Source: Candidatus Niyogibacteria bacterium CG10_big_fil_rev_8_21_14_0_10_46_36 (GTDB lineage Bacteria; Patescibacteriota; Minisyncoccia; 1-14-0-10-42-19). From it: a DNA stretch of 64,000 bases. The notes beneath the pieces were generated by a model. That model saw only the letters and a program-made list of their open reading frames with translations, did not search any database and had not been told where the DNA came from. The stretch lies in the NCBI GenBank assembly GCA_002772995.1, contig PFCO01000008.1, positions 23,150 through 87,149 on the forward strand. Reading direction: 5' to 3'. This document shows, piece by piece, positions 1 to 64,000 of this stretch (the first letter of the stretch is position 1; every line of letters begins with the position of its first letter). A program made the position numbers and the translations under genes.

Positions 1-2
1 CG

Positions 3-545
3 TTCATCATGCAAAATATGATAACGGAAAATAATCAGGTACGGCTTATTTTTGAAGGGCCAACTCGCGGGCTTTTGGGATACCGCGGGCAATTTGTGAT
101 TGATACAAAAGGCGAAGGTATTTTGTGTTCGCGCGTTACGGGCTTTAAGCCGTTTGCGGGGGACATAAAAAAGCGCGCAACAGGGTCTATGGTGTCTATG
201 GCGTCGGGAAAGGCGCTCGGGTTTTCGTTATGGAACTTGCAGGAGCGCGGGACCTTGTATATCGGGCACGGTGAAGAAGTATACGAAGGCATGGTCATAG
301 GCTCCACATCCAAGGGGCATGACATGGAAGTAAACCCGACAAAAGGAAAACAGCTTACCAATGTCCGCTCGTCGGGTTCGGATGAGGCAATTACACTCAC
401 GCCGCATCAGGTGCTCACAATCGAGAACGGGCTTGAAGTAATGACGGACGATGAATTTTTGGAAGTAACTCCAAAGTCCGTACGGCTCCGCAAAAGCAAA
501 CTCAAAGCAATTGACCGCGTAAAGCACCGCCGCGATGCGGAATAA
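3..545 (+). CDS. typA: Translational GTPase TypA/BipA, C-terminal fragment; gene starts upstream of the window
   Basis: Translation NQVRLIFEGPTRGLLGYRG...GTLYIGHGEEVYEGMVIG...GKQLTNVRSSGSDEAITLTPHQVL...DDEFLEVTPKSVRLRK matches the conserved C-terminal domain of BipA/TypA. Recognition is from memory of the family, not from a search. Confidence 0.8.
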   Translation, partial: FIMQNMITENNQVRLIFEGPTRGLLGYRGQFVIDTKGEGILCSRVTGFKPFAGDIKKRATGSMVSMASGKALGFSLWNLQERGTLYIGHGEEVYEGMVIGSTSKGHDMEVNPTKGKQLTNVRSSGSDEAITLTPHQVLTIENGLEVMTDDEFLEVTPKSVRLRKSKLKAIDRVKHRRDAE

Positions 546-617
546 CAATCTGCGCGCTTGACTGTAAAAAATACGTATTTATAGTAATCTCGCAGGAGAA
601 AAAAAGGAGGGTTTAAT

Positions 618-890
618 ATGTTGATGAAAAGTGTACTGAGATGGTCTGGGCTTGGTGCGTGGGGGCTTGTGCTTTTCTTGATAAGCGCTATTAGTGTTTC
701 AGTAACATTGCTTGGCATTGCAGGTTTCTTGTTCTTTATAATTGGCATGATCTTGTGGAATTCCTCCGCCACTCTAACAGGTTTAGCATGGATACTATTT
801 TTTTCTGCGGTTTTTCTTTTTGGTGGAGGGGTGATTTTAATTGCCCTGACTGACGAATGGAAATCGTTCAAAGAAGAAATTTTTGGATAA
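618..890 (+). CDS. Small membrane protein, hypothetical (90 aa, 3 predicted TM helices)
   Basis: AGGAGG-type ribosome-binding site (aaaaaggaggg) a few nt upstream of ATG 618; hydrophobic translation. Confidence 0.5.
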   Translation: MLMKSVLRWSGLGAWGLVLFLISAISVSVTLLGIAGFLFFIIGMILWNSSATLTGLAWILFFSAVFLFGGGVILIALTDEWKSFKEEIFG

Positions 891-953
891 TTCAAAAAGC
901 GGAATAGCGTATACACGCATTCCGCTTTTATTTTTTAATAGTATAATGAAAGT

Positions 954-1376
954 ATGAGCTGGGTCATCTATGCAATTTTGTCGGCATTCTTTGCGTCATT
1001 GGTCGCTATCTTTGGAAAGATAGGCGTGCGGGGGATAGATAGCAACCTTATGGTCGCGATACGCACGGTCATTATTGTTGCGTTTGCGTGGGGTATTGTC
1101 TTTGTGCAGGGAAACGCGGCTGATATTTTTAAGATACCAAAATACACTTATACCTTCATCATTCTTTCGGCGATTGCAACCGGACTTTCGTGGCTTTTTT
1201 ATTACAAGGCGCTTCAATTGGGAGAAGCGTCGCGCGTTGCTCCTATTGACAAATTAAGTGTTGCGCTTACTATTATTTTGGCATTCGTTTTTTTGAGCGA
1301 AAAGCCAACGCTCGGCAATGTTTTAGGCGGTTCGCTCGTTGCGGCAGGAGTATTGGTGACAACGCTTATTAAATAA
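954..1376 (+). CDS. Small EamA/DMT-superfamily-like 4-TM transporter
   Basis: 140 aa, four hydrophobic helices. Motif pattern (GKIGVRGIDSNLMVAIRT...LSEKPTLGNVLGGSLVAAGV) resembles a single EamA domain. Confidence 0.55.
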   Translation: MSWVIYAILSAFFASLVAIFGKIGVRGIDSNLMVAIRTVIIVAFAWGIVFVQGNAADIFKIPKYTYTFIILSAIATGLSWLFYYKALQLGEASRVAPIDKLSVALTIILAFVFLSEKPTLGNVLGGSLVAAGVLVTTLIK

Positions 1377-1404
1377 ATTATTATTAGCACTATTTTAACA
1401 GGGT

Positions 1405-1590
1405 ATGAAAATATTTAAAAAACACACATTTGAATGGTGGGAGGTGAGCTTTTTAAAGATTGGGCTTGGGTCTCTCGGTGTTCTTTTGGGTCTGTATTTC
1501 CGGGAAGCGCTCATGAGTGTTATGTGGCTCTGGTGGGCGATTCTGATTGTCACTGTCTTTTATTTTGGCGGGCGCATGCTAAAGGAATAA
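1405..1590 (+). CDS. Hypothetical small membrane protein (61 aa)
   Basis: ORF with two hydrophobic segments in an intergenic gap; no ribosome-binding site identified. Confidence 0.3.
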   Translation: MKIFKKHTFEWWEVSFLKIGLGSLGVLLGLYFREALMSVMWLWWAILIVTVFYFGGRMLKE

Positions 1591-1668
1591 CAGCTCTCGT
1601 ATACTACCCCCGGTGCATCCGGGGATTTTTTATTTGCGTTATTTGTCACATGCGGCATAATAGATTTT

Positions 1669-3141
1669 ATGAAAAAAATACTCATTATCGCGGTTATTAT
1701 TGTGGGCGCTGCCGGGCTTTTCTTTTGGAAGGGTCCGTCTCCAAAAGCGGGATACACCGCGCTTGCCCCTGACACTATTGGCGGGGAAGGCGTGCTCTAT
1801 ACCTACACTATAAAAGGAGAATCAAACGGAGGCGGGGCGCTTTCGTTGTCGTTTACTGACGACGGCAATTATTCATTAATCAATATTGCGCTTGACCTGA
1901 ATGACAGCGGTGCATACGAGGATGACGAGTGGGTAGCTGAAAACCAGATTAGTTATGTCCAGAGAGGTACGGACAACAATTTTGCGGTAGACTTGCCCGA
2001 AGGAGAGCTGCCAAGCACTATTACAGGTATTGCAGCATTTTCGGCGGAACCCATGACAGAAGGCTGGTGGGACGGCGAGAATACGCGTACGATAACTATT
2101 ACTACGGAATCATTTGAATTGAATGATATTTTGGGACTTGATGTCCCGGGCAATGGTCCGGGAGTGTACAGAGGGTATGCCGACGGTTTTTCGGCGCGCA
2201 TGCCTGTCGCGTATGCCCAAACCTTTCCCACGGTGAATGTAGACAGCCAGCTGAATATCGGCGATTTGCGCCAATCAAATATGGAATGCGCGCCGACATC
2301 CATTACGAACAACCTTACCGGGCTTGCGGGCGCGAACGGCAGGAACGATTTGCCTTCAGCAGAGACCATGGTAGACCAGCTCAAATCGGATCTCAAATTT
2401 GGCGATGAAGGCGTTGCGGGTGTTTTGGATAAAAATTACATTGCAGGCAAAAACGCGTTTATGCGAAGATATAATCTTCCTATTGTTACGACCGAAATAT
2501 CAAACCCGTCTATTGAAGATATAGCAAACGCGATACAAAGCGGCGCTGTTGTAGAAATGGATCTTGCGTTTATCGAAGTAACTCCACAAGGGAACAATCA
2601 TGTCGCAAGCCATGTCGTAACGCTTACTGGCGTATCTTCAAACGGCTCGAGTGCTACGCTTCGCGGGCGCGATTCAGCTACACCTACCGGGAACGAGTCA
2701 TGGCAGTTTTTCCCCAAGCGCGCCGGCCAACCGTCTTCTCAAATGCACTACCCCATGTGGAGGAAGGGCGCCACAGTTATAAATAAAATATACATACAGC
2801 GGTATGTATCAGTTGATGATGCGGTTGCGGCAGGTGTGTTGCCGCAGGGCGTTGTGGGGAGCACCTACCCGGTAGACATGCTTGTTATTGGCGGGAAATA
2901 TTATCCCAAAGACCAGTTTACGGTTGGCAACAACCCAGAGGACGCATGCGGAGCGCCGCACTATCACAAACACACAACCGCGTACGGCTTGCAGTCAAAA
3001 ACAAGCATTGCGATAGTGCAGGCAAATGATCCCAATCCAAACTCCTGCGGATTCGGTAAAGTATCTGATGTACCCACCGAAACCGTCCGCTTAACATGGG
3101 AGCAGCAGCAGGCGATTGCCGGCGCTCTTTTAACACCCTAG
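1669..3141 (+). CDS. Hypothetical secreted or membrane-anchored protein (490 aa)
   Basis: N-terminal hydrophobic anchor MKKILIIAVIIVGAAGLFFW. Long ORF with no overlapping alternative; no domain I recognise. Confidence 0.7.
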   Translation: MKKILIIAVIIVGAAGLFFWKGPSPKAGYTALAPDTIGGEGVLYTYTIKGESNGGGALSLSFTDDGNYSLINIALDLNDSGAYEDDEWVAENQISYVQRGTDNNFAVDLPEGELPSTITGIAAFSAEPMTEGWWDGENTRTITITTESFELNDILGLDVPGNGPGVYRGYADGFSARMPVAYAQTFPTVNVDSQLNIGDLRQSNMECAPTSITNNLTGLAGANGRNDLPSAETMVDQLKSDLKFGDEGVAGVLDKNYIAGKNAFMRRYNLPIVTTEISNPSIEDIANAIQSGAVVEMDLAFIEVTPQGNNHVASHVVTLTGVSSNGSSATLRGRDSATPTGNESWQFFPKRAGQPSSQMHYPMWRKGATVINKIYIQRYVSVDDAVAAGVLPQGVVGSTYPVDMLVIGGKYYPKDQFTVGNNPEDACGAPHYHKHTTAYGLQSKTSIAIVQANDPNPNSCGFGKVSDVPTETVRLTWEQQQAIAGALLTP

Positions 3142-3169
3142 CTGCTCACTTGTTTGAGGAAGAATACTT

Positions 3170-3502
3170 ATGTTTAATAGAAGCATGAAAAAACCTACAC
3201 TTATTGCGCACGCATTTTTGCATGCAATTGCGGGCACTCTATATATTGCTGCTGTCGCAACATTTATGAGCCGTGTCGGGCAAATTCTCGGACCGGATAA
3301 GCCGGGTGAGATTTTGGGTCCGGTGGTATTTCTTCTCATGTTTGTGATTTCGGCGGCAATCATGGGTTCTATTGTATTGCTGCGTCCTATCATCTGGTAT
3401 TTAGATGGCAAGAAAAAAGAAGCATTAGGGTTCTTATTATATACCGTTGCATTTTTGATACTTATTGCTCTTACTGCAGTTGCATTAATCGCAATATTTT
3501 AA
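3170..3502 (+). CDS. Hypothetical membrane protein (110 aa)
   Basis: Three hydrophobic helices; ORF follows the upstream gene closely. Confidence 0.5.
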   Translation: MFNRSMKKPTLIAHAFLHAIAGTLYIAAVATFMSRVGQILGPDKPGEILGPVVFLLMFVISAAIMGSIVLLRPIIWYLDGKKKEALGFLLYTVAFLILIALTAVALIAIF

Positions 3503-3570
3503 ATGTATCTTGCAGTGTAAAAAATCCGCCTACACAGAGGCGGATTTTTGCGTTATCATAGAAGGCGATC

Positions 3571-3930
3571 ATGACATCAAAAACAGTTCTTATATTGCAT
3601 AGTATTGTATTCGGCTCGTTTGTGCTGTTTTCGTTAAGTTCGCCCATTTTTGCAGTATGGTATTCGGAATTTTTTTCTTCTTATTTTTTCCCGGCAGCGA
3701 TAGTTCTGACGCCAGTCGTGTTCGGGTTGTGGTATATGTTTCGGGGATGCCCGTTTACCGTATGGGAAAATTATTTTCGTAAGCGCGAGCGCAAACTGCT
3801 CATAGCAAAGAATTCGTGTATTTATCACTATGCGCTTGAGTGGTTCAATGTCCGGATTCCGCTACGGCTCATCCAGCCCGTGCTTGTTTTGCTTTTTATC
3901 ATTCCCATATTTGTGGGGCTTGTGGTATAA
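3571..3930 (+). CDS. Small membrane protein with a G-C-P-[FL]-T motif (possibly DUF2784-like)
   Basis: 119 aa, 3-4 TM segments. The GCPFTVWENYFRKRE motif is reminiscent of the CPLT..E.LR motif of DUF2784; that assignment is from memory and uncertain. Confidence 0.5.
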   Translation: MTSKTVLILHSIVFGSFVLFSLSSPIFAVWYSEFFSSYFFPAAIVLTPVVFGLWYMFRGCPFTVWENYFRKRERKLLIAKNSCIYHYALEWFNVRIPLRLIQPVLVLLFIIPIFVGLVV

Positions 3931-3939
3931 CATAATAGT

Positions 3940-4332
3940 ATGAAAGGATTTATCACCAACATAGAAAAGTTAACGCTTGAGAACACCGATTACCGGCGTG
4001 TCTTGTATACTGCGAAAAACAGCCAGCTGGTGCTTATGAGCCTCAAGCCCGGGGAAGAGATAGGCGAAGAGATACACGAGGAGCATGACCAGTTCATTCG
4101 TTTTGAAAGCGGGACGGCAAAAGTTATTTTGAACAAGACCGAAGAGCATGAAGTGGCGGGGGACGATGCGGTCGTTGTTCCTGCGGGCATGTGGCACAAT
4201 GTCATAAACACTGGAGACGAAGATCTCAAGCTCTACACTATCTATTCACCGCCCGAGCACAAAGACGGCACGCTCCAGCCGACAAAGGCGGACGAAAAAG
4301 AGGAGCATTTTGACGGACAGACGACCGAATAA
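3940..4332 (+). CDS. Cupin-domain protein (cupin_2 conserved barrel)
   Basis: The G-(X)5-H-X-H-(X)3-E...G-(X)5-P-X-G-(X)2-H-(X)3-N pattern (PGEEIGEEIHEEHDQ...VVVPAGMWHNVINTGDEDL) is a typical cupin. Terminator immediately downstream. Confidence 0.8.
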   Translation: MKGFITNIEKLTLENTDYRRVLYTAKNSQLVLMSLKPGEEIGEEIHEEHDQFIRFESGTAKVILNKTEEHEVAGDDAVVVPAGMWHNVINTGDEDLKLYTIYSPPEHKDGTLQPTKADEKEEHFDGQTTE

Positions 4333-4365
4333 ACGGCTCATACGGGGTGTGAGCCGTTTATTTTT
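4327..4365. terminator. Rho-independent bidirectional terminator: 12-bp stem AAACGGCTCATA/TGTGAGCCGTTT, then T-run, preceded by A-run
   Basis: Seen in sequence. Hairpin at 4331-4359 followed by TTTTTGG, preceded by AATAA. A near-identical element occurs at 56080-56114. Confidence 0.8.
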
Positions 4366-4383
4366 GGTATTATAATAAGAACA

Positions 4384-4746
4384 ATGAAAATGCTTACCTG
4401 GACATCGCGGATGCTCGGATTATTTTTTATCGCTTTTGTGAGCGTATTTGCGCTTGATGTATTCGGGCAAGGATATGGCAAGGGCGAATTATTGCTCGCG
4501 CTTTTTGTGCATCTTATTCCGTCGTTCCTGCTTGTCGCGGCGCTTGTTGTTTCATGGCGCAAGCCAGATGTGGGCGGCGCATTTTTTATCGCGCTCGGGG
4601 TGGTTTCTGTTTTCTTTTTTCATACATACAGAGATTTTTTCAGTTTCGGCTTGATTACTCTCCCCGCGCTCATTATCGGTGCTTTGTTTTTATTGCAGTG
4701 CGGGCAGTCGGGGATGACGCTCTTTTTGCAGCATAAGAAAAAATGA
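4384..4746 (+). CDS. Hypothetical membrane protein (120 aa, 4 TM)
   Basis: Hydrophobic ORF. Its end overlaps the start of the TauE gene by 4 nt (ATGA), suggesting translational coupling. Confidence 0.55.
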   Translation: MKMLTWTSRMLGLFFIAFVSVFALDVFGQGYGKGELLLALFVHLIPSFLLVAALVVSWRKPDVGGAFFIALGVVSVFFFHTYRDFFSFGLITLPALIIGALFLLQCGQSGMTLFLQHKKK

Positions 4747-5462
4747 CAGAGATTTCTCTCGTTATCTTTTTAGCAAGCGCGCTTGTAGCCGAGGCCGTGG
4801 GGACAATCGCGGGATTTGGTTCGGGGCTTATGCTTACGCCGATCGCGGCATTCTTCTTTGATATTAAAACGACCATTGCCATCGTAGGCCTTTTTCATTT
4901 TATCGGACAGTTTGTGGACGGTATTATCTGGTGGCGGTATATAAATTGGCGGATAGGGTTATTGTTTTCTGTCGGAGGGATATTATTTTCCTTTGTGGGA
5001 GCCTATCTTATTGCCTATATTCCGGGGCGTGGCCTTGAGATATTGCTCGGCGTTTTTTTAATAGCGTATGCAATTCTCTCGCTTATCGGGAAGGAGGCGC
5101 GCTTACCCCGCTCGGATGGCGCTATAGTAATTACGGGGGGCGTCGTCGGGTTTGTCGCGGGAGTTATCGGTACTGCGGGCGCAATACGGACCGCGGCATT
5201 ATCATCACTTCATTTAAAAAAAGAATATTTTTTAGGGACATCTTTTGCGATAGCGTTTTTCGTGGATATCACGCGTATAGGGGTGTATTTTAAAACAGGT
5301 CTGTTGGAAGTTAATTTCTTTTTATGGGGAGCTGTGCTTGTTGTCGCGGTGCTCGGGAGTTTCGCGGGGAAAGCGCTTGTGTCGCGGATTCCCGCGCCAT
5401 TGTTCAATAAAATTATTTATAGTATTTTGCTTCTTGCCGGCATCCGGTTTTTGTTTTTGTAA
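4743..5462 (+). CDS. Sulfite exporter TauE/SafE family permease
   Basis: 239 aa, about 7-8 TM segments. The repeated G-x-G-x-G-G-L motifs (GTIAGFGSGLMLTPIAAFFF...) are typical of TauE/SafE (DUF81). Confidence 0.8.
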   Translation: MTEISLVIFLASALVAEAVGTIAGFGSGLMLTPIAAFFFDIKTTIAIVGLFHFIGQFVDGIIWWRYINWRIGLLFSVGGILFSFVGAYLIAYIPGRGLEILLGVFLIAYAILSLIGKEARLPRSDGAIVITGGVVGFVAGVIGTAGAIRTAALSSLHLKKEYFLGTSFAIAFFVDITRIGVYFKTGLLEVNFFLWGAVLVVAVLGSFAGKALVSRIPAPLFNKIIYSILLLAGIRFLFL

Positions 5463-5473
5463 AAACGAAATAG

Positions 5474-5500
5474 AAAAAACCCCGCATATGCGGGGTTTTT
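5474..5500. terminator. Rho-independent terminator (CCCCGC-atat-GCGGGG, then TTTTT), bidirectional with an upstream A-run
   Basis: Seen in sequence at 5480-5500. Confidence 0.85.
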
Positions 5501-5512
5501 ATCGTAAAATAA

Positions 5513-5752
5513 TTAGAATGCCTTTTCTGCGTATTTTCCGATGAGGGGCAGGGGGCGGTTGATGTGCTTTACCGCAGAATATGTCCACACTACAAGTTCA
5601 AATATGAGGAACGCGCGGATAGCCCACAGCAAGAGAGGCTGGAGAGAATAGAATCCCCAATACCCCACGAGCGACAATACGCCCTGGAGGGCGAGTGCCG
5701 TTACTACAAGGCCGATAAGCTGTTTTTTCGCGTGCACTGAATGATGGAACAT
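5513..5752 (-). CDS. Hypothetical small 2-TM membrane protein; the ORF could extend to 5848
   Basis: Minus-strand ORF convergent on the TauE terminator. From internal Met 5752 the product is a 79-aa two-helix peptide. Weak support. Confidence 0.3.
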   Translation of the reverse strand: MFHHSVHAKKQLIGLVVTALALQGVLSLVGYWGFYSLQPLLLWAIRAFLIFELVVWTYSAVKHINRPLPLIGKYAEKAF

Positions 5753-5874
5753 GATTGATATGCAGGCGGAATCAATAATAAACGACGGATGCCCGTCCGC
5801 CGGCGGGCATGTGTGTATAAAAACAGCATACCGTATTTTCTTTAGCATTCATAGATTTGATATACTGAACATAT

Positions 5875-6102
5875 ATGTATACATTTTTAAGTTCGGGGGC
5901 AGTTGCCGACTGCCTCAAGACGGTGGGGGACGCGGCGCTTTGCAGCACGCTCCATACCGCGTATCCGCCCTTGTGGTGGGTATCAACCACATTCGGTACT
6001 ATCGTATTTAGCCTATTCTTTCTTACCTGGGCGCTGGTACTCGTAAATCTTGGCTTACTTATGTTCTTTTTGGTGCATAAGCTCTTCGGGAAAAAGAAAT
6101 AA
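5875..6102 (+). CDS. Hypothetical small membrane protein (75 aa)
   Basis: ORF ending 46 nt before the arginine kinase gene. TTGATA box 14 nt upstream of ATG; C-terminal TM helix. Weak support. Confidence 0.3.
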   Translation: MYTFLSSGAVADCLKTVGDAALCSTLHTAYPPLWWVSTTFGTIVFSLFFLTWALVLVNLGLLMFFLVHKLFGKKK

Positions 6103-6225
6103 ACGCGACAATATATATAAATAGGAGGTTTTATAAGACCTTATTTTTTGTTTTTGTCAAGGTTACCATGTGAGCATATTTGGGTATACTGCGTTATAGA
6201 TTTAGTTCACATAAAAGGAGGCTAT

Positions 6226-7269
6226 ATGACACACCAAGACATCCTTTCCGCGTTACGCGGCAGTTCGTCTCTTCTTGCAAAGCATTTAGAGCCGGAATTA
6301 TTAGATTCACTGGAAGGCGCACGCACAAGCCGTGGTTTTGCGATTGCTGATGTTATCCGTTCCGGGGTTGAAAACACCGATAGCGGAGTGGGGGTATACA
6401 TCCCTGACGAAGAATCCCTTGAGACCTTTGGTCCATTTTTAAAAAAGATAATTACGGCATACCATGGGTTTGGCGAGGGCGATTCGCATAGACGTGATTT
6501 TGCGGTTGCCGAAGATGAACTAAAAGATTTGGATCCGACGGGCGAGTTTATTATTTCTACGCGGGTTCGTGTCGGGCGGAATCTCAAAGGGTATCCCTTT
6601 GCGCCGGGCATCACTCAGGAAGAGCGGAAAGAGGTTGAACAAAAGATAGTCTCAGCACTCGGTACATTAACGGATGATCTTGCGGGCATGTATTATCCGC
6701 TTGCGGGGATGAAAGAAGATATACGCGCGCAGTTAGTCGCCGACCACTTTTTATTCAAGCAGGGCGACCGCTTTTTGGAGAGTGCCGGTGCAAACCGCGA
6801 CTGGCCTGATGCTCGGGGTATTTTTCATTCCGCAGACAAGAAGTTCTTGGTATGGGTGAACGAAGAAGACCAGCTGCGCATCATCTCTATGGAACAGGGC
6901 GGCAATCTTCACTCGGTGTACAACCGCTTGGTGCGCGCATTCACGGCGCTCGAGAAGAAGCTGGACTTTGCCTATTCCGAGAGATACGGATTCCTTTCAA
7001 GCTGTCCTACGAATTTAGGAACCGCAATGCGTGCAAGCGTGCATATTAAGCTTGCGGGGCTTGAGAAAAGCGGAAAGCTCAAAGAAGCATGCGATGCGCT
7101 TAAGCTTTCGGTGCGCGGGATACACGGAGAACATTCCGAAAGTGCAGGCGGCGTATATGATATTTCAAACAAGCAGCGGCTCGGCATTTCGGAAGCAGAC
7201 ATCATCCGGGTGCTTGCGAACGGCGTTCGTAATCTTATAGCGCTTGAGAAAAGCCACCTGAAAAAATAG
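6226..7269 (+). CDS. Arginine kinase (ATP:guanidino phosphotransferase), eukaryote-type, with N-terminal specificity domain
   Basis: Ribosome-binding site aaaaggagg 5 nt upstream of ATG 6226. Translation carries the phosphagen-kinase signature CPTNLGT, FLVWVNEEDQLRIISME, STRVRVGRNLKGYPF, and an N-terminal SGVENTDSGVGVY substrate-specificity loop. McsB-type protein-arginine kinases lack this N-terminal domain. Confidence 0.9.
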   Translation: MTHQDILSALRGSSSLLAKHLEPELLDSLEGARTSRGFAIADVIRSGVENTDSGVGVYIPDEESLETFGPFLKKIITAYHGFGEGDSHRRDFAVAEDELKDLDPTGEFIISTRVRVGRNLKGYPFAPGITQEERKEVEQKIVSALGTLTDDLAGMYYPLAGMKEDIRAQLVADHFLFKQGDRFLESAGANRDWPDARGIFHSADKKFLVWVNEEDQLRIISMEQGGNLHSVYNRLVRAFTALEKKLDFAYSERYGFLSSCPTNLGTAMRASVHIKLAGLEKSGKLKEACDALKLSVRGIHGEHSESAGGVYDISNKQRLGISEADIIRVLANGVRNLIALEKSHLKK

Positions 7270-7346
7270 CTATTCTATCTGTGCATAAACCGGGCATCCG
7301 CCCGGTTTTGTTTTTATATGTGGTGCTGTATGATGGGTATGCTTAT

Positions 7347-7694
7347 ATGTTCAGCCAATTGATTGCACAGATACACGCGGGTATCACCCCTGATGTTATG
7401 GGATGGTTTGTTACCGCAATCACCATTACATACTCTGTTATTGGTCTTCCTGCGCAAATCTATAAAAATTGGAAGCGCAAATCACTCGAAGGATTTTCAA
7501 ACATATTGTGCGTGTTGGTGTTTTTTACATTTTGGGGGTGGTTTTTGTACGGCATTATTCAGAGTGATAACTATATTATTATTGCAAACGCTCCGGGTGC
7601 CGTTGCGGTAACCGTTTTATTGTTCCAGATGTTTTTATACCGGAAAAATCCGGTACGGATTTCTGCAGGCACGTCTGCAAAAAATACTCTATGA
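7347..7694 (+). CDS. SemiSWEET/PQ-loop family 3-TM sugar transporter-like protein
   Basis: About 115 aa with three TM helices. LPAQIYKNWKRKSLEGFS matches the PQ-loop motif of bacterial SemiSWEETs. Start chosen at in-frame ATG 7347; the upstream in-frame part of the track ORF is not hydrophobic. Confidence 0.6.
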   Translation: MFSQLIAQIHAGITPDVMGWFVTAITITYSVIGLPAQIYKNWKRKSLEGFSNILCVLVFFTFWGWFLYGIIQSDNYIIIANAPGAVAVTVLLFQMFLYRKNPVRISAGTSAKNTL

Positions 7695-7849
7695 AAAACT
7701 ACGCAAAGACCGGCGGGAAAAAAGGAATGCCCGCGTATCGCACACCTTCGGCGTTCCGGTATAAAAAACATGTGGCAATAGTTACCCTAAAAACAAACCG
7801 TACTAAGAAAAAGCCGTATAAAAAATAAAAGAGCGGCTCATCCGTTCTT

Positions 7850-8479
7850 TTATTTTTTTTCGGGTTCCTTCCATTCAGTCATTTTTATTACTTCTCGCTC
7901 CATGGAATCCGCAAGGCGCAGTGATTTTTCTATCTTTGGATGGAAGAGGGGGGTGTGAGGTATGTAATCTAATTTTTCAACGAGATCCCAGGCATCTTTA
8001 TCGGTAACGACCCAATCCGGACTGTATGTTGCGAGATTAAAAGGCCGTGAGTAACTCCTTAGTGTTTTGGTCCCGTCTTCTACATAATATTCATTGAAGT
8101 AGGAAAGCATGAGTTCGCGCAGGGACCGGTATATCGGATCGCGGTAGCGAAGTATCACATGGTTTGTTTTGCTGAGCGCTCCCCATCGGTTATGGCGCTT
8201 AAATACGGTAACGACATGATTGTCGTCTTCGTCTATGGTGTTGAGATCTACGATGAGGGGCTTTTCGCCGTGATACCAAAGAATGGCTGCGGCGAGCATT
8301 GCCCCTTCCATGCAATGGGCTTCTTTGTGGCGCAGCGTGTAGAGCGGAGAGCGATATGTTTCTCCTCCTAATTCAAAATTAATAGGAAGCGTATCTAGAA
8401 AGTCTTGTATCTTATGAGGAGAATTTAATGTCTTAAAAATTTTAAATTCTTTGTGTTGAAAATAAGGAAATGGTTTCAC
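7850..8479 (-). CDS. Hypothetical protein (209 aa); probable GTG start
   Basis: Long minus-strand ORF. The start codon at 8477-8479 is GTG on the coding strand and there is no in-frame ATG for 56 codons. Contains HCMEGAMLAA...H...D, which could be a Cys-His-Asp catalytic arrangement; this is unverified. Confidence 0.55.
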   Translation of the reverse strand: MKPFPYFQHKEFKIFKTLNSPHKIQDFLDTLPINFELGGETYRSPLYTLRHKEAHCMEGAMLAAAILWYHGEKPLIVDLNTIDEDDNHVVTVFKRHNRWGALSKTNHVILRYRDPIYRSLRELMLSYFNEYYVEDGTKTLRSYSRPFNLATYSPDWVVTDKDAWDLVEKLDYIPHTPLFHPKIEKSLRLADSMEREVIKMTEWKEPEKK

Positions 8480-8527
8480 ATATATAGTGTATCAATATTT
8501 TTTTATACAGAATAGAATATATATTGT

Positions 8528-9058
8528 ATGGGATTCGATCTTACGCTATTCAATGCGTTGCATGCATATGCCGGGCAATCCCGGATTGCTGACTGGATAA
8601 TCATTTTTTTTGCGGAATATGCCCAATATCCCGTTATAGTTGCATTTTTTATACTATTATATGTGTCGCACTATTCGCGGCAGAGAAAAATACAGCTATT
8701 GTGGGTTTCGTTCGCATCTGTTTTTCTTTCACGGGCTATTATTACTGAAATAATCCGGTTGTTCTATCATCGGGAGCGTCCACTTTTTGATATGAATGTT
8801 CATGCGCTTTTCTCTGAGTATTCCTGGTCGTTTCCCTCGGGGCACGCGGCTTTCTTTTTTGCGTTTGCGGCGGCAATATACTTTTACAACAAGGCCTGGG
8901 GCGTGTGGTTTTTCGTTGCGGCATTGCTTATCTCTATGAGCCGGGTTGTCGGGGGCGTCCACTACCCGGTGGATGTGTTAGGAGGAGCGGTTGTCGGTAT
9001 TGTGTCCGCTTCTGTTGTTTTCTTTGTTATAAAAAAGGTGTCGGGGGAGAAGCGTTGA
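8528..9058 (+). CDS. PAP2-family phosphatase (membrane phosphatidic acid phosphatase-like)
   Basis: PSGHAAFFFA ... SRVVGGVHYPVDVLGG are the canonical PAP2 motifs II and III; multiple TM helices. Confidence 0.8.
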   Translation: MGFDLTLFNALHAYAGQSRIADWIIIFFAEYAQYPVIVAFFILLYVSHYSRQRKIQLLWVSFASVFLSRAIITEIIRLFYHRERPLFDMNVHALFSEYSWSFPSGHAAFFFAFAAAIYFYNKAWGVWFFVAALLISMSRVVGGVHYPVDVLGGAVVGIVSASVVFFVIKKVSGEKR

Positions 9059-9138
9059 CCGGCATAGGGATTGACATATATATGTTTTTTATCTATAATT
9101 TTAAAAATTCAGCATGTTGAAAATAGGAGGTATTGAGC

Positions 9139-9933
9139 ATGATTCGATTACGAATAATGTTGTCTTTCATCATGGCTGTTCTTGGTGTCGGATCTTTTTG
9201 GGTGATTGATGTTAGCTGGGGTGCACTTTTTGTGTTCGGGCTCCTCGGCATCATGACCCTGCTTTTCGTATCTGCATTTATTATATTCGTGTCCTCGTTC
9301 ATGCAGGTAGGCATGTTGCCGAACGGACAACTCTGCTACAATCCGAATAATTGGTATTGGCGAGTGATGGATTCGATATGGGGCAATGGGTGGGGTGATA
9401 CCGTCTCTCTTTGCAAGGCATACTGGCGTACCGTAGAAACTATAATTTTAGGGATGCTTGTAGCGGTTATCGCGGCATTCTTAATCGGTGTTGTGCCTGC
9501 TATCGTGTACGCGTTCATAAAAGACGCAAGGAGCTCCCTCATGGTAACAGGCGGTGTTATCGGAGCCTTGTCGTTCATAATCGGCATGATATGGCTTGAT
9601 AACAAATATTCCTGGTTTGGTTACGTCTGGAAGACGGTTGTTGCGTTGATACTTTTTGGTTTGCTTGTGGTGTTCCCAAGCATGGAGATAATGCAGGAGC
9701 GCGGAATCTTATTTTGGCCCGCGTTACTTGTATATCTCAAATATGCAGGCCTGATTGTGGGCTCGGTTGTAGCAGCGATTGCAGTAATAGTTGGGTGTGT
9801 GGCGGGCGCGATATACGCGACACCGGCGCTCCGCAATTCTGTAGTGTGGCAGGGGTATTCTTTTGTAAAAGAAGAGACGTGCCCGATACTTGTTAGTTGC
9901 CCCACAGCAGGAATAAAAGAAAAAACCTCATAA
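9139..9933 (+). CDS. Hypothetical polytopic membrane protein
   Basis: Ribosome-binding site taggagg 9 nt upstream of ATG 9139. The track ORF begins at an in-frame TTG at 9133. About 7 TM helices. Confidence 0.6.
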   Translation: MIRLRIMLSFIMAVLGVGSFWVIDVSWGALFVFGLLGIMTLLFVSAFIIFVSSFMQVGMLPNGQLCYNPNNWYWRVMDSIWGNGWGDTVSLCKAYWRTVETIILGMLVAVIAAFLIGVVPAIVYAFIKDARSSLMVTGGVIGALSFIIGMIWLDNKYSWFGYVWKTVVALILFGLLVVFPSMEIMQERGILFWPALLVYLKYAGLIVGSVVAAIAVIVGCVAGAIYATPALRNSVVWQGYSFVKEETCPILVSCPTAGIKEKTS

Positions 9934-10045
9934 CAACAGTGAATAAAAAAGCGTATCCGTTGCGATGCGCTTTTTATGTTATTGAGATTGTGTTTCGTCC
10001 CCTCCCGTAGCATAATAGGGAAAAGAATTATTATTTATTTTTGAT

Positions 10046-10822
10046 TTGTATATGAAAGCGGTTATTATTTCTATTCTTGTAATAGTATTAGTGGCGGGCG
10101 CGCTGTATGTCAGGAACATGCAAAAAGACGCATACCCCGGAGGAGACGAACCCCTAAACGGGATAAGCGACGCCATGTCCGGTTATTTTGAAAAACAAAT
10201 GATTGCGCGGGGCGTTGACGCTATAGGCGGCCAGCCCATTGAAGGGTTTGACGCGCATTTGCTTATGATTGCGTTTCCCGGGCTCGTGGTGAATGATTTT
10301 GATGGTGTGGAGACATTTGAGGGGCGATATAGTGTCGTAGACGGCGCGCTTGAGTTTATGCGCGAGCAAGAGAGCCCGATATCTTCTGCGGAACTCACGA
10401 TTTCATCGGAGGGCTACAAACAATTGCTTTTGCATGTGTCGCGCCGTTTGAAAGCCGACATCTCAAGCGACAGCGCGATAGATGCGCTTATTGATTTAAT
10501 TGATGTGCAGGCATTCGTCTCGATGAGGCTTGGAGAAACCGCAGGAGACTTGGATGTTACTATTACGCCGCTTGAAGTGCTTGAGGATAGCCGTTGTCCG
10601 ACGGACGCGGTGTGTATCCAGGCGGGGACTATACGGCTTCGTGCCCGTTTAGTAAGCGGACTTGGAGAGGCTAATCAAATATTTGTTCTCGGTATGCCTA
10701 TTACTACGGAGGCTGAAGAAATAACGCTTGTATCTGCAGAGCCAGAGCCATTTGCGGGTGTACTGATAGAAGACAGCGAATATCTGTTTCGGTTTGAAAT
10801 AACAAAACGGAAGTCATTTTAG
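10046..10822 (+). CDS. Hypothetical membrane-anchored or secreted protein (258 aa)
   Basis: N-terminal TM anchor MYMKAVIISILVIVLVAGALYV, followed by a terminator hairpin. Confidence 0.6.
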   Translation: MYMKAVIISILVIVLVAGALYVRNMQKDAYPGGDEPLNGISDAMSGYFEKQMIARGVDAIGGQPIEGFDAHLLMIAFPGLVVNDFDGVETFEGRYSVVDGALEFMREQESPISSAELTISSEGYKQLLLHVSRRLKADISSDSAIDALIDLIDVQAFVSMRLGETAGDLDVTITPLEVLEDSRCPTDAVCIQAGTIRLRARLVSGLGEANQIFVLGMPITTEAEEITLVSAEPEPFAGVLIEDSEYLFRFEITKRKSF

Positions 10823-10831
10823 ACACACTAT

Positions 10832-10862
10832 AAAAAATCCGCCGCGATATGCGGCGGTTTTT
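10832..10862. terminator. Bidirectional rho-independent terminator (CCGCCGC-gatat-GCGGCGG, then TTTTT)
   Basis: Seen in sequence between convergent genes 10046..10822 (+) and 10869..11513 (-). Confidence 0.85.
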
Positions 10863-10868
10863 GTATAA

Positions 10869-11513
10869 TTATGCTTTCTCTTTCCAGTCGGCATTCATTT
10901 TGCCGGCTGAGCGTTTAAACATCTGGATGAATGTTTTGAGTGGCATATCCCAAATAGATGGATAGGTGTCGGTCCGTGCGGTATAGTCGTCACGCAAATC
11001 GCGGCGGACAGTACGCTTGCCTTTTTCTTCGTTAAGTGTTTGATAATCATCTTTCCCCGGTGTTTTTTCGTGTTCACCGAAACCGCACACGACGCATAAG
11101 CGGTATCCGCTCGTATCATCATCATAATCATGTATATACGAACCCTCGTAGCCGTCGTAGCTCAGGACACATGGGTGGGGGCACTCCCTTCCTAATGTTT
11201 CTTTCATTGCGTCAATGTCATTCAGCAGCGTGCTGTATTGGCGGACGGTGATATCGCCGTTTGATGTTTTTGCCATAGCGCAAAGAATCTTATTTCTGAG
11301 GGCTATGGCGGCTTCTGGTATCCCGGTTTCTATAAAGATACGGTCGGAGATTGTCTTGATATCCCGTTCCGCATCCCGGATATGTTCTTCAAGACTGTGT
11401 ATGTTCCCCAGCATTTTTTTTGATTCTGCCAACAGTTCTTGTTTTTGCTGCTTGAGCTTTTTGATGTATTGCTTTGTCTCCTCAAGCTTCTTTTTGAGAT
11501 TAGCGCTTCCCAT
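10869..11513 (-). CDS. Hypothetical coiled-coil protein with C-x3-C ... C-x2-C zinc-ribbon-like motif
   Basis: ATG at 11513 with ribosome-binding site AAGGAG upstream on the minus strand. The N-terminal 70 aa are heptad-rich and Lys/Glu-rich; ECPHPC...CVVCG follows. Confidence 0.6.
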   Translation of the reverse strand: MGSANLKKKLEETKQYIKKLKQQKQELLAESKKMLGNIHSLEEHIRDAERDIKTISDRIFIETGIPEAAIALRNKILCAMAKTSNGDITVRQYSTLLNDIDAMKETLGRECPHPCVLSYDGYEGSYIHDYDDDTSGYRLCVVCGFGEHEKTPGKDDYQTLNEEKGKRTVRRDLRDDYTARTDTYPSIWDMPLKTFIQMFKRSAGKMNADWKEKA

Positions 11514-11606
11514 GGGGGCGTCTCCTTTGTGAAAGAATGTATTTTTCCTACTATATCAAAAGCGAAGAGGAACAAAAAATAGGCGAGATAGGTGTAATGG
11601 AATAGG

Positions 11607-11635
11607 TTGACAAAACATAAAAAATATGATAGAAT
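11607..11635 (+). promoter_or_regulatory. Sigma70-like promoter TTGACA-17nt-TAGAAT
   Basis: Seen in sequence: TTGACA 11607-11612, 17-nt spacer, TAGAAT 11630-11635. GAGGAGG ribosome-binding site at 11644 and ATG at 11658. Confidence 0.6.
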
Positions 11636-11657
11636 CCTCCGCAGAGGAGGATTAATA

Positions 11658-12014
11658 ATGAACGAAGAACAAAAAAAGAAAAGATCGGTAGTTTTTTGGG
11701 TTGCGTATGCTGTATATTATGTAATTACCTTTTTTACGGCTCCGTGGTTCCGGGCAAAATTATATCTTGCTTGGGATGAATATCAGGAGTTCGGGCATTA
11801 TCGGGAACGGGTATCCGTTGTGGACGTTATCTGGGCTATGCAGCATTTTTTTGCGGATAAATGGGAGCGGCAGTATTATTATAGGCAACGCATTAAACGG
11901 TACCCTCGCTTACGCTGGCTTGTTCTGTTCACTCCATGGATATTTGAAAAGCCGGCAATGTTTGATTTAATAGTGCGGGAGGGGCTCACAAAAAAAGTTT
12001 TGCGGGAGGTATGA
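11658..12014 (+). CDS. Hypothetical protein (118 aa) with N-terminal TM helix
   Basis: ATG 11658 is preceded by GAGGAGG. The longer track ORF starts at the TTG inside the -35 box and is therefore unlikely. Confidence 0.55.
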   Translation: MNEEQKKKRSVVFWVAYAVYYVITFFTAPWFRAKLYLAWDEYQEFGHYRERVSVVDVIWAMQHFFADKWERQYYYRQRIKRYPRLRWLVLFTPWIFEKPAMFDLIVREGLTKKVLREV

Positions 12015-12260
12015 ATGGGGCTTACTATCATGCTGGGCGGCAAGTGTTTACGCGCTCTGGCGGAGCGCGGGGAATGCGAGATACTTATGAGAAGGTCTTA
12101 CGCTCGCATTATCGATCCAGGCAACATTATTGCTATCCCAATTGTTCTTGCTCGCGAACAAAATATAGAACACATGCCTGTTCTTGTTGAGAGCATACAA
12201 GACACGAATAAGCGGGGCATAGTATCCGTCTCGCTCAAAAGAGCAGAAGAAAAAAAATAA
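12015..12260 (+). CDS. Hypothetical small protein (81 aa)
   Basis: ORF immediately after the upstream stop, followed by a terminator at 12283-12321. Confidence 0.4.
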   Translation: MGLTIMLGGKCLRALAERGECEILMRRSYARIIDPGNIIAIPIVLAREQNIEHMPVLVESIQDTNKRGIVSVSLKRAEEKK

Positions 12261-12282
12261 ATCCCAAGACGCTGTTTTAGCT

Positions 12283-12321
12283 GCGGCCGAACGAAATATG
12301 TTCGGCCGTTTTTATTTTTTT
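12283..12321 (+). terminator. Rho-independent terminator (CGGCCGAAC-gaaatat-GTTCGGCCG, then TTTTTATTTTTTT)
   Basis: Seen in sequence. Confidence 0.85.
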
Positions 12322-12347
12322 AATATTTGGTATAGTATGACTGCATC

Positions 12348-12557
12348 ATGAGAGAATATGTTTCAAATAGTGTATATGATTTGCGGAGCAAGCGGGGCAT
12401 CACACAGCAGGAGCTCGCAGACAGCCTAGGCGTTACCCGTCAGACCGTTATTGCGATAGAAAAAGGAAATTATATCCCTTCGGTGCTTTTAGCATTAAAG
12501 ATATCACGGTTTTTTAGGGAACCGGTTGAAAAAATTTTTATTTTTAGTAAGAAATGA
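12348..12557 (+). CDS. XRE-family helix-turn-helix transcriptional regulator (small Cro/C1-type)
   Basis: RGITQQELADSLGVTRQTVIAIEKGNYIPSVLLALKISRFF is a canonical HTH_3 domain (69 aa). Confidence 0.8.
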   Translation: MREYVSNSVYDLRSKRGITQQELADSLGVTRQTVIAIEKGNYIPSVLLALKISRFFREPVEKIFIFSKK

Positions 12558-12561
12558 TAGT

Positions 12562-12930
12562 ATGCACACTGTGTTTGCAAAGGAAATCATAATATCGGTC
12601 ATTCTTATAGCGCTTGGTATTCTGTTTTTGAATCCTTTTATGATATGGATGCCCGCACCCCTGCTCTATATGGTTAGCGCGGTATTCGTCATATTGTTCG
12701 CTGTGTTTTTGGTGTTTGTGTGGCGCGAGCGCGTGCGCGATGAACGCGAGGACTTGCATCGGATGATTGCGGCGCGCATCGGGTACTTGTTAGGCATGGC
12801 AACGCTTGCGAGCGTGCTTTTGGTGCAGGCGGTTATGACGCATCATACTGACCCCTGGATTATTGCGGCGCTTCTTATTATGGTCATGGGGAAGACCGTA
12901 GGCATGATCTATAGCAGGATGCGATATTGA
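12562..12930 (+). CDS. Hypothetical membrane protein (3 TM) paired with the XRE regulator
   Basis: In-frame ATG at 12562 just after the regulator's stop. The small-HTH plus membrane-protein pairing is a common two-gene module. Confidence 0.5.
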   Translation: MHTVFAKEIIISVILIALGILFLNPFMIWMPAPLLYMVSAVFVILFAVFLVFVWRERVRDEREDLHRMIAARIGYLLGMATLASVLLVQAVMTHHTDPWIIAALLIMVMGKTVGMIYSRMRY

Positions 12931-12943
12931 TCTATCCACAGGA

Positions 12944-12971
12944 GATGTAAAGCATGCTTTACATCTTTTTT
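12944..12971 (+). terminator. Rho-independent terminator, perfect 11-bp palindrome GATGTAAAGCAT/ATGCTTTACATC, then TTTTTT
   Basis: Seen in sequence. Confidence 0.85.
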
Positions 12972-13096
12972 AAAAGCGCTATACTGGTGAGTATACCCGA
13001 GGAGAAGCTTGCTCTCGGCATAAGAACTTTTGCCAGTTGCTTCTAACGGGACAGGGTCTTTTTATTTTTTATTAGCACTTATAGATTTTTTTAATC

Positions 13097-13678
13097 ATGA
13101 AATCAAAAGGATTTATTATGCCGCTTATTATTGTGATAATCGCGGCGGGTATTATTGGCGCTGTAGTGTACATGCAGCGATCATCCGATACATACAAGGG
13201 CGATGACGCCATGATGGAAGATGACATGACGAAGGATGATGCCATGATGGAAGGAGATGAAATGATGGAAGGAGACGCAACCATGGAAGTACCCGCGCCG
13301 GGCAATGAAGGGGTTGATGAAATGATGGAAGGCGGTGATGTGATGATGGAGGGTGAATCTCCAAAAACAGTTACTGTCACCTATACGCAGAATGGCTTTT
13401 CTCCGTCTCCCGTGAATGTGAGTGTCGGTGACACGGTCCGTTTTATGAATGAAAGCGGGCGCTCATTTTGGCCTGCATCCGCGTTTCATCCGACACACAC
13501 CGTATATCCCGGTTCGGACATAAAAAAATGCGGCACAGCAGAAGCAGCAACTATTTTTGACGCGTGCCGAGAAATTGTTTCCGGGCAGTCGTACTCTTTT
13601 ACGTTCACTGAAGCGGGGACATGGAATTATCATGACCATCTGAACGCATCGGAGTTTGGTTCTATTATAGTGAAATAG
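13097..13678 (+). CDS. Exported Met-rich protein with C-terminal cupredoxin-like domain
   Basis: N-terminal anchor or signal MKSKGFIMPLIIVIIAAGIIGAVV. Residues 36-87 contain 12 Met in D-x-MMEG-[DG] repeats. The C-terminal roughly 100 aa resembles a cupredoxin-like beta-sandwich (VTVTYTQNGFSPSPVNVSVGDTVRFMN...GTWNYHDHLNASEFGSIIVK), but the canonical type-1 copper Cys ligand is not obvious. Confidence 0.7.
   Translation: MKSKGFIMPLIIVIIAAGIIGAVVYMQRSSDTYKGDDAMMEDDMTKDDAMMEGDEMMEGDATMEVPAPGNEGVDEMMEGGDVMMEGESPKTVTVTYTQNGFSPSPVNVSVGDTVRFMNESGRSFWPASAFHPTHTVYPGSDIKKCGTAEAATIFDACREIVSGQSYSFTFTEAGTWNYHDHLNASEFGSIIVK
13202..13357 (+). repeat. In-frame tandem-like coding repeats encoding a Met-rich low-complexity region (four MMEG units)
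   Basis: Nucleotide repeats gatgccatgatggaaggagat / gaaatgatggaaggagac / gatgaaatgatggaaggcggt / gtgatgatggagggtgaa. Confidence 0.7.
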
Positions 13679-13680
13679 CC

Positions 13681-14295
13681 ATGCGCGAAACCCGCACAGG
13701 ATTTGGAACGGTCATTCTGATAGTTTTTGCGGCGATTATTCTTTTGGGTGGCGGCGCATACATTGTTTTAGAGAAGAACACCGCTACTGATCGCGGCAGC
13801 GAGGAGCGTATGGATACCGAAAAAGATACGGGCATGACGGAGGAAGAAGCACCGAAAAAAGATGATAAAGATAATACCGCGAGCAAGGATTCAATGGATG
13901 GCGCAGACACAGAGACATCTTTTAGCAGCGTGGTGCTTGCGGGGTCGGAGTCACTGCTCCTTGATTTTTCAAAAATGGATTACGAAAAAGCTCTTTCCTC
14001 AAAAAAGATAGTAGTGCTTTACTTTTATGCGAACTGGTGCCCGATATGTAAGGCGGAATTTCCGAAGATGCAATCGGCGTTCAACGGGTTTTCAGATGCA
14101 GATATTATCGGTTTCCGTGTGAACTTTAACGATAACGAAACCGACCAATACGAAAAAGACCTTGCGCGCCAGTTCGGTGTTGCCTATCAGCATACGAAAG
14201 TCATCTTGAAAAATGGAGAGCGGGTACTCAAATCTCCTGAGTCATGGGAAGAGAACCGCTACATATCCGAAATTAATGCCATAGCAGTGAATTAA
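13681..14295 (+). CDS. Membrane-anchored thioredoxin-fold thiol:disulfide oxidoreductase (TlpA/ResA-like)
   Basis: N-terminal TM helix; VVLYFYANWCPICKAEFPK carries a CxxC (CPIC) motif in a thioredoxin-like context. Confidence 0.8.
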   Translation: MRETRTGFGTVILIVFAAIILLGGGAYIVLEKNTATDRGSEERMDTEKDTGMTEEEAPKKDDKDNTASKDSMDGADTETSFSSVVLAGSESLLLDFSKMDYEKALSSKKIVVLYFYANWCPICKAEFPKMQSAFNGFSDADIIGFRVNFNDNETDQYEKDLARQFGVAYQHTKVILKNGERVLKSPESWEENRYISEINAIAVN

Positions 14296-14297
14296 TT

Positions 14298-15002
14298 ATG
14301 CTTGATGTGTCGTTCATCGTCGCTTTTTTAGCAGGGTTGGTATCGTTTTTATCTCCCTGTGTGCTCCCGATAGTCCCGGGCTTTTTGGCGTATCTTTCAG
14401 GAACATCTACTTCGGAATCCGCAAGCCGGCTCCGTATCTTTTTGAACAGCTTTGTGTTTGTTCTCGGATTTTCGGTCGTATTTGCCCTGTTGGGTGTGCT
14501 CCTGAACACGCTTTTAGAATCGGTTGCGTATGATGTTCAGATATGGCTCGCGAGGATTGGCGGTGCGATCATTATCTTTTTTGGGTTGTATCTTGCTGGG
14601 CTCTTTCATATCCCGTTCTTAGAACAGCAGCATAAATTCGCCGTAAAAAAGAAATTCGCAAATTCATACATCACCTCATTTTTATTCGGCGCTGCGTTTG
14701 CTGCCGGGTGGACTCCATGCGTGGGTGCAGCGCTTGGCGCTATTCTTGGACTGGCGGCCACCGCTCCCGGGAAAGCATTTTATCTCTTGTTTATGTATTC
14801 ATTAGGGCTTGGCGTTCCGTTTCTGATCGTGGGGCTTTTTGTTTCCCGCGCAGAGGCTTATATCAACCGGTATGCAGGAGCACTTTCGTATGTAAGCAAG
14901 GCATTCGGCATCATTCTGATCGTTCTCGGAGTGCTTGTTTTTACCCAGAGCTTGAATTTGATAGCAAATTTCGGTTTTCTTAATAACTTGTTGCTGCAGT
15001 GA
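14298..15002 (+). CDS. ccdA: Cytochrome c-type biogenesis / thiol-reductant transfer membrane protein CcdA (DsbD transmembrane-core family)
   Basis: LSPCVLPIVPGF and GWTPCVGAALGA are the two conserved Cys motifs of CcdA/DsbD-beta. Six TM helices. Confidence 0.85.
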   Translation: MLDVSFIVAFLAGLVSFLSPCVLPIVPGFLAYLSGTSTSESASRLRIFLNSFVFVLGFSVVFALLGVLLNTLLESVAYDVQIWLARIGGAIIIFFGLYLAGLFHIPFLEQQHKFAVKKKFANSYITSFLFGAAFAAGWTPCVGAALGAILGLAATAPGKAFYLLFMYSLGLGVPFLIVGLFVSRAEAYINRYAGALSYVSKAFGIILIVLGVLVFTQSLNLIANFGFLNNLLLQ

Positions 15003-16132
15003 TGACTGTATCAAAACAAACAATCTTTTCTGTTGTAGTACTGGTGCTTGTTGTGGGTGCGATAGTGTATCTTGAATCACGGAAAGCGGACATCCCGTCA
15101 TTATTGGGGAACCAAGATGTAACTATCTTGAACGAAGGAGAGCGCGTTGCCGAAAAAGAAAAAAAATTTGAACCGGCAAAAGAAATATCAACGCCGGACG
15201 GATTTATCAATACCGATGGTGTTACGATAAGCGAGCTTATCGGTAAAAAAATCATCTTGGTTGATTTTTGGACATATTCCTGTATCAATTGCCAGCGCAC
15301 TACCCCGTATTTAAATTCATGGTATGAAAAATATGCGGACGACGGGCTGGTTATTTTGGGTCTTCACACGCCCGAGTTTGAATTTGAGAAAGATTATGAC
15401 AACGTGGCTCGTGCGGTGGAGAAATTTGGCATTGAATATCCGGTTGTATTAGATAACGACTATTCTACATGGCGATCGTATGAGAACCGGTATTGGCCAC
15501 GCAAATACTTGATAGATATAGATGGCTTTATTGTGTATGACCACATTGGTGAAGGAGCGTACGAAGAAACGGAACAGAAGATAGTAGAATTGTTAAATGA
15601 ACGGAGCGCCGTATTAGGAGAAGATGCGGTTACGCTGGACGAAAAAAACCCGGAGTATATCCAGGATGTTGAGTTTGATAAGGTGCAGTCTCCCGAAATG
15701 TATTTTGGGTACGACCGTTTGCAATATATTGGAAATACATTTTTACGCTCATGTTTGGATTCGGTTTGCGATTTTGATGCAAAAACAGATATTCAGCGAA
15801 ATACATTTAATTTAGATGGCTCGTGGCAGATAGGGCCGGAGGATACGGTGCTCAAGAACGGCGAGGGTGCAATCATACTCGGGTTTTCTGCGTCAAAAGT
15901 AAATCTTGTTGCCGGGACTGACGGTGGCGAGATAGAAGCAGAGATATATCTTGATGGAGAGCGGGTTGATGCGGCATACAAGGGCGCGGATGTTGATGAA
16001 AATGGTGTTGTGCGGTTCGGCGCACATGACCTGTATAATCTGATAGATTTGCATGGAGACTACGGCGAGCATGTCCTCTGGATAATGATAAAGCAGCCCG
16101 GACTCCAGGCATTTGCGTTTACGTTCGGGTAA
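14999..16132 (+). CDS. Membrane-anchored thioredoxin-like protein (CINC active site) with an extra C-terminal beta-rich domain; DipZ C-terminal-like
   Basis: N-terminal TM helix; WTYSCINCQRTTPYL CxxC motif; YWPRKYLIDIDGFIV is redoxin-like. A C-terminal domain of about 150 aa resembles the carbohydrate-binding-like domain found after the thioredoxin domain in mycobacterial DipZ (recognition from memory). Overlaps the ccdA stop by 4 nt. Confidence 0.75.
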   Translation: MMTVSKQTIFSVVVLVLVVGAIVYLESRKADIPSLLGNQDVTILNEGERVAEKEKKFEPAKEISTPDGFINTDGVTISELIGKKIILVDFWTYSCINCQRTTPYLNSWYEKYADDGLVILGLHTPEFEFEKDYDNVARAVEKFGIEYPVVLDNDYSTWRSYENRYWPRKYLIDIDGFIVYDHIGEGAYEETEQKIVELLNERSAVLGEDAVTLDEKNPEYIQDVEFDKVQSPEMYFGYDRLQYIGNTFLRSCLDSVCDFDAKTDIQRNTFNLDGSWQIGPEDTVLKNGEGAIILGFSASKVNLVAGTDGGEIEAEIYLDGERVDAAYKGADVDENGVVRFGAHDLYNLIDLHGDYGEHVLWIMIKQPGLQAFAFTFG

Positions 16133-16153
16133 TATGCAAAATGTATAAATAAC

Positions 16154-16179
16154 AAAAATACCGCCTATGCGGTATTTTT
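16154..16179 (+). terminator. Rho-independent terminator (ATACCGC-ctat-GCGGTAT, then TTTTT)
   Basis: Seen in sequence between the thioredoxin-like gene and msrA. Confidence 0.8.
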
Positions 16180-16193
16180 GTTATGATGACGAT

Positions 16194-16736
16194 ATGAATA
16201 AAAAAGTAATTGTTTTTGGCGGAGGCTGTTTTTGGTGCACCGAAGCCGTGTTCAAAATGCTTAAGGGTGTTCTTTCTGTAACCCCGGGTTATGCGGGCGG
16301 TACGACAAAAGACCCTTCCTATGAAGACGTATCAGCGCATAAAACAGGACATGCCGAAGTCGTGCGCATTGAATATGATGCTGATATCATGCCGCTCCAT
16401 GATTTGTTAACGGTATTTTTTGCAACGCATGACCCGACAACGCCCAACCGCCAGGGAAATGATGTCGGTGAACAGTATCGCTCCATTATTTTGTACACGG
16501 ACGAAGAGCAAAAAAAAGAAGCGGAAGCGTTTATCGAAAAATTAAACGGATCAATGGAGGAAGGCGAGCCAATAATAACCGCAATACAGCCGCTTGATGC
16601 GTTTTATGAAGCAGAAGATTATCACAAAGATTATTTTGAGAAAAATCCGCAAAATCCCTATTGTCAAATAGTTATCAACCCCAAGCTCGACAAGGTCCAA
16701 AAGGAATTTGCAGAGCTGGTAAAAGAAAATGAATAG
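16194..16736 (+). CDS. msrA: Peptide methionine sulfoxide reductase MsrA
   Basis: GGGCFWCTEAVF active-site motif, GYAGG, HAEVVRIEYD. ATG 16194 is chosen because the longer track ORF overlaps the terminator hairpin. No signal peptide. Confidence 0.9.
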   Translation: MNKKVIVFGGGCFWCTEAVFKMLKGVLSVTPGYAGGTTKDPSYEDVSAHKTGHAEVVRIEYDADIMPLHDLLTVFFATHDPTTPNRQGNDVGEQYRSIILYTDEEQKKEAEAFIEKLNGSMEEGEPIITAIQPLDAFYEAEDYHKDYFEKNPQNPYCQIVINPKLDKVQKEFAELVKENE

Positions 16737-17274
16737 TATGCACGAACACACTCATGGGCAGGAACACGCGGGACATGTGGATACGTCAGCGATTCGCCGT
16801 TCATTCCGCGATTTTATTCCCCTTGTGGTTATTTTTGGGGTTATTGCTCTTTTCACGATTATGCAAAGCATGCGAGCGGGTGCGTGGGAGACCGCGTATC
16901 TTATGCGCAATTTTATGGGAGCATTTTTTATCGTATTCGGAGGATTTAAAATCATACGATGGAAGGGCTTTGTGGATGCATACCAGATATACGACATTGT
17001 CGCAAAACGAAGTAGGGTGTATGGGTATACATACCCCATAATAGAGTTAGGGCTTGGGTTTTCGTATCTTTTTTCGTTCCAACTTGCTCTTGTTCAAGTA
17101 ATAACAATAGCAATCATGTGCATCGGGGCTATTGGAGTAGGGCAGGAGCTAGTGAAAAAGAACACCATCCCATGTGCTTGTCTTGGTGTGGTGTTTAAAA
17201 TACCTATGACCAAAGTAACGTTTTTTGAAGACATTCTCATGGCGGCAATGGCTGCGGGGATGTTTTTTGTGTAA
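16729..17274 (+). CDS. MauE/DoxX-like redox-associated membrane protein with His-rich N-terminus
   Basis: Four TM helices and a conserved-looking PCACLG Cys pair near the C-terminus. The N-terminal MHEHTHGQEHAGH is His-rich. Family assignment is by resemblance only. Confidence 0.55.
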   Translation: MNSMHEHTHGQEHAGHVDTSAIRRSFRDFIPLVVIFGVIALFTIMQSMRAGAWETAYLMRNFMGAFFIVFGGFKIIRWKGFVDAYQIYDIVAKRSRVYGYTYPIIELGLGFSYLFSFQLALVQVITIAIMCIGAIGVGQELVKKNTIPCACLGVVFKIPMTKVTFFEDILMAAMAAGMFFV

Positions 17275-17287
17275 TACTGAATTGTGT

Positions 17288-18049
17288 ATGTTTGAATTAA
17301 CTAACAGGGTGGCGTTAGTGACAGGAGCGCGTCGAGGTATGGGGCGTACGCATGCGCTTGCGTTGGCGCATCAAGGCGCTTCCGTTGCGGTAACTGACAT
17401 TGATGCGAATGAGTGCATGCCGGTTGTGGAAGAAATAACAAAAGCGGGAGGCAAGGCGGCATGTTTCAAAATGGATGTTTCCAATAAAGCAGAAGTGGAA
17501 GCAGTGTTTGATGATGTTATCAAACAGTTTGGGAGGCTCGATATTTTGGTGAACAATGCGGGTATTTATAAATCGCGCCCCGCGCTAGATATAACGGAAA
17601 AAGAATGGGACCAAATGATAGATATAGATCTCAAGGGGCAATTTTTGTGCGCTCAGCGCGCAGCACGCGAGATGGCAAAAAATTCTTGGGGTAGGATTAT
17701 TAACATTGCCTCAATTGCTTCGGGGCAGACGGGTGTGGGTATTTTGGGTGGCACCCACTATACAGCGGCAAAGGGCGGAGTTATCGGGATGACGGAATCG
17801 CTTGCTATAGAATTTGCGCCATTGGGTATTTTGGTAAACGCTATAGCCCCGGGCGCTATTGATACGCCGATGGTAAATGCAGCAGAGATGCCAAAGGAGG
17901 CAATGGAGGGGCTCATTGCTTCTTTGCCGCTGAAACGGATAGGAAAGTCCGAAGAAGTGTCTGCCGCTGTAGTGTTTTTGGCTTCGGATGAGGCAAGCTA
18001 TATTACCGGTTCTACGATATATGTAGATGGCGGGTGGCTTGCGGCGTAG
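17288..18049 (+). CDS. SDR-family oxidoreductase (FabG-like 3-oxoacyl-ACP reductase family)
   Basis: TGARRGMG Rossmann motif, NNAG, catalytic Y-x3-K (YTAAKGG), PGAIDTPM. Start at ATG 17288 after the upstream stop. Confidence 0.85.
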   Translation: MFELTNRVALVTGARRGMGRTHALALAHQGASVAVTDIDANECMPVVEEITKAGGKAACFKMDVSNKAEVEAVFDDVIKQFGRLDILVNNAGIYKSRPALDITEKEWDQMIDIDLKGQFLCAQRAAREMAKNSWGRIINIASIASGQTGVGILGGTHYTAAKGGVIGMTESLAIEFAPLGILVNAIAPGAIDTPMVNAAEMPKEAMEGLIASLPLKRIGKSEEVSAAVVFLASDEASYITGSTIYVDGGWLAA

Positions 18050-18232
18050 TGTTCAGTTATCCACTTGTAATTTTTGCGGGAAAGAGTACTATGAAGATAG
18101 CAGTACTCTTATATAGGGCGGTTCCGATCAAATAATTTTTTATATGCGTCCAAATCGCGAAAATCCGAGGATTTTATGCCGAGGGCGCACACTATATAAG
18201 AGCGGACTAACTGCCAAAAAGGAGTACTGCAA

Positions 18233-18263
18233 CAAAAAAATCCCACATGCTGGGGATTTTTTT
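18233..18263. terminator. Bidirectional rho-independent terminator (ATCCC-acatgctg-GGGAT, flanked by A-run and T-run)
   Basis: Seen in sequence, downstream of the minus-strand ZIP gene. Confidence 0.75.
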
Positions 18264-18288
18264 GTTTTTAAGATACTGTTTTTAGGAG

Positions 18289-19053
18289 CTACTCAAAGAA
18301 AAGCAAGGAGAACATTGCGGCAATTCCTACGAGGATAAAGAGTATTTCAAGGAGCGATTGTTTTGTGCCGTGCTGCTTATGAAGCTCGGGGATAAGATCT
18401 GCGGTTGCAATATAGATAAAGTTTCCCGCTGCAAGCGCAATGATAAAGGGGAGCAGCGGCTCTATGGTACCCCCAAAGATAACTACAAGAAGAACGCCCG
18501 TTATAGCAACTAGTGCAGAGAGGAAATTAAACCAGAGCGCTTTTGCTTTTGAATATCCTGCGTGAATCAGTATGCCAAAATCCCCGATTTCTTGAGGAAT
18601 TTCATGAAGGATTATCGCAAGTGTTGTCGCAATGCCCACCTCAACACTTATAAGATAGCTTGCGCCGATAATAATGCCGTCTACGAGGTTGTGGAGGCCG
18701 TCCGAAAGCAGAATGAGCCTGCCCACAGGAAGAATGTCTTGGCAGTCTTCGCAATCTGTAGGTTTTTCGTGGTGGTGATGGTGCCAGCCGAGTATTTTTT
18801 CAAATATAAAAAAGAATACAATGCCCGCGATAACGAGAAGCGGAATAAGCGGCGAGCCGCCGCCCGTCTCGAGTGCCTCGGGAATCAGGTGCAAAAAAGC
18901 GTCGCCGAGAAGCGCACCTATCGCAAGCGCGACAAGAAAAAATACCGCTTTGCGTATCTTTTTTTCATCTATTGAGATGATGATAAGTCCGATAAGCGCG
19001 ATAAGGCTTACCGCAAAAACACTTATGAGAGCATAGAATGTGTGTGTTTCCAT
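18289..19053 (-). CDS. ZIP-family divalent metal (zinc) transporter, ZupT-like
   Basis: HHHHHE His-rich loop and HEIPQEIGDFGILI signature of ZIP transporters. Ribosome-binding site AAGAGGA upstream on the minus strand. Confidence 0.85.
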   Translation of the reverse strand: METHTFYALISVFAVSLIALIGLIIISIDEKKIRKAVFFLVALAIGALLGDAFLHLIPEALETGGGSPLIPLLVIAGIVFFFIFEKILGWHHHHHEKPTDCEDCQDILPVGRLILLSDGLHNLVDGIIIGASYLISVEVGIATTLAIILHEIPQEIGDFGILIHAGYSKAKALWFNFLSALVAITGVLLVVIFGGTIEPLLPFIIALAAGNFIYIATADLIPELHKQHGTKQSLLEILFILVGIAAMFSLLFFE

Positions 19054-19133
19054 ATATCCTCTTTTTATATTAAAATGGACCTTTGCATTTGACTATAGCG
19101 CATACGCACACCATGTCAAGTAGATGCGAATTA

Positions 19134-19163
19134 TTTGCATTTATTTTGTGTGTGCGCTATTAT
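19134..19163 (+). promoter_or_regulatory. Candidate promoter TTTGCA-18nt-TATTAT for the small Cys-rich ORF, within the Zur/ZIP divergent region
   Basis: Seen in sequence; weak -35 box. Confidence 0.3.
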
Positions 19164-19192
19164 ATTGAAAATCCCAAACCAAGGAGGTATAT

Positions 19193-19381
19193 ATGAGCAA
19201 GACCACTGATGGCCTGAGTGTTTTTTTGTGCCATACGGGGAGTTGTTGTGCGAGCATCAGTTCCACAGAAGACGGAGGTATGCGTATTGAGGATGCTGAT
19301 AAGCCAGAACGCGGCGGTATCACTCTTACCCGGGATGAGGTTGCGGAGCTTAAGCGAGCAATACAGAACGGCAATATATAG
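19193..19381 (+). CDS. Small Cys/His-containing protein (62 aa), stand-alone unit in the Zur/ZIP locus
   Basis: Strong ribosome-binding site AAGGAGG 5 nt before ATG and its own terminator hairpin at 19394-19417. N-terminal motif FLCHTGSCC resembles the second small ORF at 21654. Confidence 0.55.
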   Translation: MSKTTDGLSVFLCHTGSCCASISSTEDGGMRIEDADKPERGGITLTRDEVAELKRAIQNGNI

Positions 19382-19390
19382 TTCTTTTAT

Positions 19391-19417
19391 AAGGCCGCGC
19401 ACGAACGCGGCTTTATT
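19391..19417 (+). terminator. Rho-independent terminator (GCCGCG-cacgaa-CGCGGC, then TTTATT)
   Basis: Seen in sequence. Confidence 0.7.
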
Positions 19418-19433
19418 GTGACATTGTGTGGGA

Positions 19434-19439
19434 TATAAT
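19434..19439 (+). promoter_or_regulatory. TATAAT -10 hexamer 6 nt upstream of the Fur-family ATG, implying a leaderless mRNA
   Basis: Seen in sequence: ggaTATAATggtcgtATG. Confidence 0.4.
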
Positions 19440-19445
19440 GGTCGT

Positions 19446-19865
19446 ATGAAGCAAAAAAAAGAAAAATTTAAAACAATACTTCATGATGCGGGTTATAGAG
19501 TTACGGCAGAGAGAATGGCGACGCTCCTGCTTCTTTCTCGTTCAAAAAAGCCCCTTTCCGTGCATGATATCGCGCGCGTATTGCGAAGCGTGCTTGACCA
19601 AGCGACAGCATACCGCATACTTCGATTATTTGAGCGATCAGGAATTGTCCGGCGTGTTGAATTTGGTAAAGGACGCGTGTATTACGAAATAGCTGATGCG
19701 AAAGACCATCACCATATCGTATGCACTGAATGCGGTGCTATAGAGGATTTTGAAGGATGTACCGCAGAACGCATAGAAAAAGAGGCGCTTAAACAATCAA
19801 GGCGCTTTTCTTCCGTGCGGAAACACTCGTTAGAATTATTCGGCGTTTGCAAATCATGCGCATAA
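19446..19865 (+). CDS. zur: Fur-family metalloregulator, probably Zur
   Basis: Fur-family winged-helix N-terminus with a C-terminal HHHIVCTECG...C metal site. Divergent from a ZIP zinc transporter, which suggests Zur. Confidence 0.8.
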   Translation: MKQKKEKFKTILHDAGYRVTAERMATLLLLSRSKKPLSVHDIARVLRSVLDQATAYRILRLFERSGIVRRVEFGKGRVYYEIADAKDHHHIVCTECGAIEDFEGCTAERIEKEALKQSRRFSSVRKHSLELFGVCKSCA

Positions 19866-20977
19866 ATGCACGCATTATATTGCATATGTGGTGTGCCGGT
19901 CTTTTTATTCTAGGGCCTGTATTTGTTTTGGCTCAAGAACAAGCAATTCCCGAAATGTTTCGATTGAAAGTGCTGGATATTACTCAGGAAGGAGAACGCC
20001 CCATTATCGGGACGGACGCCAAAGCGTTTTTTCAAAATATACGAGGCGAAGTTCTTTCGGGCGAGAAAAAAGGCGATACTATAGAACTTGAAAACGATAG
20101 GATGCGTCTTCGTGTGGGAGATACTATATTTGTGCGCGCGTTGGAAGCGCCCACCGGGGAAACATTTTATACTGTGGATGACGTCGATAGGCGCAATTCT
20201 TTGTTCTTTTTTGTAGGATTATTTATGTTGCTTGTGATCGTATTCGGGGGGAAGCAAGGCATCCGCGCGCTTATGAGTCTTGCCGGCAGTTTTTTTGTTA
20301 TTTTTTATTTTTTGCTTCCGTCTATTCTTTCGGGCGTATCGCCACTCTTGGTGAGCGCAGGTGTTTCTATTGTTATTCTGGTGATCGCTATTTATTTTAC
20401 TCATGGCTTGACGCGCACATCAACAGCGGCACTCCTCGGTACCATTGTTACTATTTGTGTTACCGTGCTTTTAGCGCTCATTTCGGTACGGGCAACCCGT
20501 TTATCCGGTTTTACCGATGACACAAGTGTTTTTTTGAATTTTAATACCGCGGGCGCTTTGGATTTTCAGGGATTATTACTGGGAGCCATTATTATTGGTG
20601 TTTTGGGACTTCTTGATGATATAGCAATAACGCAAGCGGCTGCGGTAAAAGAGATTTTTCATGTGGACGCCTCGCTTTCGCGGAAAGATGTGTATGCTCG
20701 CGCGCTTCGTATAGGCAAGGAGCATGTAGGAGCGTTAGTGAATACGCTTGCACTTGCGTATACGGGCGCGGCACTTCCGTTATTGCTTCTCTTTTATGGA
20801 TCTGAAGCATCTGTTTTTTTGATAATAAATAGAGAAATATTTGCATCAGAAATTATCCGCACTATGGTAGGAAGTATTGGCATTATTCTTGCGGTGCCCA
20901 TTACTACGGGTCTTGCGGTATTATTTTTGGTGCAGAAAAAAAGAAGGGATCCGGAAAAAGGAAACATCTGTGCTTGA
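19856..20977 (+). CDS. YibE/F-like polytopic membrane protein
   Basis: N-terminal TM helix, extracytoplasmic segment of about 100 aa, then 6 TM helices. Resemblance to the YibE/F family is from memory only. Start is ambiguous (19847 or 19856) and overlaps the zur stop. Confidence 0.55.
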   Translation: MRINARIILHMWCAGLFILGPVFVLAQEQAIPEMFRLKVLDITQEGERPIIGTDAKAFFQNIRGEVLSGEKKGDTIELENDRMRLRVGDTIFVRALEAPTGETFYTVDDVDRRNSLFFFVGLFMLLVIVFGGKQGIRALMSLAGSFFVIFYFLLPSILSGVSPLLVSAGVSIVILVIAIYFTHGLTRTSTAALLGTIVTICVTVLLALISVRATRLSGFTDDTSVFLNFNTAGALDFQGLLLGAIIIGVLGLLDDIAITQAAAVKEIFHVDASLSRKDVYARALRIGKEHVGALVNTLALAYTGAALPLLLLFYGSEASVFLIINREIFASEIIRTMVGSIGIILAVPITTGLAVLFLVQKKRRDPEKGNICA

Positions 20978-21071
20978 AGAGAAAAAGAATATGTTTTTCA
21001 AGTAACTATTTTTTAAGTCCTCCATGGGGGACTTTTTTATTTTCTCCAACATTTGATTCTTAGGGAGATAA

Positions 21072-21551
21072 ATGCTATATTTTCCAAAGTTCTTCCACAG
21101 GAGGTTTTTGATGCAGAAAACAAACAAGGCGTTTTTGTTCTTTGTTCTGTTAATTGGATTTCTTTTCGTGGGATTTTCTAGCGGAGCCGATGAAACGCCG
21201 ATATTGCCTGATTATACTGACGCGCCATTTCAGTTTGTGGCGGACAATGTGACAGGAAGCTCTGTTTTTCATCCGGAACAAGCGTTAACGAGGATCGAAT
21301 GGTATGACACCGGAAATATTCAGCGGCCTGATATGGTAGCAGAGCCGAGCATGAACCATTTTGTCAGAGAAACCGTGTTCATATATACGCGAGAGAACGG
21401 CGTGCGTTATGCGGAATGGATACATCGCAGTACCGCTGTGTATAGGTATGCTTTTGTCCGGCGGACCAGAATCTACGGCTTCGTATGGGATAGCGCGAGA
21501 AATATGTTTATTTTTGACAAAAAGAAGGAGTTCAACTCATCCACGTATTAG
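21072..21551 (+). CDS. Hypothetical secreted protein (159 aa)
   Basis: Signal-like N-terminus; terminator at 21568-21600. Confidence 0.6.
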   Translation: MLYFPKFFHRRFLMQKTNKAFLFFVLLIGFLFVGFSSGADETPILPDYTDAPFQFVADNVTGSSVFHPEQALTRIEWYDTGNIQRPDMVAEPSMNHFVRETVFIYTRENGVRYAEWIHRSTAVYRYAFVRRTRIYGFVWDSARNMFIFDKKKEFNSSTY

Positions 21552-21567
21552 AAAAAAACTAAAATTC

Positions 21568-21600
21568 AAAAGCTCCCGCCAAGGAGCTTTTATTATTTTT
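21568..21600 (+). terminator. Rho-independent terminator (AAGCTCC-cgccaa-GGAGCTT, then TTTTATTATTTTT)
   Basis: Seen in sequence. Confidence 0.8.
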
Positions 21601-21653
21601 GTTATGGTACACTATAAAAATACGATCCGATTATTATTTGTTATAAGAATACT

Positions 21654-21857
21654 ATGGAACATTTTGTTTGTACTGGTGGCTGTGGGGGTATATCGGGCAC
21701 TCCAGGCGTCTGTCAGACAGAAAGCTGCCCGCATCACAAACATTCTCTTGAATCCTGTTCGTGCACCGATGGGAGCCATGACGATGTCAAAAGAAAGGCA
21801 GAATTGGAAGAGCTGAAACAAACGGAAGAGGGGTACAGGAATGCTGACGGCGTATGA
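21654..21857 (+). CDS. Small Cys-rich putative metal-binding protein (67 aa; 7 Cys, 4 His)
   Basis: MEHFVCTGGCGGISGTPGVCQTESCPHHKHSLESCSC...; the stop overlaps the uppP start (ATGA). No clear ribosome-binding site. Shares the F-[LV]-C-x-T-G-[SG]-C motif with ORF 19193. Confidence 0.4.
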   Translation: MEHFVCTGGCGGISGTPGVCQTESCPHHKHSLESCSCTDGSHDDVKRKAELEELKQTEEGYRNADGV

Positions 21858-22654
21858 TTGAATCAGTTGTTCTGGGACTGCTGCAAGGCTTTGCAGAATG
21901 GCTTCCGATAAGCTCGGAAGGACTTTTGGTACTTGCGCAAGTAAATCTATTTGGCGAAACATCGATTATCCATGCCGTTGAGCTTTCACTTTTTTTACAC
22001 TTAGGGACATTTTTTGCAGCTCTCATATATTTCCGGAAAGATGTTAGGCGTATTATACTGAATTTATTTTCTTACTCGCGTATTGATAATGTATCCCGCA
22101 GAGAGATCCGGTTTTATGCTGTTGCAACATTGGTGAGTGGCGTGTTGGGCTTTTCTCTCTTGTTTATTGTTTCTCGCGCGCTCGGTGAAGTAAGCTCTTT
22201 TGAGTTTGTGGGGAAGATAATCACTGGCGGTATTGCGGCATTGCTTTTTATTACCGCAGGATTAGGATTTTTACGCAAGGTAAAAGGAACGCGCACTAAG
22301 GAATTTCTTTCGCTGGGGGATGGTATTATTCTCGGGATTGTCCAAGGGTGTTCAGCGCTCCCCGGACTTTCCCGTTCAGGAACAACTGTTGCAGCATTTT
22401 TGCTCCGTGCATTCGATGATGCGTCTGCGCTGCGGTTGAGCTTTATTATGAGTTTGCCCATAGTGCTTGGAGGAAACATTGTTTTGCAGGTGAGTTCTTT
22501 CTCGGTAAGCGCTGAATTGTTTATGGGTCTTATTGCTGCGTTTGTGTCGGGATTTGTTACGATACATATCTTATTGCGTATTGCCCGAAGGGTGCAATTT
22601 TCTTGGTTTGTGCTTTTCTTTGCCGTGCTTACTGTGGCATCGCTCTTTCTTTGA
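21854..22654 (+). CDS. uppP: Undecaprenyl-diphosphatase UppP (BacA)
   Basis: GLLQGFAEWLPISSEGLLVLA and PGLSRSGTTVAAFL are conserved BacA motifs. Confidence 0.9.
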   Translation: MIESVVLGLLQGFAEWLPISSEGLLVLAQVNLFGETSIIHAVELSLFLHLGTFFAALIYFRKDVRRIILNLFSYSRIDNVSRREIRFYAVATLVSGVLGFSLLFIVSRALGEVSSFEFVGKIITGGIAALLFITAGLGFLRKVKGTRTKEFLSLGDGIILGIVQGCSALPGLSRSGTTVAAFLLRAFDDASALRLSFIMSLPIVLGGNIVLQVSSFSVSAELFMGLIAAFVSGFVTIHILLRIARRVQFSWFVLFFAVLTVASLFL

Positions 22655-22705
22655 AACGTACATTTCCTACTTGTATGATTTTTAGGAACATACTATTATA
22701 CAAGT

Positions 22706-22960
22706 ATGATGCGTAAACACGGAAAGGGGAATCATTTTTTCTTCGGTACTACCACCATGGGTGAAAAGGGCCAGGTTGTTGTTCCTGCGAAAGCCCGCAA
22801 AGCGATGGAGCTTAAAAAGGGAGAAAAACTTCTTGTGTTCGGCACGGGGCATGACATGCTCGCGTTCACTAAGCTTTCTCATATTGAAGAGTTTGCGGCA
22901 CACCTCTCAAAGCGTTTGGGCGCTATCCGCTCGATCGTAAGAAAAACAAGATCAAAGTAA
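22706..22960 (+). CDS. AbrB/MazE/SpoVT-family small DNA-binding protein
   Basis: GQVVVPAKARKAMELKKGEKLLV matches the swapped-hairpin AbrB-type domain. The stop overlaps the HlyD start (TAATG). Confidence 0.7.
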   Translation: MMRKHGKGNHFFFGTTTMGEKGQVVVPAKARKAMELKKGEKLLVFGTGHDMLAFTKLSHIEEFAAHLSKRLGAIRSIVRKTRSK

Positions 22961-24537
22961 TGCATTATCCTTCTATGTTGATTTTTTCTTTTGTACGAAG
23001 ACATATAATAGTGAGCATCATTATTGCCGTAGTTGTTATCGGCGGCGGTTTTTTGATATTTGGTGGCGGAGACAAATCTACAATCGATTTTGCTGAGGTT
23101 CTTCGCCGCGATCTCGTGCAAGAAGTAAGCGTTACCGGCAACGCGGAACCCGCGCATGCAGTTGATCTTGCGTTTGAGCGCACGGGAAGGGTGGCGCGTA
23201 TTTATGTTAGTGTCGGAGAAGAGGTATCCGCGGGCGCATCGTTGGTTGCGCTTGAAAATAGCGATATAGTTGCGCAATTACGGGATGCGGAGGCTCGGGT
23301 GAGCATTGAACAAGCGGTGCTCGATGAACTTTTGCGCGGGACTCGTCAGGAAGAGGTCCGGGCGCAGGAGATCAAGGTAGAAAACGCACAAACAACGCTT
23401 AATGACGCAAAGAAAAACCTGGTTGATGTTATTCTCGATGCATTTACAAAGGGGGATGATGCGATACGCAATAAGCTTGATCAAATTTTCGTAAATCCTC
23501 AGGGAGGAAATTATAATATTCATTTTACGGTTAACAATCCTCAGCTTGAAAGCGACATTGAAACAGGGCGTGCCTCCATAGAAACAACTCTTGATGCATG
23601 GCAGGTCTCGCTTGCCGGATTGTCAGCGCAAAACGATCCATCCTCTTTTTACGCGATAGCAAAAACAAATATTACCGACATCCGTTCTTTGTTGGACAAA
23701 GCGGCGCTTGTCGTAAATCAGACACAGGCAGGACCCACTATCTCGCAAGCAACGCTTGACGGGTATAAAACGGACATAGCTGCGGCGCGTACTGTGGTCA
23801 ATACTGCCTCGTCAAACCTTTCTTCGGCTCAGGAAAAATTACAAAATGCGATATCCTCTCTTTCATATGAAGAACAGCAGCTTATAGTCAAAACAGCAGG
23901 GGCTACGTCGGAAGCTATTCGCGTACAAGAAGCAAAATTAGACCAGGCAGAAGCAGCGGTAATCGCGCGGCAAGCAGATCTCGCAAAAACCATATTGCGC
24001 TCGCCGCTTCACGGCATTATCACCAAGCAAGACACAGAGGTAGGCCAGATTGTTACCGCGGGGCCCCACGTTGTTTCGCTGATATCCGAATCGGAATTCG
24101 AAATAAAAGTGAATATTCCGGAAACTGATATTACAAACGTGAAGATAGGGAATAGCGCGCGGGTGACTCTTGATGCCTATGGAAAAGAAGAAGAATTTGG
24201 CGCACATGTTGTTATGATAGACCCGGCGGAAACGGTCATCGAAGGAGTGGTGACATACAAAACAACGCTTCAATTTGATGAACGGGATGAACGCATAAAA
24301 CCGGGCATGACCGCGAATGTTGATATTTTAACTGCGGAACGGAAAAACGTGCTTGTTATCCCCACACGATCCGTTTCTACGAAGAACGGGACTCAATTTG
24401 TACGCGTCCTCCACGAGGACGGTTCTATAGAGGAGCGCGCCATAGAAACGGGTCTTCGCGGATCATTTGGCGATATAGAAGTGACAAGTGGGCTTAAGGA
24501 AGAGGAGAAGATCGTCACTTTCTTTGACGAAGAGTAG
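22960..24537 (+). CDS. HlyD-family periplasmic adaptor (membrane fusion protein, MacA-like)
   Basis: N-terminal TM helix, long coiled-coil region and C-terminal beta-barrel motifs; immediately followed by ABC ATPase and FtsX permease genes. Confidence 0.85.
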   Translation: MHYPSMLIFSFVRRHIIVSIIIAVVVIGGGFLIFGGGDKSTIDFAEVLRRDLVQEVSVTGNAEPAHAVDLAFERTGRVARIYVSVGEEVSAGASLVALENSDIVAQLRDAEARVSIEQAVLDELLRGTRQEEVRAQEIKVENAQTTLNDAKKNLVDVILDAFTKGDDAIRNKLDQIFVNPQGGNYNIHFTVNNPQLESDIETGRASIETTLDAWQVSLAGLSAQNDPSSFYAIAKTNITDIRSLLDKAALVVNQTQAGPTISQATLDGYKTDIAAARTVVNTASSNLSSAQEKLQNAISSLSYEEQQLIVKTAGATSEAIRVQEAKLDQAEAAVIARQADLAKTILRSPLHGIITKQDTEVGQIVTAGPHVVSLISESEFEIKVNIPETDITNVKIGNSARVTLDAYGKEEEFGAHVVMIDPAETVIEGVVTYKTTLQFDERDERIKPGMTANVDILTAERKNVLVIPTRSVSTKNGTQFVRVLHEDGSIEERAIETGLRGSFGDIEVTSGLKEEEKIVTFFDEE

Positions 24538-24538
24538 T

Positions 24539-25249
24539 ATGGCTTTTATTGAGCTTAAAAATATAGCAAAAGAATATTCGGACGGAACCCGGGCTTTGCG
24601 CGGGGTTTCTTTTGATGTGGATGAAGGCGAATTTGTGGGGATTATGGGGCCTTCCGGATCGGGGAAATCTACGCTTTTACACATCCTCGGATTTTTGGAT
24701 ACGCAATCAAAAGGGACTTACACATTTGAACGCAAGACGTTTGATGATTACGGCCCGGAGGGCATTGCGCGGCTGCGTAATGAAAAAATGGGATTCGTGT
24801 TCCAGATGTTTAATTTGCTTTCCCGCGCGAGCGTATTGGAGAACGTAAAACTTCCCCTCACATATTCTTCGGTGCCGTCATCAGAGTGGGACAAGCGGGC
24901 GCTTGAAGCGATTGAATCAGTAGGGCTCGCGCATCGCGTGGAACATGAGCCATCAGAACTTTCTGGGGGGGAAAAACAACGCGTTGCTATAGCCCGCGCG
25001 CTGGTTAATAATCCCGAGATTATTTTTGCCGATGAACCGACTGGTAACCTGGATTCGAAATCAGGGAAGGCGGTCATGGAGATTTTGCAGGAGCTGAATG
25101 AAAAAAGGGGCCATACGGTATTTTTAATAACGCACGAAACATATACCGCGGAACACGCAAAACGGATCATTACCATTCGCGATGGCGAGATAGCAAGTGA
25201 CTTTGAAGTGAAAAAACGCAGATGGGCCCGCGATCATTTTGCAAAGTAA
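24539..25249 (+). CDS. ABC transporter ATP-binding protein (MacB/LolD-type)
   Basis: Walker A GPSGSGKST, ABC signature LSGGEKQRVAIARA, Walker B IIFADEPTG. ATG 24539 is 2 nt after the HlyD stop. Confidence 0.9.
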   Translation: MAFIELKNIAKEYSDGTRALRGVSFDVDEGEFVGIMGPSGSGKSTLLHILGFLDTQSKGTYTFERKTFDDYGPEGIARLRNEKMGFVFQMFNLLSRASVLENVKLPLTYSSVPSSEWDKRALEAIESVGLAHRVEHEPSELSGGEKQRVAIARALVNNPEIIFADEPTGNLDSKSGKAVMEILQELNEKRGHTVFLITHETYTAEHAKRIITIRDGEIASDFEVKKRRWARDHFAK

Positions 25250-25253
25250 TAGT

Positions 25254-26498
25254 ATGCAACTGAGCCAAACAATAAAAACAGCATTTGCAGCACTCCGCGC
25301 GCATCGTTCGCGCTCGTTTTTGACGATTCTCGGTATCGTTATCGGCATTACTGCGATTATTATGGTCATGTCTATCGGTGAAGCAGCCCAGGGAATCATT
25401 GTAGGAGAGCTCGGAGGATTGGGAGCCGAAACCGTTGTAGTGCGTCCCGGGAAAGAACCATCGGGTCCCACTGATATTGCGGAATCATTATTTTCCGACT
25501 CGCTCAAAGAGCGTGAACTGCAAGCGCTTCAGCGCAAACAAAATGTACCCAACGCGATTGATGTAGCGCCTGAAATTCTTGTGCCGGGGAGCGTATCGTT
25601 TGAAGGAGAAACATTTCGTCCCACTATTCTTGGTTTTTCTGCTGAATTCATGCGCGATGCTTTGGGGCTAAATATCACTGAGGGCGCGATTTTCGATGAC
25701 ATTGATATACGCAATAAAGCGCGGGTTGCGCTTATCGGAAACCGGGTAAAGAAGGAATTGTTCGGGGATGGTAATGCGCTCGGAGAAAATATCACTATCA
25801 AGGGGACAAAATTCCGTGTGGTCGGCGTATTTGAACAACGCGGCCAGGTTGTGTTTTTCAATGTTGATGAGCTTGTGCTCGTTCCATATACCGCAGCACA
25901 GACATTCTTAACGGGAAATAATTATTATAATCAGATAGTCATACGCGCGGATTCTCCTGAGTCGGTTGATAGGGTTGTATACGATATCAAGGCGACGCTA
26001 CGCGCGCTCCATAATATTGAAGACCCCACAAAAGATGATTTTTATGTTCAGACTCAGCAGGGGCTTGTGGAGCAAGTAAGTACTATCATTGGTATTTTCA
26101 CCATGTTTCTTACATTTGTGGTGGCAATCGCTTTGGTTGTGGGAGGGATCGGTGTTATGAATATTATGCTTGTATCGGTAACCGAGCGTACGCGTGAGAT
26201 AGGCCTTCGGAAGGCGGTTGGCGCCACTAATAACGATATCTTAAAGCAGTTTTTAATTGAAGCTATATTTTTAACAGGATTCGGAGGCATTATCGGCATT
26301 CTTTTGGGTACATCTCTTTCATTTGGTGTGGGGTTGCTCGTAACCCAATTTGCGGGACTTTCTTGGGAATTTGTTTTTCCGGTTACCGGCGCTATTCTTG
26401 GGTTGCTTGCCTCAAGCGGAGTGGGGGTAGTGTTCGGGTTATATCCCGCTAAAAAAGCGGCTGAGAAAAGCCCCATAGAGGCGCTTCGTTACGAGTAG
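25254..26498 (+). CDS. ABC transporter permease (FtsX/MacB-like)
   Basis: N-terminal TM helix, large periplasmic domain and three C-terminal TM helices, the typical FtsX-fold permease architecture. Confidence 0.85.
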   Translation: MQLSQTIKTAFAALRAHRSRSFLTILGIVIGITAIIMVMSIGEAAQGIIVGELGGLGAETVVVRPGKEPSGPTDIAESLFSDSLKERELQALQRKQNVPNAIDVAPEILVPGSVSFEGETFRPTILGFSAEFMRDALGLNITEGAIFDDIDIRNKARVALIGNRVKKELFGDGNALGENITIKGTKFRVVGVFEQRGQVVFFNVDELVLVPYTAAQTFLTGNNYYNQIVIRADSPESVDRVVYDIKATLRALHNIEDPTKDDFYVQTQQGLVEQVSTIIGIFTMFLTFVVAIALVVGGIGVMNIMLVSVTERTREIGLRKAVGATNNDILKQFLIEAIFLTGFGGIIGILLGTSLSFGVGLLVTQFAGLSWEFVFPVTGAILGLLASSGVGVVFGLYPAKKAAEKSPIEALRYE

Positions 26499-26562
26499 CA
26501 AAACATACCATTGTGCATAACTACACTCGCCGATTGGCGGATGCTGTTTTATAATAAAACAT

Positions 26563-27363
26563 ATGAAAACATATCGAATGCTCGCAATTTTTCTTGCGTT
26601 TATCGGGCTCGGTATTATGATTTACCTGTCTTATTTGCATTACGCCAACACGCAGTCGTTTTGTGATTTTTCTGAAGAGGTATCGTGCGATGTGGTAACT
26701 ACAAGTTTGTATTCCGAGGTATTTGGCGTTCCCATATCCCTTTTGGGGGCAGGATTTTTTGGCGTATTGTTGCTTTTGCTCTTTTTGAACAAGAAAGATG
26801 ATGTATTCCAGGCGGTATTTTTCCTAACGCTTTTAATGCTTGTTCCCTCTTTGTACTTTACACTTCTTGAAGCTACTGTGATTGGAGCATTTTGCGTGTT
26901 ATGCGAATCGTCAAAGGCGGTTATGGGTGCAATTCTTGTAGTTTCATTTTTGGCAGTACGAAAGGTTGCCCCCTTTCCATATAAGCAAATTATCCCAATT
27001 GTTATCGGCGGTCTTCTTGTTATTGGGGTCATATTTTTTGCGCAAGCAGGAGGCGGCACTAAGGAGGATTATTCCGAATTATTTTTATGTGCGAATGATA
27101 ATGGAATAACATACTATAAGTCAGTTAGGTGCAGTAGCTGCAGACAACAGGAAAAAGTATTTGGACCCGCATACACAACATTGCGTGCGATTGAGTGTCA
27201 TCCGGAAGGAGATAATCCGCAACCCGAGCTTTGTCTAGAGAAAGAAATATCAAAAACCCCGACATTTATTCTTGAGAGGGACGGGCAAGAAGTAAAACGA
27301 GTTATCGGCATCCAGCAAATTGATGCATTTGCCGAGTTCGCGGAGTGTTCTATTGATAAGTAA
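26563..27363 (+). CDS. Vitamin K epoxide reductase (VKOR) homologue fused to a C-terminal thioredoxin-like domain
   Basis: VKOR loop Cys pair SFCDFSEEVSCD and TM CxxC (FCVLCES). The C-terminal soluble domain carries CSSC in a thioredoxin-like context (YYKSVRCSSCRQQEKVFGPAY...TPTFILE). Confidence 0.8.
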   Translation: MKTYRMLAIFLAFIGLGIMIYLSYLHYANTQSFCDFSEEVSCDVVTTSLYSEVFGVPISLLGAGFFGVLLLLLFLNKKDDVFQAVFFLTLLMLVPSLYFTLLEATVIGAFCVLCESSKAVMGAILVVSFLAVRKVAPFPYKQIIPIVIGGLLVIGVIFFAQAGGGTKEDYSELFLCANDNGITYYKSVRCSSCRQQEKVFGPAYTTLRAIECHPEGDNPQPELCLEKEISKTPTFILERDGQEVKRVIGIQQIDAFAEFAECSIDK

Positions 27364-27380
27364 TTTATATTTTTAATTTT

Positions 27381-28103
27381 ATGTTAGAAGGAAATCTCAC
27401 ACTAGGTATTATTATTGGAGCAGCGCTTCTGGATAGCATCAATCCTTGTGTCATTGGTGTTTTGGTATTTTTGATAGCGTTTATGACACGGGTGTTTAAG
27501 AGCAGGAATCGTATGCTTGTAGGGGGTCTTGTGTATACGCTTGTTGTGTACCTTACCTATTTGCTCTTAGGATTTGGTATTCTCCGGCTTACATTTTTGA
27601 GCCCTGATGTCGCAACTACATTTTATTGGATTGTAGCAATCATCGCCATTTTTGCAGGTTTTTTGGAGATAAAGGATTACTTTTGGTACGGGAAAGGATT
27701 TTCGTTGCAGATGATACCCGGCGCATCAGCCCGCATTAAGGCATACACGGATTGGATTGAGCGCATACAATCTCGTCACTTCAGCTTACTCCTACTAACT
27801 ATGGTAGTGTTGGGTGTTTTTGTCGTTCTTGTTGAGCTCCCGTGCACAGGTGCTCCGTATTTGGCAGTGCTCGGCCTTTTGTCTCAGGGGCATTATGCAT
27901 CTGCGGTGCCGTTATTGCTACTGTATAACTTCATATTTGTTCTTCCGCTTCTCTTTATCATTGGGTTTGCGTATTTCGGGACCTCCTCAGAACGATTAGA
28001 GGCATGGCGGCGTCAGCATCGCGGACTTATGCGTCTTTTGGTGGGCATCTTCCTTATCGTGCTTGGATTCTACATGATCTATTCGTTGAATCCGGTGTTT
28101 TAA
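27381..28103 (+). CDS. DsbD/CcdA-like transmembrane thiol-reductant transporter (DsbD_2-like)
   Basis: Two conserved TM cysteines (DSINPCVIGVLVF and VELPCTGAPYLAV); 6 TM helices. Confidence 0.7.
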   Translation: MLEGNLTLGIIIGAALLDSINPCVIGVLVFLIAFMTRVFKSRNRMLVGGLVYTLVVYLTYLLLGFGILRLTFLSPDVATTFYWIVAIIAIFAGFLEIKDYFWYGKGFSLQMIPGASARIKAYTDWIERIQSRHFSLLLLTMVVLGVFVVLVELPCTGAPYLAVLGLLSQGHYASAVPLLLLYNFIFVLPLLFIIGFAYFGTSSERLEAWRRQHRGLMRLLVGIFLIVLGFYMIYSLNPVF

Positions 28104-28119
28104 ATTTCCATTGCGCCAC

Positions 28120-28154
28120 AAAAGAGAAACCCCTGAATTATTCAGGGGTTTTTT
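28120..28154. terminator. Bidirectional terminator (CCCCTGAA-tta-TTCAGGGG, flanked by A-run and T-run)
   Basis: Seen in sequence between convergent genes. Confidence 0.85.
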
Positions 28155-28155
28155 G

Positions 28156-28968
28156 TTACCTTCGTGAGGGTGTGTATGGAAAAAGGGGCGTATGTTCCGG
28201 AGCTCTTGGCGCTTTTTCAGGAATGGTTTGGGCACACGCGTTAAATCCGTTTTCTTTATCTGTATCGCAGAAGCGCTTTATGGGAATGGCAAAGCTAATG
28301 CCGGAACCCGGCCAAAGAGCGGTAGGCACGCCTATAAGATCGCCTTGGCTATCAAATAAGCCGCCACCGCTGTTCCCCGGATTGACATGCAGGTAGAGCT
28401 CCATAAATGGATACAGAGTGCCAGGCATCTTTCGTGCGGGGTGTGTGATGTAGCCCCATGAGACATCCCACTGGAGAATTCCAAACGGATGGCCAATCGT
28501 GATAACCTCTTCCCCGATAGCATCATCGCGGTTCATGTTATCAAAATCTCGAGCGTCAATCTTTGCATATGACCCGAAGGTCGTATCTATTTTCAGCCGA
28601 GCCATGTCTTTTTCGTTGTCTACCCATTCTATCTTTTTTAGGGGAAAACGCTCTCCGTTCCAGAGCTCGATAGTGATCTCTTTTATTTCGAACGAAGGCG
28701 GCGCAGTAACTACATGCGCGTTCGTAAAAATTATCCCGTCAGGGTGTACGATAACTCCCGAGCCTATGCCACGGAAGGTGGCGCCTGCAGGATTTTGCGT
28801 TGAGATGAAATCCACGGTAATCGCAACAACGACTCGTTTCGTTATTCGGAAATTTTGCCGTATGATGGGCGCATACGAGCTAAGCTCTTGCCGTGGGGGC
28901 GCAGATGATGCCGCTGTTACAAACGGAAGCATGCAGCATAACAGAAATACGGTTACTACTTTGGGCAT
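28156..28968 (-). CDS. Secreted trypsin-like serine protease (S1 family, no PDZ domain)
   Basis: Signal peptide, then His motif TNAHVV and Ser motif GNSGGGLFD. Confidence 0.8.
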   Translation of the reverse strand: MPKVVTVFLLCCMLPFVTAASSAPPRQELSSYAPIIRQNFRITKRVVVAITVDFISTQNPAGATFRGIGSGVIVHPDGIIFTNAHVVTAPPSFEIKEITIELWNGERFPLKKIEWVDNEKDMARLKIDTTFGSYAKIDARDFDNMNRDDAIGEEVITIGHPFGILQWDVSWGYITHPARKMPGTLYPFMELYLHVNPGNSGGGLFDSQGDLIGVPTALWPGSGISFAIPIKRFCDTDKENGFNACAQTIPEKAPRAPEHTPLFPYTPSRR

Positions 28969-29071
28969 ATAATAACCCTCCCTTGTTAAAGAATACTCTT
29001 TTAGTATAGCATTTATTGTTTTGCCCCCGAAAAAGCGCTATAATAAAGGCATATCATTAATGTTTTTATAT

Positions 29072-29878
29072 ATGGAAACACCTATGGGAAAAAAATATCT
29101 ATATATTGTGATTATCGTAGCCCTGCTTGCATTTTCTTATGCTGCAGTCGGACTTATTGGCGTATTAAAAAATTCTGTTGATCCGTCCTTTGCGCGGAGC
29201 TTTTCCGTATCGGGGGAGGGCAAGATTGTTGCCGTTCCTGATATCGCGCAATTTTCTTTTACCGTCATATCTGAAGGAGGAACTGACATCGCTACATTGC
29301 AGAAAAAAAATACAGAGAACGTAAATGCAATCATTGATTTTATGAAGTCAGAGGGCGTTGACGAAAAGGACATCAAGACCGAAAGCTATAATCTTTCTCC
29401 CCGGTACCAATACTATAATTGTTCGCGGCCAATTCCGCTTGATGGCGGTGCTGCAATAGAGCCGTGTCCTCCGCCGGAAATAGTCGGATATTCCGTTACG
29501 CAAATAGTTTTGGTGAAAGCTCGCGAAGGCAACTTCGAAAATATCGGCACACTTCTTTCCGGGGCAGTAGAGCATGGTGCAAATTCAGTGTCACAGTTAT
29601 GGTTTACCATTGATGACCCTGCGTTTCTGGAACAGCAGGCACGGGAGGAGGCAATCACTAAAGCAAAGGAAAAAGCAAAAGCAGTTGCGCGTGCGGGAGG
29701 ATTTCGTTTGGGGAGGCTTCTTTCACTGAACGAAGGAGGATACAGTCCGATATATAAGATTGAGACTGCGCGTGACAGTGCACTTGGCATAGGAGGAGCT
29801 TCGGTCCCCACGCCTGCTATTGAGCCGGGGTCTCAAGAAGTCATGATAACTGTAAATCTTACCTACGAAATACGATAA
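29072..29878 (+). CDS. SIMPL-domain (DUF541) periplasmic protein
   Basis: FSVSGEGKIVAVPDIAQFSFTVISEG... is typical of SIMPL/26-kDa periplasmic immunogenic protein family members. Start is ambiguous (29060, 29072 or 29084). Confidence 0.75.
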   Translation: METPMGKKYLYIVIIVALLAFSYAAVGLIGVLKNSVDPSFARSFSVSGEGKIVAVPDIAQFSFTVISEGGTDIATLQKKNTENVNAIIDFMKSEGVDEKDIKTESYNLSPRYQYYNCSRPIPLDGGAAIEPCPPPEIVGYSVTQIVLVKAREGNFENIGTLLSGAVEHGANSVSQLWFTIDDPAFLEQQAREEAITKAKEKAKAVARAGGFRLGRLLSLNEGGYSPIYKIETARDSALGIGGASVPTPAIEPGSQEVMITVNLTYEIR

Positions 29879-30058
29879 GCGGTATGCTTGCGATTATTTC
29901 GTTCCTGATTCTTGCGATATTGCTCGGCATTCTCTATTTTGCGGGGGTGCATTGGTTCTAAAATATTTTTTACAAAACACCTCTTTTAAAAAGGGGTGTT
30001 TTGTGGTATACTGTTCTGGCTGTTGGTTCTTTATAAATATACAAGGAGGATGTACTGT

Positions 30059-31315
30059 ATGCATGAAACCTACATCATTGATGCAGGGCGGACTTGGACT
30101 GGTAAATATCTTGGTGCATATAAAGATATTCCGATATCTGATCTTGCCGGGTCGTTCTTGCAGCAATTTCTTAACAAGGCAGGGCTCGATGTTTTCCGCA
30201 TAGATGGATGCTATATGGGCATTGTCTATAGTGCGGGCGCAGAACAGCATCCGGCACGGCAAGCCGCCATAAAAGCAGGACTAGGGTATGCCGTAGATGC
30301 AGTAAGTTTGTGTAAGGTATGCGCATCAGGTCTTGCTGCGGTAGAGTATGGCGAATTCAAAATATTACGCGGGAAGGATTTGGTCATTGCGGGCGGCATG
30401 GAATCCATGTCGAGAACCCCGTATCTTCTTTCACGAGAGAGACATATCGGCATAGATATTCTTAGCAAGGAAAAATCTAACTTCGCAGTTACCCTAAAAG
30501 ATTATTTTGAGCTGCATGAGGATATGGATGCCGAGGCATTTCTATCCAAAACAAAGATATATGACAGCATGAATCTTGATGGTTTGTGCGATGCGTATGC
30601 TGAAGATAATGCTTTGATGGGGCACATAGCGGAGGAATATGTAAAACGCGAAGATATATCGCGCGAAGATATGGATGAGTATGCATACGAAAGTTTTGTC
30701 CGCGCAAAAGAGTATCAGAAAAAGATTGAGCGGCAAATCGTTTCCATCGATGGCATAGACATTGATTTTGACCAAGGATGGAGAACGCCTGACCGGGGAA
30801 AGATGAGGTCGTTACGGCCTGCCTTTGCTCCGGATGGAAAAATAACATCAGCGAACGCTTCGCAGGTTTCTGACGGAGTCAGCGCTGTGCTACTTGGGTC
30901 TAAGAAAGCGCATGCCTATTTTAAGAACAGAGGAAAAGAGGCTCTCGGACGGATACGCGCGTGCGCCACATTTTCCGGACATCCGAATGAGTATCTCTCC
31001 GCTCCTATATATGCAATAGCTGAAGCATGCAGACAGGCGGGCGTACTCGTTTCTGATATTGACCTCTTTGAAGTGAATGAGGCATTCGCGATAGTTCCCA
31101 TGGAAGTCATGAAGGCATTTTGTGTGTCGCGTGACAGGATGAATATCTGGGGCGGGGCAATTGCCAACGGGCATCCGCTTGGCGCTTCGGGAACAAAAAT
31201 ACTTTCGAATCTTGCATATCAGTTGCAAGATACCGGCGCGCGGTATGGTATCGCGGCTGCATGCAACGGCGGCGGCGAAGCAATGGCCATAGTAGTAGAG
31301 AATCCTCCGAAGTAA
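30059..31315 (+). CDS. Acetyl-CoA C-acetyltransferase (thiolase)
   Basis: Ribosome-binding site AAGGAGG 9 nt upstream of ATG 30059. Active-site Cys context CKVCASGLAAV; C-terminal NEAFA...GHPLGASG and CNGGGEA thiolase signatures. Confidence 0.85.
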   Translation: MHETYIIDAGRTWTGKYLGAYKDIPISDLAGSFLQQFLNKAGLDVFRIDGCYMGIVYSAGAEQHPARQAAIKAGLGYAVDAVSLCKVCASGLAAVEYGEFKILRGKDLVIAGGMESMSRTPYLLSRERHIGIDILSKEKSNFAVTLKDYFELHEDMDAEAFLSKTKIYDSMNLDGLCDAYAEDNALMGHIAEEYVKREDISREDMDEYAYESFVRAKEYQKKIERQIVSIDGIDIDFDQGWRTPDRGKMRSLRPAFAPDGKITSANASQVSDGVSAVLLGSKKAHAYFKNRGKEALGRIRACATFSGHPNEYLSAPIYAIAEACRQAGVLVSDIDLFEVNEAFAIVPMEVMKAFCVSRDRMNIWGGAIANGHPLGASGTKILSNLAYQLQDTGARYGIAAACNGGGEAMAIVVENPPK

Positions 31316-31469
31316 CAAACGCATATCCCGTTATCATGTTTTGGTACCGGGATTTTTTATTTACAGGAAATGCCATATACTGGATGATATATCGTTTACG
31401 CAATGGGTGTTTTGTGATATTGTTCTGCAGAAATATGATATTTACAAAATAATATATAGAGGAGGCAAC

Positions 31470-33287
31470 ATGACCCCAAAAAAAGAAAATAATCAGCAGA
31501 TTCCCGCATGGGACCTTTCGGACCTATATACGGGACTTGATGACCCGCACATAGAAGCGGATATCAACAATACATATGAACGGGCAAAGGCATTCGAAAA
31601 GGCATACCGCAATAAGATTAACACTGACTCGCTTACATCGCCCTTTTTGCAAAAGGTGATGAAGGAGCTCGAAATCATATCCGAGCAATCGGCAAAATTA
31701 TCTACATACGCGTATCTATTGTATGCGAGCGACACAAGCAACCCTGCATACGGCGCGTTCCACGAAAAGATCAAAGAAAAGAATACGGATATCCGAAAAC
31801 ATATCTTATTTTTTGAACTGGAGTGGGTGCAGGTTTCCGATGCGGATGCCGAAGCGCTTCTTCAGGAAGAAGCATTGTCGCGCTACAAGCACTCGCTTGA
31901 GAATGAACGAATATTCAAGCCGCACAAATTGAGCGAGCCCGAAGAGAAGATCATGGATGAAAAAAATAATGTCGGACCCTTAGCATTCCAGCGTCTTTTC
32001 GATGAGATTATAAACAACATCGTTTTCCGTATGGAAGTCGACGGAGAGAAGAAAGAACTTAGTGAGTCCGAGCTTCTTAAGTTTTTATACGATGAAAGCA
32101 GAGACATCCGGAAAGCGGCGGCGCGGTCGCTCACAGAGGGACTTGTTGCGAACGGGAAGACCATTACATTTATATTCAATACGCTTCTTAAGAACAGCGC
32201 TGTTGAAGACAGCATTCGTTCGTATCCGAGCGTCATGGCTGCGCAGAATCTCTCAAACGAGATAGATCAGAGCACGGTAGACGCATTTTTGAATGCGGTA
32301 GAGGCAGGGTATGACATTTCGCATGATTATTACCGTCTCAAAAAGAAGGTGCTCAAAGTAAAGGAGCTCTACGACTACGACCGCTACGCTCCGATTGTGT
32401 TAGAGGAAGAGGTTTCTTTCCCGGAGGCGCAGGATATGGCGCTTCAGGCGTACGGCGCATTTTCTCCGCGCGTGTCTTCTATCGTAGAAAAATTTTTTGC
32501 TCATAAATGGATTGATGCAAAGATGCAGCCGGGCAAGCGGGGGGGCGCATTTAGCCATGGGGCAGTGCCGAGTGTGCATCCGTATATTCTTATGAACTAT
32601 GCGGGGACGCTTCGGGATGTTTCTACGCTTGTGCACGAGCTTGGACATGGCGTGCATCAATACCTTTCGCGCAAGCAGGGGATGTTCCATTCAAATACTC
32701 CGCTTACCACCGCAGAAACCGCAAGCGTATTCGGAGAGATACTCCTGTTTGATTATTTGAAGAAGCGAGAGTCAGACCCAAGGAAACGGCTTGCACTCAT
32801 TATGGGAAAATGCGAAGAAATGTACGCAACGGTATTCCGCCAGGTCATTTTCACCCGGTTTGAGGAAGCGATACACACTGAACGGAGAGAAAAAGGCGAA
32901 CTGGAACAGAAACGGTATGACGAGATATGGATGGAGCAGAACAAGAAAATGTTTGGCGATACGTTAACCCTTACTGATGATTATGCGCATTGGTGGCTCT
33001 ATATCCCGCATTTTGTTCATGTTCCGTTTTACTGCTACGCATACGCGTTCGGACAGCTTCTTGTGCTTGCGCTCTACCAAAAGTATCTGGAAGACGGAAA
33101 ATCATTCGTCCCGGGGTATATCGACCTACTTTCAGCCGGTGGGAGTGATGCACCGCATGTGCTTCTGCATAAGCATGTTGGAGTGGATATTACAGACCCT
33201 GCGTTTTGGCAGAAGGGTATGAATATCCTTCGGGATATGCTTGCCGAAGCGGTAGACATAGAAGCTTCCTTAGATAAAAATAAATAA
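31470..33287 (+). CDS. pepF: Oligoendopeptidase F (M3B peptidase)
   Basis: Ribosome-binding site GAGGAGG 7 nt before ATG 31470. Zinc motif HELGHGVH; overall M3 architecture. Confidence 0.9.
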   Translation: MTPKKENNQQIPAWDLSDLYTGLDDPHIEADINNTYERAKAFEKAYRNKINTDSLTSPFLQKVMKELEIISEQSAKLSTYAYLLYASDTSNPAYGAFHEKIKEKNTDIRKHILFFELEWVQVSDADAEALLQEEALSRYKHSLENERIFKPHKLSEPEEKIMDEKNNVGPLAFQRLFDEIINNIVFRMEVDGEKKELSESELLKFLYDESRDIRKAAARSLTEGLVANGKTITFIFNTLLKNSAVEDSIRSYPSVMAAQNLSNEIDQSTVDAFLNAVEAGYDISHDYYRLKKKVLKVKELYDYDRYAPIVLEEEVSFPEAQDMALQAYGAFSPRVSSIVEKFFAHKWIDAKMQPGKRGGAFSHGAVPSVHPYILMNYAGTLRDVSTLVHELGHGVHQYLSRKQGMFHSNTPLTTAETASVFGEILLFDYLKKRESDPRKRLALIMGKCEEMYATVFRQVIFTRFEEAIHTERREKGELEQKRYDEIWMEQNKKMFGDTLTLTDDYAHWWLYIPHFVHVPFYCYAYAFGQLLVLALYQKYLEDGKSFVPGYIDLLSAGGSDAPHVLLHKHVGVDITDPAFWQKGMNILRDMLAEAVDIEASLDKNK

Positions 33288-33294
33288 CGCACAC

Positions 33295-33327
33295 GGCGCC
33301 TTGTCAAGAAACAAGGCGCCTTTTTTT
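33295..33327 (+). terminator. Rho-independent terminator (GGCGCCTTGT-caagaa-ACAAGGCGCC, then TTTTTTT)
   Basis: Seen in sequence. Confidence 0.9.
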
Positions 33328-33363
33328 GTCTCCAGGAATGATTTATAATTGTAGGGATTACAT

Positions 33364-33885
33364 ATGGAAACGGACATCAAAAAACGACCATTGCTTATAC
33401 CTGTTATTCTTCCGCTGCTCACCTTTGTGCTGGGATTTGGATTCGCGTGGCTTGTATTTTCTGGGGGTGGTGCTGACGATACAACCAATAACGAATCCAA
33501 TACTGCGTCGGATGCGTTTTCCATTCCATTGGGGCATAGCTCTGTTTCTGTTGATGACCAGCGTGCGGGTGAGAGCGTATTTATAGCACTTGCGACACTT
33601 TCCCGAGGCGCGTGGGTTGCCATACACGAAGACCAGGATGGCATGCCAGCGAATATATTAGGAGCACGGTATTTCCCCGGAGGAAAAACCGCAGGGACCG
33701 TAGAATTGCTTCGCGGCACTGTTCCCGAGCGTGCGTATTACGCAGTTATTCACGCGGATGACGGAGATAGGGAATTCGATTTCCGGAGAGACGAAGCGCT
33801 GCAAGATCCGTTTGGTAATCTTATCATGAGTGCTTTCCGGACATTTTCTGAGGAGGCGCCTAATGGGAGCGGCACCGGACAATAG
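33364..33885 (+). CDS. Hypothetical secreted or anchored protein (173 aa)
   Basis: N-terminal TM or signal sequence LLIPVILPLLTFVLGFGFAWLVF. Confidence 0.55.
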   Translation: METDIKKRPLLIPVILPLLTFVLGFGFAWLVFSGGGADDTTNNESNTASDAFSIPLGHSSVSVDDQRAGESVFIALATLSRGAWVAIHEDQDGMPANILGARYFPGGKTAGTVELLRGTVPERAYYAVIHADDGDREFDFRRDEALQDPFGNLIMSAFRTFSEEAPNGSGTGQ

Positions 33886-33898
33886 TGTGTTATAATAA

Positions 33899-34144
33899 TT
33901 GTGTACGATGATAGGCGGAATATCACAACCTCTTTTTATCTTCACCATTCTTCTTGCGCTCTGGACATTGCCATGGAAAGGGTTTGCGTTGTGGCGTGCG
34001 GCGCACCGGAACGACAAGTGGTGGTTTGTCGTATTTTTGATAGTAAATACGGCAGGCATTCTTGAGATTGTCTATCTTATTGTGACGCGCAAAAAAAATG
34101 ACGTGCATGCAGATGCATCCTCCATGCCGTCTTCTCGTATATGA
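33899..34144 (+). CDS. Small 2-TM membrane protein (81 aa)
   Basis: Hydrophobic; the stop overlaps the next ATG. Confidence 0.45.
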   Translation: MCTMIGGISQPLFIFTILLALWTLPWKGFALWRAAHRNDKWWFVVFLIVNTAGILEIVYLIVTRKKNDVHADASSMPSSRI

Positions 34145-35331
34145 AAAAAGGGATTTTTATAGGAATTGGTATCGGTATTATTGTGTGCGGCAGCGTATGG
34201 GCCGCATTTTTTTATTGGAATAATTTGCGTGGGGCGGGCCCTGCAATAAAGCCGCCAGTAGATGATGTCGCGGAAGTTCTTGAGCGTGGCGGTATGCCGT
34301 TTATGGTGCCGGATGGCTTTTCACTTTCTTTGTTTGCGGATAATATGTCCGGCGCGCGCGTTATTGCGTTTGATGCCCTCGGTAACATGTGGGTATCCCG
34401 CACCTCGGAAGGAGTAATATCACTCATTGAGCTTGATGAATCGGGGGATGTTTTGCATATAAGTAATATTTTCAGAAATCTGAACCATCCTCACGGGATT
34501 GCGTTTGACCCGGATGACCCGCAGGTGCTTTATTTTGCGGAAGAAAACAGTATATCGCGGGTCCGCGTATATTCTGACGGGCAGCCGGAGAAAATAGCAG
34601 ATCTCCCATCCGGGGGCGGGCATAGCACGCGGACAATAGCATTCGGTCCCGATGGGCGGCTGTATGTGTCTATCGGGTCATCGTGTAATGTGTGCAGGGA
34701 AGAAGACCCGATGCGCGCAAAAATATTTTCATTGCATAAAGACGGAAGCGATATGAGAGAATACGCCTCCGGATTACGAAATGCCGTATTTTTTGGCTGG
34801 AGTCCGTTTGATGGACGGATGTGGGCGACGGAAATGGGACGAGATGAATTAGGGGATAACACGCCACCAGACGAAATTAATATCATTGTTGAGGGGGGAA
34901 ACTATGGCTGGCCCGTCTGTTACGGGGGAAACACTCATGATACGGAATTTGATAAAAATACATATGTGCGAAATCCGTGCATGGAGCCGTTTGAGCTCCC
35001 GTCATATATTGATCTGCAGGCGCATTCAGCGCCTTTGGGATTTGCATTCATACCCCAGAACTCTTCATGGCCAGAAGAGTATTGGCATGATTTGATAGTT
35101 GCGTATCATGGATCCTGGAACCGGAGCGTACCGACCGGGTACAAGCTTGTTCGTCTAGAACTTGATACATTTGGAAATGTATTAGGTATGGGTGATTTTG
35201 CTACCGGATGGCTTCAAGACAACGGAGCGCTCGGCAGGCCGGTTGATGTTGTGTTTGGTCCTGACAGCTCCTTGTATGTATCAGATGATAAGGCGGGGGT
35301 GGTGTATAGAATTACATACAAAGATATATAA
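34141..35331 (+). CDS. PQQ-dependent sugar (glucose/sorbosone) dehydrogenase-like beta-propeller protein
   Basis: N-terminal TM helix. Motifs NHPHGIAFDPDD, GDNTPPDEINIIVEGGNYGWP and GRPVDVVFGPDSSLYVSDD are typical of YliI/SGDH family propellers. Confidence 0.75.
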   Translation: MKKGIFIGIGIGIIVCGSVWAAFFYWNNLRGAGPAIKPPVDDVAEVLERGGMPFMVPDGFSLSLFADNMSGARVIAFDALGNMWVSRTSEGVISLIELDESGDVLHISNIFRNLNHPHGIAFDPDDPQVLYFAEENSISRVRVYSDGQPEKIADLPSGGGHSTRTIAFGPDGRLYVSIGSSCNVCREEDPMRAKIFSLHKDGSDMREYASGLRNAVFFGWSPFDGRMWATEMGRDELGDNTPPDEINIIVEGGNYGWPVCYGGNTHDTEFDKNTYVRNPCMEPFELPSYIDLQAHSAPLGFAFIPQNSSWPEEYWHDLIVAYHGSWNRSVPTGYKLVRLELDTFGNVLGMGDFATGWLQDNGALGRPVDVVFGPDSSLYVSDDKAGVVYRITYKDI

Positions 35332-35366
35332 AAAAGAAGGCAGACGGTAAACCGTCTGCCTTTTTA
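35331..35366. terminator. Bidirectional terminator (AAGGCAGACGG-taaa-CCGTCTGCCTT, then TTT)
   Basis: Seen in sequence. Confidence 0.9.
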
Positions 35367-35831
35367 TTAGGGAGTAATTATGTCTTGGAACGTCATATCT
35401 TCGGAAGGAAATTTTCCTGTATACATAAAATAAAAAATTTTCTCCAGAAGATTGAGCGTGTGTTCGGGGTGTTCTAAGGCGCTCGTTCCGTTTGTAATGT
35501 TCGTAATAATGTAGGGTGTTTTGAATCTTTTTTTCTCTTCCCTGATTTTTCTTAAAAGGGACGGATGAACGGCGCGTCCGTACTCTTTCATTTTTATGGC
35601 CAACATATCCTCCCTGATGTATATGTCAGGGATGACTGTAATCAGGGAGAGATGACAGCCGTCGATTTTTATGGGCATCCCTTTTAATTTCGACGAAAGT
35701 CTGGTGTTGAATTTGTGTGAGTTTTTGTCCTCACGGAATACTCCATAATAATGTTCCCGGAGTATTTTTAGCTGTTCGCGATACACATCCAACAGTGTTT
35801 CCATAAAGACTCCTCCTTGCTTTTCTCGCAT
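35367..35831 (-). CDS. Hypothetical protein (about 145-154 aa)
   Basis: Minus-strand ORF between two terminators; no recognised domain. Confidence 0.5.
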   Translation of the reverse strand: MREKQGGVFMETLLDVYREQLKILREHYYGVFREDKNSHKFNTRLSSKLKGMPIKIDGCHLSLITVIPDIYIREDMLAIKMKEYGRAVHPSLLRKIREEKKRFKTPYIITNITNGTSALEHPEHTLNLLEKIFYFMYTGKFPSEDMTFQDIITP

Positions 35832-35900
35832 GATAGCATATTTATTTTATTATGTCAAGGATTATGCTGCCTTACCACTTTCTTCTATAATGAGGGTACG

Positions 35901-36734
35901 ATGATGGGAGCATATTGTTTTTTGAACGGACGCATAGTTCTTTGTAAACGCGCAGGAATGCCGCTGAACGACCTGGGAGTGCTTCGCGGGTATGGCGTAT
36001 TTGATTTTTTGCGGACCTATAATAAAAAGCCCTTTTTGATGAAAGAGCATCTTGATAGGCTCGAGCAGTCTGCACGGCGCTTGCACCTTGCTATTCCGGT
36101 GCCGCGTGAAGACATAGAAAAAGCAGTCTATACGCTTATTCGCAAGAATGCTTTTCCGGAAACGAGCCTTCGTTTTGTGCTTACCGGAGGCATAAGTGCT
36201 ACCGGATTTTTCCCCGAAGAAAAGCCGACATTTTTTATTCTCGCCGAAAAGTCAGAAGCAATGCCCGAATATATGTATCAGAGAGGCATTTCGGTTGTGA
36301 CGCACGAATATCTCCGAGATATCCCCGAAGCAAAGACCAACAATTATATGATCGCGGTAAAGATGCGGAATTTGAAAAAGAACAAACGGTTCGTAGAAAT
36401 GCTCTATATGTATCAAGGTAATATTCTTGAAGCAACCACGAGCAACATATTTTTTGTAAAAGGGAATACGCTTATTACGCCGAAAAAAAACATACTTGTG
36501 GGTACGACGCGGAATTTTGTTATCCGGCTCGCAAGAAAGGATTTTCGCATTGAGGAGCGGGATGTCCATATAGACGAGATTAAACAAGTATCCGAAGCAT
36601 TCCTTACCGCAACGAATAAAGAAATTCTCCCCGTGGTACGCATAAACAAATATGTGATCGGGGATGGAAAAGTGGGGCTGCATACAAAAGAGCTCATGAG
36701 CAGATTCCGAGCACACACCGCCTCACTGAAATAA
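35901..36734 (+). CDS. Class-IV aminotransferase (branched-chain / D-amino-acid aminotransferase family)
   Basis: GLLRGYGVFD-type motif (GVLRGYGVFDFLRTY) and overall fold-type IV pattern. ATG 35901 chosen downstream of the convergent gene. Confidence 0.75.
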   Translation: MMGAYCFLNGRIVLCKRAGMPLNDLGVLRGYGVFDFLRTYNKKPFLMKEHLDRLEQSARRLHLAIPVPREDIEKAVYTLIRKNAFPETSLRFVLTGGISATGFFPEEKPTFFILAEKSEAMPEYMYQRGISVVTHEYLRDIPEAKTNNYMIAVKMRNLKKNKRFVEMLYMYQGNILEATTSNIFFVKGNTLITPKKNILVGTTRNFVIRLARKDFRIEERDVHIDEIKQVSEAFLTATNKEILPVVRINKYVIGDGKVGLHTKELMSRFRAHTASLK

Positions 36735-36975
36735 AAAACCGAGGATATTCTCGGTTTTTTTGATTTAATTGCTTGCTTGTTCGGGGTAGAACCCTTCCGG
36801 AATTGGCAGTGTTGCCGTATGCGCGGAAATATACGGACGTTTTTGGATTGGACGCGTATACTCCTCCAATCTCAATAATTTCGTGCCATGGCGATAGCAT
36901 ATTATTGACCAGCATCAGTGGCTGATGTTCCGTTGTTTCAATATCAAGGAATAAAAACGGAAATGATGAAGACAT
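36694..36975 (-). pseudogene. Probable remnant of a DEDD-family 3-prime to 5-prime exonuclease (DnaQ-like), N-terminal ExoI motif only
   Basis: Ribosome-binding site plus ATG 36975. The first roughly 40 aa (FLFLDIETTEHQPL...HEIIEIGGVY) match the ExoI motif D-x-E-T-T-G...IIEIGAV. The downstream motifs are absent, and the reading frame runs through the terminator hairpin and into the neighbouring gene. Confidence 0.35.
36733..36761 (+). terminator. Rho-independent terminator (CCGAG-gatatt-CTCGG, then TTTTTTT)
   Basis: Seen in sequence. Confidence 0.85.
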
Positions 36976-37128
36976 TGACAGCCCCCCTGTTTGCGTGTTT
37001 TTGTTTTTAAAAGTGCGCTTGAGATTATAGTATCATATTTCTTCATGCGTCCACGGTTGCACACATCTTTTTTTTGTCTTCTAATGAGGATTTTGTGGAA
37101 AAAGATTTTCTTTTCCGTATTTGCGTCG

Positions 37129-37137
37129 TGATATAAT
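37129..37137 (+). promoter_or_regulatory. Extended -10 promoter element TGaTATAAT upstream of the orphan gene
   Basis: Seen in sequence, 47 nt upstream of ATG 37184, with GAGGAGG ribosome-binding site at 37171. Confidence 0.4.
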
Positions 37138-37183
37138 TGTATAAAGTGTCTGTTTTTTGACATAAAAAAAGAGGAGGTTCACT

Positions 37184-40100
37184 ATGACCGAGTGGAGTTC
37201 AATAATTCCTCGTTTATTGAAGGTAATAATGTCGATATCGTACCGGGATGATTTGTTGGACGCGATACGGAACGATGCGGCGCTCAATTCCGCATTACAG
37301 GCAACTCCGTATGTAGCGTTTTTAAGCAAGCTGAATGCAGAGGAAAGAAAAGGATCTGACATAGGCAAGCAGTGGGCGAGCCTACCCAAGCGGGAGCCAA
37401 AAAAGGCAAAAAAGAAAGCAAGGCTATCGTCCGAAGCAGCAGCACTTGAAAAACGCATCAAATTAGAACTCGCTCAGTTTGTCCATAGTGGAAATATAAA
37501 AAGCGAGGACGATGTAGATGCGTTATACGAACAGATTCGGTCTTCCTTTGGGAAAGACATCAAGATAACGCAGTATCGTTTCGGAAAAAGGAAGTATAAA
37601 TCGCTCATCGATGATCTTTTATGGACGGGCGGGAAAGACGGAACATTTACGGCGCTGAAAGAGATAGTCCGCAAGGATCTCCCTATTGAAAAGTTTTCCG
37701 AATATCATCCGCATATTCCTGTTTCATTGGTAGAAAAAAAGAAGCAGGAAATCTCTGGAGTGACGCAGACATCGCTTCCGGTGAAGCTATTGCCAGGAGT
37801 GGGGAGACTGACTGACGACATCCGCCATGCAGATGCCAATTTCAGCTTTCCCGGTAATTCGTATCATGAGCCGTTTGTGATATCGGGAGGAAAATCAGAT
37901 TTTTCCTTTATCGTTATCAATGGCCCTCAGGTCGGCATGCAGTATAGCAAGGTTATTGCAGAGAATCCTGTTCGCTGTGCGCTTGCGCAGGCGGAACGGG
38001 ACAAGTGCGATGCGGTGCTTCTTACGGGAACTATCGATGTGGATACGAAAAAGGCTGCGGGCCCCACAAAAGCGCTTCGCGCGCTCTTTTCGGGGAGAAA
38101 TACGAATGTAGACATGTTAAATCCCATCTACCAGAAAGAGGCAAAGAGCATTTTAAGTGAGGCGATGGGGCGAGATATCGTCTATGAAACGACTGCGGAA
38201 ATCTTCTCCAACCTGTTAAGCGGATGGAGAAAGATAACTATTCAGCCCGATGAGCAGCCAGAATTTAACGGTGATGTGTTTATCGTATTCGGTCCGAAAG
38301 AAGAAGAGATTATCTTGGCAGGTGCGTATTGGGAACTGCATTACAATACCATGCGCAAGATTGATCTTATCTTGGCGGAGATTAGCGTTGCCCGCAGCGG
38401 TCTTGCACGTGCGAAAAAAAACGGCAATACCCGGGAAGAACGTAAGTTGGAAAACAAACTTCTCGAACTTCAGGATCTGCGTACGCGTACGCGTATGACA
38501 AATGTGAGCGTTGAAGACTGGAAAAAGATGTACCGTAAGATGCTTGCGTTTGTTGTCCGCAGCTTTGAACAGACAATTCCGAACGCAAAAGTTATCAATA
38601 AAGGGACGACCTATCTGAAGGTAAATGGGTCAGTGTTTGAGATGCATATCCCGAGCACGCTCCAGGTAACTGACGCACTGCTTTCAAAATTCGTAGGGTC
38701 GTATGCACATGCGACATTGCGAAAGAGCTTTGCTGACACTGTTGTGATATGCCATCCGTATGCGATAAACCACCGGGTAACAGCGCGCGAAATAGATGCT
38801 GAGGGCAAACGCCGTTCGGCAGAGATTCATGTAGCGCCTATCTGTGTTGACGGTGTGATATTGCGCGACCGGATAAAGACCATAACAAAGAGTGTTCACG
38901 CAATACAGCGGGCAGTGTTCCATCCGTTGTTCAACCCCGGGGTGCTGAAGTTCCGTTGCGCCAAGGGGCTCATCACGACAAGCATGTTCGGTATTGATGC
39001 GCTTCGCAAGCATCTTCGTATTCTTTCCGGCGCGGAAAGCAAAACCAAAATAGCAGATAAATATATTTATCTGTTTGTGGGGACTGATCCGCACTGGGGG
39101 AGCAGAAGCAAAGAATTTATCTGGTGCGACGAAAGGCGCGAGTATCTCGGCATGACCGAATGCGCGTTTCATCTGCTCCGGAAATACCGCAATATGAAAT
39201 CTTTGGGTGTTCACATGTTCGTTTCTAATGACGACATTACCCAGGGACATCATTTCCCTTCGCAAAAACAGCCGCACCAAAACCAGATGCCGTATGACTT
39301 CTTTGAAAAGAAATGGGGTGAGGCGATTGCTGAGGCTGAAAAAGTAGCGGAGAATAACGATCCGAAAGCGTTGTTCAAATTGCTTCGGGATATGAGAGAT
39401 CTTTCGCTAGACCAGATTCGCGTGCGCGGTATTGATTGGGTGCGTGACCAGCTTGAAGAGGTCCTATACCGCCACCTAAAACCGAATGTCGATATATTTG
39501 ACGGCATTCTTTCATCGGGAACGCGCGCAGGGCTTATAGTGAAAGGCGCGTCTCATTATCTGCAGACGCAGTTTGACCGGAGGGATATTGGTCTCATTAA
39601 TTTCGGCGACGGAAACCATTTTTCAAAGACGACAGACAGGAATCTTATGGAAAATACCATCGTTGCGCAGTACCTGCGGCTCCTGCTGGGTCAGATGAAA
39701 AAATGGGAAAAAGAAAAAGATCTTCTCGATGCCCTTGTCCGCGATCCGATACACGGCAATCAGTTTATCGGCTGGGGAACGGTAGAAGCGCCTGGCGGAT
39801 ATGTATGGGCGTTCGATCTCCGGAGCTCTCCTACGGGACTGGGAATTGATTGGAATGATCCGTTCCTGAAAATGTCACGCAATGACATGAAGCGCGGAAA
39901 CTTTACGCGGTTTTTTGAGAACAAGTATACGGTCAAGGTGGTAGGTGATAAGCATTTCTACACGACACAATGCACCGCTCAGGCACTGTATCTCATGGGA
40001 CCGCCGGGGACATCTACGGATGTATACGGTGAGCTTGGTTTTCCGCCGAATAATACGGGAATTCTTTTTGTAGGACTTCCGGCGGAAGGTCCTGATGCCG

Positions 40101-40201
40101 GGCCAATTCTTTTCCGGCCGCTCCTGTATGATCGTCTGCGCGAATATATAGAAGAGAAAAAACCATTTGATTGGGATTCATTCCTCCCCAATCCGTTATA
40201 A
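37184..40201 (+). CDS. Large orphan cytoplasmic protein (1005 aa); Lys-rich N-terminal region; C-terminal half carries degenerate metallophosphoesterase-like motifs
   Basis: Uninterrupted 3018-nt ORF with a strong ribosome-binding site, its own promoter and a terminator at 40233-40261. No TM or signal sequence. Candidate motifs are LFVGTDPHWG (D-x-H), SNDDITQGHH (GD-x-x-D-x-G-like) and FGDGNHF (GNH). Confidence 0.85.
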   Translation: MTEWSSIIPRLLKVIMSISYRDDLLDAIRNDAALNSALQATPYVAFLSKLNAEERKGSDIGKQWASLPKREPKKAKKKARLSSEAAALEKRIKLELAQFVHSGNIKSEDDVDALYEQIRSSFGKDIKITQYRFGKRKYKSLIDDLLWTGGKDGTFTALKEIVRKDLPIEKFSEYHPHIPVSLVEKKKQEISGVTQTSLPVKLLPGVGRLTDDIRHADANFSFPGNSYHEPFVISGGKSDFSFIVINGPQVGMQYSKVIAENPVRCALAQAERDKCDAVLLTGTIDVDTKKAAGPTKALRALFSGRNTNVDMLNPIYQKEAKSILSEAMGRDIVYETTAEIFSNLLSGWRKITIQPDEQPEFNGDVFIVFGPKEEEIILAGAYWELHYNTMRKIDLILAEISVARSGLARAKKNGNTREERKLENKLLELQDLRTRTRMTNVSVEDWKKMYRKMLAFVVRSFEQTIPNAKVINKGTTYLKVNGSVFEMHIPSTLQVTDALLSKFVGSYAHATLRKSFADTVVICHPYAINHRVTAREIDAEGKRRSAEIHVAPICVDGVILRDRIKTITKSVHAIQRAVFHPLFNPGVLKFRCAKGLITTSMFGIDALRKHLRILSGAESKTKIADKYIYLFVGTDPHWGSRSKEFIWCDERREYLGMTECAFHLLRKYRNMKSLGVHMFVSNDDITQGHHFPSQKQPHQNQMPYDFFEKKWGEAIAEAEKVAENNDPKALFKLLRDMRDLSLDQIRVRGIDWVRDQLEEVLYRHLKPNVDIFDGILSSGTRAGLIVKGASHYLQTQFDRRDIGLINFGDGNHFSKTTDRNLMENTIVAQYLRLLLGQMKKWEKEKDLLDALVRDPIHGNQFIGWGTVEAPGGYVWAFDLRSSPTGLGIDWNDPFLKMSRNDMKRGNFTRFFENKYTVKVVGDKHFYTTQCTAQALYLMGPPGTSTDVYGELGFPPNNTGILFVGLPAEGPDAGPILFRPLLYDRLREYIEEKKPFDWDSFLPNPL

Positions 40202-40232
40202 AACTGTAAAGCAGGATTTCCTGTGATATAGT

Positions 40233-40261
40233 AAAGAGAGTCCCACCGGACTCTCTTTTTA
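40233..40261 (+). terminator. Rho-independent terminator (AAGAGAGTCC-cacc-GGACTCTCTT, then TTT)
   Basis: Seen in sequence. Confidence 0.9.
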
Positions 40262-40272
40262 TATATGCGTCT

Positions 40273-41373
40273 ATGGATATCGTAGCGAAGATGAAACGAG
40301 AATACCGCATTTATGAACGGTTGCGCCACAAGCGTACGCTGTGGATTGCCGGTAGCGCGCTATTTGTTCTCTGGTTTGTGATTACATCAATCACGCTTTT
40401 TTTGCCTCCGTATGATTTTCCGAGCGATAAGATATTTGATGTGGAAGACGGAAAGGGGTTGCAGCAGATCTCAAAAGAATTAAAAGAAAACGACGTTATC
40501 CGTTCTGCGTCGCTTTTTTCTTTTTTAATAAAACTATTCGGGCATGAGCGGAGTATTAAAGCGGGTCTCTACTATTTTGAACAGCCGCTTTCTTTGGTAG
40601 ACATTATGTACCGTCTTACGGACGGCAATTATGAAGTCACGCCGTTTCGGGCAACGATTAAAGAGGGGGCGACTATTTATGGGATGGGTCTTTTTTTTGA
40701 AGAGCGCGGTTTTTTTTCTGCTAACGCATTCTGGCATGCGGCAGGCCTGCATCCCGATCATTACGGTAATGACGGCGAATATCTACCGCTAGAAAATGAT
40801 TATAGTATGAAATCAGATCTCGTAAGCAAGCGGCCCACAGGAGAGGGGCTTGAGGGATTTTTGTTTCCGGACACATATTTTTTCCCGCCCGGCGTAACGC
40901 CGGAAGGGGTTGTGCATGCCATGCTTGAAAATTTTGATAGAAAGATAGTGCCCGATATTCGTGCAGAAATAGATCAACAGGGGAAGTCATTTTATGATGT
41001 TCTGATTATGGCGTCTATTATTGAGCGGGAAGCGCTGAACGGGGACGACGGGAAGATTATCTCAGGTATTCTATGGAAACGTCTTGCGAGCGACTACCCG
41101 TTGCAGGTGGATGCAGTTCTTTCGTATATTACGGGGCGCGGTTCGTTTGCTTTGAGTGCGGATGATCTTGATATTGATTCTCCATATAATGTATATAGGC
41201 GGATTGGTTTGCCGCCCACTCCCATATCAAATCCCGGGATAGAGGCAATAGAAGCGGCGCTCTACCCGGAAGAAACGGATTACTGGTATTATTTGCATGA
41301 TGCGGAGGGGCGTGCGCATTACGCGCGTACATTTGATGAACATAAAGAAAATAAAATAAAATATTTGAGATAA
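40273..41373 (+). CDS. mltG: Endolytic murein transglycosylase MltG (YceG family)
   Basis: N-terminal TM helix; YceG-domain motifs including ASIIEREA, PDTYFF and GLPPTPISNPG. Confidence 0.85.
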   Translation: MDIVAKMKREYRIYERLRHKRTLWIAGSALFVLWFVITSITLFLPPYDFPSDKIFDVEDGKGLQQISKELKENDVIRSASLFSFLIKLFGHERSIKAGLYYFEQPLSLVDIMYRLTDGNYEVTPFRATIKEGATIYGMGLFFEERGFFSANAFWHAAGLHPDHYGNDGEYLPLENDYSMKSDLVSKRPTGEGLEGFLFPDTYFFPPGVTPEGVVHAMLENFDRKIVPDIRAEIDQQGKSFYDVLIMASIIEREALNGDDGKIISGILWKRLASDYPLQVDAVLSYITGRGSFALSADDLDIDSPYNVYRRIGLPPTPISNPGIEAIEAALYPEETDYWYYLHDAEGRAHYARTFDEHKENKIKYLR

Positions 41374-41375
41374 AT

Positions 41376-42284
41376 ATGAGTGTATTCAAGCAGCACGGCG
41401 TTACCATAGGACTTGTGTGCGTTACTCTTCTAGCGCTTTTGTTTGCGTATCAAGGCAGAACAGGAGCAAAAAACGCATTATTGGAGTTAGAACACATTTC
41501 ACTTGCGCTTACCGGGCGCATAGCAGACCTGGACGCACTGATTGAAATGCAGGGCTATCAAATCCGTTCACTAAGAGAAGAGGGTTTTATAGAAGGGGAT
41601 AGCTTCCCTGCGCATGCTGAAACAGTTTCTAGAGCAACTGTCATTATCATTGATGAAGGGAGTGATATCGGTTCAGGATTTTTTATTGATTCAGGGGGCG
41701 TTATTGTAACCGCAGCGCATGTTATTGACGCTGCAGGAGATGGTTTTCAGGTACAAACATATGATGGCAGGACATTCGCAGGGAAAACGATAGCAAAAGA
41801 TAGTAGCGTAGACATTGCGCTTGTGCGTATTGCAGGAGAAGATTTTCCTTCGGTGGCATTGGGCTATTTTCAAAATATTGAAATTGGAGAAGAAATAGGT
41901 ATCGCGGGGTTTAATCGCGGGCTTTCGCGCATCCTCGTCCACAGAGGCGTTGTGTCTTCAAAGGATGAAGAGGGAGGCACAAAGCAGATAAGTATCAATG
42001 CATTTGTGAATAAGGGAAACAGCGGAGGTCCAATTTTTTCTGCGCTCACCGGGCGCGTGATAGGCATGGTGCAGGCGCGCCAAATTGATATTCCCAGCGA
42101 GAAACTTATCATACTTCCCCCGAACTATTCCTCGGGATTTGCGATTGGGGGGCTTGATCCGGTAAAGTTCAATGTAGAGCTCTATAATGAAACAGTGGCG
42201 CTTGTAGGCGATGTCTCGCAGGTAGGCATAGGATTTGGAGTAGCAAGCGAGCATATACGCGCCCTCGAGCAAAAAATAAAATAG
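41376..42284 (+). CDS. Membrane-anchored trypsin-like serine protease (S1C-like, no PDZ domain)
   Basis: Catalytic triad motifs TAAHVI, DIALVRI and GNSGGPIF; N-terminal TM helix. Confidence 0.8.
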   Translation: MSVFKQHGVTIGLVCVTLLALLFAYQGRTGAKNALLELEHISLALTGRIADLDALIEMQGYQIRSLREEGFIEGDSFPAHAETVSRATVIIIDEGSDIGSGFFIDSGGVIVTAAHVIDAAGDGFQVQTYDGRTFAGKTIAKDSSVDIALVRIAGEDFPSVALGYFQNIEIGEEIGIAGFNRGLSRILVHRGVVSSKDEEGGTKQISINAFVNKGNSGGPIFSALTGRVIGMVQARQIDIPSEKLIILPPNYSSGFAIGGLDPVKFNVELYNETVALVGDVSQVGIGFGVASEHIRALEQKIK

Positions 42285-42310
42285 GACGCACGTGTGTGTC
42301 CTATTTTTTC
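42275..42310. terminator. Bidirectional terminator (ATAGGAC-gcacgtgtgt-GTCCTAT, then TTTTTT)
   Basis: Seen in sequence. Confidence 0.8.
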
Positions 42311-42314
42311 TTAT

Positions 42315-42533
42315 TTATCTTGGGAATCTCCCGAGTTGTCCGCATTGGTTGAAAAAATGGAAGAGCAGTATTGGGAGCCATCCCAAAAACCATTTTCTTA
42401 AAAGTTTTCTTTGCTCTTCAACGGGTGTCGTTTTGCGTTTTTTTCTTTTTGCGATAGCGATGCCTGTAGTAATAATGATTCCTACAAAGAGGTAAAGGAC
42501 GATGCCTATAAGTATTTTATCCGCGAAGCTCAT
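42315..42533 (-). CDS. Small membrane protein (72 aa)
   Basis: Ribosome-binding site AAGGAG upstream on the minus strand; one TM helix followed by a Lys/Arg-rich segment. Confidence 0.5.
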   Translation of the reverse strand: MSFADKILIGIVLYLFVGIIITTGIAIAKRKKRKTTPVEEQRKLLRKWFLGWLPILLFHFFNQCGQLGRFPR

Positions 42534-42586
42534 TATGCTATCTCCTTGAATTTATTTGGTTTTTACCGTATCATGAGTGCACTAAT

Positions 42587-43669
42587 ATGTCAATGAATGC
42601 AGTAAAGAAAAAGGTGTTTGTGGCGCTTTCCGGCGGAGTAGATTCGTCGGTCGCGGCTTTGCTGCTTGCGCAAAGCGGGAAATATGAAGTGATTGGTGCG
42701 CATATGAAATGTTGGAGTGAGGGCGCGTATTGTACATCGGAGCAGGATGCTGAAGATGCGCGGCGTGTCGCCGAAATATTGAATATCCCGTTTTACGCAT
42801 TTGATCTTGAGAAAGAATACCGTGCATCAGTATACGAATATATGGTGCGTGAATACAAGGCGGGGCGCACACCAAACCCTGATGTTATGTGCAATAAAGA
42901 GATTAAATTCGGCATATTTTTACAAAAAGCGCTGTCTTTGGGGGCGGATTATATTGCTACCGGACACTATGTACGGGGAGACGAACATAATGGCGTGCAT
43001 ACGCTTTCTATCGCCGGAGACCAACACAAGGACCAAAGTTATTTTTTATGGACATTAACGCAAGAACAATTACGTCACGCACTTTTTCCACTGGGGGAGC
43101 ACACAAAAGACAAAGTGCGGGAGAAGGCGCGTGAATTCGGATTGCCGACTCATGCAAAGAAAGATTCGCAAGGGCTTTGTTTCGTGGGCGATATTGATTT
43201 TCGTTCATTTATGCAGGAAATTTTGCCGAAGCGCGAGGGGCAGGTTCTTACTGCCGCAGGAAAAGAGATTGGGACGCATGAAGGAGCGGAATTTTATACG
43301 ATAGGACAGCGGCATGGCATAGGTATCGGCGGAGGTATCCCATACTATGTTATTTCTACGGATGTACGGACAAATACGATAACAGTGGCGGAGGGTCCGT
43401 ATGAAGAAGCGTTATTTGCATCAGAGACATATGTAGCCGATATTCATTGGATTGCCGGACGCGCCCCCGTGTTGCCTTTGAAGTGTGATGTGCGCATACG
43501 ATACAGGCAACCGCTTCAAAAAGCGACAATAGTCCATGATGGAGATCGTATCAAAGTAGAATTTGAGAGTCCGCAGAGAGCTGTAACACCCGGCCAGTCC
43601 GTTGTTTTATATGCAACGGAAGAATCGTCTGTCGGCAGACAGATGCTCGGAGGAGGAGTTATTTCTTAA
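42587..43669 (+). CDS. mnmA: tRNA-specific 2-thiouridylase MnmA
   Basis: PP-loop SGGVDSSV, catalytic Cys context and a C-terminal beta-barrel; full-length match to the MnmA architecture. Confidence 0.95.
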   Translation: MSMNAVKKKVFVALSGGVDSSVAALLLAQSGKYEVIGAHMKCWSEGAYCTSEQDAEDARRVAEILNIPFYAFDLEKEYRASVYEYMVREYKAGRTPNPDVMCNKEIKFGIFLQKALSLGADYIATGHYVRGDEHNGVHTLSIAGDQHKDQSYFLWTLTQEQLRHALFPLGEHTKDKVREKAREFGLPTHAKKDSQGLCFVGDIDFRSFMQEILPKREGQVLTAAGKEIGTHEGAEFYTIGQRHGIGIGGGIPYYVISTDVRTNTITVAEGPYEEALFASETYVADIHWIAGRAPVLPLKCDVRIRYRQPLQKATIVHDGDRIKVEFESPQRAVTPGQSVVLYATEESSVGRQMLGGGVIS

Positions 43670-44621
43670 TGGCGAGACGCACAATATGATCTAGGAGAGC
43701 GGGGAATGAAAGCCCTATTGCTTCTGCAGATTTTGGCAATAGTGACTCTGATGTTAGTCCCGGAAGAGTGTTTATTTCTAATACCCACACGGTGTCGTTT
43801 GCGAGCATCATGTCGGTCCGCGAATAATGCCTGCACCCAAGCGCTTTGTGCGCACGGATAGCCGCATCTTGTATGTGTGTTTTTTCGCGCGGGGAAAATC
43901 TCCCCGGGCATATTTCCTGCGTTGAGCCGTCGTATTTGCATTGATAATCAAAAAATTTTCCTTTTGGAGGGATTATTTCTATGACGGGAAGCGCATAATA
44001 TGTTTCTTCCCGGAAGTTTTCAAGCACACCGCATGTTGCCTCTCTCCCGTTAATGTATTTTTCTACCAGTGCTGCTGAATCAATGCGGAGTGCTTCGGTG
44101 AGGGCGTCCGCAAGATTTGGGAGCGTGCGCACGATACTGACTCCTACTGATGAGCCTTTCCCTGCGGGCTTAACTACCCAGGGAGGAGCCATTGCCCTAT
44201 GCACTACGCGGCAGGTGTCTTCAACATCGTCTTCTGGTTTTACTAGGATTGACGGCAGTACTTTGAGTCCCGCACGCGAGAGCAGTTCTTTTGCCACGTT
44301 TTTTTTCATGGCAAATCGGGACGCGATAGCGTCCGAACCGGTATACGGAATGGCGTGCCGTTCAAGAATTTTTTGCACTGTTCCGTCTTCCCCATATTCG
44401 CCGTGCATCGCATTGAATGCGACATCAACATGCCGGAGAATTGTTTCAGGGGAGCGGACAATCCCTTTGTGGTGCCATTCTCCGTCGCGGGAAATGAATA
44501 TATCTATGCCTTTATACATCCCTTCAGGGAGGCTTCTCAAAACATTTTCGCCGGTTTTCAGCGAAACATCATATTCGGAAGACGGCCCTCCCCGTAGTAT
44601 GCCGACGGTTATTTTTGCCAT
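43659..44621 (-). CDS. ddl: D-alanine--D-alanine ligase
   Basis: N-terminal GGPSSEYDVSL and an ATP-grasp domain; typical Ddl. Confidence 0.95.
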   Translation of the reverse strand: MAKITVGILRGGPSSEYDVSLKTGENVLRSLPEGMYKGIDIFISRDGEWHHKGIVRSPETILRHVDVAFNAMHGEYGEDGTVQKILERHAIPYTGSDAIASRFAMKKNVAKELLSRAGLKVLPSILVKPEDDVEDTCRVVHRAMAPPWVVKPAGKGSSVGVSIVRTLPNLADALTEALRIDSAALVEKYINGREATCGVLENFREETYYALPVIEIIPPKGKFFDYQCKYDGSTQEICPGRFSPREKTHIQDAAIRAHKALGCRHYSRTDMMLANDTVWVLEINTLPGLTSESLLPKSAEAIGLSFPALLDHIVRLAIKK

Positions 44622-44623
44622 GG

Positions 44624-46474
44624 TTAGTTATCAAGATTATAAATGAATATCGATTTTCCTGCACGAGCGATGGGGGTTTTACCGCGAAGCCAATCATAGC
44701 GGTCTTGTTTCGGGATATCGAATCCCTTTACTGTGGTGCCCCATGCGGTTTGCCGGAGCGTTATTGAAATTGCAAACCACCCTCCGTCCGGTTCTCCTTT
44801 TGCCGAATACCATTCCTCGTACGCATCGCCTAGGTAATACCGCGGCGAGCCGCCCCCGAAGTAATTTAGGCGTATATGACTAATTTCTTGTTCGTCCACA
44901 AATGCTTTGAGCCGTTTTAAGTCCTGCCCCCAGTCATAGTTGGAATCGACAATATAGGAGTATCCATTGTCAGTACCTCCTGCAAGCGCGTTGTAATAAG
45001 AAAGATAATTCGGGAAGGCAAAAAGAACAGTGCCCGCCATCCATAGTAATAAGATGGAAACACACAGGAACTTAGGAATGCGCTTCATCATCATTTCATA
45101 TAATGATATGAGCCACTCTCTTATCGTCTGCGGGTCGGTAAAGGTGACATGATGGGTCCAGCGGACAATTTCACGCGCTACGATAAGAAAGATAAATGGA
45201 AATGTCGGCAAAACATGGCGTACGCCGATATTCAGGGGGCTTGCAATAGAACTTATCCAATAGATAACAACGAATAGTCCGCTTCCGGTAAGTACAAAGT
45301 TGTCGCGCATCCATTCAAGAGTAGAGGAAACTGCTTTTTCATGGCTCCGCGCAACCATAACCAAGAATAATATAAGCGCAAGTACTGTCAGGAGATGGAA
45401 CGCAAGCTGTTCTTTTAGAAGATATGCGACCGGAAAATAATCAAGCCAGCCGTTATTGGTAACTTCGCCCAAAAAGTATGTGGTATTCCCGTGCGTGCCG
45501 CGATTAACAACCATAAGGAGACCATGAGCGTATTGCGTGAGCGGGCGCAGCAGCGGGACTTCGCTTAATTGTATGAGCGTTTGTGCAACCGGCTGGAAGC
45601 GGACATCTTTTAAGTTAGACTGCATATCCCGTATCTGTATGTCTGGGGGGTAGTGCCAAACATGGAACGCGTATACCGCGTATATAAGCACAAGGCCAAT
45701 CAGCCCTATCAGAATGAGATTGCCAAGCAGCCGGGCTTCGTGTTTCAAAAAATGCACAAGCCGTTTTGGGAAAGAAGATAAGGAGCGCATATGGTCAAGG
45801 TGTGCTAGCAATATCCAGAGCGTCCCTAGAACCACAAATAACGGGATGAGGAGCACGAGGGAGAATTTAAGCAATTGAGCTACCCCAAAAGCAACACCGG
45901 CAATGCAGAGGTTTTTTTTGGTGGAGGATGAGAGATATCTAAAAAATGATGCGAGCCCTATAAAAAATGCAAAGGCCGCTGCAAGATCAGTAGTGACATA
46001 TCGGGCATGCGCGATAATGGTTGGCGAAGTGACGAAAAAGAATAGTGAGAGCAAACCCACCTTCTCGCCATACAAGCTTGAAGCCCAGCGATAGAACAGC
46101 CATCCAAACAGCATGGCTAGAAGCATGAGTGGGAGACGGGCCCAAAAAAGAATTTGATCGGGGTTATTTCCTGATTCGTACAAGAACACGGATCCCATTA
46201 TCCATTGGCCGTTTACATCTGTTTCCCAGGCGGGAATATCAGTGGGGAAGTTTAAATGCAAAAATAAAAGCGGGATTCCTGCGAGGTCTTTTGCAAGCGG
46301 AGGATGTTCGGGATTGAGCCGGTAGTCTTGCTCGGCTATATACGAATATGACGCAGGAATATGCGCCAACTCATCCATGATTGCTGATTCCGGGAGTGCA
46401 GAAAAGAGCGTCACGACAAAAAGTGCCGCAAGCATGAAAAGAGCTATTGAGTGTGATATGCGATGATTAATCAT
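44624..46474 (-). CDS. Family-39-like (PMT/ArnT-type) polyprenyl-phosphate-dependent membrane glycosyltransferase
   Basis: More than 10 TM helices. The N-terminal loop motif DELAHIPASYSY...EHPPLAK is typical of GT39/GT83-like enzymes. Confidence 0.75.
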   Translation of the reverse strand: MINHRISHSIALFMLAALFVVTLFSALPESAIMDELAHIPASYSYIAEQDYRLNPEHPPLAKDLAGIPLLFLHLNFPTDIPAWETDVNGQWIMGSVFLYESGNNPDQILFWARLPLMLLAMLFGWLFYRWASSLYGEKVGLLSLFFFVTSPTIIAHARYVTTDLAAAFAFFIGLASFFRYLSSSTKKNLCIAGVAFGVAQLLKFSLVLLIPLFVVLGTLWILLAHLDHMRSLSSFPKRLVHFLKHEARLLGNLILIGLIGLVLIYAVYAFHVWHYPPDIQIRDMQSNLKDVRFQPVAQTLIQLSEVPLLRPLTQYAHGLLMVVNRGTHGNTTYFLGEVTNNGWLDYFPVAYLLKEQLAFHLLTVLALILFLVMVARSHEKAVSSTLEWMRDNFVLTGSGLFVVIYWISSIASPLNIGVRHVLPTFPFIFLIVAREIVRWTHHVTFTDPQTIREWLISLYEMMMKRIPKFLCVSILLLWMAGTVLFAFPNYLSYYNALAGGTDNGYSYIVDSNYDWGQDLKRLKAFVDEQEISHIRLNYFGGGSPRYYLGDAYEEWYSAKGEPDGGWFAISITLRQTAWGTTVKGFDIPKQDRYDWLRGKTPIARAGKSIFIYNLDN

Positions 46475-46475
46475 A

Positions 46476-48116
46476 TTATTTTCTCATGATGAGGTATCCA
46501 GTTTCCGGAGAAATGCTAAGTCCCGGGATCTGCTCTCGCAAGCGGAGACGTAGCATTTCATCTTTCTCAAGCATGGCGACAATACAGCTATCGGCGCACG
46601 CGATATCCCCGATATCTTCCGGATATAGATAGGTAATGTGTTTTTCAGTTTGTTTTTCTTTACTCCAGCTGTCAGTAACGAACATGATTGACTGAGAAGG
46701 CATCGGGAGACTGCGGGTGTCGCCGGGGACGGGTATGCGTACTCCGTCTGCGTTTATTATAATATATTTTTCTATTTCTTGAGGCTGAGCATTCAGCCAT
46801 CGTCCAATCTCAGTATAGTTAGTGCTAAATGCGTCATATACCTCAACATTCGAGCCCCATCGAAGGACATATTGATTGAATGCCTGCAACGCGCCTGCCA
46901 GAAAAAACACAATAAGGAGAAACACCAATTCTTTGCGAATTCTGTGAAGCTGGCGTGCCGCGTGCGGGACCGCGCGTTCTTTTTGGGCAAGCCATCCGCC
47001 GATATTATGCATGACTGATGAGAGTGCGTGCGCAGAAATCATCATAACAGGCGGGATGACAAGCAGGGCGCGGAGCGCATGTGGGATGCCCTCGTTAGAA
47101 AATATAACCGGAAGCAGCCCCAATATAATCCACCCAAAAAGAAAAAGAGATATCTGCCAGTGTTTTTTTCTGCGCAAGGAAGATGCGTGCATCACAATGC
47201 CTAATGCAAATAATATTCCCACAGGGAACCATAGCTCCGGAGCGCCCGAAACATTATGTCTCCAATTGCCGTCACCCTGAAACCAAAACATGCCAAATGT
47301 CTGTAATGTATTTTCGATGATGGTGCTGATGGGGGAGGGCGTGTCAAAAACGGAAATTTGTGCCGTGCGTCCCAAAAAGTCCGTTGGGTGGTTTAAGAAA
47401 TATACGCCGAGCGGAAGCGCTGCGATAACAGCGAAGAACAAAAAAAGAGCAAACGAACACCACATGCATCCTTGTTTCCCAAAACCCCGGAGCCCTTGTT
47501 CTTTCCATATCTTGATAAATGGGATAGCTAATAAGAGCGGCATGACACGGTAAGCGATGTATGAATGAAATCCTCCTCCGAAAAAGATGCCGCCTGCGGC
47601 AGCAGCGAGTGTCTTTTTTGTGTCAGAAAGGTCTTTTCTAAATGTGAGCCACAAGAAATAAAACCCGAATGTCAGAAAGAACGGAGCCATAATTGCACGA
47701 AATCCGATGCGCGAAAAATTAATATGCCAGAATGATGTTGCAAGGAAGAATGCGGCGATGAGCGCTATGAGTTCCGCCCGTTCTTTATGCGTTTCGCGGA
47801 ACAGCTCTTTTGTAAGGAGATATGTGCCAAGAACGGTAAGAATGCCAAAGAGCGCTGATAGCAGGTGAAGCACCCATATATTGTTTCCGAACAACGAAAA
47901 TATTCCTGCGGCAAGTATAATGTAAAGCCCTTCTCTTCCGTTGTTCTCGCTATAGAACATTTGAGGGGATCCGGTGTCTAATGTCTGGATTGCATTATTG
48001 CCGTTCATCGCTTCGTCCGGGTATATGCCGGGCGGTATGTCGGCCAGATCAAATGTCCGTAAAAAAACAGCAACCAGGAGGACGCAGAGGAGCAATATAA
48101 TGTGTAACTTTTGCAT
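46476..48116 (-). CDS. Second family-39-like membrane glycosyltransferase (tandem paralogue)
   Basis: Polytopic, with the loop motif PGIYPDEAMNGNNA. Start chosen at ATG 48116 (MQKLHIILLL), where hydrophobicity begins; the longer track ORF has a Cys/Ser-rich non-membrane extension. Confidence 0.7.
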   Translation of the reverse strand: MQKLHIILLLCVLLVAVFLRTFDLADIPPGIYPDEAMNGNNAIQTLDTGSPQMFYSENNGREGLYIILAAGIFSLFGNNIWVLHLLSALFGILTVLGTYLLTKELFRETHKERAELIALIAAFFLATSFWHINFSRIGFRAIMAPFFLTFGFYFLWLTFRKDLSDTKKTLAAAAGGIFFGGGFHSYIAYRVMPLLLAIPFIKIWKEQGLRGFGKQGCMWCSFALFLFFAVIAALPLGVYFLNHPTDFLGRTAQISVFDTPSPISTIIENTLQTFGMFWFQGDGNWRHNVSGAPELWFPVGILFALGIVMHASSLRRKKHWQISLFLFGWIILGLLPVIFSNEGIPHALRALLVIPPVMMISAHALSSVMHNIGGWLAQKERAVPHAARQLHRIRKELVFLLIVFFLAGALQAFNQYVLRWGSNVEVYDAFSTNYTEIGRWLNAQPQEIEKYIIINADGVRIPVPGDTRSLPMPSQSIMFVTDSWSKEKQTEKHITYLYPEDIGDIACADSCIVAMLEKDEMLRLRLREQIPGLSISPETGYLIMRK

Positions 48117-48138
48117 ATATCTATTATAATAGAGAAAT

Positions 48139-48537
48139 ATGAATACTACACCGGAACGGCCCTTCTCTTCTCCGCAGGAAGAAATCCAGTGGCTGAGAGG
48201 CCAGCTTGAATCAAAAACCAGCCCTGAACAGAATGAACCCACCCTCTCCAAGGAAGCGGCTAAGGAAATATTGCATGAAGTGGTAGAAAAAGCATCACAG
48301 CCGTCGGAGTCATACGCATTGCCCGATAGCGATATTAAAAAAAAGGCAGAAAGCATGGAGCAAGAGGAGCACCATGAACAAATAGATGAACTTATGGCCA
48401 TTGCTCAAGAAAAAGGCATTATATCTGCCTTGAAGGTTGCCCGCAGCATTGGCAATCCTCATATTCTTGATGATTTTCATGATCATTTGATAGAGATTCT
48501 GTTGTTTCAGGATGATTCACAGTCATCTTCATCATAA
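48139..48537 (+). CDS. Hypothetical acidic protein (132 aa)
   Basis: TATTATAAT box 7 nt upstream, possibly leaderless; low-complexity acidic sequence. Confidence 0.45.
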   Translation: MNTTPERPFSSPQEEIQWLRGQLESKTSPEQNEPTLSKEAAKEILHEVVEKASQPSESYALPDSDIKKKAESMEQEEHHEQIDELMAIAQEKGIISALKVARSIGNPHILDDFHDHLIEILLFQDDSQSSSS

Positions 48538-48543
48538 AAACAT

Positions 48544-50967
48544 ATGATGCTTATATATGGCATTGTTGCATATCTTCCATTCCTCATAGTAGGCGTTATC
48601 GCCATCGGAGTTGTGCTTTATTTTGTAAATCATATGCGCACTCGGCGCCAGCTGGAGCGTTCGTTACAGTTTGTGTTGTATGAGGTCACATTCTCGGAAG
48701 AGGAATCTCCCGTAGGGGAGGGGGGCTTTAAGAATTTCATTTCTGTGATGGAGCAGTTTTATAGCGGCATGAGCGCGATCAGCGAAGCAAAAGTCCCATG
48801 GGGCATTGGAAAAAATTTTTATGTGCTGGAACTTGCGTTACCCGACATAGGGGAGGAGACCACATTTTATGTCGGCATGCAGCATGCCCATCGGCGTATT
48901 TTCGAAAAGCAGCTCGAAAGTCTTTTCCCGCATGCTCGGGCGGAAGTCGTCCAGCATGATTACAATATTTTTAACGCGGAAGGCGCAAGCAAGGGCGCGG
49001 TCATAACGCTGTCGAAAAATTTTGCGCTTCCGGTGCGCACCTACGACAAACTGGAAGCCGACCCGCTGGAGGTGCTTGCAAATGCTTTTTCTAAATTGAA
49101 GAAAAAGGGAGAAGGAGCGGCTCTTCAAATTATTGTAGAGCCCGCAGAAAAAGAAGTGGTCCGGAAAATACACAAAGCGCGCGAAATGCTTTTAGAGGGC
49201 AATTCTCTTTCGCAAAGCGAGGCGAGCGGATGGATGGGAGAGCTTTCAAGAACATTTCGTATATTTTCCAGCTCATCATCTTCAGTAAAGAAAAAAGAAG
49301 ACCCAAAACAGCGGGTGTATGAGGAGGCGGTAAAATTGGTGGAAGAAAAAATGAATTCCCCCCTCTTTAAAGTAAACATACGCATCATCACTTCTGCCCC
49401 CACCGAAGAAGAAGCAGGCGGCATTTTAAAAGAGATATCGTCAGCGTTTCTTCAGTTTTCGGAACCCCAAGGAAATCAATTTATGGTACAAGACATAAAA
49501 CGATCGAAATTGCAGGAATTCTTTTATCTGTTTTCGTTTCGTATGTTTTCGGGGGCGTCGGCTTCATATATAAACGCTCGTGAGCTTACGAGCGTTTATC
49601 ACTTTCCGTACGGCGCGGTTTCTGCACCAAGGTTAAAAACTCTTAAGTCAAAAGATGCGCCCGCTCCGGCAAATCTTCCCCAGGAAGGGATTCTTTTGGG
49701 CACAAATTCATTCCGTGGAGAGTATCTCCCGGTGCGCATGAAGCTTGATGACCGCAGGCGGCATCAGTATATCATCGGGCAGACAGGAACCGGAAAGTCC
49801 GAATTTATGAAAAACATGATCCGCCAGGATATCGAGATCGGGCAGGGGATTTGCGTTATCGATCCGCACGGAGATATGGTGAGCGATATTTTAGGGCAGA
49901 TTCCTGAAGAGCGTGTTCAGGATGTGATTTATTTTGATCCGGGGAATGTAGATATGCCTATGGGACTTAATTTTCTTGAATATGACGAGCGTTATCCCGA
50001 ACAAAAAACATTTGTTGTTGATGAACTTCTGGCTATATTTAATAAACTCTACAATATGGAGCTTGCGGGTGGGCCAATGTTTGAGCAATATTTCAGGAAT
50101 GCCGCACACTTGGTTCTTGAAGACCCGTCATCCGGCAATACCTTATTAGAAATTATCCGTGTGCTTTCTGATAAAGCATTCCGGGATTACAAACTCTCCC
50201 GGTCAAAAAATCCTTTGGTGAATGCGTTTTGGAAAGAGATTGCTGAAAAGGCAGGAGGGGAGCACGCGCTTCAGAATATGATCCCGTATATCACTTCAAA
50301 ATTTGATACATTCCTTTCAAACGAGATTATGCGCCCTATTATTGCGCAACAGCACTCCGCGTTCCAGATGCGCGATGTAATGGATAACGGCAAGATACTA
50401 CTAGTAAATCTTTCCAAGGGCCGTGTGGGTGAGACAAACTCTGCCTTATTGGGGTTGGTTATCGTCGGCAAAATTCTTATGGCGGCATTTTCCCGGGCAA
50501 GCGAAACGCATCAGGAACAGCGGCGGGATTTTTTCTTGTACTTGGATGAGTTTCAAAGCATTACTACGCCCTCTATCGCAACCATTCTTTCGGAAGCACG
50601 CAAATATAAGCTCAATCTCATTATGGCGCATCAATTTATCGGCCAGCTATCCGAAGATATACGGAAATCCGTCTTCGGCAATGTCGGGACAATGGTCTCA
50701 TTCCGCATCGGAAGAGAAGACGCCGAAATCATTGAGAAGCAGTTTGAGCCGGTATTTTCGGCGCACGATCTCACAAACATAGAGAATTTTCAGGCATATA
50801 TTAAAATGCTTATAGGCGGGCAAACAGCAAAGCCGTTCAATATTCGGACATTCCCTCCGAAAGAAAGCAATGCGGTTGAGGCTGAAGCAATCAAAGAATT
50901 GTCCTCCCAGAAATATGGTCGTCCCCGGAAAGAGATAGAGGAGGAAGTTATGAGGCGATACCAATAA
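48544..50967 (+). CDS. TraG/VirD4/TraD-like (type IV coupling protein family) membrane ATPase with a roughly 400-aa N-terminal extension
   Basis: N-terminal TM helix. Walker A GQTGTGKS, followed by VIDPHGD, Walker B-like FLYLDEFQS and AHQFIGQL...FGNVGTMVSFRIG, which resembles the C-terminal motif of TraG/VirD4/DUF87 ATPases. Confidence 0.7.
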   Translation: MMLIYGIVAYLPFLIVGVIAIGVVLYFVNHMRTRRQLERSLQFVLYEVTFSEEESPVGEGGFKNFISVMEQFYSGMSAISEAKVPWGIGKNFYVLELALPDIGEETTFYVGMQHAHRRIFEKQLESLFPHARAEVVQHDYNIFNAEGASKGAVITLSKNFALPVRTYDKLEADPLEVLANAFSKLKKKGEGAALQIIVEPAEKEVVRKIHKAREMLLEGNSLSQSEASGWMGELSRTFRIFSSSSSSVKKKEDPKQRVYEEAVKLVEEKMNSPLFKVNIRIITSAPTEEEAGGILKEISSAFLQFSEPQGNQFMVQDIKRSKLQEFFYLFSFRMFSGASASYINARELTSVYHFPYGAVSAPRLKTLKSKDAPAPANLPQEGILLGTNSFRGEYLPVRMKLDDRRRHQYIIGQTGTGKSEFMKNMIRQDIEIGQGICVIDPHGDMVSDILGQIPEERVQDVIYFDPGNVDMPMGLNFLEYDERYPEQKTFVVDELLAIFNKLYNMELAGGPMFEQYFRNAAHLVLEDPSSGNTLLEIIRVLSDKAFRDYKLSRSKNPLVNAFWKEIAEKAGGEHALQNMIPYITSKFDTFLSNEIMRPIIAQQHSAFQMRDVMDNGKILLVNLSKGRVGETNSALLGLVIVGKILMAAFSRASETHQEQRRDFFLYLDEFQSITTPSIATILSEARKYKLNLIMAHQFIGQLSEDIRKSVFGNVGTMVSFRIGREDAEIIEKQFEPVFSAHDLTNIENFQAYIKMLIGGQTAKPFNIRTFPPKESNAVEAEAIKELSSQKYGRPRKEIEEEVMRRYQ

Positions 50968-50975
50968 TCAGCACT

Positions 50976-51533
50976 ATGTTTGTTCCATCATTATTGCAGG
51001 CGTTTTCTAATATTAGGGGCGTTTTGACTGCGGATGTCTCAATCTGGCTTTTGCTTACACCGCTTGTTGTGCTGTGGGTTGCTACCGAATTTTACTATGG
51101 AGAATACAAGCGTGAGCAGTTTGGATTTTCATCCGCGTTAACATCAGGCATGTCTCTGGTGTGGGTGAGCCTTGTTGCTGTGCGGGTGCTTTTTCTCTTT
51201 GATAGAGAAGGAGGCATATTTGCTTTGTTTGAGACATGGATACTTCTGGCATTCGTGCTGTACGGATTATTTATTGTGTATGCATCCTTCACGCATATTG
51301 TTACGCTTCGGGCGATGGGGAAGGTTGCGGCACCCTCCCTTTTGTATTTTCTTTCCATTGTTGCGGTTATCTTGGGGGAAGGAACGCTTGCGCTTAACTA
51401 TTATATCCTTCTCGCGTTTAGCATTGTTTTTATTGTATTAGTTGCATTCTTTTTTATTATTAAACGATATTTTTTGGGACTGCGCGGCGATATTGAGCGG
51501 GTCAAAGAAGCCGGCAGCAAACCAAAGATGTAA
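50976..51533 (+). CDS. Hypothetical 5-TM membrane protein
   Basis: Hydrophobic ORF directly downstream of the ATPase. Confidence 0.5.
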   Translation: MFVPSLLQAFSNIRGVLTADVSIWLLLTPLVVLWVATEFYYGEYKREQFGFSSALTSGMSLVWVSLVAVRVLFLFDREGGIFALFETWILLAFVLYGLFIVYASFTHIVTLRAMGKVAAPSLLYFLSIVAVILGEGTLALNYYILLAFSIVFIVLVAFFFIIKRYFLGLRGDIERVKEAGSKPKM

Positions 51534-51539
51534 ATATTT

Positions 51540-52187
51540 ATGGAGCAGCGATTTTTAGCGAAGGATTACATATTAGCATTTTTTTCTGGGCTTTTAACCG
51601 GACTTTTACTCTTGCCGGTGCTCCGGAATCTTGATGCCGGTATCCCATACCAGTCATGGGTTCTTCTTGTCGGGTTCCCGTTTTTGATGATATTCGGCCT
51701 TTTTGTGGGAGGGGTGCTGTCGCGGTGGGTGCGTATCTTTTTTCAGGCAAGCAAGTTTGCGGTAACTGGGTTTTTGAATATGGCGGTTGATTTTGGGGTG
51801 TTGAACCTTCTTATATCGTTTACCGGCATAAGTATGGGGGCATATTTTTCAGTATTCAAAGGCGCATCGTTTATCGTTGCAAATATCAATAGTTATTTCT
51901 GGAACAAATTTTGGACATTCCGGAAAAAGATTCCGGCGCATTTGGAATCTCTCGAATCGGTTCCCGGCGCGCAGAAGCAGGCGCCAAAAGAATATGCCCA
52001 GTTCTTCATCGTGAGCGTTATCGGTCTTTTGATAAATGTCGGTGCGGCAACACTGGTGGTCAATGTTGTCGGTGCGCAATTTGACTTGGGCGCAAACGCA
52101 TGGGCAAATGTCGGTGCGGTTGCCGGTTCTGCTGCAGGACTTTTGTGGAACTTTATCGGCTACAAACTCATCGTATTTAAATCATAA
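51540..52187 (+). CDS. GtrA-family membrane protein
   Basis: FAVTGFLNMAVDFGVLNLL...NSYFWNKFWTFR matches the GtrA domain pattern. Confidence 0.7.
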   Translation: MEQRFLAKDYILAFFSGLLTGLLLLPVLRNLDAGIPYQSWVLLVGFPFLMIFGLFVGGVLSRWVRIFFQASKFAVTGFLNMAVDFGVLNLLISFTGISMGAYFSVFKGASFIVANINSYFWNKFWTFRKKIPAHLESLESVPGAQKQAPKEYAQFFIVSVIGLLINVGAATLVVNVVGAQFDLGANAWANVGAVAGSAAGLLWNFIGYKLIVFKS

Positions 52188-52203
52188 TGTTTCTTTTTGG
52201 TGT

Positions 52204-52890
52204 GTGATTGAGGCGCATCCTATAACTACAAAATCCTGTGTTCGCTGCGAGGATGAGTTTTTGGGTGAGGCGTGGAGAAACGCGTGCTGGGACTGTTACG
52301 AATATGTTGTAGAGGGGCAGGAATTTTTTACGGAACGCATTATCTCTGACGACGCTCCCCGCCATTACGAGAACGGATTTTTCCTTTGGGAGAAAGAAGA
52401 CAAGGGCTATTACTGGTTCTCTCCCGATGAGCGCTGCGTATTGGTGCCTGAAAAATTTCACGAGTCAAAAACGCTTAAGCAGGTGATGCGTAAGCGCGCG
52501 TTACGATACACCGAAAACGAGCACTTTGATAAGGTTATGCTTTTGTGCAGAAACGCGCACATAAAAGACGGCGTGTGGCTTACGAATGAATTTATCCATC
52601 TGTTCTCCGATTTGTTCGGGAAGGGGTGCGCGTATTCAATTGAGGTGTGGGACGGTGACGATATTATCGGGGGGCTATTCGGGCTTCGCATGCCGTCATA
52701 TCGTTCCGTAGAATCTATGTTCAGCATACAAAATGATATGTCAAAACTCGCCTTACGCCATGTATGTAGCCTTGAGCGGGGGCATAGGAGCATTATTGAT
52801 CTTCAGATGGCCTCCAGGCACCTATTATCACTTGGTGCTGATGTTATTTCTCGTGATGAGTTTTTGTATCACATCAAAAAAACACCATAA
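52204..52890 (+). CDS. aat: Leucyl/phenylalanyl-tRNA--protein transferase (Aat) with N-terminal Cys4 zinc-ribbon-like extension; non-ATG (GTG) start likely
   Basis: ENGFFLWEKEDKGYYWFSPDERCVLVPEKFHESKTLKQ, IEVWDGDDIIGGLFGL and ESMFS...SKLAL...GHRSIIDLQ align with the Aat core. No in-frame ATG follows the upstream stop; GTG at 52204. N-terminal C-x2-C...C-x2-C. Confidence 0.7.
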   Translation: MIEAHPITTKSCVRCEDEFLGEAWRNACWDCYEYVVEGQEFFTERIISDDAPRHYENGFFLWEKEDKGYYWFSPDERCVLVPEKFHESKTLKQVMRKRALRYTENEHFDKVMLLCRNAHIKDGVWLTNEFIHLFSDLFGKGCAYSIEVWDGDDIIGGLFGLRMPSYRSVESMFSIQNDMSKLALRHVCSLERGHRSIIDLQMASRHLLSLGADVISRDEFLYHIKKTP

Positions 52891-52934
52891 ACGGCTTTAT
52901 TGAGTATGGGTACAAAATACGATATTCTAAGGAC

Positions 52935-55409
52935 ATGCAACGGTATAATCCGAAAAAAATAGAAAAGAAATGGGCAGAAAAGTGGGAGCAGGAAGCGGTG
53001 TACGAGCCAGACATGAAAAAGGCAAAAAGGCCTTTTTATAATTTAATGATGTTCCCGTACCCGTCGGCAGAAGGTCTGCATGTGGGCAATATGTACGCAT
53101 TCGTGGGTGCTGACATTTATGGGCGTAAAAAACGGATGGAGGGCAATGATGTGTTTGAGCCCATTGGCCTTGATGGATTTGGGATACACTCAGAAAATTA
53201 TGCACTCAAGATCGGTGCGCATCCGATGAAGCTTGCCGAAAAAAGTGAAAAGAATTTTTATAAGCAATTACAGATGATCGGAAACGGGTTTGCGTGGAAC
53301 GAGCGGCTCGAAACATACAATCCCGAATATTACCGCTGGACGCAGTGGGTTTTCGTGCAGATGTTCAAGCAGGGGCTTGCGTATCGTAAAAAAGCAAAGG
53401 TAAACTGGTGCCCGGGATGCAAGACCGTGCTTTCGGATGAGCAGGTGATTGCGGGTGCGTGCGAACGGTGCGATAGCATTGTTATTAAAAAAGAACTTGA
53501 GCAATGGTTTTTTAAGATTACGGATTACGCAAAGCGCTTGCTCGGTGATCTTGAAAAGATAGATTGGTCTGAAAAAGTAAAAATTGCGCAAAAAAACTGG
53601 ATAGGCGAGAGTGAGGGTGCGCGCATCACATTTGCGCTCCGAGGCGTTCCAGGCCATGCAGACAACAAACACAGTGTAGAGGTTTTTACGACGCGTCCCG
53701 ATACGCTTTTTGGTGTAACATTTATAGCGATTTCGGCGGAGCTTGCAAAAAGATGGATAGATGCTGGCTGGCAAGCAAGCCCTGAAGTTGGTAAGTATAT
53801 TGAAAAGACTCTTGCTGGGCAGGCAATGCCGCATGGCGTTACCGAAAAAGAAGACAAGACAGGGATAGACGCCGGTTTTAAGGCGATCCACCCTATTACT
53901 GGTGAAGCAATTCCCGTCTGGGTTGTAAATTATGTATTGGGCGATGTGGGGACAGGCGCTATTATGGCGGTTCCCGCACACGACCAGCGCGACTTTGAGT
54001 TTGCAAAGAAGTTTAATCTTCCTGCAATCATGGTGGTGTGCCCTCATTATCCTGCCAAGACTTGTCCGGTGCTGGACGAAGCATACACGGGGGAAGGGCA
54101 TATGATTGCCTCTGGCGAGTTCAACGGGCAACAAAACGAACAAGTAAAATGGGGTATTACAAAAAAAGTCGGAGGCGAACGGATAACGACATATCGTCTC
54201 CGAGATTGGCTTATATCGCGCCAGCGCTACTGGGGTCCGCCGATTCCCATGGTTTTTTGCGAGGCATGCAAAGAGCAGGGAAGGGGCGAACGGGACGACA
54301 TGCCGGGGTGGTATACAGTTCCTGTGGGTGAATTGCCGGTAGAGCTTCCATATGTAAAAAACTTTAAACCGACGGGGGAGGCAACATCTCCGCTTGCGGC
54401 GGTGTCATCATTTTACGAAGTGGATTGCCCAGCGTGTGGCACAAAGGCACAACGCGAAACGGATGTATCCGACACTTTTTTGGATTCAGCATGGTATTAT
54501 CTGCGCTACCCTTCAGTAACCGAAAAAAATGCTCCATGGAACGCGGATATTACAAAGAATTGGCTTCCGGTAGATATGTATATCGGGGGTGCGGAACACG
54601 CAGTGCTCCATCTTTTGTATACCCGGTTTTTAGCGAAAGCATTTTTTGACTGGAAACTCATTGATTTTGATGAACCGTTTGTGCGGTTTCGTGCGCATGG
54701 TCTTTTGATAAAGGACGGTGCGAAGATGTCGAAATCGCGCGGGAATGTTATCAATCCCGATGTATACATAAAAGCGTACGGCGCGGATGCGTTCCGGATG
54801 TATCTTATGTTTTTGGGCCCCTTTGAGCAGGGGGGGGATTTTCGCGATGAGGGGATTAAGGGTGTTACGCGTTTTTTGGAACGCATGTGGAATCTTGCCC
54901 ATACCGTAGCAGGAAATGACGAAGTGGGCACAGTTCCGGAGCGCGGCGCTGTGGAAAAAATACTTCACCAGACTATTAAAAAGGTTACTGAAGACATTGA
55001 GTTGCTCAACTATAATACGGCAATATCGCAGCTCATGATACTGCTCCGTGAGTACGAGAATAATACATCAGCAGTCGCCAAAGAAGACATGAGGGTGTGC
55101 GCACAGCTCCTGGCGCCCTTTGCGCCGTTTCTTGCGGAAGAGCTATGGTATATGTTCGGCGGAGACGGACCTGTGCATGTTTCTTCGTGGCCGTTGTTTG
55201 AGGAATCAAAGATACAAGAGGACGCCTTTGAGCTTGTGGTCCAGATAAACGGAAAAATGCGCGACAAGTTTCAGGCGCCAAGCACAATCTCAAAAGAGGA
55301 CATGGAAAAAGAAGCGCTTTCCCGTCCGCGCGTGCAAGAATTGCTCGCAGGAAAACAGCCGAAAAAAGTTATCATCATTCCAAAGCGGCTCGTAAATATT
55401 GTACTATAA
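52935..55409 (+). CDS. leuS: Leucine--tRNA ligase
   Basis: HMGH-like (HVGNMYAF) and KMSKS motifs, CP1 editing domain; length 824 aa. Confidence 0.95.
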   Translation: MQRYNPKKIEKKWAEKWEQEAVYEPDMKKAKRPFYNLMMFPYPSAEGLHVGNMYAFVGADIYGRKKRMEGNDVFEPIGLDGFGIHSENYALKIGAHPMKLAEKSEKNFYKQLQMIGNGFAWNERLETYNPEYYRWTQWVFVQMFKQGLAYRKKAKVNWCPGCKTVLSDEQVIAGACERCDSIVIKKELEQWFFKITDYAKRLLGDLEKIDWSEKVKIAQKNWIGESEGARITFALRGVPGHADNKHSVEVFTTRPDTLFGVTFIAISAELAKRWIDAGWQASPEVGKYIEKTLAGQAMPHGVTEKEDKTGIDAGFKAIHPITGEAIPVWVVNYVLGDVGTGAIMAVPAHDQRDFEFAKKFNLPAIMVVCPHYPAKTCPVLDEAYTGEGHMIASGEFNGQQNEQVKWGITKKVGGERITTYRLRDWLISRQRYWGPPIPMVFCEACKEQGRGERDDMPGWYTVPVGELPVELPYVKNFKPTGEATSPLAAVSSFYEVDCPACGTKAQRETDVSDTFLDSAWYYLRYPSVTEKNAPWNADITKNWLPVDMYIGGAEHAVLHLLYTRFLAKAFFDWKLIDFDEPFVRFRAHGLLIKDGAKMSKSRGNVINPDVYIKAYGADAFRMYLMFLGPFEQGGDFRDEGIKGVTRFLERMWNLAHTVAGNDEVGTVPERGAVEKILHQTIKKVTEDIELLNYNTAISQLMILLREYENNTSAVAKEDMRVCAQLLAPFAPFLAEELWYMFGGDGPVHVSSWPLFEESKIQEDAFELVVQINGKMRDKFQAPSTISKEDMEKEALSRPRVQELLAGKQPKKVIIIPKRLVNIVL

Positions 55410-55439
55410 AATAAACAGTTGCTTTGATAGGGGTGAGGA

Positions 55440-56042
55440 ATGAAAAAAATCGTCATCGTTTTGTACATGGGCTGCCTGTATGCCGTGTTCGCGTTTTCTC
55501 TATTTTGTGCGAATACATCATTTCGGGGAGATGCAAAAACTGCCGTTATCTTTATTGATAAAGAGCTGACATTTCAAGGATATGTGCCTGCGTTTCTGCG
55601 CGCGCAATATGAACTGTATTATTTTTATGCACAAGGATACCGTGCGCGCATCGTATTTCGTGCCGATGAGACGATCATCAAAGAATTTTTGTTGGATAAC
55701 AAAATACACGCACTTTCTTATTTCGGGCATGCAAGTTTTCCGGCAATAGCAGGACTGGGAGCGGGAGACTGGCAAGCGGCACTATATAATGGGTATGTCG
55801 AAAAGTACGAACATCTCGGTCTTGCGTCTGATGATGCAGAACGCCTGGCAGATGTGCAGAGTAGGAATTTCGGTTTAGACATAGTGAGGAACAACTCATG
55901 CTATTCGCTTGCGGGGACGGCTCTCGCCCGGTTATTTGTACAGTCTGGCGGCGTCTATTATGGCTCAAAAGGGTACTATTTCCCTACGCCCACATACCGC
56001 TCGGACACGAGCATGTTTTTGGAACAATACAATGTTCCATAA
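55440..56042 (+). CDS. Hypothetical secreted protein (200 aa)
   Basis: Signal-like N-terminus; followed by two tandem terminators. Confidence 0.55.
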   Translation: MKKIVIVLYMGCLYAVFAFSLFCANTSFRGDAKTAVIFIDKELTFQGYVPAFLRAQYELYYFYAQGYRARIVFRADETIIKEFLLDNKIHALSYFGHASFPAIAGLGAGDWQAALYNGYVEKYEHLGLASDDAERLADVQSRNFGLDIVRNNSCYSLAGTALARLFVQSGGVYYGSKGYYFPTPTYRSDTSMFLEQYNVP

Positions 56043-56071
56043 ATAAAAAGCCCTGTGAAAGGGGCTTTTTT
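56043..56071 (+). terminator. Rho-independent terminator (AGCCC-tgtgaaag-GGGCT, then TTTTTT)
   Basis: Seen in sequence. Confidence 0.8.
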
Positions 56072-56075
56072 ATGG

Positions 56076-56114
56076 AAATAAACGGCTCACACCCCCGTGT
56101 GAGCCGTTTATTTG
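56076..56114. terminator. Second terminator, palindromic element AAACGGCTCACA-cccccg-TGTGAGCCGTTT, flanked by A-run and T-run; a copy of the element at 4331
   Basis: Seen in sequence; near-identical stem to 4331-4359 in inverted orientation. Confidence 0.8.
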
Positions 56115-56270
56115 GAAGCTTCGGCGCCTTATTTTATAGGGCGTAAAGGTATTGAATCAATGATTCTCTAATTATTAAAAAATAAGTCTATATTTTGTCA
56201 AAAATATATGCTTTTTTTATTTAAAAATAAGGCATTTTTATACTTATCCACAGTTTATGCAGAGAATTTA

Positions 56271-56310
56271 TTGACAAAAATACTGGTACATATACCATAA
56301 AGTTATGGTT
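56271..56310 (+). promoter_or_regulatory. TTGACA -35 box plus palindrome ACCATAA-ag-TTATGGT overlapping the ATG of the TrmB regulator; candidate autoregulatory operator
   Basis: Seen in sequence: TTGACA 56271-56276; inverted repeat 56294-56309; ATG at 56305 lies inside the right arm. Confidence 0.4.
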
Positions 56311-57060
56311 CCAGAGCTCCAAACAGTCCTTAAGAGCATAGGATTGAACGATAAAGAAATATCAGTGTATGACGCCCTCCTGCCTCTCGGACGAGGCACG
56401 GTGCGTGAGCTGTCTACTCGGACCGGTATAAACAGGGGGACTGTTCACGACATTCTGGAGATTCTTCTCGAAAAAGGTCTTTTAGTATCTGAGCGCCAGG
56501 GTTCGCGGCGGCGTTTTCTACTCGCACCTCCCGAAAATATTATTTCGGTGTTGGAAGAAAAAAAACGATCCCTTCATGATCAGGCAAAGAAATTTGAAGA
56601 AGCAATGCCGCAACTCAAATCATTGTATGCCAAGCAAGGCGGGCGGCCCCGGGTAGAGTATTTTGATTCTGATGAGGGTATTAAAAAGATCCTTGAAGAT
56701 GTGCTGGAAACACTGCATACCCATGCAGACAAAAAAGAATATGTGCTCTATTCGTCAAAGTCCGTACGCAATTATTTGTACAAACTCTTCCCGAATTTTA
56801 CAAAAGAAAAAGTGAAGCGGAACATTTTCACAAAAGTTATCGGGCTGGGGGAGGGAGCAGATCCGAAACACATAACTATGGCTGAACGAAAAACTATCAA
56901 TCATGATGCTCCTGCCTATATGATCGTATACGGACCGAAGATAGCCTTGATATCAGTAGCGGAGGACGATATGCCGTTTGGTGTTCTTATTGATGATGAA
57001 AAAATATCAGGAACGCAACGATTACTATTTGATGAACTCTGGGAGAGGCTTGAACAGTAA
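56305..57060 (+). CDS. TrmB-family transcriptional regulator
   Basis: N-terminal winged HTH (KEISVYDALLPLGRGTVRELSTRTGINRGTVHDILEILLEKGL) typical of TrmB, plus a C-terminal effector domain. Confidence 0.8.
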   Translation: MVPELQTVLKSIGLNDKEISVYDALLPLGRGTVRELSTRTGINRGTVHDILEILLEKGLLVSERQGSRRRFLLAPPENIISVLEEKKRSLHDQAKKFEEAMPQLKSLYAKQGGRPRVEYFDSDEGIKKILEDVLETLHTHADKKEYVLYSSKSVRNYLYKLFPNFTKEKVKRNIFTKVIGLGEGADPKHITMAERKTINHDAPAYMIVYGPKIALISVAEDDMPFGVLIDDEKISGTQRLLFDELWERLEQ

Positions 57061-57063
57061 TAT

Positions 57064-58914
57064 ATGTGTGGCATCGTTGGATACATAGGAAAGAAAGATG
57101 GACTAGCAGTCGTTACTAAAGGCCTTGAGCGCCTTGAGTATCGCGGATATGATTCTGCGGGTGTAGCATTCTTAGGAAAGCGAAGTCCTCATTTGCGCGT
57201 GGTAAAAACAGTAGGCCGTCTTCAGGCGCTTACCAGGGCGCTTTCAGGAAATGCATCGAAAGAACAGACGGCAGTCATCGGGCATACCCGTTGGGCAACA
57301 CATGGCGTTCCTACGAAACAAAATGCGCATCCGCACATAGGATGCAAAAAGGAGATAGCAGTCGTGCATAACGGCATCATAGAGAATCATGATGTGTTGC
57401 GCGAAGCGCTTGTTCGCGAAGGTCATACATTCCGCTCCCATACTGATTCAGAAGTATTGGTGCACCTCATTGAGCGGATGCTCTTATTCGGCGCCCCGTC
57501 TCTCGAAGATGCTCTGCGCCAAGCGCTGCATCATGTGCGCGGCACATTTGGGATAGCGGCATTCTCTTCGCGTTGGCCGGATACGATTGTTGCTGCGCGC
57601 CGGGGTTCTCCGCTTCTTGTTGGAATAGGGAAAGATGGAGAATACGTGGTGGCGTCAGACGCAAGCGCTATTGCGGAGCACACAAAACAGGTGTTGTATC
57701 TTAATGACAACGAAATGGTATCTTTGTCGCCGGCGGGGCATCGGGTGTTTGACATCGCAAATAATACACTTACAAAATCCGCGACTGTTGTTGATTGGAC
57801 TATAGAGGAATCTCAAAAAGGAGGCTTCCCGCATTTTATGCTGAAAGAAATACATGAAATACCCGAAGTGATACAGAATGCGCTGCGGGGGCGCGTGCTT
57901 GCTAAAGAAAATAGCGTAAAGCTCGGGGGACTTGAGCCAATCCAAAAAAAATTAGCGTCAATACAGCGCGTTATCATCGTTGCATGCGGGACTTCGTATT
58001 ATGCGGGCTTGATAGGCAAGTATCTCATAGAACGCATGGCGAAATTGCCGGTTGAAGTAGTCTATGCATCTGAGTTCCGATATGCGCCGCATGTGATAGA
58101 TAGGCATGTGTTAGTGATTGCTATTTCGCAGTCGGGAGAAACAGCCGATACGCTTGAAGCGGTGAAAGAAGCAAAGCGGGAGCGTGCGCTTACTCTTGGT
58201 ATTGTGAATGTCGTCGGGTCTTCTATCGCGCGCGAGGTGCATGCGGGGATATATAATCACGCGGGCCCCGAGATAGCGGTGGCCTCAACAAAGGCGTTTG
58301 TCTCGCAGCTTGCGGTGCTTGCGCTTTTTTCAGCGTACATAGGAGAGATGAGAAATACATTTTCAGAGGAAGAGCGTAAAGCATTCTTAAAAGATTTGCT
58401 GTCCCTTCCTCACAAATGCAAGCTTGTGCTGAAAGAAAGTAATACGGTAAAAAAAATAGCAAAAAAATTCCATACTGTGGGCGATGTTATGTTCTTGGGA
58501 AGGAAATATAATTGGCCGACAGCGCTTGAAGGTTCTTTGAAGCTGAAAGAAATATCCTATATCCACGCGGAAGGATATCCGGCGGGAGAAATAAAGCACG
58601 GCCCTATTGCATTGATTGATGCGAATATTCCTACGATTGTAATAGCGCTCAAGGATAGCGTGTATGAAAAGACAGTCTCCGCTATTCAGGAGATACGCGC
58701 CCGCAAGGGGCCGGTTATTGCCGTTGCTTCGGTAGGCGATGACGCAATTTTGAAATATACACAGTATGTTATGTTTATTCCGCAGATACGGGAGTCGCTT
58801 AGTCCTATGCTTGCGGTTATTCCGTTGCAGCTTTTTGCATATTATGTTTCTGTATTCCGGGGGACTGATGTCGACAAACCTAGGAATCTTGCGAAGAGCG
58901 TTACGGTGGAATAG
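57064..58914 (+). CDS. glmS: Glutamine--fructose-6-phosphate aminotransferase
   Basis: N-terminal MCGIVGY glutaminase nucleophile, two SIS domains, C-terminal ...VTVE. Confidence 0.95.
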   Translation: MCGIVGYIGKKDGLAVVTKGLERLEYRGYDSAGVAFLGKRSPHLRVVKTVGRLQALTRALSGNASKEQTAVIGHTRWATHGVPTKQNAHPHIGCKKEIAVVHNGIIENHDVLREALVREGHTFRSHTDSEVLVHLIERMLLFGAPSLEDALRQALHHVRGTFGIAAFSSRWPDTIVAARRGSPLLVGIGKDGEYVVASDASAIAEHTKQVLYLNDNEMVSLSPAGHRVFDIANNTLTKSATVVDWTIEESQKGGFPHFMLKEIHEIPEVIQNALRGRVLAKENSVKLGGLEPIQKKLASIQRVIIVACGTSYYAGLIGKYLIERMAKLPVEVVYASEFRYAPHVIDRHVLVIAISQSGETADTLEAVKEAKRERALTLGIVNVVGSSIAREVHAGIYNHAGPEIAVASTKAFVSQLAVLALFSAYIGEMRNTFSEEERKAFLKDLLSLPHKCKLVLKESNTVKKIAKKFHTVGDVMFLGRKYNWPTALEGSLKLKEISYIHAEGYPAGEIKHGPIALIDANIPTIVIALKDSVYEKTVSAIQEIRARKGPVIAVASVGDDAILKYTQYVMFIPQIRESLSPMLAVIPLQLFAYYVSVFRGTDVDKPRNLAKSVTVE

Positions 58915-58940
58915 ATTTTTATTACCCTAACCCAGTTTTT

Positions 58941-59933
58941 ATGAAAAAAGACCCATCAAAGAAGAAGAACATTGTTGTCATCGGTGGAGGAACAGGCACC
59001 TATACTGTTCTTTCGGGGCTTAAAAAATATCCGGTCACGCTTTCGGCTATTATCTCTATGGCTGATGACGGCGGCTCTACGGGGCTCCTGCGCGAGGAAT
59101 TCGGTATGCTTCCTGCAGGGGATGTGCGCCGTGCGCTTGTCGCTCTCTCTCCTCAAGAGAATGAATTTTTGGCACGTCTCTTTACCTATCGCTTTAAAGA
59201 AGGAGGCATGAATGGTCATAGTTTTGGTAATCTTATTTTGACTGCGCTTGAGCGTACCACTGGCAGTTTTGAAAGTGCGGTTGAAAAGGCGGCAGAGCTA
59301 TTAGATGTGCACGATAATTATGTTATTCCGGTAACACTTTCCAATGTCCGGCTGTTTGCCGAACTTGAAGATGGGTCAGTCATACAGGGAGAGACAAATA
59401 TAGACATTCCGAAGCATGACGGAACGCTCAAAATAACGCGCGTGTGGCTTGAGCCGAAAGCGCGGGCGAATATCAAGGCTGTACGTGCCATTAAACGCGC
59501 GGACCTTATTGTGATAGGCCCGGGCGATCTTTATACAAGCATCATTCCGAATCTCCTTGTGTCGGGGGTGCAAAAAGCACTCTTGGAGTCAAAGGCACGC
59601 AAGATCTATGTCATGAATTTGATGACAAAATTCGGGGAGACGCATGGATTTGTAGCACAGGACTTTATACACACTATTGAGTCGTATCTTGAACCGGGAT
59701 TTTTTGATGCGATCCTTGTAAATACAGGAAAGCCTCAGGAAAAAGTTTTGAAAAAATACCGCACAGAGCAGGCATACATGGTAGATAATTATTTTGAGCG
59801 CACAAAGCCCGGTTACCGCGGAAAATCTAAATTGATAAAAGCGCCATTTATCCGCGGGAGCGATCTCGTGCGGCATGATACAAAAAAACTTGCTGAGACC
59901 ATCTATAAATTATCCGAAAAGGCGAGGTGGTAA
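58941..59933 (+). CDS. YvcK/CofD-like gluconeogenesis factor family protein (UPF0052)
   Basis: IVVIGGGTG...ISMADDGGSTG signature. Confidence 0.9.
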   Translation: MKKDPSKKKNIVVIGGGTGTYTVLSGLKKYPVTLSAIISMADDGGSTGLLREEFGMLPAGDVRRALVALSPQENEFLARLFTYRFKEGGMNGHSFGNLILTALERTTGSFESAVEKAAELLDVHDNYVIPVTLSNVRLFAELEDGSVIQGETNIDIPKHDGTLKITRVWLEPKARANIKAVRAIKRADLIVIGPGDLYTSIIPNLLVSGVQKALLESKARKIYVMNLMTKFGETHGFVAQDFIHTIESYLEPGFFDAILVNTGKPQEKVLKKYRTEQAYMVDNYFERTKPGYRGKSKLIKAPFIRGSDLVRHDTKKLAETIYKLSEKARW

Positions 59934-59969
59934 AATAAATTGCCACACTATAATAGTGTGGCAATTGTT

Positions 59970-60428
59970 TTATGTTCTTTGTGTTGCAATCCACCGTTTA
60001 CATGCGGTGAATGCCGCTTCGTAGGTCTCGTTTTCAAAAAAGAATGTGTACTGCTCTGCGCTCGCGGGAATTTTTATCTCTATTTTTTCATTTTCCCAGA
60101 GCACTACCAGGGATGATTCTTTGTTTGCGATAAGAGACACCGGAATCTCTTTCCATGGTTTGAATGTTGGGCTGTTTTTTGCGATGATCATTTTTTTATC
60201 TGTGCAGACAACCCATGCGAGGAAAAAAGTATTGCCGTCTACCCAGCGGGATGCGTCGTACTTCACCCGTGAGAGCTGCCAGACATTCTGAGCGCGATCA
60301 GAGCCTTCGAGTGTGTTTTTTTTAAGATATGTTTCTGCGGCCGTGCGCATCTCTTCTTTGGATGGATTCGGGAACGGGTTTATTTTTTTTATAAAACGAA
60401 CGAATACTACAGCGAATTTTTTTATCAT
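59970..60428 (-). CDS. Hypothetical protein (152 aa)
   Basis: ORF overlapping the upstream gene's stop by 4 nt; no recognised domain. Confidence 0.5.
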   Translation of the reverse strand: MIKKFAVVFVRFIKKINPFPNPSKEEMRTAAETYLKKNTLEGSDRAQNVWQLSRVKYDASRWVDGNTFFLAWVVCTDKKMIIAKNSPTFKPWKEIPVSLIANKESSLVVLWENEKIEIKIPASAEQYTFFFENETYEAAFTACKRWIATQRT

Positions 60429-61135
60429 TCGTATACCTCCCGGATTTGTATTATATTGTTGAGTCCAACCACTACTGCTCCTGCGGGTACATCTTGCGTG
60501 ATAATCGCGTTAGCTCCGATAATGGCACCGTCCCCGATACGCAATGCACCTTTGTTATTTTTTTGCGTTGAGACGAGGTTGGAGTGTATGCCCGTTTTAA
60601 CATGTTCGCCGATAACAGTTTTATTTTTTTGAATGCCGTCGTAATTCGCGGTAATAGTACTTGCGCCGATATTGGTATGTCTGCCAATCTTCGTATCCCC
60701 GAGATAACAGAAATGCTTTGCGGTGACATGCTCCATGATGGTACTCCGTGTTATTTCTGTATTGGGTCCCGTGGCAACATCACTACCGATGCATGCATCA
60801 ATAATATGTCCTCCTATGTTGCATCGGGAGCCTATCGTGCTTCGGGTGAGCCGGGTGCCCGGCTGTATCATGGTGTGTTCGCCGATATGCGTTTCTCCAA
60901 AAAAATACACATGCGGTCCGATAACACTGCCTGCACCGATATGAAGGCTATCGAGTCCGCTCGGGAGCCACACATAGACGGTCTCCCAGTCGACAAAAAC
61001 GACATTTTTGAATCTTTTATTGATGAAATCTATATCAACCAGGTCATATAACTTTTTGCCTTCTCTGTATAAAGAGAGGGATTGCTCATGATCCATTATA
61101 CGCTCCTTTTTCAAATAATATGCTGCAGATACCAT
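60425..61135 (-). CDS. Left-handed beta-helix acetyltransferase resembling the C-terminal (GlcN-1-P acetyltransferase) domain of GlmU, without a uridyltransferase domain
   Basis: The hexapeptide repeats and the ...GASTITANYDGIQKNKTVIGEHVKTG...IGDGAIIGANAIITQDVPAGAVV segment closely mirror the GlmU C-terminal domain. Only about 80 aa precede the repeats. Confidence 0.7.
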   Translation of the reverse strand: MVSAAYYLKKERIMDHEQSLSLYREGKKLYDLVDIDFINKRFKNVVFVDWETVYVWLPSGLDSLHIGAGSVIGPHVYFFGETHIGEHTMIQPGTRLTRSTIGSRCNIGGHIIDACIGSDVATGPNTEITRSTIMEHVTAKHFCYLGDTKIGRHTNIGASTITANYDGIQKNKTVIGEHVKTGIHSNLVSTQKNNKGALRIGDGAIIGANAIITQDVPAGAVVVGLNNIIQIREVYE

Positions 61136-61161
61136 ACTTGAAAAATTTGATTTTGTCTAGA

Positions 61162-61192
61162 TAAAAACCCCGGGGATGCCGGGGTTGTTTTT
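61162..61192. terminator. Bidirectional terminator (CCCCGG-ggatg-CCGGGG, flanked by A-run and T-run)
   Basis: Seen in sequence. Confidence 0.8.
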
Positions 61193-61193
61193 T

Positions 61194-61802
61194 TTATGTC
61201 ATATGATTGATAAGGAACGGGAGTGATGTCAGGGGCGCTATAATGAGGAGTGCTTCTCCTGTCTGGTATAACATGATCTCTATCTGCGTGCTTCGAAGGG
61301 ACTTTTTTTCATAGTCTTTTTCGCGCTCTTGTACTAACCCCGCGTATTGTTCTGCCACCACATACATAGCCGTGACAATGATAGCTACAGGACCAATAAA
61401 TATAACCCATGGCAATATTGTCACCGACGGATGTATTATGTTGTCGATAATACCGAATCCTGTTGCTATAGAAACAGCAGGGAGAATCATCTGCATGCCG
61501 CGCATGAGCTGTACGCGCTTATCTTTGTCGCGCAGAGCAAATCCGGACGAGAAGCCCACAATAATGGCCGATAAAAACATAGGATCCATAGCGGTCTTTT
61601 TTGTTGTCATAAGTATTGCTATCGCCGGACTTGCATATAATGTAAGCGTTTTTTCGGGGACGGGCATGATATCAAATGCTACAAGGGCTACCGTAACTGC
61701 AAAGATGAACCAGAGCGTCGCTATGCTGAAGAGCATGTTTATTTTTAAATTTCCCATTTCGCACACCTCGTGCTTTGTTTTTTTCCGTTCCAACCATATC
61801 AT
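61194..61802 (-). CDS. Hypothetical polytopic membrane protein
   Basis: 5-6 TM helices; no recognised family. Confidence 0.5.
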   Translation of the reverse strand: MIWLERKKTKHEVCEMGNLKINMLFSIATLWFIFAVTVALVAFDIMPVPEKTLTLYASPAIAILMTTKKTAMDPMFLSAIIVGFSSGFALRDKDKRVQLMRGMQMILPAVSIATGFGIIDNIIHPSVTILPWVIFIGPVAIIVTAMYVVAEQYAGLVQEREKDYEKKSLRSTQIEIMLYQTGEALLIIAPLTSLPFLINHMT

Positions 61803-61824
61803 ATATGTGATGGCTGTTCAAGTA

Positions 61825-61856
61825 TAAAAAAATCCGCCCTCTATACGGGGGCGGAT
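61825..61856 (-). terminator. Terminator downstream of ftsH (minus strand): hairpin CCGCCC...GGGCGG followed by a T-run on the minus strand
   Basis: Seen in sequence. Confidence 0.7.
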
Positions 61857-61868
61857 ACTATGTATGTG

Positions 61869-63770
61869 CTATTCTGCGCCTTTTTGCCTTCGTTTATTTT
61901 TTTCTATGATAGTGAGAAATGTTCCACGGTCTATCTGCTCTTCGCGAAGAAGTGTTTCCTTTAGATCAAGCAGTGTGTCCTCATTGTCGCTGATAATTTT
62001 CTCCGCTTGCGTCCGCAGATCTTGCAGTATGGCATCTATCTCTAAATCTATTTTTTGCAGCAGTGCCTCAGAATTTGCCTGTTGGCCTTCGGGCATGCCG
62101 TACTGTGCCTGGTGCGGTGCGGTAATGCAGCGGGGGCCGATTGCTTTGGACATACCCCATTTAGTGACCATGTTATAAGCAAGCCCAGTGACTTGTTCCA
62201 GGTCCGCAGAAACGCCTCTGCAGTTATCCCCGTAAACTTTATGTTCCGCTACATAGCTTCCCAGCCCCATCGCGATATCTGCTTCTATTTGTTCTCGGGA
62301 AAAAAGCTGAATATCTTCCTCGGCTATGGTCCTGACATACCCTCCCGCAGTGCGGCGTGGAACAATGGAGACTATTTCTACCCGTTTGCCGCCTCGTCCC
62401 TCAAAGTGGTAGCCGACAAGGGCGTGGCCTGCTTCGTGTGTCGCTATGCGGTCTCTTTGTTTGTGGGAAACAGTGATGCTTTTTCTTCTTGCTCCGAGAT
62501 GCACTTTATCGATTGCTTCATCAAAGTGCTTTTGCTGTACTGAATTCGCTTTTTCCCGTATAGCAAGGAGCGTTGCATCGTTGACTATATTTTCGAGTTC
62601 TGCGCCTGAGTGTTGGAATGTTTTTTCCGCTATCGTTTTCAGGTCGAGATCATCGCCCCGTTTGATCTTCTGCGCGTATAGTTCAAGTATTGCGAGCCGG
62701 TCTTTTTTCAGAGGAAGCTCGAAATATACTTTTCTGTCGAATCGCCCGGGCCGGACAAGCGCTGGGTCAAGGACATCGTCCCGGTTTGTAGCACCGATAA
62801 CGATTATGCTTTCGTTATTTTCGAACCCGTCCATTTCGGTGAGAAGCTGCCCCAGGGTTTGTTCGTATTCATCATGCCCGCCGATTTTGACATTGCTTCG
62901 GGCTTTTCCTACTGCGTCAAGCTCATCGATAAAAAGTATAACCTTCCCGCCCTTTTCTACGATTTTTCGTGCACGCCCGAATAGATCTCGTATCTTGCTT
63001 GCGCCCGCACCAACGAACAACTCAACATTTTCGGATGCCGAGCCGTGAATGAACGAAACGCCCGCTTCGCCGGCTATCGCTTTTGCAAGAAGTGTTTTTC
63101 CTGTTCCCGGGGGCCCGATAAAAAGAGCACCGTTTGGCATGCGCCCCCCCATATCCTTAAACCGTTCGGGTTCTTTTAAGGAGTCGATAAGTTCTTGTGC
63201 TTCGATCTTTGCGTCTTCAAGCCCCGCGACATCCTTGAATGTGAGCTTTCCTTTTTCGGGGTCGTAGAGTTTCGCTTTGCTTTTCATAAAGCTAAATAGC
63301 GTAGCACCTCCTCCGGCATTCCGCTTCACCATATAGAGGAATAACAGGATGAGCATGCCCCAGAAAATGAATTGGCTATACTTTTGTACCATGTAGCCTA
63401 TTCCTGTTGAGCGAAGATCGGTAAAATCAACCTTTGTCAGGTCGCCTCCTTTTTGAGCCAGGAGCGTGCTTATGGTATCCAGTGCGGCACCTTCCTGGAT
63501 GGGCATTGAATATATTTTAGAGGTATCGTCGGCGGTCGTTTTTATGACGATCTCAAGATATGTTTCTCGGACATTAATAGTTGCTTCTGCTGTCTCGGCG
63601 TCATTTATCATAAGCACAAGATCGTTGTAGCTGATATTGCTCTGGGATTTGCGGGCGTCTATGGTGTTTACCAAAAGAAAAACGCCGGCAACAACCACGA
63701 CAAGCAGTACCGGAGCTAGTCGTTTCAGCCACTTCATAAGCGGAGTCGGATTCTTGTTATTCTTGAACAT
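61869..63770 (-). CDS. ftsH: ATP-dependent zinc metalloprotease FtsH
   Basis: Two N-terminal TM helices; AAA+ Walker A GPPGTGKT, Walker B DELD and second region of homology; zinc motif HEAGHAL. Confidence 0.95.
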
Positions 63771-63906
63771 GATATCTCCTTTCCGTAAGAATCATTTTTT
63801 TTCAATGAAATATCCCTGAAATTATACGGAATTTTTTTTTATAAATCAATACCTTATCAATGTAGGTATAATATGGTATAGTAGCCTCATATTTTTTACT
63901 GTGCAT

Positions 63907-64000
63907 ATGGAAATCGTTCAACTCACACAAGAAACGGAACAGGCCTGTTTATTCCAGGCGGTGAAGATATTAAAAAGCGGAGGTGTTGTCGTCTTCCCGA
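63907..64000 (+). CDS. L-threonylcarbamoyladenylate synthase (TsaC/Sua5/YrdC family), N-terminal fragment running off the window
   Basis: MEIVQLTQETEQACLFQAVKILKSGGVVVFP matches the start of the YrdC domain (...GG.V.FPTDT...). Confidence 0.5.
   Translation, partial: MEIVQLTQETEQACLFQAVKILKSGGVVVFP

Follow-up and report, generated by a model that had tools for sequence, protein, structure and literature searches.

Small bacterial genes that lie beside metal transporters can be compared with several described systems. Bacterial metallothioneins such as SmtA and BmtA are small, contain Cys and His residues, and are tied to zinc homeostasis; their thiolate clusters are built on C-x-C runs. The Zur and Fur regulons include further small genes, for example those of zinc-independent ribosomal protein paralogues and of COG0523 chaperones. 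Zinc-ribbon and zinc-knuckle modules, along with the zinc-finger micro-proteins of archaea, are compact arrangements of Cys/His knuckles, and the HMBD of P-type ATPases (PF19335) has the motif Y-x-C-x2-H...P-G-x-C-x2-C. A different point of reference is provided by the PC4-like proteins. The C-terminal domain of human PC4 and of yeast Sub1 (PF02229) contacts DNA through basic and aromatic residues, and other proteins of this kind are the bacterial YdbC (DUF2128, PF09901), BPSL1147, the PC4 homologue of phage T5, and the repeats of PUR-alpha. Apparent sequence conservation within this beta-beta-beta-beta-alpha class (type II) is nil, and its members are at work as dimers (PMC7549692).

The two small genes considered here, ORF1 (19193..19381, plus strand, 62 aa) and ORF2 (21654..21857, plus strand, 67 aa), lie in a window of 64 kb, the whole stretch of DNA that was analysed, from a genome of the Patescibacteria (CPR) that is Paceibacteria-like. 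A preliminary description took them for paralogues within one family of small, Cys-rich proteins, on the strength of a shared N-terminal motif, F-[LV]-C-x-T-G-[SG]-C. Translation at these coordinates gave peptides identical to those quoted in that description. The best explanation for the material as a whole, and the one that we hold to be probable, is that the genes are unrelated: ORF2 would belong to a family found across CPR bacteria and DPANN archaea, and ORF1 would be an orphan positioned behind a Fur-family operator.

The locus and its two small genes

ORF1 lies between a ZIP-family metal importer (18289..19053, minus strand; Pfam Zip, 3.7e-50), from which it diverges, and a Fur-family regulator (19446..19865, plus strand; Pfam FUR, 2.3e-23), for which the gene calls start at its ATG. 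A YibE/F-like membrane protein follows (19847..20977, plus strand; Pfam YibE_F, 9.5e-69). In CPR genomes, ZIP, Fur, and YibE/F are found together repeatedly as a metal-homeostasis module, and the best relatives of the ZIP protein of the window, at 54-59% identity, come from CPR metagenome-assembled genomes. Further downstream, a terminator-like hairpin (21568..21591, plus strand) stands between a 159-aa gene and the unit formed by ORF2 and uppP (BacA; 21854..22654, plus strand; Pfam BacA, 3.4e-45). The stop codon of ORF2 overlaps the start of uppP as ATGA, in agreement with the coupling that had been proposed for these two genes. The placement of ORF1 as a stand-alone unit within the ZIP/Fur locus was likewise borne out, in that it has a ribosome-binding site, a promoter-like site, and a hairpin of its own.

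Other elements of the preliminary description needed correction. ORF2 had been credited with 7 Cys and 4 His, and counting gives 6 Cys and 5 His (9% Cys). The label ‘Cys-rich’ does not suit ORF1, which has 3 Cys and 1 His in 62 residues (4.8% Cys); a composition of this kind does not point to metal binding and holds far too few Cys and His residues for a metallothionein-like store. The analogy with metallothioneins had been implied earlier, and no Pfam metallothionein match was obtained for ORF1, ORF2, or any of the 108 aligned members of the ORF2 family. The regulator had been called a probable Zur; however, the NCBIfam models for Fur (63-76 bits) and PerR (57 bits) score above that for Zur (38 bits), with all of these values far below the cut-offs. 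It is the linkage of this Fur-family regulator to ZIP that suggests zinc.

ORF1 as a probable gene and its candidate operator

We are fairly confident that ORF1 is a real gene, drawing on intrinsic signals and on a single structure prediction for which no alignment was used. Both short ORFs had been proposed as real genes and both probably are, but the support differs from that first offered: the argument from a motif present at two loci is invalid. The ribosome-binding site of ORF1 (AAGGAGGT; 19181..19188, plus strand) is perfect and well spaced, 5 nt before the ATG at 19193. Past the stop codon there is a terminator-like hairpin (19389..19416, plus strand) with an 11-bp stem and a 6-nt loop, and then the U-rich UUUAUUGU; its predicted stability of -17.3 kcal/mol (z = -4.15) was equalled by 0 of 200 shuffled sequences. 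The codon-usage log-odds of ORF1 is 0.149 per codon, the highest among its six frames. Among 62-codon windows drawn from 42 long genes of the analysed stretch this score is at the 14th percentile, within the range of real genes, and all but 0.5% of 193 spurious overlapping ORFs score no higher. The possibility that the region is a structured RNA or riboswitch leader was discarded, with no match in Rfam and an unremarkable folding score (z = -0.75).

Searches for relatives suggest that ORF1 is a species-restricted orphan gene. A word-index search returned ORF1 itself only, and when 1.84 billion cluster representatives were searched exhaustively with phmmer, the matches were ORF1 and three proteins of 1700-2950 residues (P0008-P0010). 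None of the three was accepted as a homologue, since their scores sum many weak, low-complexity matches across the repeats of giant adhesins or beta-propeller proteins. No relative of ORF1 was found in phage or viral contigs, or at any of 80 ZIP loci in other CPR genomes. The closest related locus found (L086) encodes a ZIP protein 77% identical to that of the window, a uppP product 67% identical, and an ORF2 homologue 71% identical; the block of ORF1, fur, and yibE/F is absent from its ZIP locus, where a different gene follows ZIP. ORF1 is called as a gene on 8 contigs, all of which represent one strain, being 99.9-100% identical over 12 kb. Scans against Pfam, NCBIfam, and PHROGs gave nothing significant for ORF1; FlgM (E = 0.086) and DUF7448 (E = 0.12) were dismissed as noise. 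A likeness to C-x-[VI]-[ES]-[VI]...G-x-x-[LF]-T-x-x-E, which we take to be the pattern of DUF397, was also set aside, as the Pfam DUF397 match was absent even at E <= 10.

These searches bear on the alternative that ORF1 is a non-functional chance ORF, lying either between ZIP and fur in an intergenic region that has expanded or within the 5' leader of fur, with gene callers misled by a fortuitous ribosome-binding site upstream of it. We regard this as improbable. It is consistent with the lack of any homologue among the 1.84 billion representatives and with the absence of ORF1 from related loci, where the gap between ZIP and fur is ~100-160 nt. Furthermore, ORF1 is overlapped by two longer antisense ORFs, and the near-identity of the contigs that carry it leaves no variation for gauging selection. 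Against it stand the codon score, above that of 99.5% of spurious ORFs, the perfect ribosome-binding site, and the stable terminator-like hairpin past the stop. ORF1 also gives a confident and compact AlphaFold2 model from its single sequence, which is unusual for random ORFs in general experience, and its C-terminal 21 residues match the beta4-helix segment of PC4. The reading of ORF1 as an orphan gene is the one followed below; it would make ORF1 a typical orphan and a possible case in which a young gene came under a regulatory site that was already in place.

The regulatory site in question is a palindrome, ATGCGAATTATTTGCAT (19124..19140), which is a candidate Fur-family operator. It overlaps the -35 element of the ORF1 promoter-like site and lies 5 nt upstream of that of ZIP. 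Within the 64 kb window it is the top match both to its own consensus and to TGCAAAT-N-ATTTGCA (0 or 1 mismatch). A second, degenerate copy with 2 mismatches, TTGCAAATCATGCGCAT, occurs at the junction of fur and yibE/F (19847..19863). A third operator-like site, at 31213-31227, falls within a coding region upstream of an M3 peptidase gene and was taken as a chance occurrence. The promoter-like site of ORF1 (19134..19163, plus strand) reads TTTGCA-18-TATTAT, or alternatively TTGCAT-17-TATTAT, and agrees with the consensus at 9 of 12 positions. It is a consensus match only; 8 sites of this kind were counted in the region, where chance predicts 6.8, and they are thus no rarer than expected at random. 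The corresponding site of ZIP (19092..19119, minus strand), TTGACA-16-TATAGT, is a strong one and agrees at 11 of 12 positions. The Fur-family gene itself (19446-19865) lacks a ribosome-binding site; its ATG is preceded, at a distance of 6 nt, by a TATAAT.

Palindromes of the TGCAAAT-N-ATTTGCA type are present in the fur or ZIP promoter regions of at least 8 other CPR loci. Examples are ATGCAAATGATTTGCAT in L033, TTGCAAATGATTTGCAT in both L028 and L039, TGCAAGTCATTTGCA in L009, TTGCAAATCGTTTGCAA in both L047 and L052, TTGCAAAAAATTTGCAA in L079, and ATGCAACCGAGTTGCAT in L084. The recurrence of the palindrome in the fur and ZIP promoters of many CPR loci thus gives comparative support to its assignment as a candidate Fur-family operator. 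Since the site at the ORF1 promoter matches this conserved operator, metal-dependent expression of ORF1 is plausible, as had been suggested earlier from its position. In other CPR loci fur lies immediately after the operator or is transcribed divergently from it, across a spacer of only ~100-160 nt; ORF1, lying between operator and fur, therefore looks like a species-specific insertion or a new gene.

A model for the regulation of ORF1 can be proposed from its position and from the conservation of the operator. The metal-loaded Fur-family protein would most likely repress ORF1, because the operator overlaps the ORF1 -35 element and abuts the divergent ZIP promoter; scarcity of metal would most likely switch on ORF1 together with the ZIP importer. 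If the assignment is right, the candidate operator TGCAAAT-N-ATTTGCA and the ZIP-Fur-YibE/F module could serve to rebuild the metal regulons of Patescibacteria, organisms that are not culturable alone.

Predicted fold of ORF1

The single-sequence AlphaFold2 model of ORF1 is compact, with a mean pLDDT of 83.2. It contains strands at residues 9-14, 17-24, 30-33, and 42-45, followed by a helix at 47-59. This is a four-stranded antiparallel sheet with a C-terminal helix, the arrangement that, within ~60-70 residues, defines the PC4-like class. The proteins likened to the model include a Whirly protein, and all of them except KhtT-N belong to the PC4-like class.

The structural likeness is accompanied by a single echo in the sequence, at the equivalent structural position, where KPERGGITLTRDEVAELKRAI of ORF1 aligns with a 21-residue segment of PC4. 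BLASTP of ORF1 against the C-terminal domain of human PC4 gave E = 1e-4 in what was a single comparison; the PC4 sequence was verified against PDB entries 1pcf and 6ycs. In a shuffle test, 3 of 20000 shuffles scored as well for PC4, and 25 of 20000 for MoSub1. The Pfam PC4 model (PF02229) scored ORF1 at 12.2-12.4 bits (E = 0.11-0.14), short of its cut-off of 25, with an alignment that covers only residues 36-55 of ORF1, corresponding to profile positions 32-51.

Several features set ORF1 apart from the DNA-binding members of the class. It is acidic, with 10 Asp/Glu against 7 Lys/Arg, and it has no equivalents of the PC4 residues F77, R86, and W89: D36 lies opposite W89, and acidic residues lie opposite F77 and R86, in a pairwise alignment that is uncertain at these positions. 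The loop between beta3 and beta4 is also much shorter than in PC4-like proteins. Binding of single-stranded DNA by ORF1 is doubtful because of its acidic character, the missing DNA-contact residues, and the short beta3-beta4 loop. For the first two of these reasons, ORF1 is assigned to the fold class only and not to the PC4 family. The model predicts a small, acidic protein with the beta-beta-beta-beta-alpha arrangement of the PC4-like fold class, a class that is normally dimeric. Our best guess is that ORF1 may act through a dimer-based interaction with protein or nucleic acid. No PC4-like protein is known from a Fur or Zur regulon.

A dimer of this type could also be envisaged as a zinc protein. 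According to this proposal, an ORF1 dimer would bind one zinc ion through the hairpin tips C13-H14...C18-C19 and would serve as a chaperone or buffer induced along with ZIP, unrelated to ORF2. The gene is situated behind the conserved candidate Fur-family operator and beside ZIP, the model places C13 and C18/C19 on adjacent strands of the beta1-beta2 hairpin, and PC4-like folds dimerise. However, each chain offers four potential ligands only, with no conservation to back them. Furthermore, the known small proteins of Zur regulons belong to other families; ORF1 resembles the small genes of Zur/Fur regulons in its size, its operator, and its divergence from ZIP, but no homology to them was found in Pfam, NCBIfam, or phmmer searches. 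We consider this proposal unlikely, and favour the orphan of PC4-like fold class.

The ORF2 family and the question of paralogy

ORF2 gave a very different result in database searches. Its single sequence returned five homologues, and a profile search returned at least 284 proteins (E <= 1), in which ORF2 itself scores 123 bits (E = 1.3e-30); a local HMM of the family gives it 84.5 bits. The proteins are nearly all 50-75 aa long; they are without exception annotated as hypothetical, and no Pfam domain is present in any of them. Their hosts include Liptonbacteria, Azambacteria, Niyogibacteria, Doudnabacteria, Jorgensenbacteria, and Paceibacterota within CPR, and, beyond CPR, DPANN archaea. Searches of Pfam, NCBIfam, PHROGs, and the PDB by sequence gave no match for ORF2, none of the 108 aligned members has a Pfam match at E <= 10, and a literature search for a described family of small Cys-rich proteins in CPR yielded nothing relevant.

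An alignment of 108 members shows invariant residues at H3, C6, G8, C10, G12, G18, C20, C25, C35, C37, and H42. The signature H-x2-C-x3-C-x9-C-x4-C-x9-C-x-C-x4-H is present in 107 of the 108, ORF2 included. The consensus can be written as HYICTGGCxGVSxTPGVCQAExCPKHGxPLxECxCxDGxH, followed by a variable acidic tail. Judged by its sequence, ORF2 is a genuine member of a widespread and unannotated family of Cys6His2 mini-proteins in CPR and DPANN, and the family is a probable group of zinc-binding mini-proteins. The pattern of eight invariant Cys/His ligands within the N-terminal 42 residues is most simply explained by two tetrahedral Zn(II) sites, which would hold together a knuckle-type mini-domain. 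The AlphaFold2 model of ORF2, made with the alignment, has a pLDDT of 79.5; its knuckle region contains short beta-bridges, and residues 43-63 form a C-terminal helix. No structural neighbour of ORF2 was found in the PDB; the weak Foldseek matches are chains that contain zinc ribbons.

Comparison with known metal-binding modules gives partial likenesses. With zinc-ribbon and zinc-knuckle modules and with archaeal zinc-finger micro-proteins, the family shares its ~42 residues of Cys/His knuckles. The arrangement [YF]-[IV]-C-x3-C...P-G-x-C-x4-C recalls that of HMBD; however, the ORF2 family has other ligand spacings, adds a second site made up of H3, C35, C37, and H42, and ends in an acidic helical tail. 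At E <= 10, none of the 108 sequences is matched by HMBD or by a zinc-ribbon Pfam model. In contrast to the C-x-C runs of metallothioneins, the 6 Cys of ORF2 have a fixed, zinc-finger-like spacing.

The genomic neighbours of the family were surveyed at 72 distinct loci, 480 kb in total. Contexts are heterogeneous across these loci, and no conserved neighbour points to the function of ORF2. The most frequent neighbours are PurH (7 of 72 loci), an M50 protease, Maf, and GNAT (6 each), and these come mostly from one syntenic clade. ZIP and a plastocyanin-type cupredoxin are each neighbours at 5 of the 72 loci, and superoxide dismutase is found occasionally. Different arrangements with ZIP have been observed: at two loci (L097 and L100) ZIP and the ORF2 homologue are adjacent and divergently transcribed, at two others (L094 and L095) the homologue, a methyltransferase, and ZIP follow in that order on the same strand, and in L086 and the window the ORF2-type gene is 2-3 kb from ZIP. 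The ZIP-linked loci number five, but four of them are close relatives, which leaves only about two independent linkage events. Adjacency to uppP is limited to the window, L086, and L099. There is no match to the Fur-family operator (<= 3 mismatches) upstream of ORF2 at 21654, and none was found in the intergenic regions between ZIP and the ORF2 homologue in L097 and L100. The linkage with ZIP is a suggestive hint of metal biology in the ORF2 family.

A more ambitious reading would join these strands. In it, ORF2-type Cys6His2 proteins would form a new metal-handling class found throughout CPR and DPANN, for example as a cytosolic zinc buffer or chaperone for importers such as ZIP, and ORF1 would be a young or extremely fast-evolving gene captured by the operator, with a role in metal starvation exerted through a PC4-like dimer. 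A metal-handling role for the ORF2 family would explain its recurrence beside ZIP, cupredoxin, and superoxide dismutase genes; taken as a whole, we see this combined proposal as doubtful. Neither gene is very surprising in itself; for annotation, useful leads come from the ORF2 family and the CPR operator. If the family assignment is right, an unannotated and strongly conserved eight-ligand family, common in ultra-small bacteria and archaea, is flagged for a family model.

Once the ORF2 family is defined, the proposed kinship with ORF1 can be assessed. Expressed as F[LV]C.?TG[SG]C, the shared motif occurs at two places only in the six-frame translation of the window, in ORF1 and ORF2; this regular expression was, however, written post hoc from both sequences, and an indel of one residue is required to fit them. 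When ORF1 was compared with ORF2 by BLASTP, the result was E = 0.57, in another register. In a Smith-Waterman comparison with residues 1-45 of ORF2, ORF1 ranked 42nd among 1252 six-frame ORFs of the window, and most of those that outranked it are spurious ORFs. The HMM built from the 108 ORF2-family sequences scored ORF1 at -1.3 bits (rank 436 of 1252), and 4438 of 5000 shuffled versions of ORF1 scored at least as high on this model.

The residues themselves give the same picture. The part of ORF1 that aligns with the family HMM is the tetrapeptide TGSC/TGGC only, and TG-x-C is the sole defining feature of the family that ORF1 possesses. Its first two Cys are spaced as C13-x4-C18 (C-x4-C-C), as against C-x3-C in all 108 family members. 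ORF1 has no Cys beyond residue 19 and no His beyond residue 14; it is without five of the eight family ligands (C20, C25, C35, C37, H42) and without the conserved P17. Retention of the shared motif in orthologues had been named beforehand as a point on which the paralogy would stand or fall; ORF1 has no orthologues, and on this point too the claim falls.

On these comparisons the shared motif is no better than chance. ORF1 and ORF2 are separate genes between which no common ancestry can be detected, and a shared metal-binding family for the two is not plausible. That they are nonetheless paralogues within one small Cys-rich metal-binding family, ORF1 being the zinc-regulated copy, is very unlikely; in its favour are the literal uniqueness of the motif and the two loci (L097 and L100) at which an ORF2-family gene occupies, divergent from ZIP, the position of ORF1 in the window. 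Since ORF2 itself is intact and lies 2.3 kb downstream, ORF1 is not a displaced orthologue of it. The notion that the ORF1 site is a frameshifted relic of an ORF2-type gene was also rejected, with no frame of 19100-19480 scoring on the family HMM. If the two are indeed unrelated, a false paralogy is removed, a step of modest practical value. Across genomes, the gene that recurs beside ZIP is of the ORF2 type and not of the ORF1 type.

A palindromic candidate operator in fur and ZIP promoter regions

Promoter regions of fur and ZIP genes carry a palindrome of the type TGCAAAT-N-ATTTGCA, which is kept across many Patescibacteria (CPR) genomes. It lies at 19124-19140 in the window and at 3935-3951 in L033, a locus from another genome, and is also found in loci L028, L039, L009, L047, L052, L079, and L084. 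The palindrome is a candidate for the operator to which the CPR Fur-family regulator would bind; we know of no published account of it. A degenerate second copy with two mismatches, TTGCAAATCATGCGCAT, is located at 19847-19863, where fur stops and yibE/F starts, and is surrounded by a run of TGCA/ATGC repeats.

The ZIP, Fur, and YibE/F module and its surroundings

A module of three genes, which encode ZIP, a Fur-family regulator, and a membrane protein of the YibE/F-like kind, recurs in CPR genomes with varying order and orientation: at 18289-20977 in the window, and in L028, L033, L039, L047, L052, L070, L079, L084, L032, and L044. This recurrent grouping hints at a role for YibE/F in metal transport. 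Upstream of the module is a thiol-redox cluster (about 13200-17300; 1-4100 in L001, the locus of the window) containing genes for thioredoxin/AhpC-TSA, DsbD-like, redoxin, and MsrA proteins and for a MauE-like membrane protein.

Further along, uppP is followed by an AbrB/MazE-like gene of 84 aa, beyond which lie a membrane-fusion protein gene and one for a MacB-type ABC transporter (22706-25249). The synteny of these AbrB/MazE-like, membrane-fusion, and MacB-type genes is kept in the closest relative (L086, 6068-9912). A 159-aa protein encoded at 21072-21551 has no Pfam match, and shares an N-terminal segment (ETPILPDYT...) with the ORF at the same position in L086 (ETPVLPDFT...), where a 680-aa protein either follows the counterpart or is joined to it in a fusion (2646-3041 / 2878-4920).

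Putative leaderless starts of fur and ORF2

There is no ribosome-binding site ahead of fur (19425-19448), and a perfect TATAAT at 19434-19439 ends 6 nt upstream of its ATG; together these features suggest that the fur transcript is leaderless. Within this upstream region, TGTGTGGGATATAAT is similar to the promoter stretch TGTGTGCGCTATTAT of ORF1, the 62-aa orphan gene between ZIP and fur. ORF2, which encodes a Cys6His2 mini-protein, likewise has no ribosome-binding site (21624-21656), with a TATAAG ending 8 nt upstream of its ATG, and judged from these signals its start may be a second leaderless case beside fur.

Neighbours and longer members of the ORF2 family

Genes for plastocyanin-type cupredoxins adjoin ORF2-family genes in five of the 72 loci surveyed (L157, 5336-5944, and four others), mostly immediately adjacent, and Ni-SOD or Fe/Mn-SOD genes are occasional neighbours (L090, 5277-5741; L103, 2748-3401). 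A few family members are longer, among them P0056 and P0062 (both 107 aa) and P0045 (104 aa); they do not look like genuine fusions of domains but like the outcome of mis-called starts or of read-through into the following gene.

Follow-up and report, generated by a model that had tools for sequence, protein, structure and literature searches.

Background

The closest described relatives of the first gene studied here are the VKOR-thioredoxin proteins, with the Synechococcus protein (3KP9, 4NV2, 4NV5 and 4NV6; isolated thioredoxin-like domain in 3KP8) as the reference. This protein has five transmembrane (TM) helices, a cysteine pair in a loop, a CxxC motif in TM4 and a C-terminal thioredoxin-like (Trx-like) domain outside the membrane, which carries a CxxC as well as an ECxP...C pair. 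The relay arrangement of Synechococcus VKOR carries electrons from substrate thiols to quinone. No CcdA-like partner of a cyanobacterial VKOR-thioredoxin was described in the literature searched. VKOR is also a listed protein family of the CPR bacteria, where its presumed role in pilin folding is the re-oxidation of MdbA-like oxidases (PMC6744442).

For the second gene the closest systems are CcdA together with a membrane-anchored Trx-like protein (the CcdA-ResA, CcsX and Etrx type) and DsbD. The former has six TM helices with Pro-Cys motifs in TM1 and TM4, and in the CcdA-ResA type the Trx-like gene lies directly upstream. DsbD (alpha-beta-gamma) has a two-cysteine TM relay domain coupled to redox domains outside the membrane. 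DsbD has eight TM helices.

In two further systems a disulfide oxidant and a CcdA protein occur together. In thylakoids the VKOR-thioredoxin oxidant LTO1 and the reductant route through CCDA and HCF164 share one compartment (PMC3842002). In Streptococcus gordonii, which does not respire, CcdA2 and the Trx-like SdbB are described as redox partners of the disulfide oxidase SdbA in what is named the 'SdbA oxidative pathway' (PMC7034828, in a passage citing Jalal 2019). The S. gordonii system is without VKOR and its CcdA proteins are canonical, and its likeness to the present locus is one of analogy. No description of an operon of VKOR-thioredoxin and a CcdA-like protein was found in the literature search.

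The window analysed here is a stretch of 64,000 nucleotides from Candidatus Niyogibacteria bacterium CG10_big_fil_rev_8_21_14_0_10_46_36 (contig PFCO01000008.1), and coordinates are positions in this stretch. It contains two adjacent genes, below called A and B, that combine features of the systems above.

Results and discussion

Gene A

26563..27363, + strand: gene A, VKOR-thioredoxin fusion of 266 amino acids (open reading frame, Pfam VKOR, profile match to 4NV2/3KP9)
26581..26946, + strand: VKOR domain, residues 7-128, four TM helices (coordinates of the Pfam match)
26662-26688, + strand: loop cysteine pair C34/C42, SFCDFSEEVSCD (sequence and family alignment)
26893-26904, + strand: membrane CxxC, CVLC in CVLCE, C111/C114 (sequence and family alignment)
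26986..27042, + strand: fifth TM helix, residues 142-160 (hydropathy core; the 3KP9 alignment shows the same arrangement)
27070..27342, + strand: Trx-like domain, predicted to be extracytoplasmic, residues 170-260 (3KP8 profile match)
27130-27141, + strand: CSSC of the Trx-like domain, C190/C193 (sequence)

Judged by its sequence, gene A is a VKOR-thioredoxin fusion of the Synechococcus type. Pfam VKOR (PF07884) matches residues 7-128 with 81.2 bits against a cut-off of 27.5 (E=9.8e-23), the Synechococcus protein 3KP9/4NV2 aligns collinearly and at full length with the profile of the gene A family (E=1.5e-21), and the isolated domain 3KP8 matches the same profile (E=2e-9). Pfam Thioredoxin on the Trx-like domain alone reaches 20.7 bits, which is below its cut-off of 23.5. 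An alternative start is found at 26578 (Met6), where an identical database protein begins. The homologues are 49-100% identical among the best 120 of 164, and those with a named source come from CPR bacteria.

The cysteines C34, C42, C111 and C114 are invariant in all 24 members of the VKOR-thioredoxin family compared and align with the catalytic cysteines of 4NV2. C190 and C193 and the conserved ECHP...C pair of the Trx-like domain (C212/C224) are invariant across the family alignment, and the dipeptide inside the CxxC is hypervariable. In contrast to the Synechococcus protein, the active site is CSSC in gene A and C-[SNTGA]-x-C in the family, as opposed to CPHC, and the first cysteine is preceded by Arg instead of Trp.

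Gene A has five hydropathy cores, and lysine and arginine are found only at the N-terminus and in loops 2 and 4. A loop rich in these residues (AVRKVAPFPYK) stands just before the fifth TM helix, which returns the chain across the membrane. Because lysine and arginine are clustered on alternate loops, loop 1 with its cysteines, the CxxC and the Trx-like domain are all predicted to be outside. A previous sequence-only reading of this DNA had recognised a VKOR with the loop pair and CVLCE, fused to a C-terminal Trx-like domain with CSSC that was expected to face outwards. The comparisons bear this out, and both open reading frames were as it had placed them, on the + strand.

Gene B

27381..28103, + strand: gene B, six-TM protein with two cysteines, 240 amino acids (open reading frame, profile-profile match to CcdA)
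27432..27449, + strand: DSINPC motif in TM1, residues 18-23, with Cys23 (family alignment)
27666..27710, + strand: family hallmark EIKDYFWYGKGFSLQ at the end of TM3 that is predicted to be cytoplasmic, residues 96-110 (family alignment)
27834..27860, + strand: ELPCTGAPY motif in TM4, residues 152-160, with Cys155 (close-family alignment)
14298-15002: canonical CcdA of the window (DsbD_TM, 66.6 bits), distinct from gene B

Members of the gene B family are labelled hypothetical in NCBI records and most are without a Pfam domain. DsbD_TM (PF02683) and DsbD_2 (PF13386) gave no match to gene B at E<=1, and a sequence-profile search of the PDB with the family gave nothing even at E<=10. Among 22 close relatives DsbD_TM matched three (best E=5.3e-7) and DsbD_2 one, and the distant relatives P0253 and P0255 exceed the DsbD_TM cut-off of 27.1 bits with 45 and 35.6 bits. 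When the close family was aligned by hhalign with just one canonical CcdA sequence, the result was ambiguous, at 51% and confined to the C-terminal half. This was settled by comparing profile with profile, where the gene B family matched the canonical CcdA profile with 96.6% and E=6.5e-10 over 204 columns, with INPC of gene B over LSPC of CcdA and LPCTG over TPCVG, leaving both redox cysteines in register.

An AF2 model built on a 62-sequence alignment (pLDDT 84, pTM 0.80) has six long TM helices (residues 8-38, 42-73, 75-101, 134-168, 172-198 and 214-236), in agreement with six hydropathy cores. Its top PDB match in Foldseek is CcdA 5VKV (prob 0.82). The first helix is kinked at residues 20-21, immediately before P22-C23. 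This model supersedes an earlier one from a 22-sequence alignment, which had pLDDT 68 and gave only noise in Foldseek. Loop 3 carries six lysine and arginine residues and is predicted to be cytoplasmic, and both termini are predicted to lie outside.

By the profile comparison gene B is a divergent member of the CcdA superfamily in a separate, unannotated subfamily. The sequence-only reading had called it DsbD_2/CcdA-like with two TM cysteines. The relationship to CcdA held, and the protein has exactly two cysteines (C23 and C155); a DsbD_2 match in Pfam was not obtained. It was also right to keep gene B apart from the CcdA in the cluster at 13-17 kb, which is the canonical protein listed above.

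Gene B shares the six TM helices and the two Pro-Cys motifs with canonical CcdA, but identity is only 25% over aligned columns, and the Trx-like partner is fused to VKOR. All of 22 sequences share the residues D18, S19, N21, P22 and C23, and ELPCTGAPY, aligned with TPCVGA of canonical CcdA, is invariant in the close family. Unlike canonical CcdA, gene B has an additional cytoplasmic motif, EIKD[YF]FWYGKGFSL, for which no counterpart was seen in the alignments. The residues of this hallmark are mostly invariant or near-invariant in the close family, and in a set of 14 sequences with distant relatives among them, K98, F101, Y103 and G104 are each conserved at 90% or more. It is followed in the model by an amphipathic helix at residues 113-130. 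The gene B family appears as a CcdA subfamily in its own right, for which a dedicated profile model would be worthwhile. High conservation within CPR is shared by canonical CcdA, whose best CPR matches are about 70% identical, so that only the cross-domain conservation of gene B (62% identity between bacteria and archaea) is notable.

The best Pfam match of gene B itself is SfLAP/GAP (PF11139) with 34.9 bits against a cut-off of 35, which is found in one of the 22 close relatives, and NCBIfam ArsG gives E=9e-6 with 25 bits against a cut-off of 200. Neither was accepted as an assignment, and the SfLAP match was treated as a resemblance at the clan level. Such transporter-type matches would suit another role for gene B, as a LysE/DsbD clan transporter without redox function, in which the two cysteines bind a substrate such as a metal or a small thiol. 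P-type ATPase, ZIP and MgtE genes recur near A-B loci and one gene B relative carries a YtkA-like domain, both in line with transport. However, the two cysteines lie in Pro-Cys motifs aligned with the redox cysteines of CcdA, and the conserved partners and fused domains are thioredoxin-fold proteins. A role as a transporter of this kind is considered highly improbable.

Conservation of the gene pair

Synteny was examined in 80 loci from CPR bacteria and DPANN archaea, 75 of them with sufficient upstream DNA; the sample is biased because it consists of the closest relatives of gene B. A Trx-like gene is found directly upstream of the gene B homologue in 70 of the 75 loci. It is a full VKOR-thioredoxin on the same strand in 57 loci, VKOR and thioredoxin as separate open reading frames in three, and the homologous Trx-like domain alone, without VKOR, in ten. 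A PCYCGC-motif protein replaces the Trx-like domain in five. When sampling started from VKOR-thioredoxin, a gene B homologue was directly downstream in four of four loci. Many of the best database hits for VKOR-thioredoxin and for gene B are also recorded with identical lengths of the longest contig. The VKOR-thioredoxin subtype of gene A thus has a seemingly obligate partner, one overlooked by standard annotation.

Pairwise distances for A and B are correlated (r=0.75, a value reached in 0 of 2000 permutations), and within archaea alone the correlation is r=0.23. Both the synteny and the co-divergence are partly explained by shared phylogeny. Since the pairing is kept in most of the CPR and DPANN relatives examined, genes A and B are probably one envelope redox unit.

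Distant relatives of gene B from both CPR and DPANN have an N-terminal signal peptide and a Trx or Grx domain joined directly to TM1, which gives them a secreted redox domain on the same chain as in DsbD. The CxxC of these domains is CPHC, CSKC, CSHC or CTHC. At the A-B locus, unlike in DsbD, a separate polypeptide carries the outside domain and also contains a disulfide-generating enzyme, and gene B has six TM helices instead of eight.

Because the Trx-like domain stands upstream of gene B with or without VKOR, and because relatives of gene B are fused to Trx and Grx domains, A and B may form one coupled module acting on the same Trx-like domain, similar to a split DsbD or to a CcdA-ResA pair grafted onto VKOR. 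The chance that this conserved module is real is put at about even. The window has an internal analogue at 13681-15002, where a membrane-anchored Trx-like gene lies 2 nt upstream of the canonical CcdA in the same order as in A-B. Against a coupled module, the Trx domains fused to distant gene B relatives are not of the VKOR-linked subtype, as only one of 150 representatives matches the gene A profile, the five loci with a PCYCGC-motif protein have no Trx-like domain in that place, and gene B itself is missed by the DsbD_TM and DsbD_2 models.

The sequence-only reading had seen an oxidative and a reductive pathway merely side by side, and with this the comparative data disagree. Two independent pathways would mean that VKOR-thioredoxin makes disulfides and gene B exports reductant to other clients (separate Trx-like or DsbA-like proteins, peroxiredoxins or Msr), with adjacency reflecting co-regulation. 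An oxidative LTO1 and a reductive CCDA/HCF164 route do coexist in thylakoids (PMC3842002), where they are viewed as opposing pathways; the plant genes are unlinked, whereas A and B form a conserved operon. DsbA-like and DoxX family genes often follow the A-B pair, which places possible clients close by. On the other hand, the canonical CcdA of the window is in a cluster with Trx-like, peroxiredoxin-like and MsrA genes and already suits a general reductive role, the same Trx-like domain precedes gene B in the ten loci where VKOR is missing, and relatives of gene B are covalently fused to their Trx or Grx domains. Independence of the two pathways is therefore regarded as unlikely.

Direction of electron transfer

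In the coupled module, electrons in gene A would pass from the CxxC of the outside Trx-like domain to the loop cysteine pair and on to the membrane CxxC. Synteny and the natural fusions suggest that gene B may transfer electrons from cytoplasmic thioredoxin to an outside partner with a thioredoxin fold. It would do so by thiol-disulfide exchange across the membrane between a cytoplasmic partner, which may dock at the family-specific cytoplasmic motif (EIKDYFWYGKGF), and the Trx-like domain of gene A. The canonical direction is the most likely one, and reducing equivalents would then leave the cytoplasmic thioredoxin system through gene B. VKOR would then oxidise the single external Trx-like domain and gene B would reduce it again, so that this domain might be redox-poised as both oxidase and isomerase or reductase in these minimal genomes. 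A difficulty for the coupled module is that a reductant feeder onto a domain drained by its own fused VKOR resembles a futile cycle.

Flow straight through the chain would instead make the pair a conduit from cytoplasmic NADPH and thioredoxin to gene B, the Trx-like domain, VKOR and a membrane quinone, serving quinol regeneration or fermentative disposal of reducing power and not protein folding. All relay cysteines of such a chain are invariant, and genes for membrane proteins of the DoxX family recur immediately after the pair. The main task of vertebrate VKOR, and by proposal of viral VKOR, is to regenerate hydroquinone (PMC13486548), and CPR and DPANN lineages are reported to be without complete electron transport chains (PMC7507113). 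A conduit is nevertheless decidedly unlikely: neither a quinone source nor a quinol consumer was identified at the A-B locus, the variants with the Trx-like domain alone or with PCYCGC keep gene B in the absence of VKOR, and the proposal is inferential throughout.

Gene B might also be oxidative and carry electrons inwards, re-oxidising the Trx-like domain or VKOR and supplying oxidant without respiration in a way that spares quinone. This would agree with the missing electron transport chains of CPR and DPANN (PMC7507113), with the DsbA-type CPHC in Trx domains fused to distant gene B relatives and with CcdA2 and SdbB as partners of SdbA in S. gordonii. In the same S. gordonii work (PMC7034828), however, reduction of the Trx-like partners by both CcdA proteins is described as well. 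Inward flow would require a further cytoplasmic oxidant, given the strongly reducing thioredoxin pool of the cytoplasm, and VKOR retains all of its quinone-linked catalytic cysteines, which suggests that quinone is still used and argues against an oxidative gene B. This direction is very unlikely.

A broader proposal takes the operon either as a full electron wire, from a cytoplasmic thiol through the CcdA-like protein, the Trx-like domain and VKOR to a quinone that is scavenged or host-derived, or as its mirror image, with the CcdA-like protein as a quinone-independent oxidant for the disulfide machinery. It is a doubtful proposal. If the wire were true, the quinone would be an electron sink, or a quinol supply for the neighbouring DoxX-type proteins, in the ultra-small CPR and DPANN cells, which lack respiratory chains. 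In either form a further partner would dock at the invariant cytoplasmic motif of gene B.

Returning to the coupled module, A-B is a two-gene system that can be cloned, in which one could ask whether an oxidase and a reductant transporter both act on a single Trx-like domain, in which direction electrons move and what binds the motif.

Operon layout

26550..26555, + strand: possible -10 box TATAAT, 7 nt before the ATG of gene A (read from the sequence; weak evidence)
28127..28151, no strand assigned: nearly palindromic hairpin with an 11-bp stem (site of terminator type in a scan, - strand)

The locus is uniform in base composition and gives no hint of a mobile island, and a search of the window for tRNA genes found none. 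A consensus promoter scan that required both hexamers gave no + strand promoter upstream of gene A. Gene B begins 17 nt after gene A and the gap contains no terminator. The hairpin at 28127..28151 sits between gene B, which stops at 28103, and a convergent protease gene, which stops at 28156, and is likely a bidirectional terminator that ends the two-gene unit. From this layout and the synteny, genes A and B appear to be co-transcribed as a two-gene operon.

Gene organization

Two genes on the same strand form the locus, and both ORFs have exactly the coordinates proposed in the sequence-only reading:

26563-27363, same strand as gene B: gene A, ORF of 266 amino acids, VKOR-thioredoxin (VKOR-Trx) fusion
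27381-28103, same strand as gene A: gene B, ORF of 240 amino acids, CcdA-like membrane protein
28127-28151: hairpin with an 11-bp stem, between gene B and a convergent gene

The intergenic gap is 17 nt, and a terminator scan found no terminator-like site between the genes. Pfam places an HlyD/ABC/MacB-type efflux operon upstream of gene A and, downstream of gene B, a convergent trypsin-like protease gene followed by SIMPL/DUF541 and thiolase genes. The remainder of the window consists of ordinary CPR housekeeping genes, and base composition is uniform across it. An 807-aa protein (48544-50967) in otherwise housekeeping surroundings has TrwB/VirD4-type coupling-protein and HerA-like ATPase matches. 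An ATP:guanido phosphotransferase (6148-7269; N-terminal domain 70 bits, catalytic domain 252 bits) is of the phosphagen/arginine-kinase type, not McsB-like, which is unusual in a bacterium. Two large ORFs (37184-40201, 1005 aa; 1669-3141, 490 aa) have no Pfam match at E<=1e-4.

A second thiol-redox cluster is found at 13097-17274:

within 13097-17274: weak cupredoxin-like ORF
13681-14295: membrane-anchored Trx-like gene with WCPIC, 2 nt upstream of the canonical CcdA
14298-15002: canonical CcdA (DsbD_TM, 66.6 bits)
within 13097-17274: AhpC/TSA + Thioredoxin_10 protein (peroxiredoxin-like) and MsrA
16729-17274: MauE-like gene (Pfam E=1e-13)

Its Trx-like/CcdA pair (13681-15002) lies among peroxiredoxin-like and MsrA genes. 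The cluster is similar to the CcdA-Etrx-Msr reducing type, and, as with genes A and B, the Trx-like gene precedes the CcdA gene. The MauE-like protein carries PCAC, a CXC motif. A 2026 preprint (10.64898/2026.03.05.709764) reports that a conserved CXC is the active site of MauE proteins able to replace DsbB, so the MauE-like protein may be a second disulfide-generating enzyme besides VKOR in the genome.

Gene A, a VKOR-thioredoxin fusion

Residues 7-128 of gene A match Pfam VKOR (E=9.8e-23). A family profile of 24 sequences is collinear over 262 positions with the Synechococcus VKOR-thioredoxin structure (4NV2/3KP9, E~1e-21) and also matches 3KP8, the isolated Trx-like domain (E=2e-9). Four cysteine pairs are invariant in the family: C34/C42 in the loop, C111/C114 (the membrane CxxC), C190/C193 (the Trx CxxC) and C212/C224. 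The Trx dipeptide is highly variable, with 28 variants across 80 loci; the Synechococcus protein has CPHC whereas the window protein has CSSC. Hydropathy gives five cores, and lysine and arginine occur only in loops 2 and 4 and at the N-terminus. The predicted topology therefore has the loop cysteines and the CxxC, as well as the Trx-like domain, on the outside. Thus, neither of the two observations that could overturn the sequence-only reading, a missing VKOR match or a cytoplasmic thioredoxin domain, was made.

Gene B, a divergent CcdA subfamily

The same reading called gene B DsbD_2/CcdA-like. The proposed Pfam search gave no DsbD_2 match for the window protein; its sole notable match, to SfLAP, scores 34.9 bits where the cut-off is 35, and the majority of close relatives searched had no Pfam match at all. 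A sequence-profile search of the PDB with the family found no match, and database names are hypothetical (NCBI records) or CcdA (JGI). However, profile-profile comparison (62 gene B family sequences, 24 for the window's canonical CcdA) aligned the two over 204 columns with 96.6% probability and E=6.5e-10, with both Pro-Cys motifs in register. The AF2 model from a deeper alignment (pLDDT 84, pTM 0.80) has six long transmembrane helices, TM1 being kinked immediately before P22-C23, and an amphipathic helix at residues 113-130. Lysine and arginine counts predict an N-out/C-out topology in which the loop starting with EIKDYFWYGKGFSLQ is cytoplasmic. Canonical CcdA has nothing equivalent to this motif, which is kept by gene B relatives in the broader family as well. 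Gene B therefore represents a separate subfamily: membership of the CcdA/DsbD superfamily stands, assignment to the named Pfam families does not. Since the cysteines of gene B line up with those that do redox chemistry in CcdA, it is unlikely to be a non-redox transporter.

Conservation of the pairing

Scanning a single genome for each GTDB species yielded 562 relatives of gene B, and the neighbourhoods of the best 80, a sample biased toward close kin, were compared. These come from CPR bacteria (Niyogi-, Uhr-, Terry-, Giovannoni-, Davies-, Woese-, Doudna-, Ryanbacteria and others) and DPANN archaea (Woese-, Nano-, Aenigm- and Micrarchaeota), with names as deposited, a few TPA records being implausibly labelled. 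The TPA MAG labels 'uncultured Gammaproteobacteria', 'Methanosarcinales' and 'Saccharibacteria' (L004, L005, L013, L030, L035, L038 and others) look unreliable because their gene B homologues are 62-72% identical to that of the window, the range of CPR/DPANN-labelled loci.

Sufficient upstream DNA was available at 75 loci. In 57 of these, a full VKOR-Trx gene on the same strand immediately precedes gene B, and three have VKOR and Trx as adjacent separate ORFs. A homologous membrane- or lipid-anchored Trx-like domain stands alone in ten, eight of which have a preceding membrane-anchored rhodanese gene. In four, and in one locus with short upstream DNA, a PCYCGC-motif protein replaces Trx; in one, VKOR-Trx lies downstream. 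Gene B together with an outside thioredoxin-like domain is the constant element, and VKOR is the usual but not universal third component. In the reverse direction, gene B was directly downstream in all four VKOR-Trx loci examined outside the sample, and in three of these a DoxX and a DsbA-like gene follow. Pairwise distances of A and B are correlated (r=0.75; 0/2000 permutations as high). Identity between bacterial and archaeal loci is 62% for B and 32% for A. High conservation within CPR is not special to B, being common to canonical CcdA.

The rhodanese genes (L021, L047, L048, L051, L052, L053, L056, L071; Pfam E=4e-14) lie about 400-1100 nt upstream of gene B and have two cysteines in the active-site loop region. 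The PCYCGC proteins (L046, L054, L061, L072, L074; PF13798, E=2e-21) are small, membrane-anchored and mostly archaeal. DoxX family genes recur in L081, L082, L084 and 18 of the 80 loci, mostly directly downstream of gene B; L081, L082 and L084 continue with DsbA-like (Thioredoxin_4) genes, which are present in 5/80. An unannotated membrane protein of ~130 aa recurs (18 loci), and several loci have additional stand-alone VKOR genes. Taken with the DoxX and DsbA-like genes, these suggest a larger envelope redox island.

With the B profile, an exhaustive search yielded 3872 cluster representatives at E<=0.001, and 192 at E<=1e-30. Many matches are 350-420 aa and consist of a signal peptide, a Trx/Grx-like domain with CPHC, CSKC, CSHC or CTHC, and a B-like domain retaining DSINPC, the KDFFWYGKGFSL motif and ELPCTG. 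Paceibacterota, Pacearchaeota and Tiddalikarchaeum are the sources of these fusions, which are independent support for an N-out topology and for a direct, DsbD-like relay linking the membrane domain to a thioredoxin fold on the outside.

Possible electron flow

Beyond the established gene identities, predicted topology, operon structure, conserved pairing and fusions, the proposed mechanism is transmembrane electron exchange between gene B and the Trx domain of gene A. The electrons most likely run in the canonical direction, out of the reducing cytoplasm, in view of the analogy with CcdA/ResA-type pairs and the window's own pair at 13681-15002. VKOR would then oxidise the outside Trx domain and B could reduce it, giving a minimal oxidase/isomerase arrangement. 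The weak point is an apparent futile cycle, which keeps three other explanations alive. Independent pathways that are simply co-regulated have a small but appreciable chance. A route that carries electrons from thioredoxin through B and A to quinone, comparable to the hydroquinone regeneration by VKORs elsewhere (PMC13486548), is improbable. An oxidative role for B, for which CcdA2/SdbB as partners of SdbA (PMC7034828) offer a comparison, is less probable still.

VKOR-Trx fusions are well known already, and VKOR in CPR bacteria and its adjacency to MdbA-like oxidoreductases have been noted (PMC6744442). Neither the VKOR-Trx/CcdA-like operon nor this CcdA subfamily was described in the literature searched, which does not prove that they are new. 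The interest lies in a partner, gene B, conserved across bacteria and archaea, and in electron flow in CPR and DPANN lineages reported to be without complete electron transport chains (PMC7507113).

Follow-up and report, generated by a model that had tools for sequence, protein, structure and literature searches.

What does a coupling-type ATPase do on a Parcubacteria chromosome where no conjugation genes surround it? Patescibacteria account for much of bacterial diversity and depend on host cells. They need an unusual, relaxase-less type IV secretion system (T4SS), whose saccharibacterial gene cluster has been described as having no recognisable coupling protein (PMC10633639). Of 3,035 Patescibacteria genomes, 2,918 contain genes resembling those of coupling proteins (T4CP-like genes), which mostly lie at a distance from virB4; these orphan genes have been counted and exaptation suggested, and their scatter had no explanation (PMC12102498). 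For the missing T4SS ATPase the gene analysed here offers a concrete candidate; the alternative is a new housekeeping translocase.

The gene lies in a window of 64,000 nucleotides, the whole stretch of a Candidatus Niyogibacteria (Parcubacteria/CPR) chromosome that was analysed. The original prediction placed it between a small acidic protein and a protein with five transmembrane spans (5-TM). The three ORFs and all the quoted motifs are real (Table 1), and calculation bears out the character of the two flanking proteins, with a pI of 4.6 for the first and five hydrophobic spans for the second. Base composition is uniform across the window, and no paralogue of the ATPase was found in it.

Table 1. 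Features of the ATPase locus, in window coordinates
Feature	Position (nt)	Strand	Residues	Remarks
PMT-family glycosyltransferase gene	46476-48116	-		Divergent; Pfam PMT, PMT_2
Perfect 14-nt palindrome TCTATTATAATAGA	48120-48133			Inside the 22-nt divergent spacer
TATTATAAT box	48122-48130	+
TATAAT	48128-48123	-		6 nt before the ATG at 48116
-10 hexamer TATAAT	48125-48130	+		8 nt before the ATG at 48139; probable leaderless promoter
Small acidic ORF	48139-48537	+		132 aa
ATPase ORF	48544-50967	+		807 aa
N-terminal TM helix	48544-48642	+	about 1-33	Hydropathy; AF2 helix 2-41
DUF8128 domain	48658-49728	+	39-395	Alpha/beta; VirB4 N-terminal-domain fold
RecA-like P-loop ATPase domain	49729-50868	+	396-775	VirB4/VirD4/HerA type
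Walker A, GQTGTGKS	49777-49800	+	412-419	ATPase
VIDPHGD			438-444	ATPase
Helical insertion of P-loop domain	~50002-50343	+		Between Walker A and Walker B
Walker B, YLDEFQS	50539-50559	+	666-672	ATPase
AHQF			695-698	ATPase
FGNVGTMVSFRIG			711-723	ATPase
Conserved helical C-terminal tail	50869-50967	+	776-807	KYGRPR..E motif
5-TM protein ORF	50976-51533	+		185 aa
GtrA-family membrane protein gene	51540-52187	+		Pfam GtrA_DPMS_TM, 1.6e-16; 6-nt gap

A coupling-type motor behind a VirB4-like domain

The 807-aa protein is a member of the VirB4/VirD4/HerA superfamily of ATPases, and more than 4,200 homologues of it were found. Its reading as a VirD4/TraG-like coupling-type P-loop ATPase is supported by Pfam, whose coupling-protein models score above their gathering cut-offs (TrwB_AAD_bind, 41.8 bits against 20.5; T4SS-DNA_transf, 41.4 against 20.1; TraG-D_C, 22.6 against 22.0), as does DUF87 (36 against 23.2). 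An affiliation with FtsK/SpoIIIE, which would have spoken for a housekeeping family, was not found (the Pfam model FtsK_SpoIIIE scores 12.7 bits, the cut-off being 24). The NCBIfam TraD and VirD4-like models reach at most 43.6 bits, far below their cut-offs of 250-366.

In an alignment of 78 sequences the ATPase motifs all fall in columns that vary little or not at all. Walker A and B are intact, with an all-alpha insertion between them, as expected of a T4CP. Conservation extends into the C-terminal tail, where S787 and Y791 are invariant and G792, E799 and I802 nearly so; AF2 places helices at 777-791 and 795-806. At the other end, the transmembrane helix is followed by a basic stretch, RTRRQLER, and is predicted to lie N-out, C-in.

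In canonical T4CPs (VirD4, TrwB, TraD and DotL) a pair of N-terminal TM helices leads straight into the motor, and the P-loop lies at about residue 130-200. The VirD4 of pLS20 has two such helices. In contrast, the 807-aa ATPase has a single helix, absent from 59 of 80 orthologues, and some 350 VirB4-like residues separate this anchor from the P-loop.

That extension of roughly 370 residues had been left unassigned, but it can be assigned to Pfam DUF8128, with the fold of the VirB4 N-terminal domain and a disordered loop at residues 228-254. PF26449 (DUF8128) is the precomputed match of a 100%-identical database protein and of all 120 homologues among the matches listed, and UniRef names the protein 'DUF8128 domain-containing protein'. 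We found no mention of DUF8128 in the literature. An N-terminal domain of this fold followed by a RecA-like C-terminal domain is the build of VirB4, whose N-domain contacts T4SS membrane subunits in the R388 structures.

The relation of the N-domain to VirB4 is structural only, because hhalign gave no sequence link between the family and a plasmid AAA_10 VirB4 (probability 3.7%). VirB4 sequence models also stay below threshold (TIGR00929, 15.8 bits against 643.1; AAA_10, 14.6 against 27.5) or, for CagE_TrbE_VirB, give no match. At sequence level, then, the ATPase is not a member of the group represented by TrwK of R388 and the VirB4 of Thermoanaerobacter pseudethanolicus. In plasmids, DUF8128 ATPases occur alongside a true VirB4. 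The same is reported for the source genome, since a published table lists VirB4 as present in both candidate source assemblies. The description of the ATPase as an orphan holds within the window and, on that listing, not for the genome.

Relatives in conjugative plasmids and phages

DUF8128/DUF87-type ATPases occupy the coupling-protein slot of Bacillus subtilis FUA2231 and NRS6107 plasmids and of a plasmid from the actinomycete Embleya sp. The Bacillus homologue aligns over 650 columns, N-domain included (hhalign 99.9%, E 2e-36); its neighbours are Replic_Relax and TcpC genes and a VirB4 of its own, of AAA_10 type. The Embleya plasmid is laid out in the same way, and its protein has the same Pfam signatures as the 807-aa ATPase. 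The DUF8128 N-domain is thus not peculiar to the present gene, since the ATPases in the coupling slot of the Bacillus and Embleya conjugation operons have it as well.

These monoderm (MPF-FATA-like) plasmid proteins share the two-domain body of DUF8128 and P-loop motor, with the family HMM covering positions 42-805. They differ in several respects. They are plasmid-borne and sit beside Replic_Relax, TcpC/TcpE and a separate VirB4, whereas the Parcubacteria ATPase is a chromosomal core gene with neither T4SS genes nor a relaxase nearby. No acidic domain or partner accompanies them, and identity to the 807-aa protein is only 23-28%. Our search found no experimental work on DUF8128/DUF87-type plasmid proteins.

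A second set of relatives is viral. The phrog_5156 proteins encoded by Bacillus and Geobacillus phages (SP-10 gp203, TP-84, phage G gp156) are homologous over nearly the full length (E 1e-85 over residues 104-805; tblastn coverage 67-802), at about 21-24% identity. They lack the acidic domain and sit among replication and recombination genes.

An obligatory acidic partner domain, fused or split

The small upstream protein is helical and has 27 D+E against 12 K+R. Searches of Pfam, NCBIfam, PADLOC and PHROG assigned nothing to it, and a word-indexed homologue search returned only 10 relatives, none annotated. Orthologues 35-38% identical lie directly upstream of the ATPase in distant lineages, with an invariant N-x-H...D-x-F motif, which reads NPH(L/I)(L/M)D(D/E)F in three of four.

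A locally built HMM revealed how the domain is distributed. Every one of the 80 informative Parcubacteria loci has it: in 59 it is part of the ATPase polypeptide, and in 21 it has a gene of its own upstream. The acidic protein is thus a detachable N-terminal part of the ATPase, genetically tied to it as the recurrent fusion shows. Fusion follows the membrane anchor: the TM helix is present in 21/21 split-type and 0/59 fused-type proteins. A separate gene is expected where the ATPase has an N-out anchor, because a fused domain would lie outside the cell. The pattern makes testable predictions on subunit contact and topology. Of the three-gene unit proposed originally, the acidic protein and ATPase stand as an obligatory pair, but the 5-TM protein does not belong to it, being adjacent in only 3 of 84 loci.

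Small, mostly helical partners dedicated to one ATPase are familiar from T4SSs: CagZ with Cag-beta, IcmS/IcmW/LvgA with DotL, and TraM with TraD. When the motor is compared with the PDB by Foldseek, the Cag-beta/CagZ complex (PDB 8dol) appears among the matching structures. In Pfam and NCBIfam the acidic protein does not resemble any of these partners in sequence, and none of them is known to form the N-terminal domain of its ATPase, as in most Parcubacteria.

A candidate coupling motor for a distant T4SS

We propose that the locus encodes an exapted, vertically inherited coupling-type motor, a chromosomal core module of the ultra-small Parcubacteria from the VirB4/VirD4 (type IV secretion) ATPase lineage. 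The motor would have two subunits. The large one, tethered to the membrane by its single N-terminal helix, carries DUF8128 and then the coupling-protein-like P-loop domain. Judging by every solved relative, it should assemble into a ring, probably of six, and use ATP hydrolysis to move a polymer substrate or to recruit it. The small acidic protein would be its cytoplasmic partner and, on the precedent of CagZ for Cag-beta and IcmS/IcmW for DotL, most likely regulates or adapts the motor. The most likely role of the motor is that of the missing substrate-receptor (coupling) ATPase, docking on a non-conjugative, relaxase-less T4SS encoded elsewhere in the genome. In favour of it stand the coupling-slot position of the plasmid relatives and, indirectly, the VirB4 listed for the candidate source assemblies. 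We put the whole explanation, coupling role included, at roughly even odds (about 0.5).

Several observations speak against the coupling role. No T4SS component or relaxase lies within 5 kb in any of 84 loci. The family lacks a membrane anchor in 59 of 80 members, its phage relatives work without any T4SS, and the NCBIfam coupling-protein models remain well short of their cut-offs. T4CP-like genes occur in more genomes (2,918) than VirB4 does (2,417), and in S. epibionticum a T4CP homologue, DUF8128-type or other, is reported to be non-essential while the T4SS is essential (PMC12102498).

What emerges is an anatomy for this Parcubacteria gene class: a VirB4-type N-domain, a coupling-type motor and an obligatory acidic partner domain, fused or split according to the membrane anchor, with fixed chromosomal contexts and, in all likelihood, leaderless expression. 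DUF8128 ATPases also bear on the divergence of VirB4 and VirD4. A bolder reading, which we regard as improbable, takes them as a surviving VirB4/VirD4 intermediate, with the N-domain of the one on a motor like that of the other. In Parcubacteria it would have become a universal housekeeping motor, controlled by the acidic subunit, for uptake or processing of the host nucleic acid (or another polymer) that these epibionts, unable to make nucleotides, rely on, either through a pilus-bearing T4SS or alone.

Chromosomal context and other possible functions

The original prediction had noted the absence of conjugation genes, and this is borne out: the ten unassigned or context ORFs scanned in the window matched no T4SS, pilus or relaxase family, and there is no VirB3-, VirB6- or VirB8-type neighbour among the window ORFs scanned or the recurrent neighbours in the 84 loci. 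The module instead occupies fixed contexts, either secY-adk-map-X-ndk or PMT-X-GtrA, where X is the ATPase module. These contexts and the large number of homologues are what mark it as a core gene.

The first context would suit a T4SS-independent housekeeping translocase or helicase for nucleic acids, whose coupling-protein ancestry would be purely historical. It might serve in chromosome or DNA processing, or handle imported DNA or RNA in organisms unable to make nucleotides. Fused-type loci lie at the end of the secY-adk-map cluster, directly before ndk, in a constitutive housekeeping position; the proximity to ndk is weak evidence, because the spc operon normally ends with adk and map. Such a function would fit a near-universal gene distributed more widely than VirB4, with an ATPase that is soluble in 59 of 80 loci and phage homologues in DNA replication and recombination regions. 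Foldseek finds structural similarity to HerA and to FtsK-class DNA translocases, and exaptation has been raised by others (PMC12102498). However, the closest relatives with an informative context are members of T4SS operons, VirB4 is as yet the sole precedent for the N-domain fold, and a nuclease or NurA-like partner is absent (for NurA, among the recurrent neighbours in 84 loci). We consider a housekeeping translocase possible but rather unlikely.

The second context raises the question of whether the ATPase assembles or energises another envelope machine in the manner of VirB4, linked in split-type lineages to PMT, 5-TM and GtrA proteins and so to export of surface glycan or glycoprotein. 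The two-domain architecture is of VirB4 type. Small ORF, ATPase, 5-TM and GtrA genes are tightly packed, with gaps of 6-8 nt; the 5-TM gene, 8 nt behind the ATPase, is probably co-transcribed with it, and GtrA is the last tightly packed gene of the apparent operon. Of the 21 split-type loci, 9 have PMT upstream and 10 have GtrA downstream, and Ryanbacteria have the same gene arrangement. Neither gene accompanies any of the 59 fused-type orthologues, however, and the synteny could be gene order inherited within one clade. The sequence profiles favour VirD4/TraD over VirB4. Nor does the 5-TM protein help this case. Judged by its distribution, it is a lineage-restricted neighbour and not a core partner: a homologue follows directly in only the three loci mentioned, 42% identical in Ryanbacteria, with unrelated proteins elsewhere, and it belongs to no family in Pfam, NCBIfam, PADLOC or PHROG, with only 4 database matches, none annotated. 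An envelope machine of this kind is decidedly improbable.

A role in anti-phage defence, as an ATPase of HerA/DndH/MADS type, is more remote again. The mad8 (2.6e-18) and HerA models match the generic ATPase domain only, and the NCBIfam HerA family models score 13-18 bits with cut-offs of 800-970, leaving only the broad DUF87 above threshold. The N-domain matches VirB4 and not the HerA HAS-barrel. No other MADS, Dnd, Sir2 or nuclease partner was found in the window ORFs scanned or in the 84 loci, defence models matched none of the neighbours, and a fixed housekeeping position with near-universal occurrence is unlike a defence island.

Least credible of these readings, despite the homology to plasmid coupling-slot ATPases, is that the protein serves an integrated mobile element as a working conjugative coupling protein, given the absence of relaxase, oriT-type neighbours, integrase and T4SS genes from the window ORFs scanned and the recurrent neighbours in the 84 loci, the uniform composition of the window, a chromosomal context conserved across many lineages and the rarity of relaxases in Patescibacteria (109 in 103 genomes; PMC12102498).

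A probable leaderless promoter in a shared spacer

The proposed motor module and the PMT gene, whose true start is likely the ATG at 48116, diverge from a spacer whose palindrome, TCTATTATAATAGA, puts TATAAT on both strands. The upstream gene had been predicted to be leaderless, with its promoter box 7 nt from the ATG. The spacing is 8 nt, and the leaderless assignment itself gains from comparison: a TANNNT hexamer ends 5-9 nt before the first-gene ATG in 60 of 80 related loci, against a background of 8.4%, and an SD-like motif in only 2 of 80. This layout strongly supports leaderless expression, and the module would be transcribed from a strong -10 promoter. For want of a -35 element the promoter escaped a generic sigma-70 scan, which found promoter-like sites no more often than in shuffled controls.

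Stop-codon read-through from the small ORF into the ATPase was considered as a general mechanism and rejected, the two being out of frame or overlapping in 16 of 21 split loci. At the present locus (48139-50967) they are in frame, separated by TAA plus two codons.

Gene module and conserved motifs

All three open reading frames of the original prediction were found, and every ATPase motif that it named lies in the 807-aa protein: GQTGTGKS (residues 412–419), VIDPHGD (438–444), YLDEFQS (666–672), AHQF (695–698) and FGNVGTMVSFRIG (711–723). Across an alignment of 78 sequences, these motif residues show no or almost no variation. The membrane and charge features were also as predicted. There is a single hydrophobic helix at the N-terminus of the ATPase and there are five hydrophobic spans in the 185-aa protein; the small protein is acidic (D+E 27 vs K+R 12; pI 4.6). 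The ATPase is 100% identical to COU47_03505 (PIR69410.1), a hypothetical protein of a Candidatus Niyogibacteria (Parcubacteria/CPR) MAG. The window is uniform in composition and rich in housekeeping genes, LeuRS, GlmS, Ddl, MnmA and FtsH among them.

Coordinates of the features discussed
Feature	Sequence	Position	Strand
1005-aa soluble protein	window	37184–40201	+
Tandem PMT/ArnT-like glycosyltransferase genes	window	44624–46474 and 46476–48116	−
Spacer, 22 nt	window	48117–48138	
Small acidic protein, 132 aa	window	48139–48537	+
Small ORF/ATPase junction, in frame	window	48535–48546	
ATPase, 807 aa	window	48544–50967	+
5-TM protein, 185 aa	window	50976–51533	+
Leu/Phe-tRNA protein transferase domain ORF	window	52036–52890	+
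Small ORF/ATPase junction, in frame	L003	7992–8003	
Region with a Cas12a/Cpf1-type protein, 1,312 aa	Ryanbacteria contig (L001/L002)	14150–18436	
Phage TP-84 homologue	L006	5740–8004	
Phage SP-10 homologue	L090	4827–7358	
Haladaptatus plasmid homologue, 1,193 aa	L008	8332–11913	

A VirB4-like layout

The reading of the protein as a coupling-type ATPase survives comparison with the FtsK/SpoIIIE family. The ATPase passes the gathering cut-offs of four Pfam families (TrwB_AAD_bind, T4SS-DNA_transf, DUF87 and TraG-D_C). FtsK_SpoIIIE scores 12.7 against a cut-off of 24, so the protein is not placed in that housekeeping family. Scores against the NCBIfam models for coupling proteins, VirB4 and HerA fall far under their cut-offs. 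In a profile search, the best PDB-sequence matches were TrwB (6.5e-8) and DotL (1.5e-4). A confident AlphaFold2 model (mean pLDDT 85.4) was used for structure comparison. It best matched the VirB4 C-terminal domain (4ag5; 29.4, with 332/374 residues aligned) and the DndH C-domain (29.0), followed by TrwB (26.2), HerA (26.1), DotL (24.3), Cag-beta (21.4), TcpA (18.3) and FtsK (17.5). Profile scores and structure matches together place the modelled motor in the VirB4/VirD4 branch of the HerA-FtsK superfamily.

The N-terminal domain, which the original prediction could not assign, is DUF8128 (PF26449) and has the VirB4 N-terminal-domain fold. The identical protein and each of the 120 homologues listed carry PF26449 in their precomputed annotation; annotation tools call it DUF8128 and UniRef uses the name "DUF8128 domain-containing protein". 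An exhaustive search with residues 1–395 alone returned 1,133 clusters at 50% identity, and in the full-length proteins the domain always precedes ~400 more residues. In a structure search with the N-domain, the query lacked a P-loop domain and the matches included no further P-loop ATPase; therefore the match is to the VirB4 N-terminal domain. Foldseek independently gave the same answer, with 14 matches at E<=0.001, all TrwK chains, the remainder being noise. Sequence-profile comparison with a VirB4 detected no link, so the relationship is structural only. Given the fold match, the ATPase has a VirB4-like two-domain layout rather than that of a VirD4 carrying an unusual extension; its motor appears closer to VirD4/TraD in sequence.

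The acidic domain is fused or split

Orthologues of the small protein (130–144 aa, 35–38% identity) lie directly upstream of the ATPase in Ryanbacteria, Giovannonibacteria and another Parcubacteria locus. They share an invariant N-x-H...D-x-F; three of four sequences have it as NPH(L/I)(L/M)D(D/E)F. We fetched 80 further loci (84 total) and searched all ORFs with a small-protein HMM. At 59 loci the small domain forms the N-terminal part of one ORF of 902–1,164 aa (nearly all 902–971), and at 21 it has a gene of its own that directly precedes the ATPase. The other four are uninformative, as the contig begins at the ATPase. The domain is present in 80/80 informative loci, and the acidic protein is part of the ATPase. 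Plasmid and phage relatives carry no acidic domain; therefore it is specific to Patescibacteria.

None of the 59 fused proteins has a hydrophobic segment reaching the 1.6 threshold in its first 260 residues (maximum 19-residue hydropathy <=1.4 over the first 300 residues, eight scored). All split-type ATPases have a hydrophobic helix (2.4–2.8, four scored), followed by a basic stretch. Under the positive-inside rule, a helix with a basic stretch after it inserts N-out, C-in, so the split-type helix should adopt this topology. Any domain fused ahead of that helix would be carried to the outside; with the gene split, the acidic domain would stay inside. This gives a simple reason for a split exactly where the anchor exists, and implies that the acidic domain acts on the ATPase in the cytoplasm.

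The small ORF and ATPase of the window share a frame, separated by TAA and two codons. Such spacing has the look of a fused ancestor that split recently, or of two genes close to fusing. Another split locus, L003, has the same in-frame arrangement, and start-to-start spacing is 405 nt in both. At most split loci the two ORFs are in different frames, which makes stop-codon read-through no general explanation.

Two fixed genomic contexts

An unbiased neighbour census found two mutually exclusive contexts.

Neighbours of the fused and split forms
Neighbour	Side	Fused	Split
Ndk	downstream	31/59	0/21
Map	upstream	28/59	0/21
Adk	upstream	25/59	0/21
SecY	upstream	18/59	0/21
PMT-family glycosyltransferase	upstream	0/59	9/21
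GtrA	downstream	0/59	10/21

Ribosomal-protein genes, secY, adk and map precede the fused form and ndk follows it. PMT-family glycosyltransferases and GtrA flank the split form, including that of the window, where the upstream glycosyltransferase genes are in tandem. The envelope-glycosylation context thus occurs with the TM-anchored split form only (9–10/21; fused 0/59). None of the 84 loci contains a T4SS component or relaxase. The ATPase gene behaves like one inherited vertically as part of the core genome rather than like a mobile element; we disfavour reading it as part of a conjugative element or as a defence ATPase.

A 5-TM homologue lies directly downstream in just 3/84 loci, so the proposed three-gene synteny holds in part: the acidic protein and ATPase pair is conserved and the triplet is not. 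The 5-TM protein has four database relatives and no family assignment.

Predicted leaderless expression

The divergent PMT gene (likely start, ATG at 48116, −) and the small ORF (ATG at 48139, +) are separated by a spacer holding a perfect palindrome, TCTATTATAATAGA, which gives TATAAT 8 nt before the plus-strand ATG and 6 nt before the minus-strand ATG. These overlapping −10 boxes imply two putative back-to-back leaderless transcripts from mutually overlapping promoters. A TANNNT hexamer ends 5–9 nt before the first-gene ATG in 60/80 loci (background 8.4%), mostly as TATAAT or TATACT and often preceded by TG; an SD-like motif precedes it in only 2/80. These counts uphold the earlier suggestion of leaderless expression, which is probably a conserved property of the module. 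An SD-like motif precedes only ~10 of the 38 gene starts looked at in the window, and several other genes carry a TATAAT-like box 6–8 nt before the ATG (e.g. starts 26563 and 1669). Leaderless initiation may be common in this Niyogibacteria genome.

Plasmid, phage and archaeal relatives

With tblastn, near-full-length relatives (21–28% identity) were found on 296 plasmids of Bacillus, Streptomyces and relatives, haloarchaea and Sulfolobus, and in 55 phage records (Bacillus and Geobacillus). hhalign of the ATPase with the Bacillus protein covers 650 columns (query residues 70–772, probability 99.9%), so the N-domain is common to both. A 27.5-kb B. subtilis plasmid has the homologue as the first gene of its conjugation operon; behind it come a Replic_Relax protein, TcpC and, encoded separately, an AAA_10-type VirB4 (E 8e-116). 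A 64.7-kb B. subtilis plasmid is arranged in the same way, with the homologue ahead of genes annotated as Replic_Relax, TcpE family and large ATP-binding protein. The Embleya plasmid order is PrgI-family protein, VirB4-like ATPase, homologue, Replic_Relax and NlpC/P60. In these elements the homologue fills the coupling-protein slot beside a relaxase-type gene. The Bacillus and Embleya conjugation plasmids pair it with Replic_Relax and VirB4, whereas the Parcubacteria loci have no such partners.

The family phrog_5156 matches ATPase residues 104–805 (E 1e-85). Its full-length DUF8128-ATPase homologues in Geobacillus phage TP-84, Bacillus phage SP-10 and phage G (gp156) have early genes and genes of replication and recombination as neighbours, and T4SS genes are absent from their surroundings. 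The Haladaptatus plasmid homologue has a long C-terminal extension and follows two large hypothetical proteins. Eleven Sulfolobus plasmids were matched.

Possible role

The protein is a VirB4/VirD4-lineage ATPase with a VirB4-type N-domain, made as two subunits here and as a single chain elsewhere. Its gene belongs to the chromosomal core of Parcubacteria, with predicted leaderless expression. Judging from solved relatives, it would form a ring and use ATP to handle a polymer substrate. The acidic subunit may be a regulator or adaptor, on the analogy of CagZ with Cag-beta or IcmSW with DotL.

Patescibacteria hold 5,713 VirD4-like T4CP homologues in 2,918/3,035 genomes, only 148 of them near virB4 (PMC12102498). 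The count for VirB4 is 2,417 genomes, both CG10 Niyogibacteria assemblies among them (Table S1), and relaxases are rare (PMC12102498). In S. epibionticum the T4CP homologue is reported as non-essential, and exaptation was named as possible (PMC12102498). Neither a coupling protein nor a relaxase is recognisable in the essential Saccharibacterial T4SS cluster (PMC10633639). We slightly favour the ATPase as the missing coupling ATPase of a relaxase-less T4SS, given its plasmid relatives in T4SS operons, a T4SS cluster without a T4CP, and VirB4 in the genome. Slightly behind stands a T4SS-independent nucleic-acid translocase, for which speak a family found in more genomes than VirB4 and mostly soluble, the phage relatives and the housekeeping gene context.

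The protein and DUF8128 were already in databases, and scattered T4CP-like genes of Patescibacteria are published. The literature searched makes no mention of DUF8128. Absent from it are the VirB4-type fold, the obligatory acidic partner with its fusion and fission tied to a membrane anchor, the two fixed contexts, and the predicted conserved leaderless promoter.

Other genes noted

The Leu/Phe-tRNA protein transferase domain (Pfam 5.5e-44, residues 110–271) follows a Cys-rich stretch (CVRCEDEF...CWDCYEY); the ORF as listed overlaps the GtrA 3' end by ~150 nt, leaving its true start uncertain. The 1005-aa protein has no Pfam match at E<=0.01 and, by eye, metallophosphoesterase-like motifs (GTDPHWG, NDDITQGHH, GDGNHF). 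In Ryanbacteria, a Cas12a/Cpf1-type gene (REC1, RuvC_1, Cpf1 PI-like) followed by Cas4 lies ~4 kb downstream of the orthologous module.
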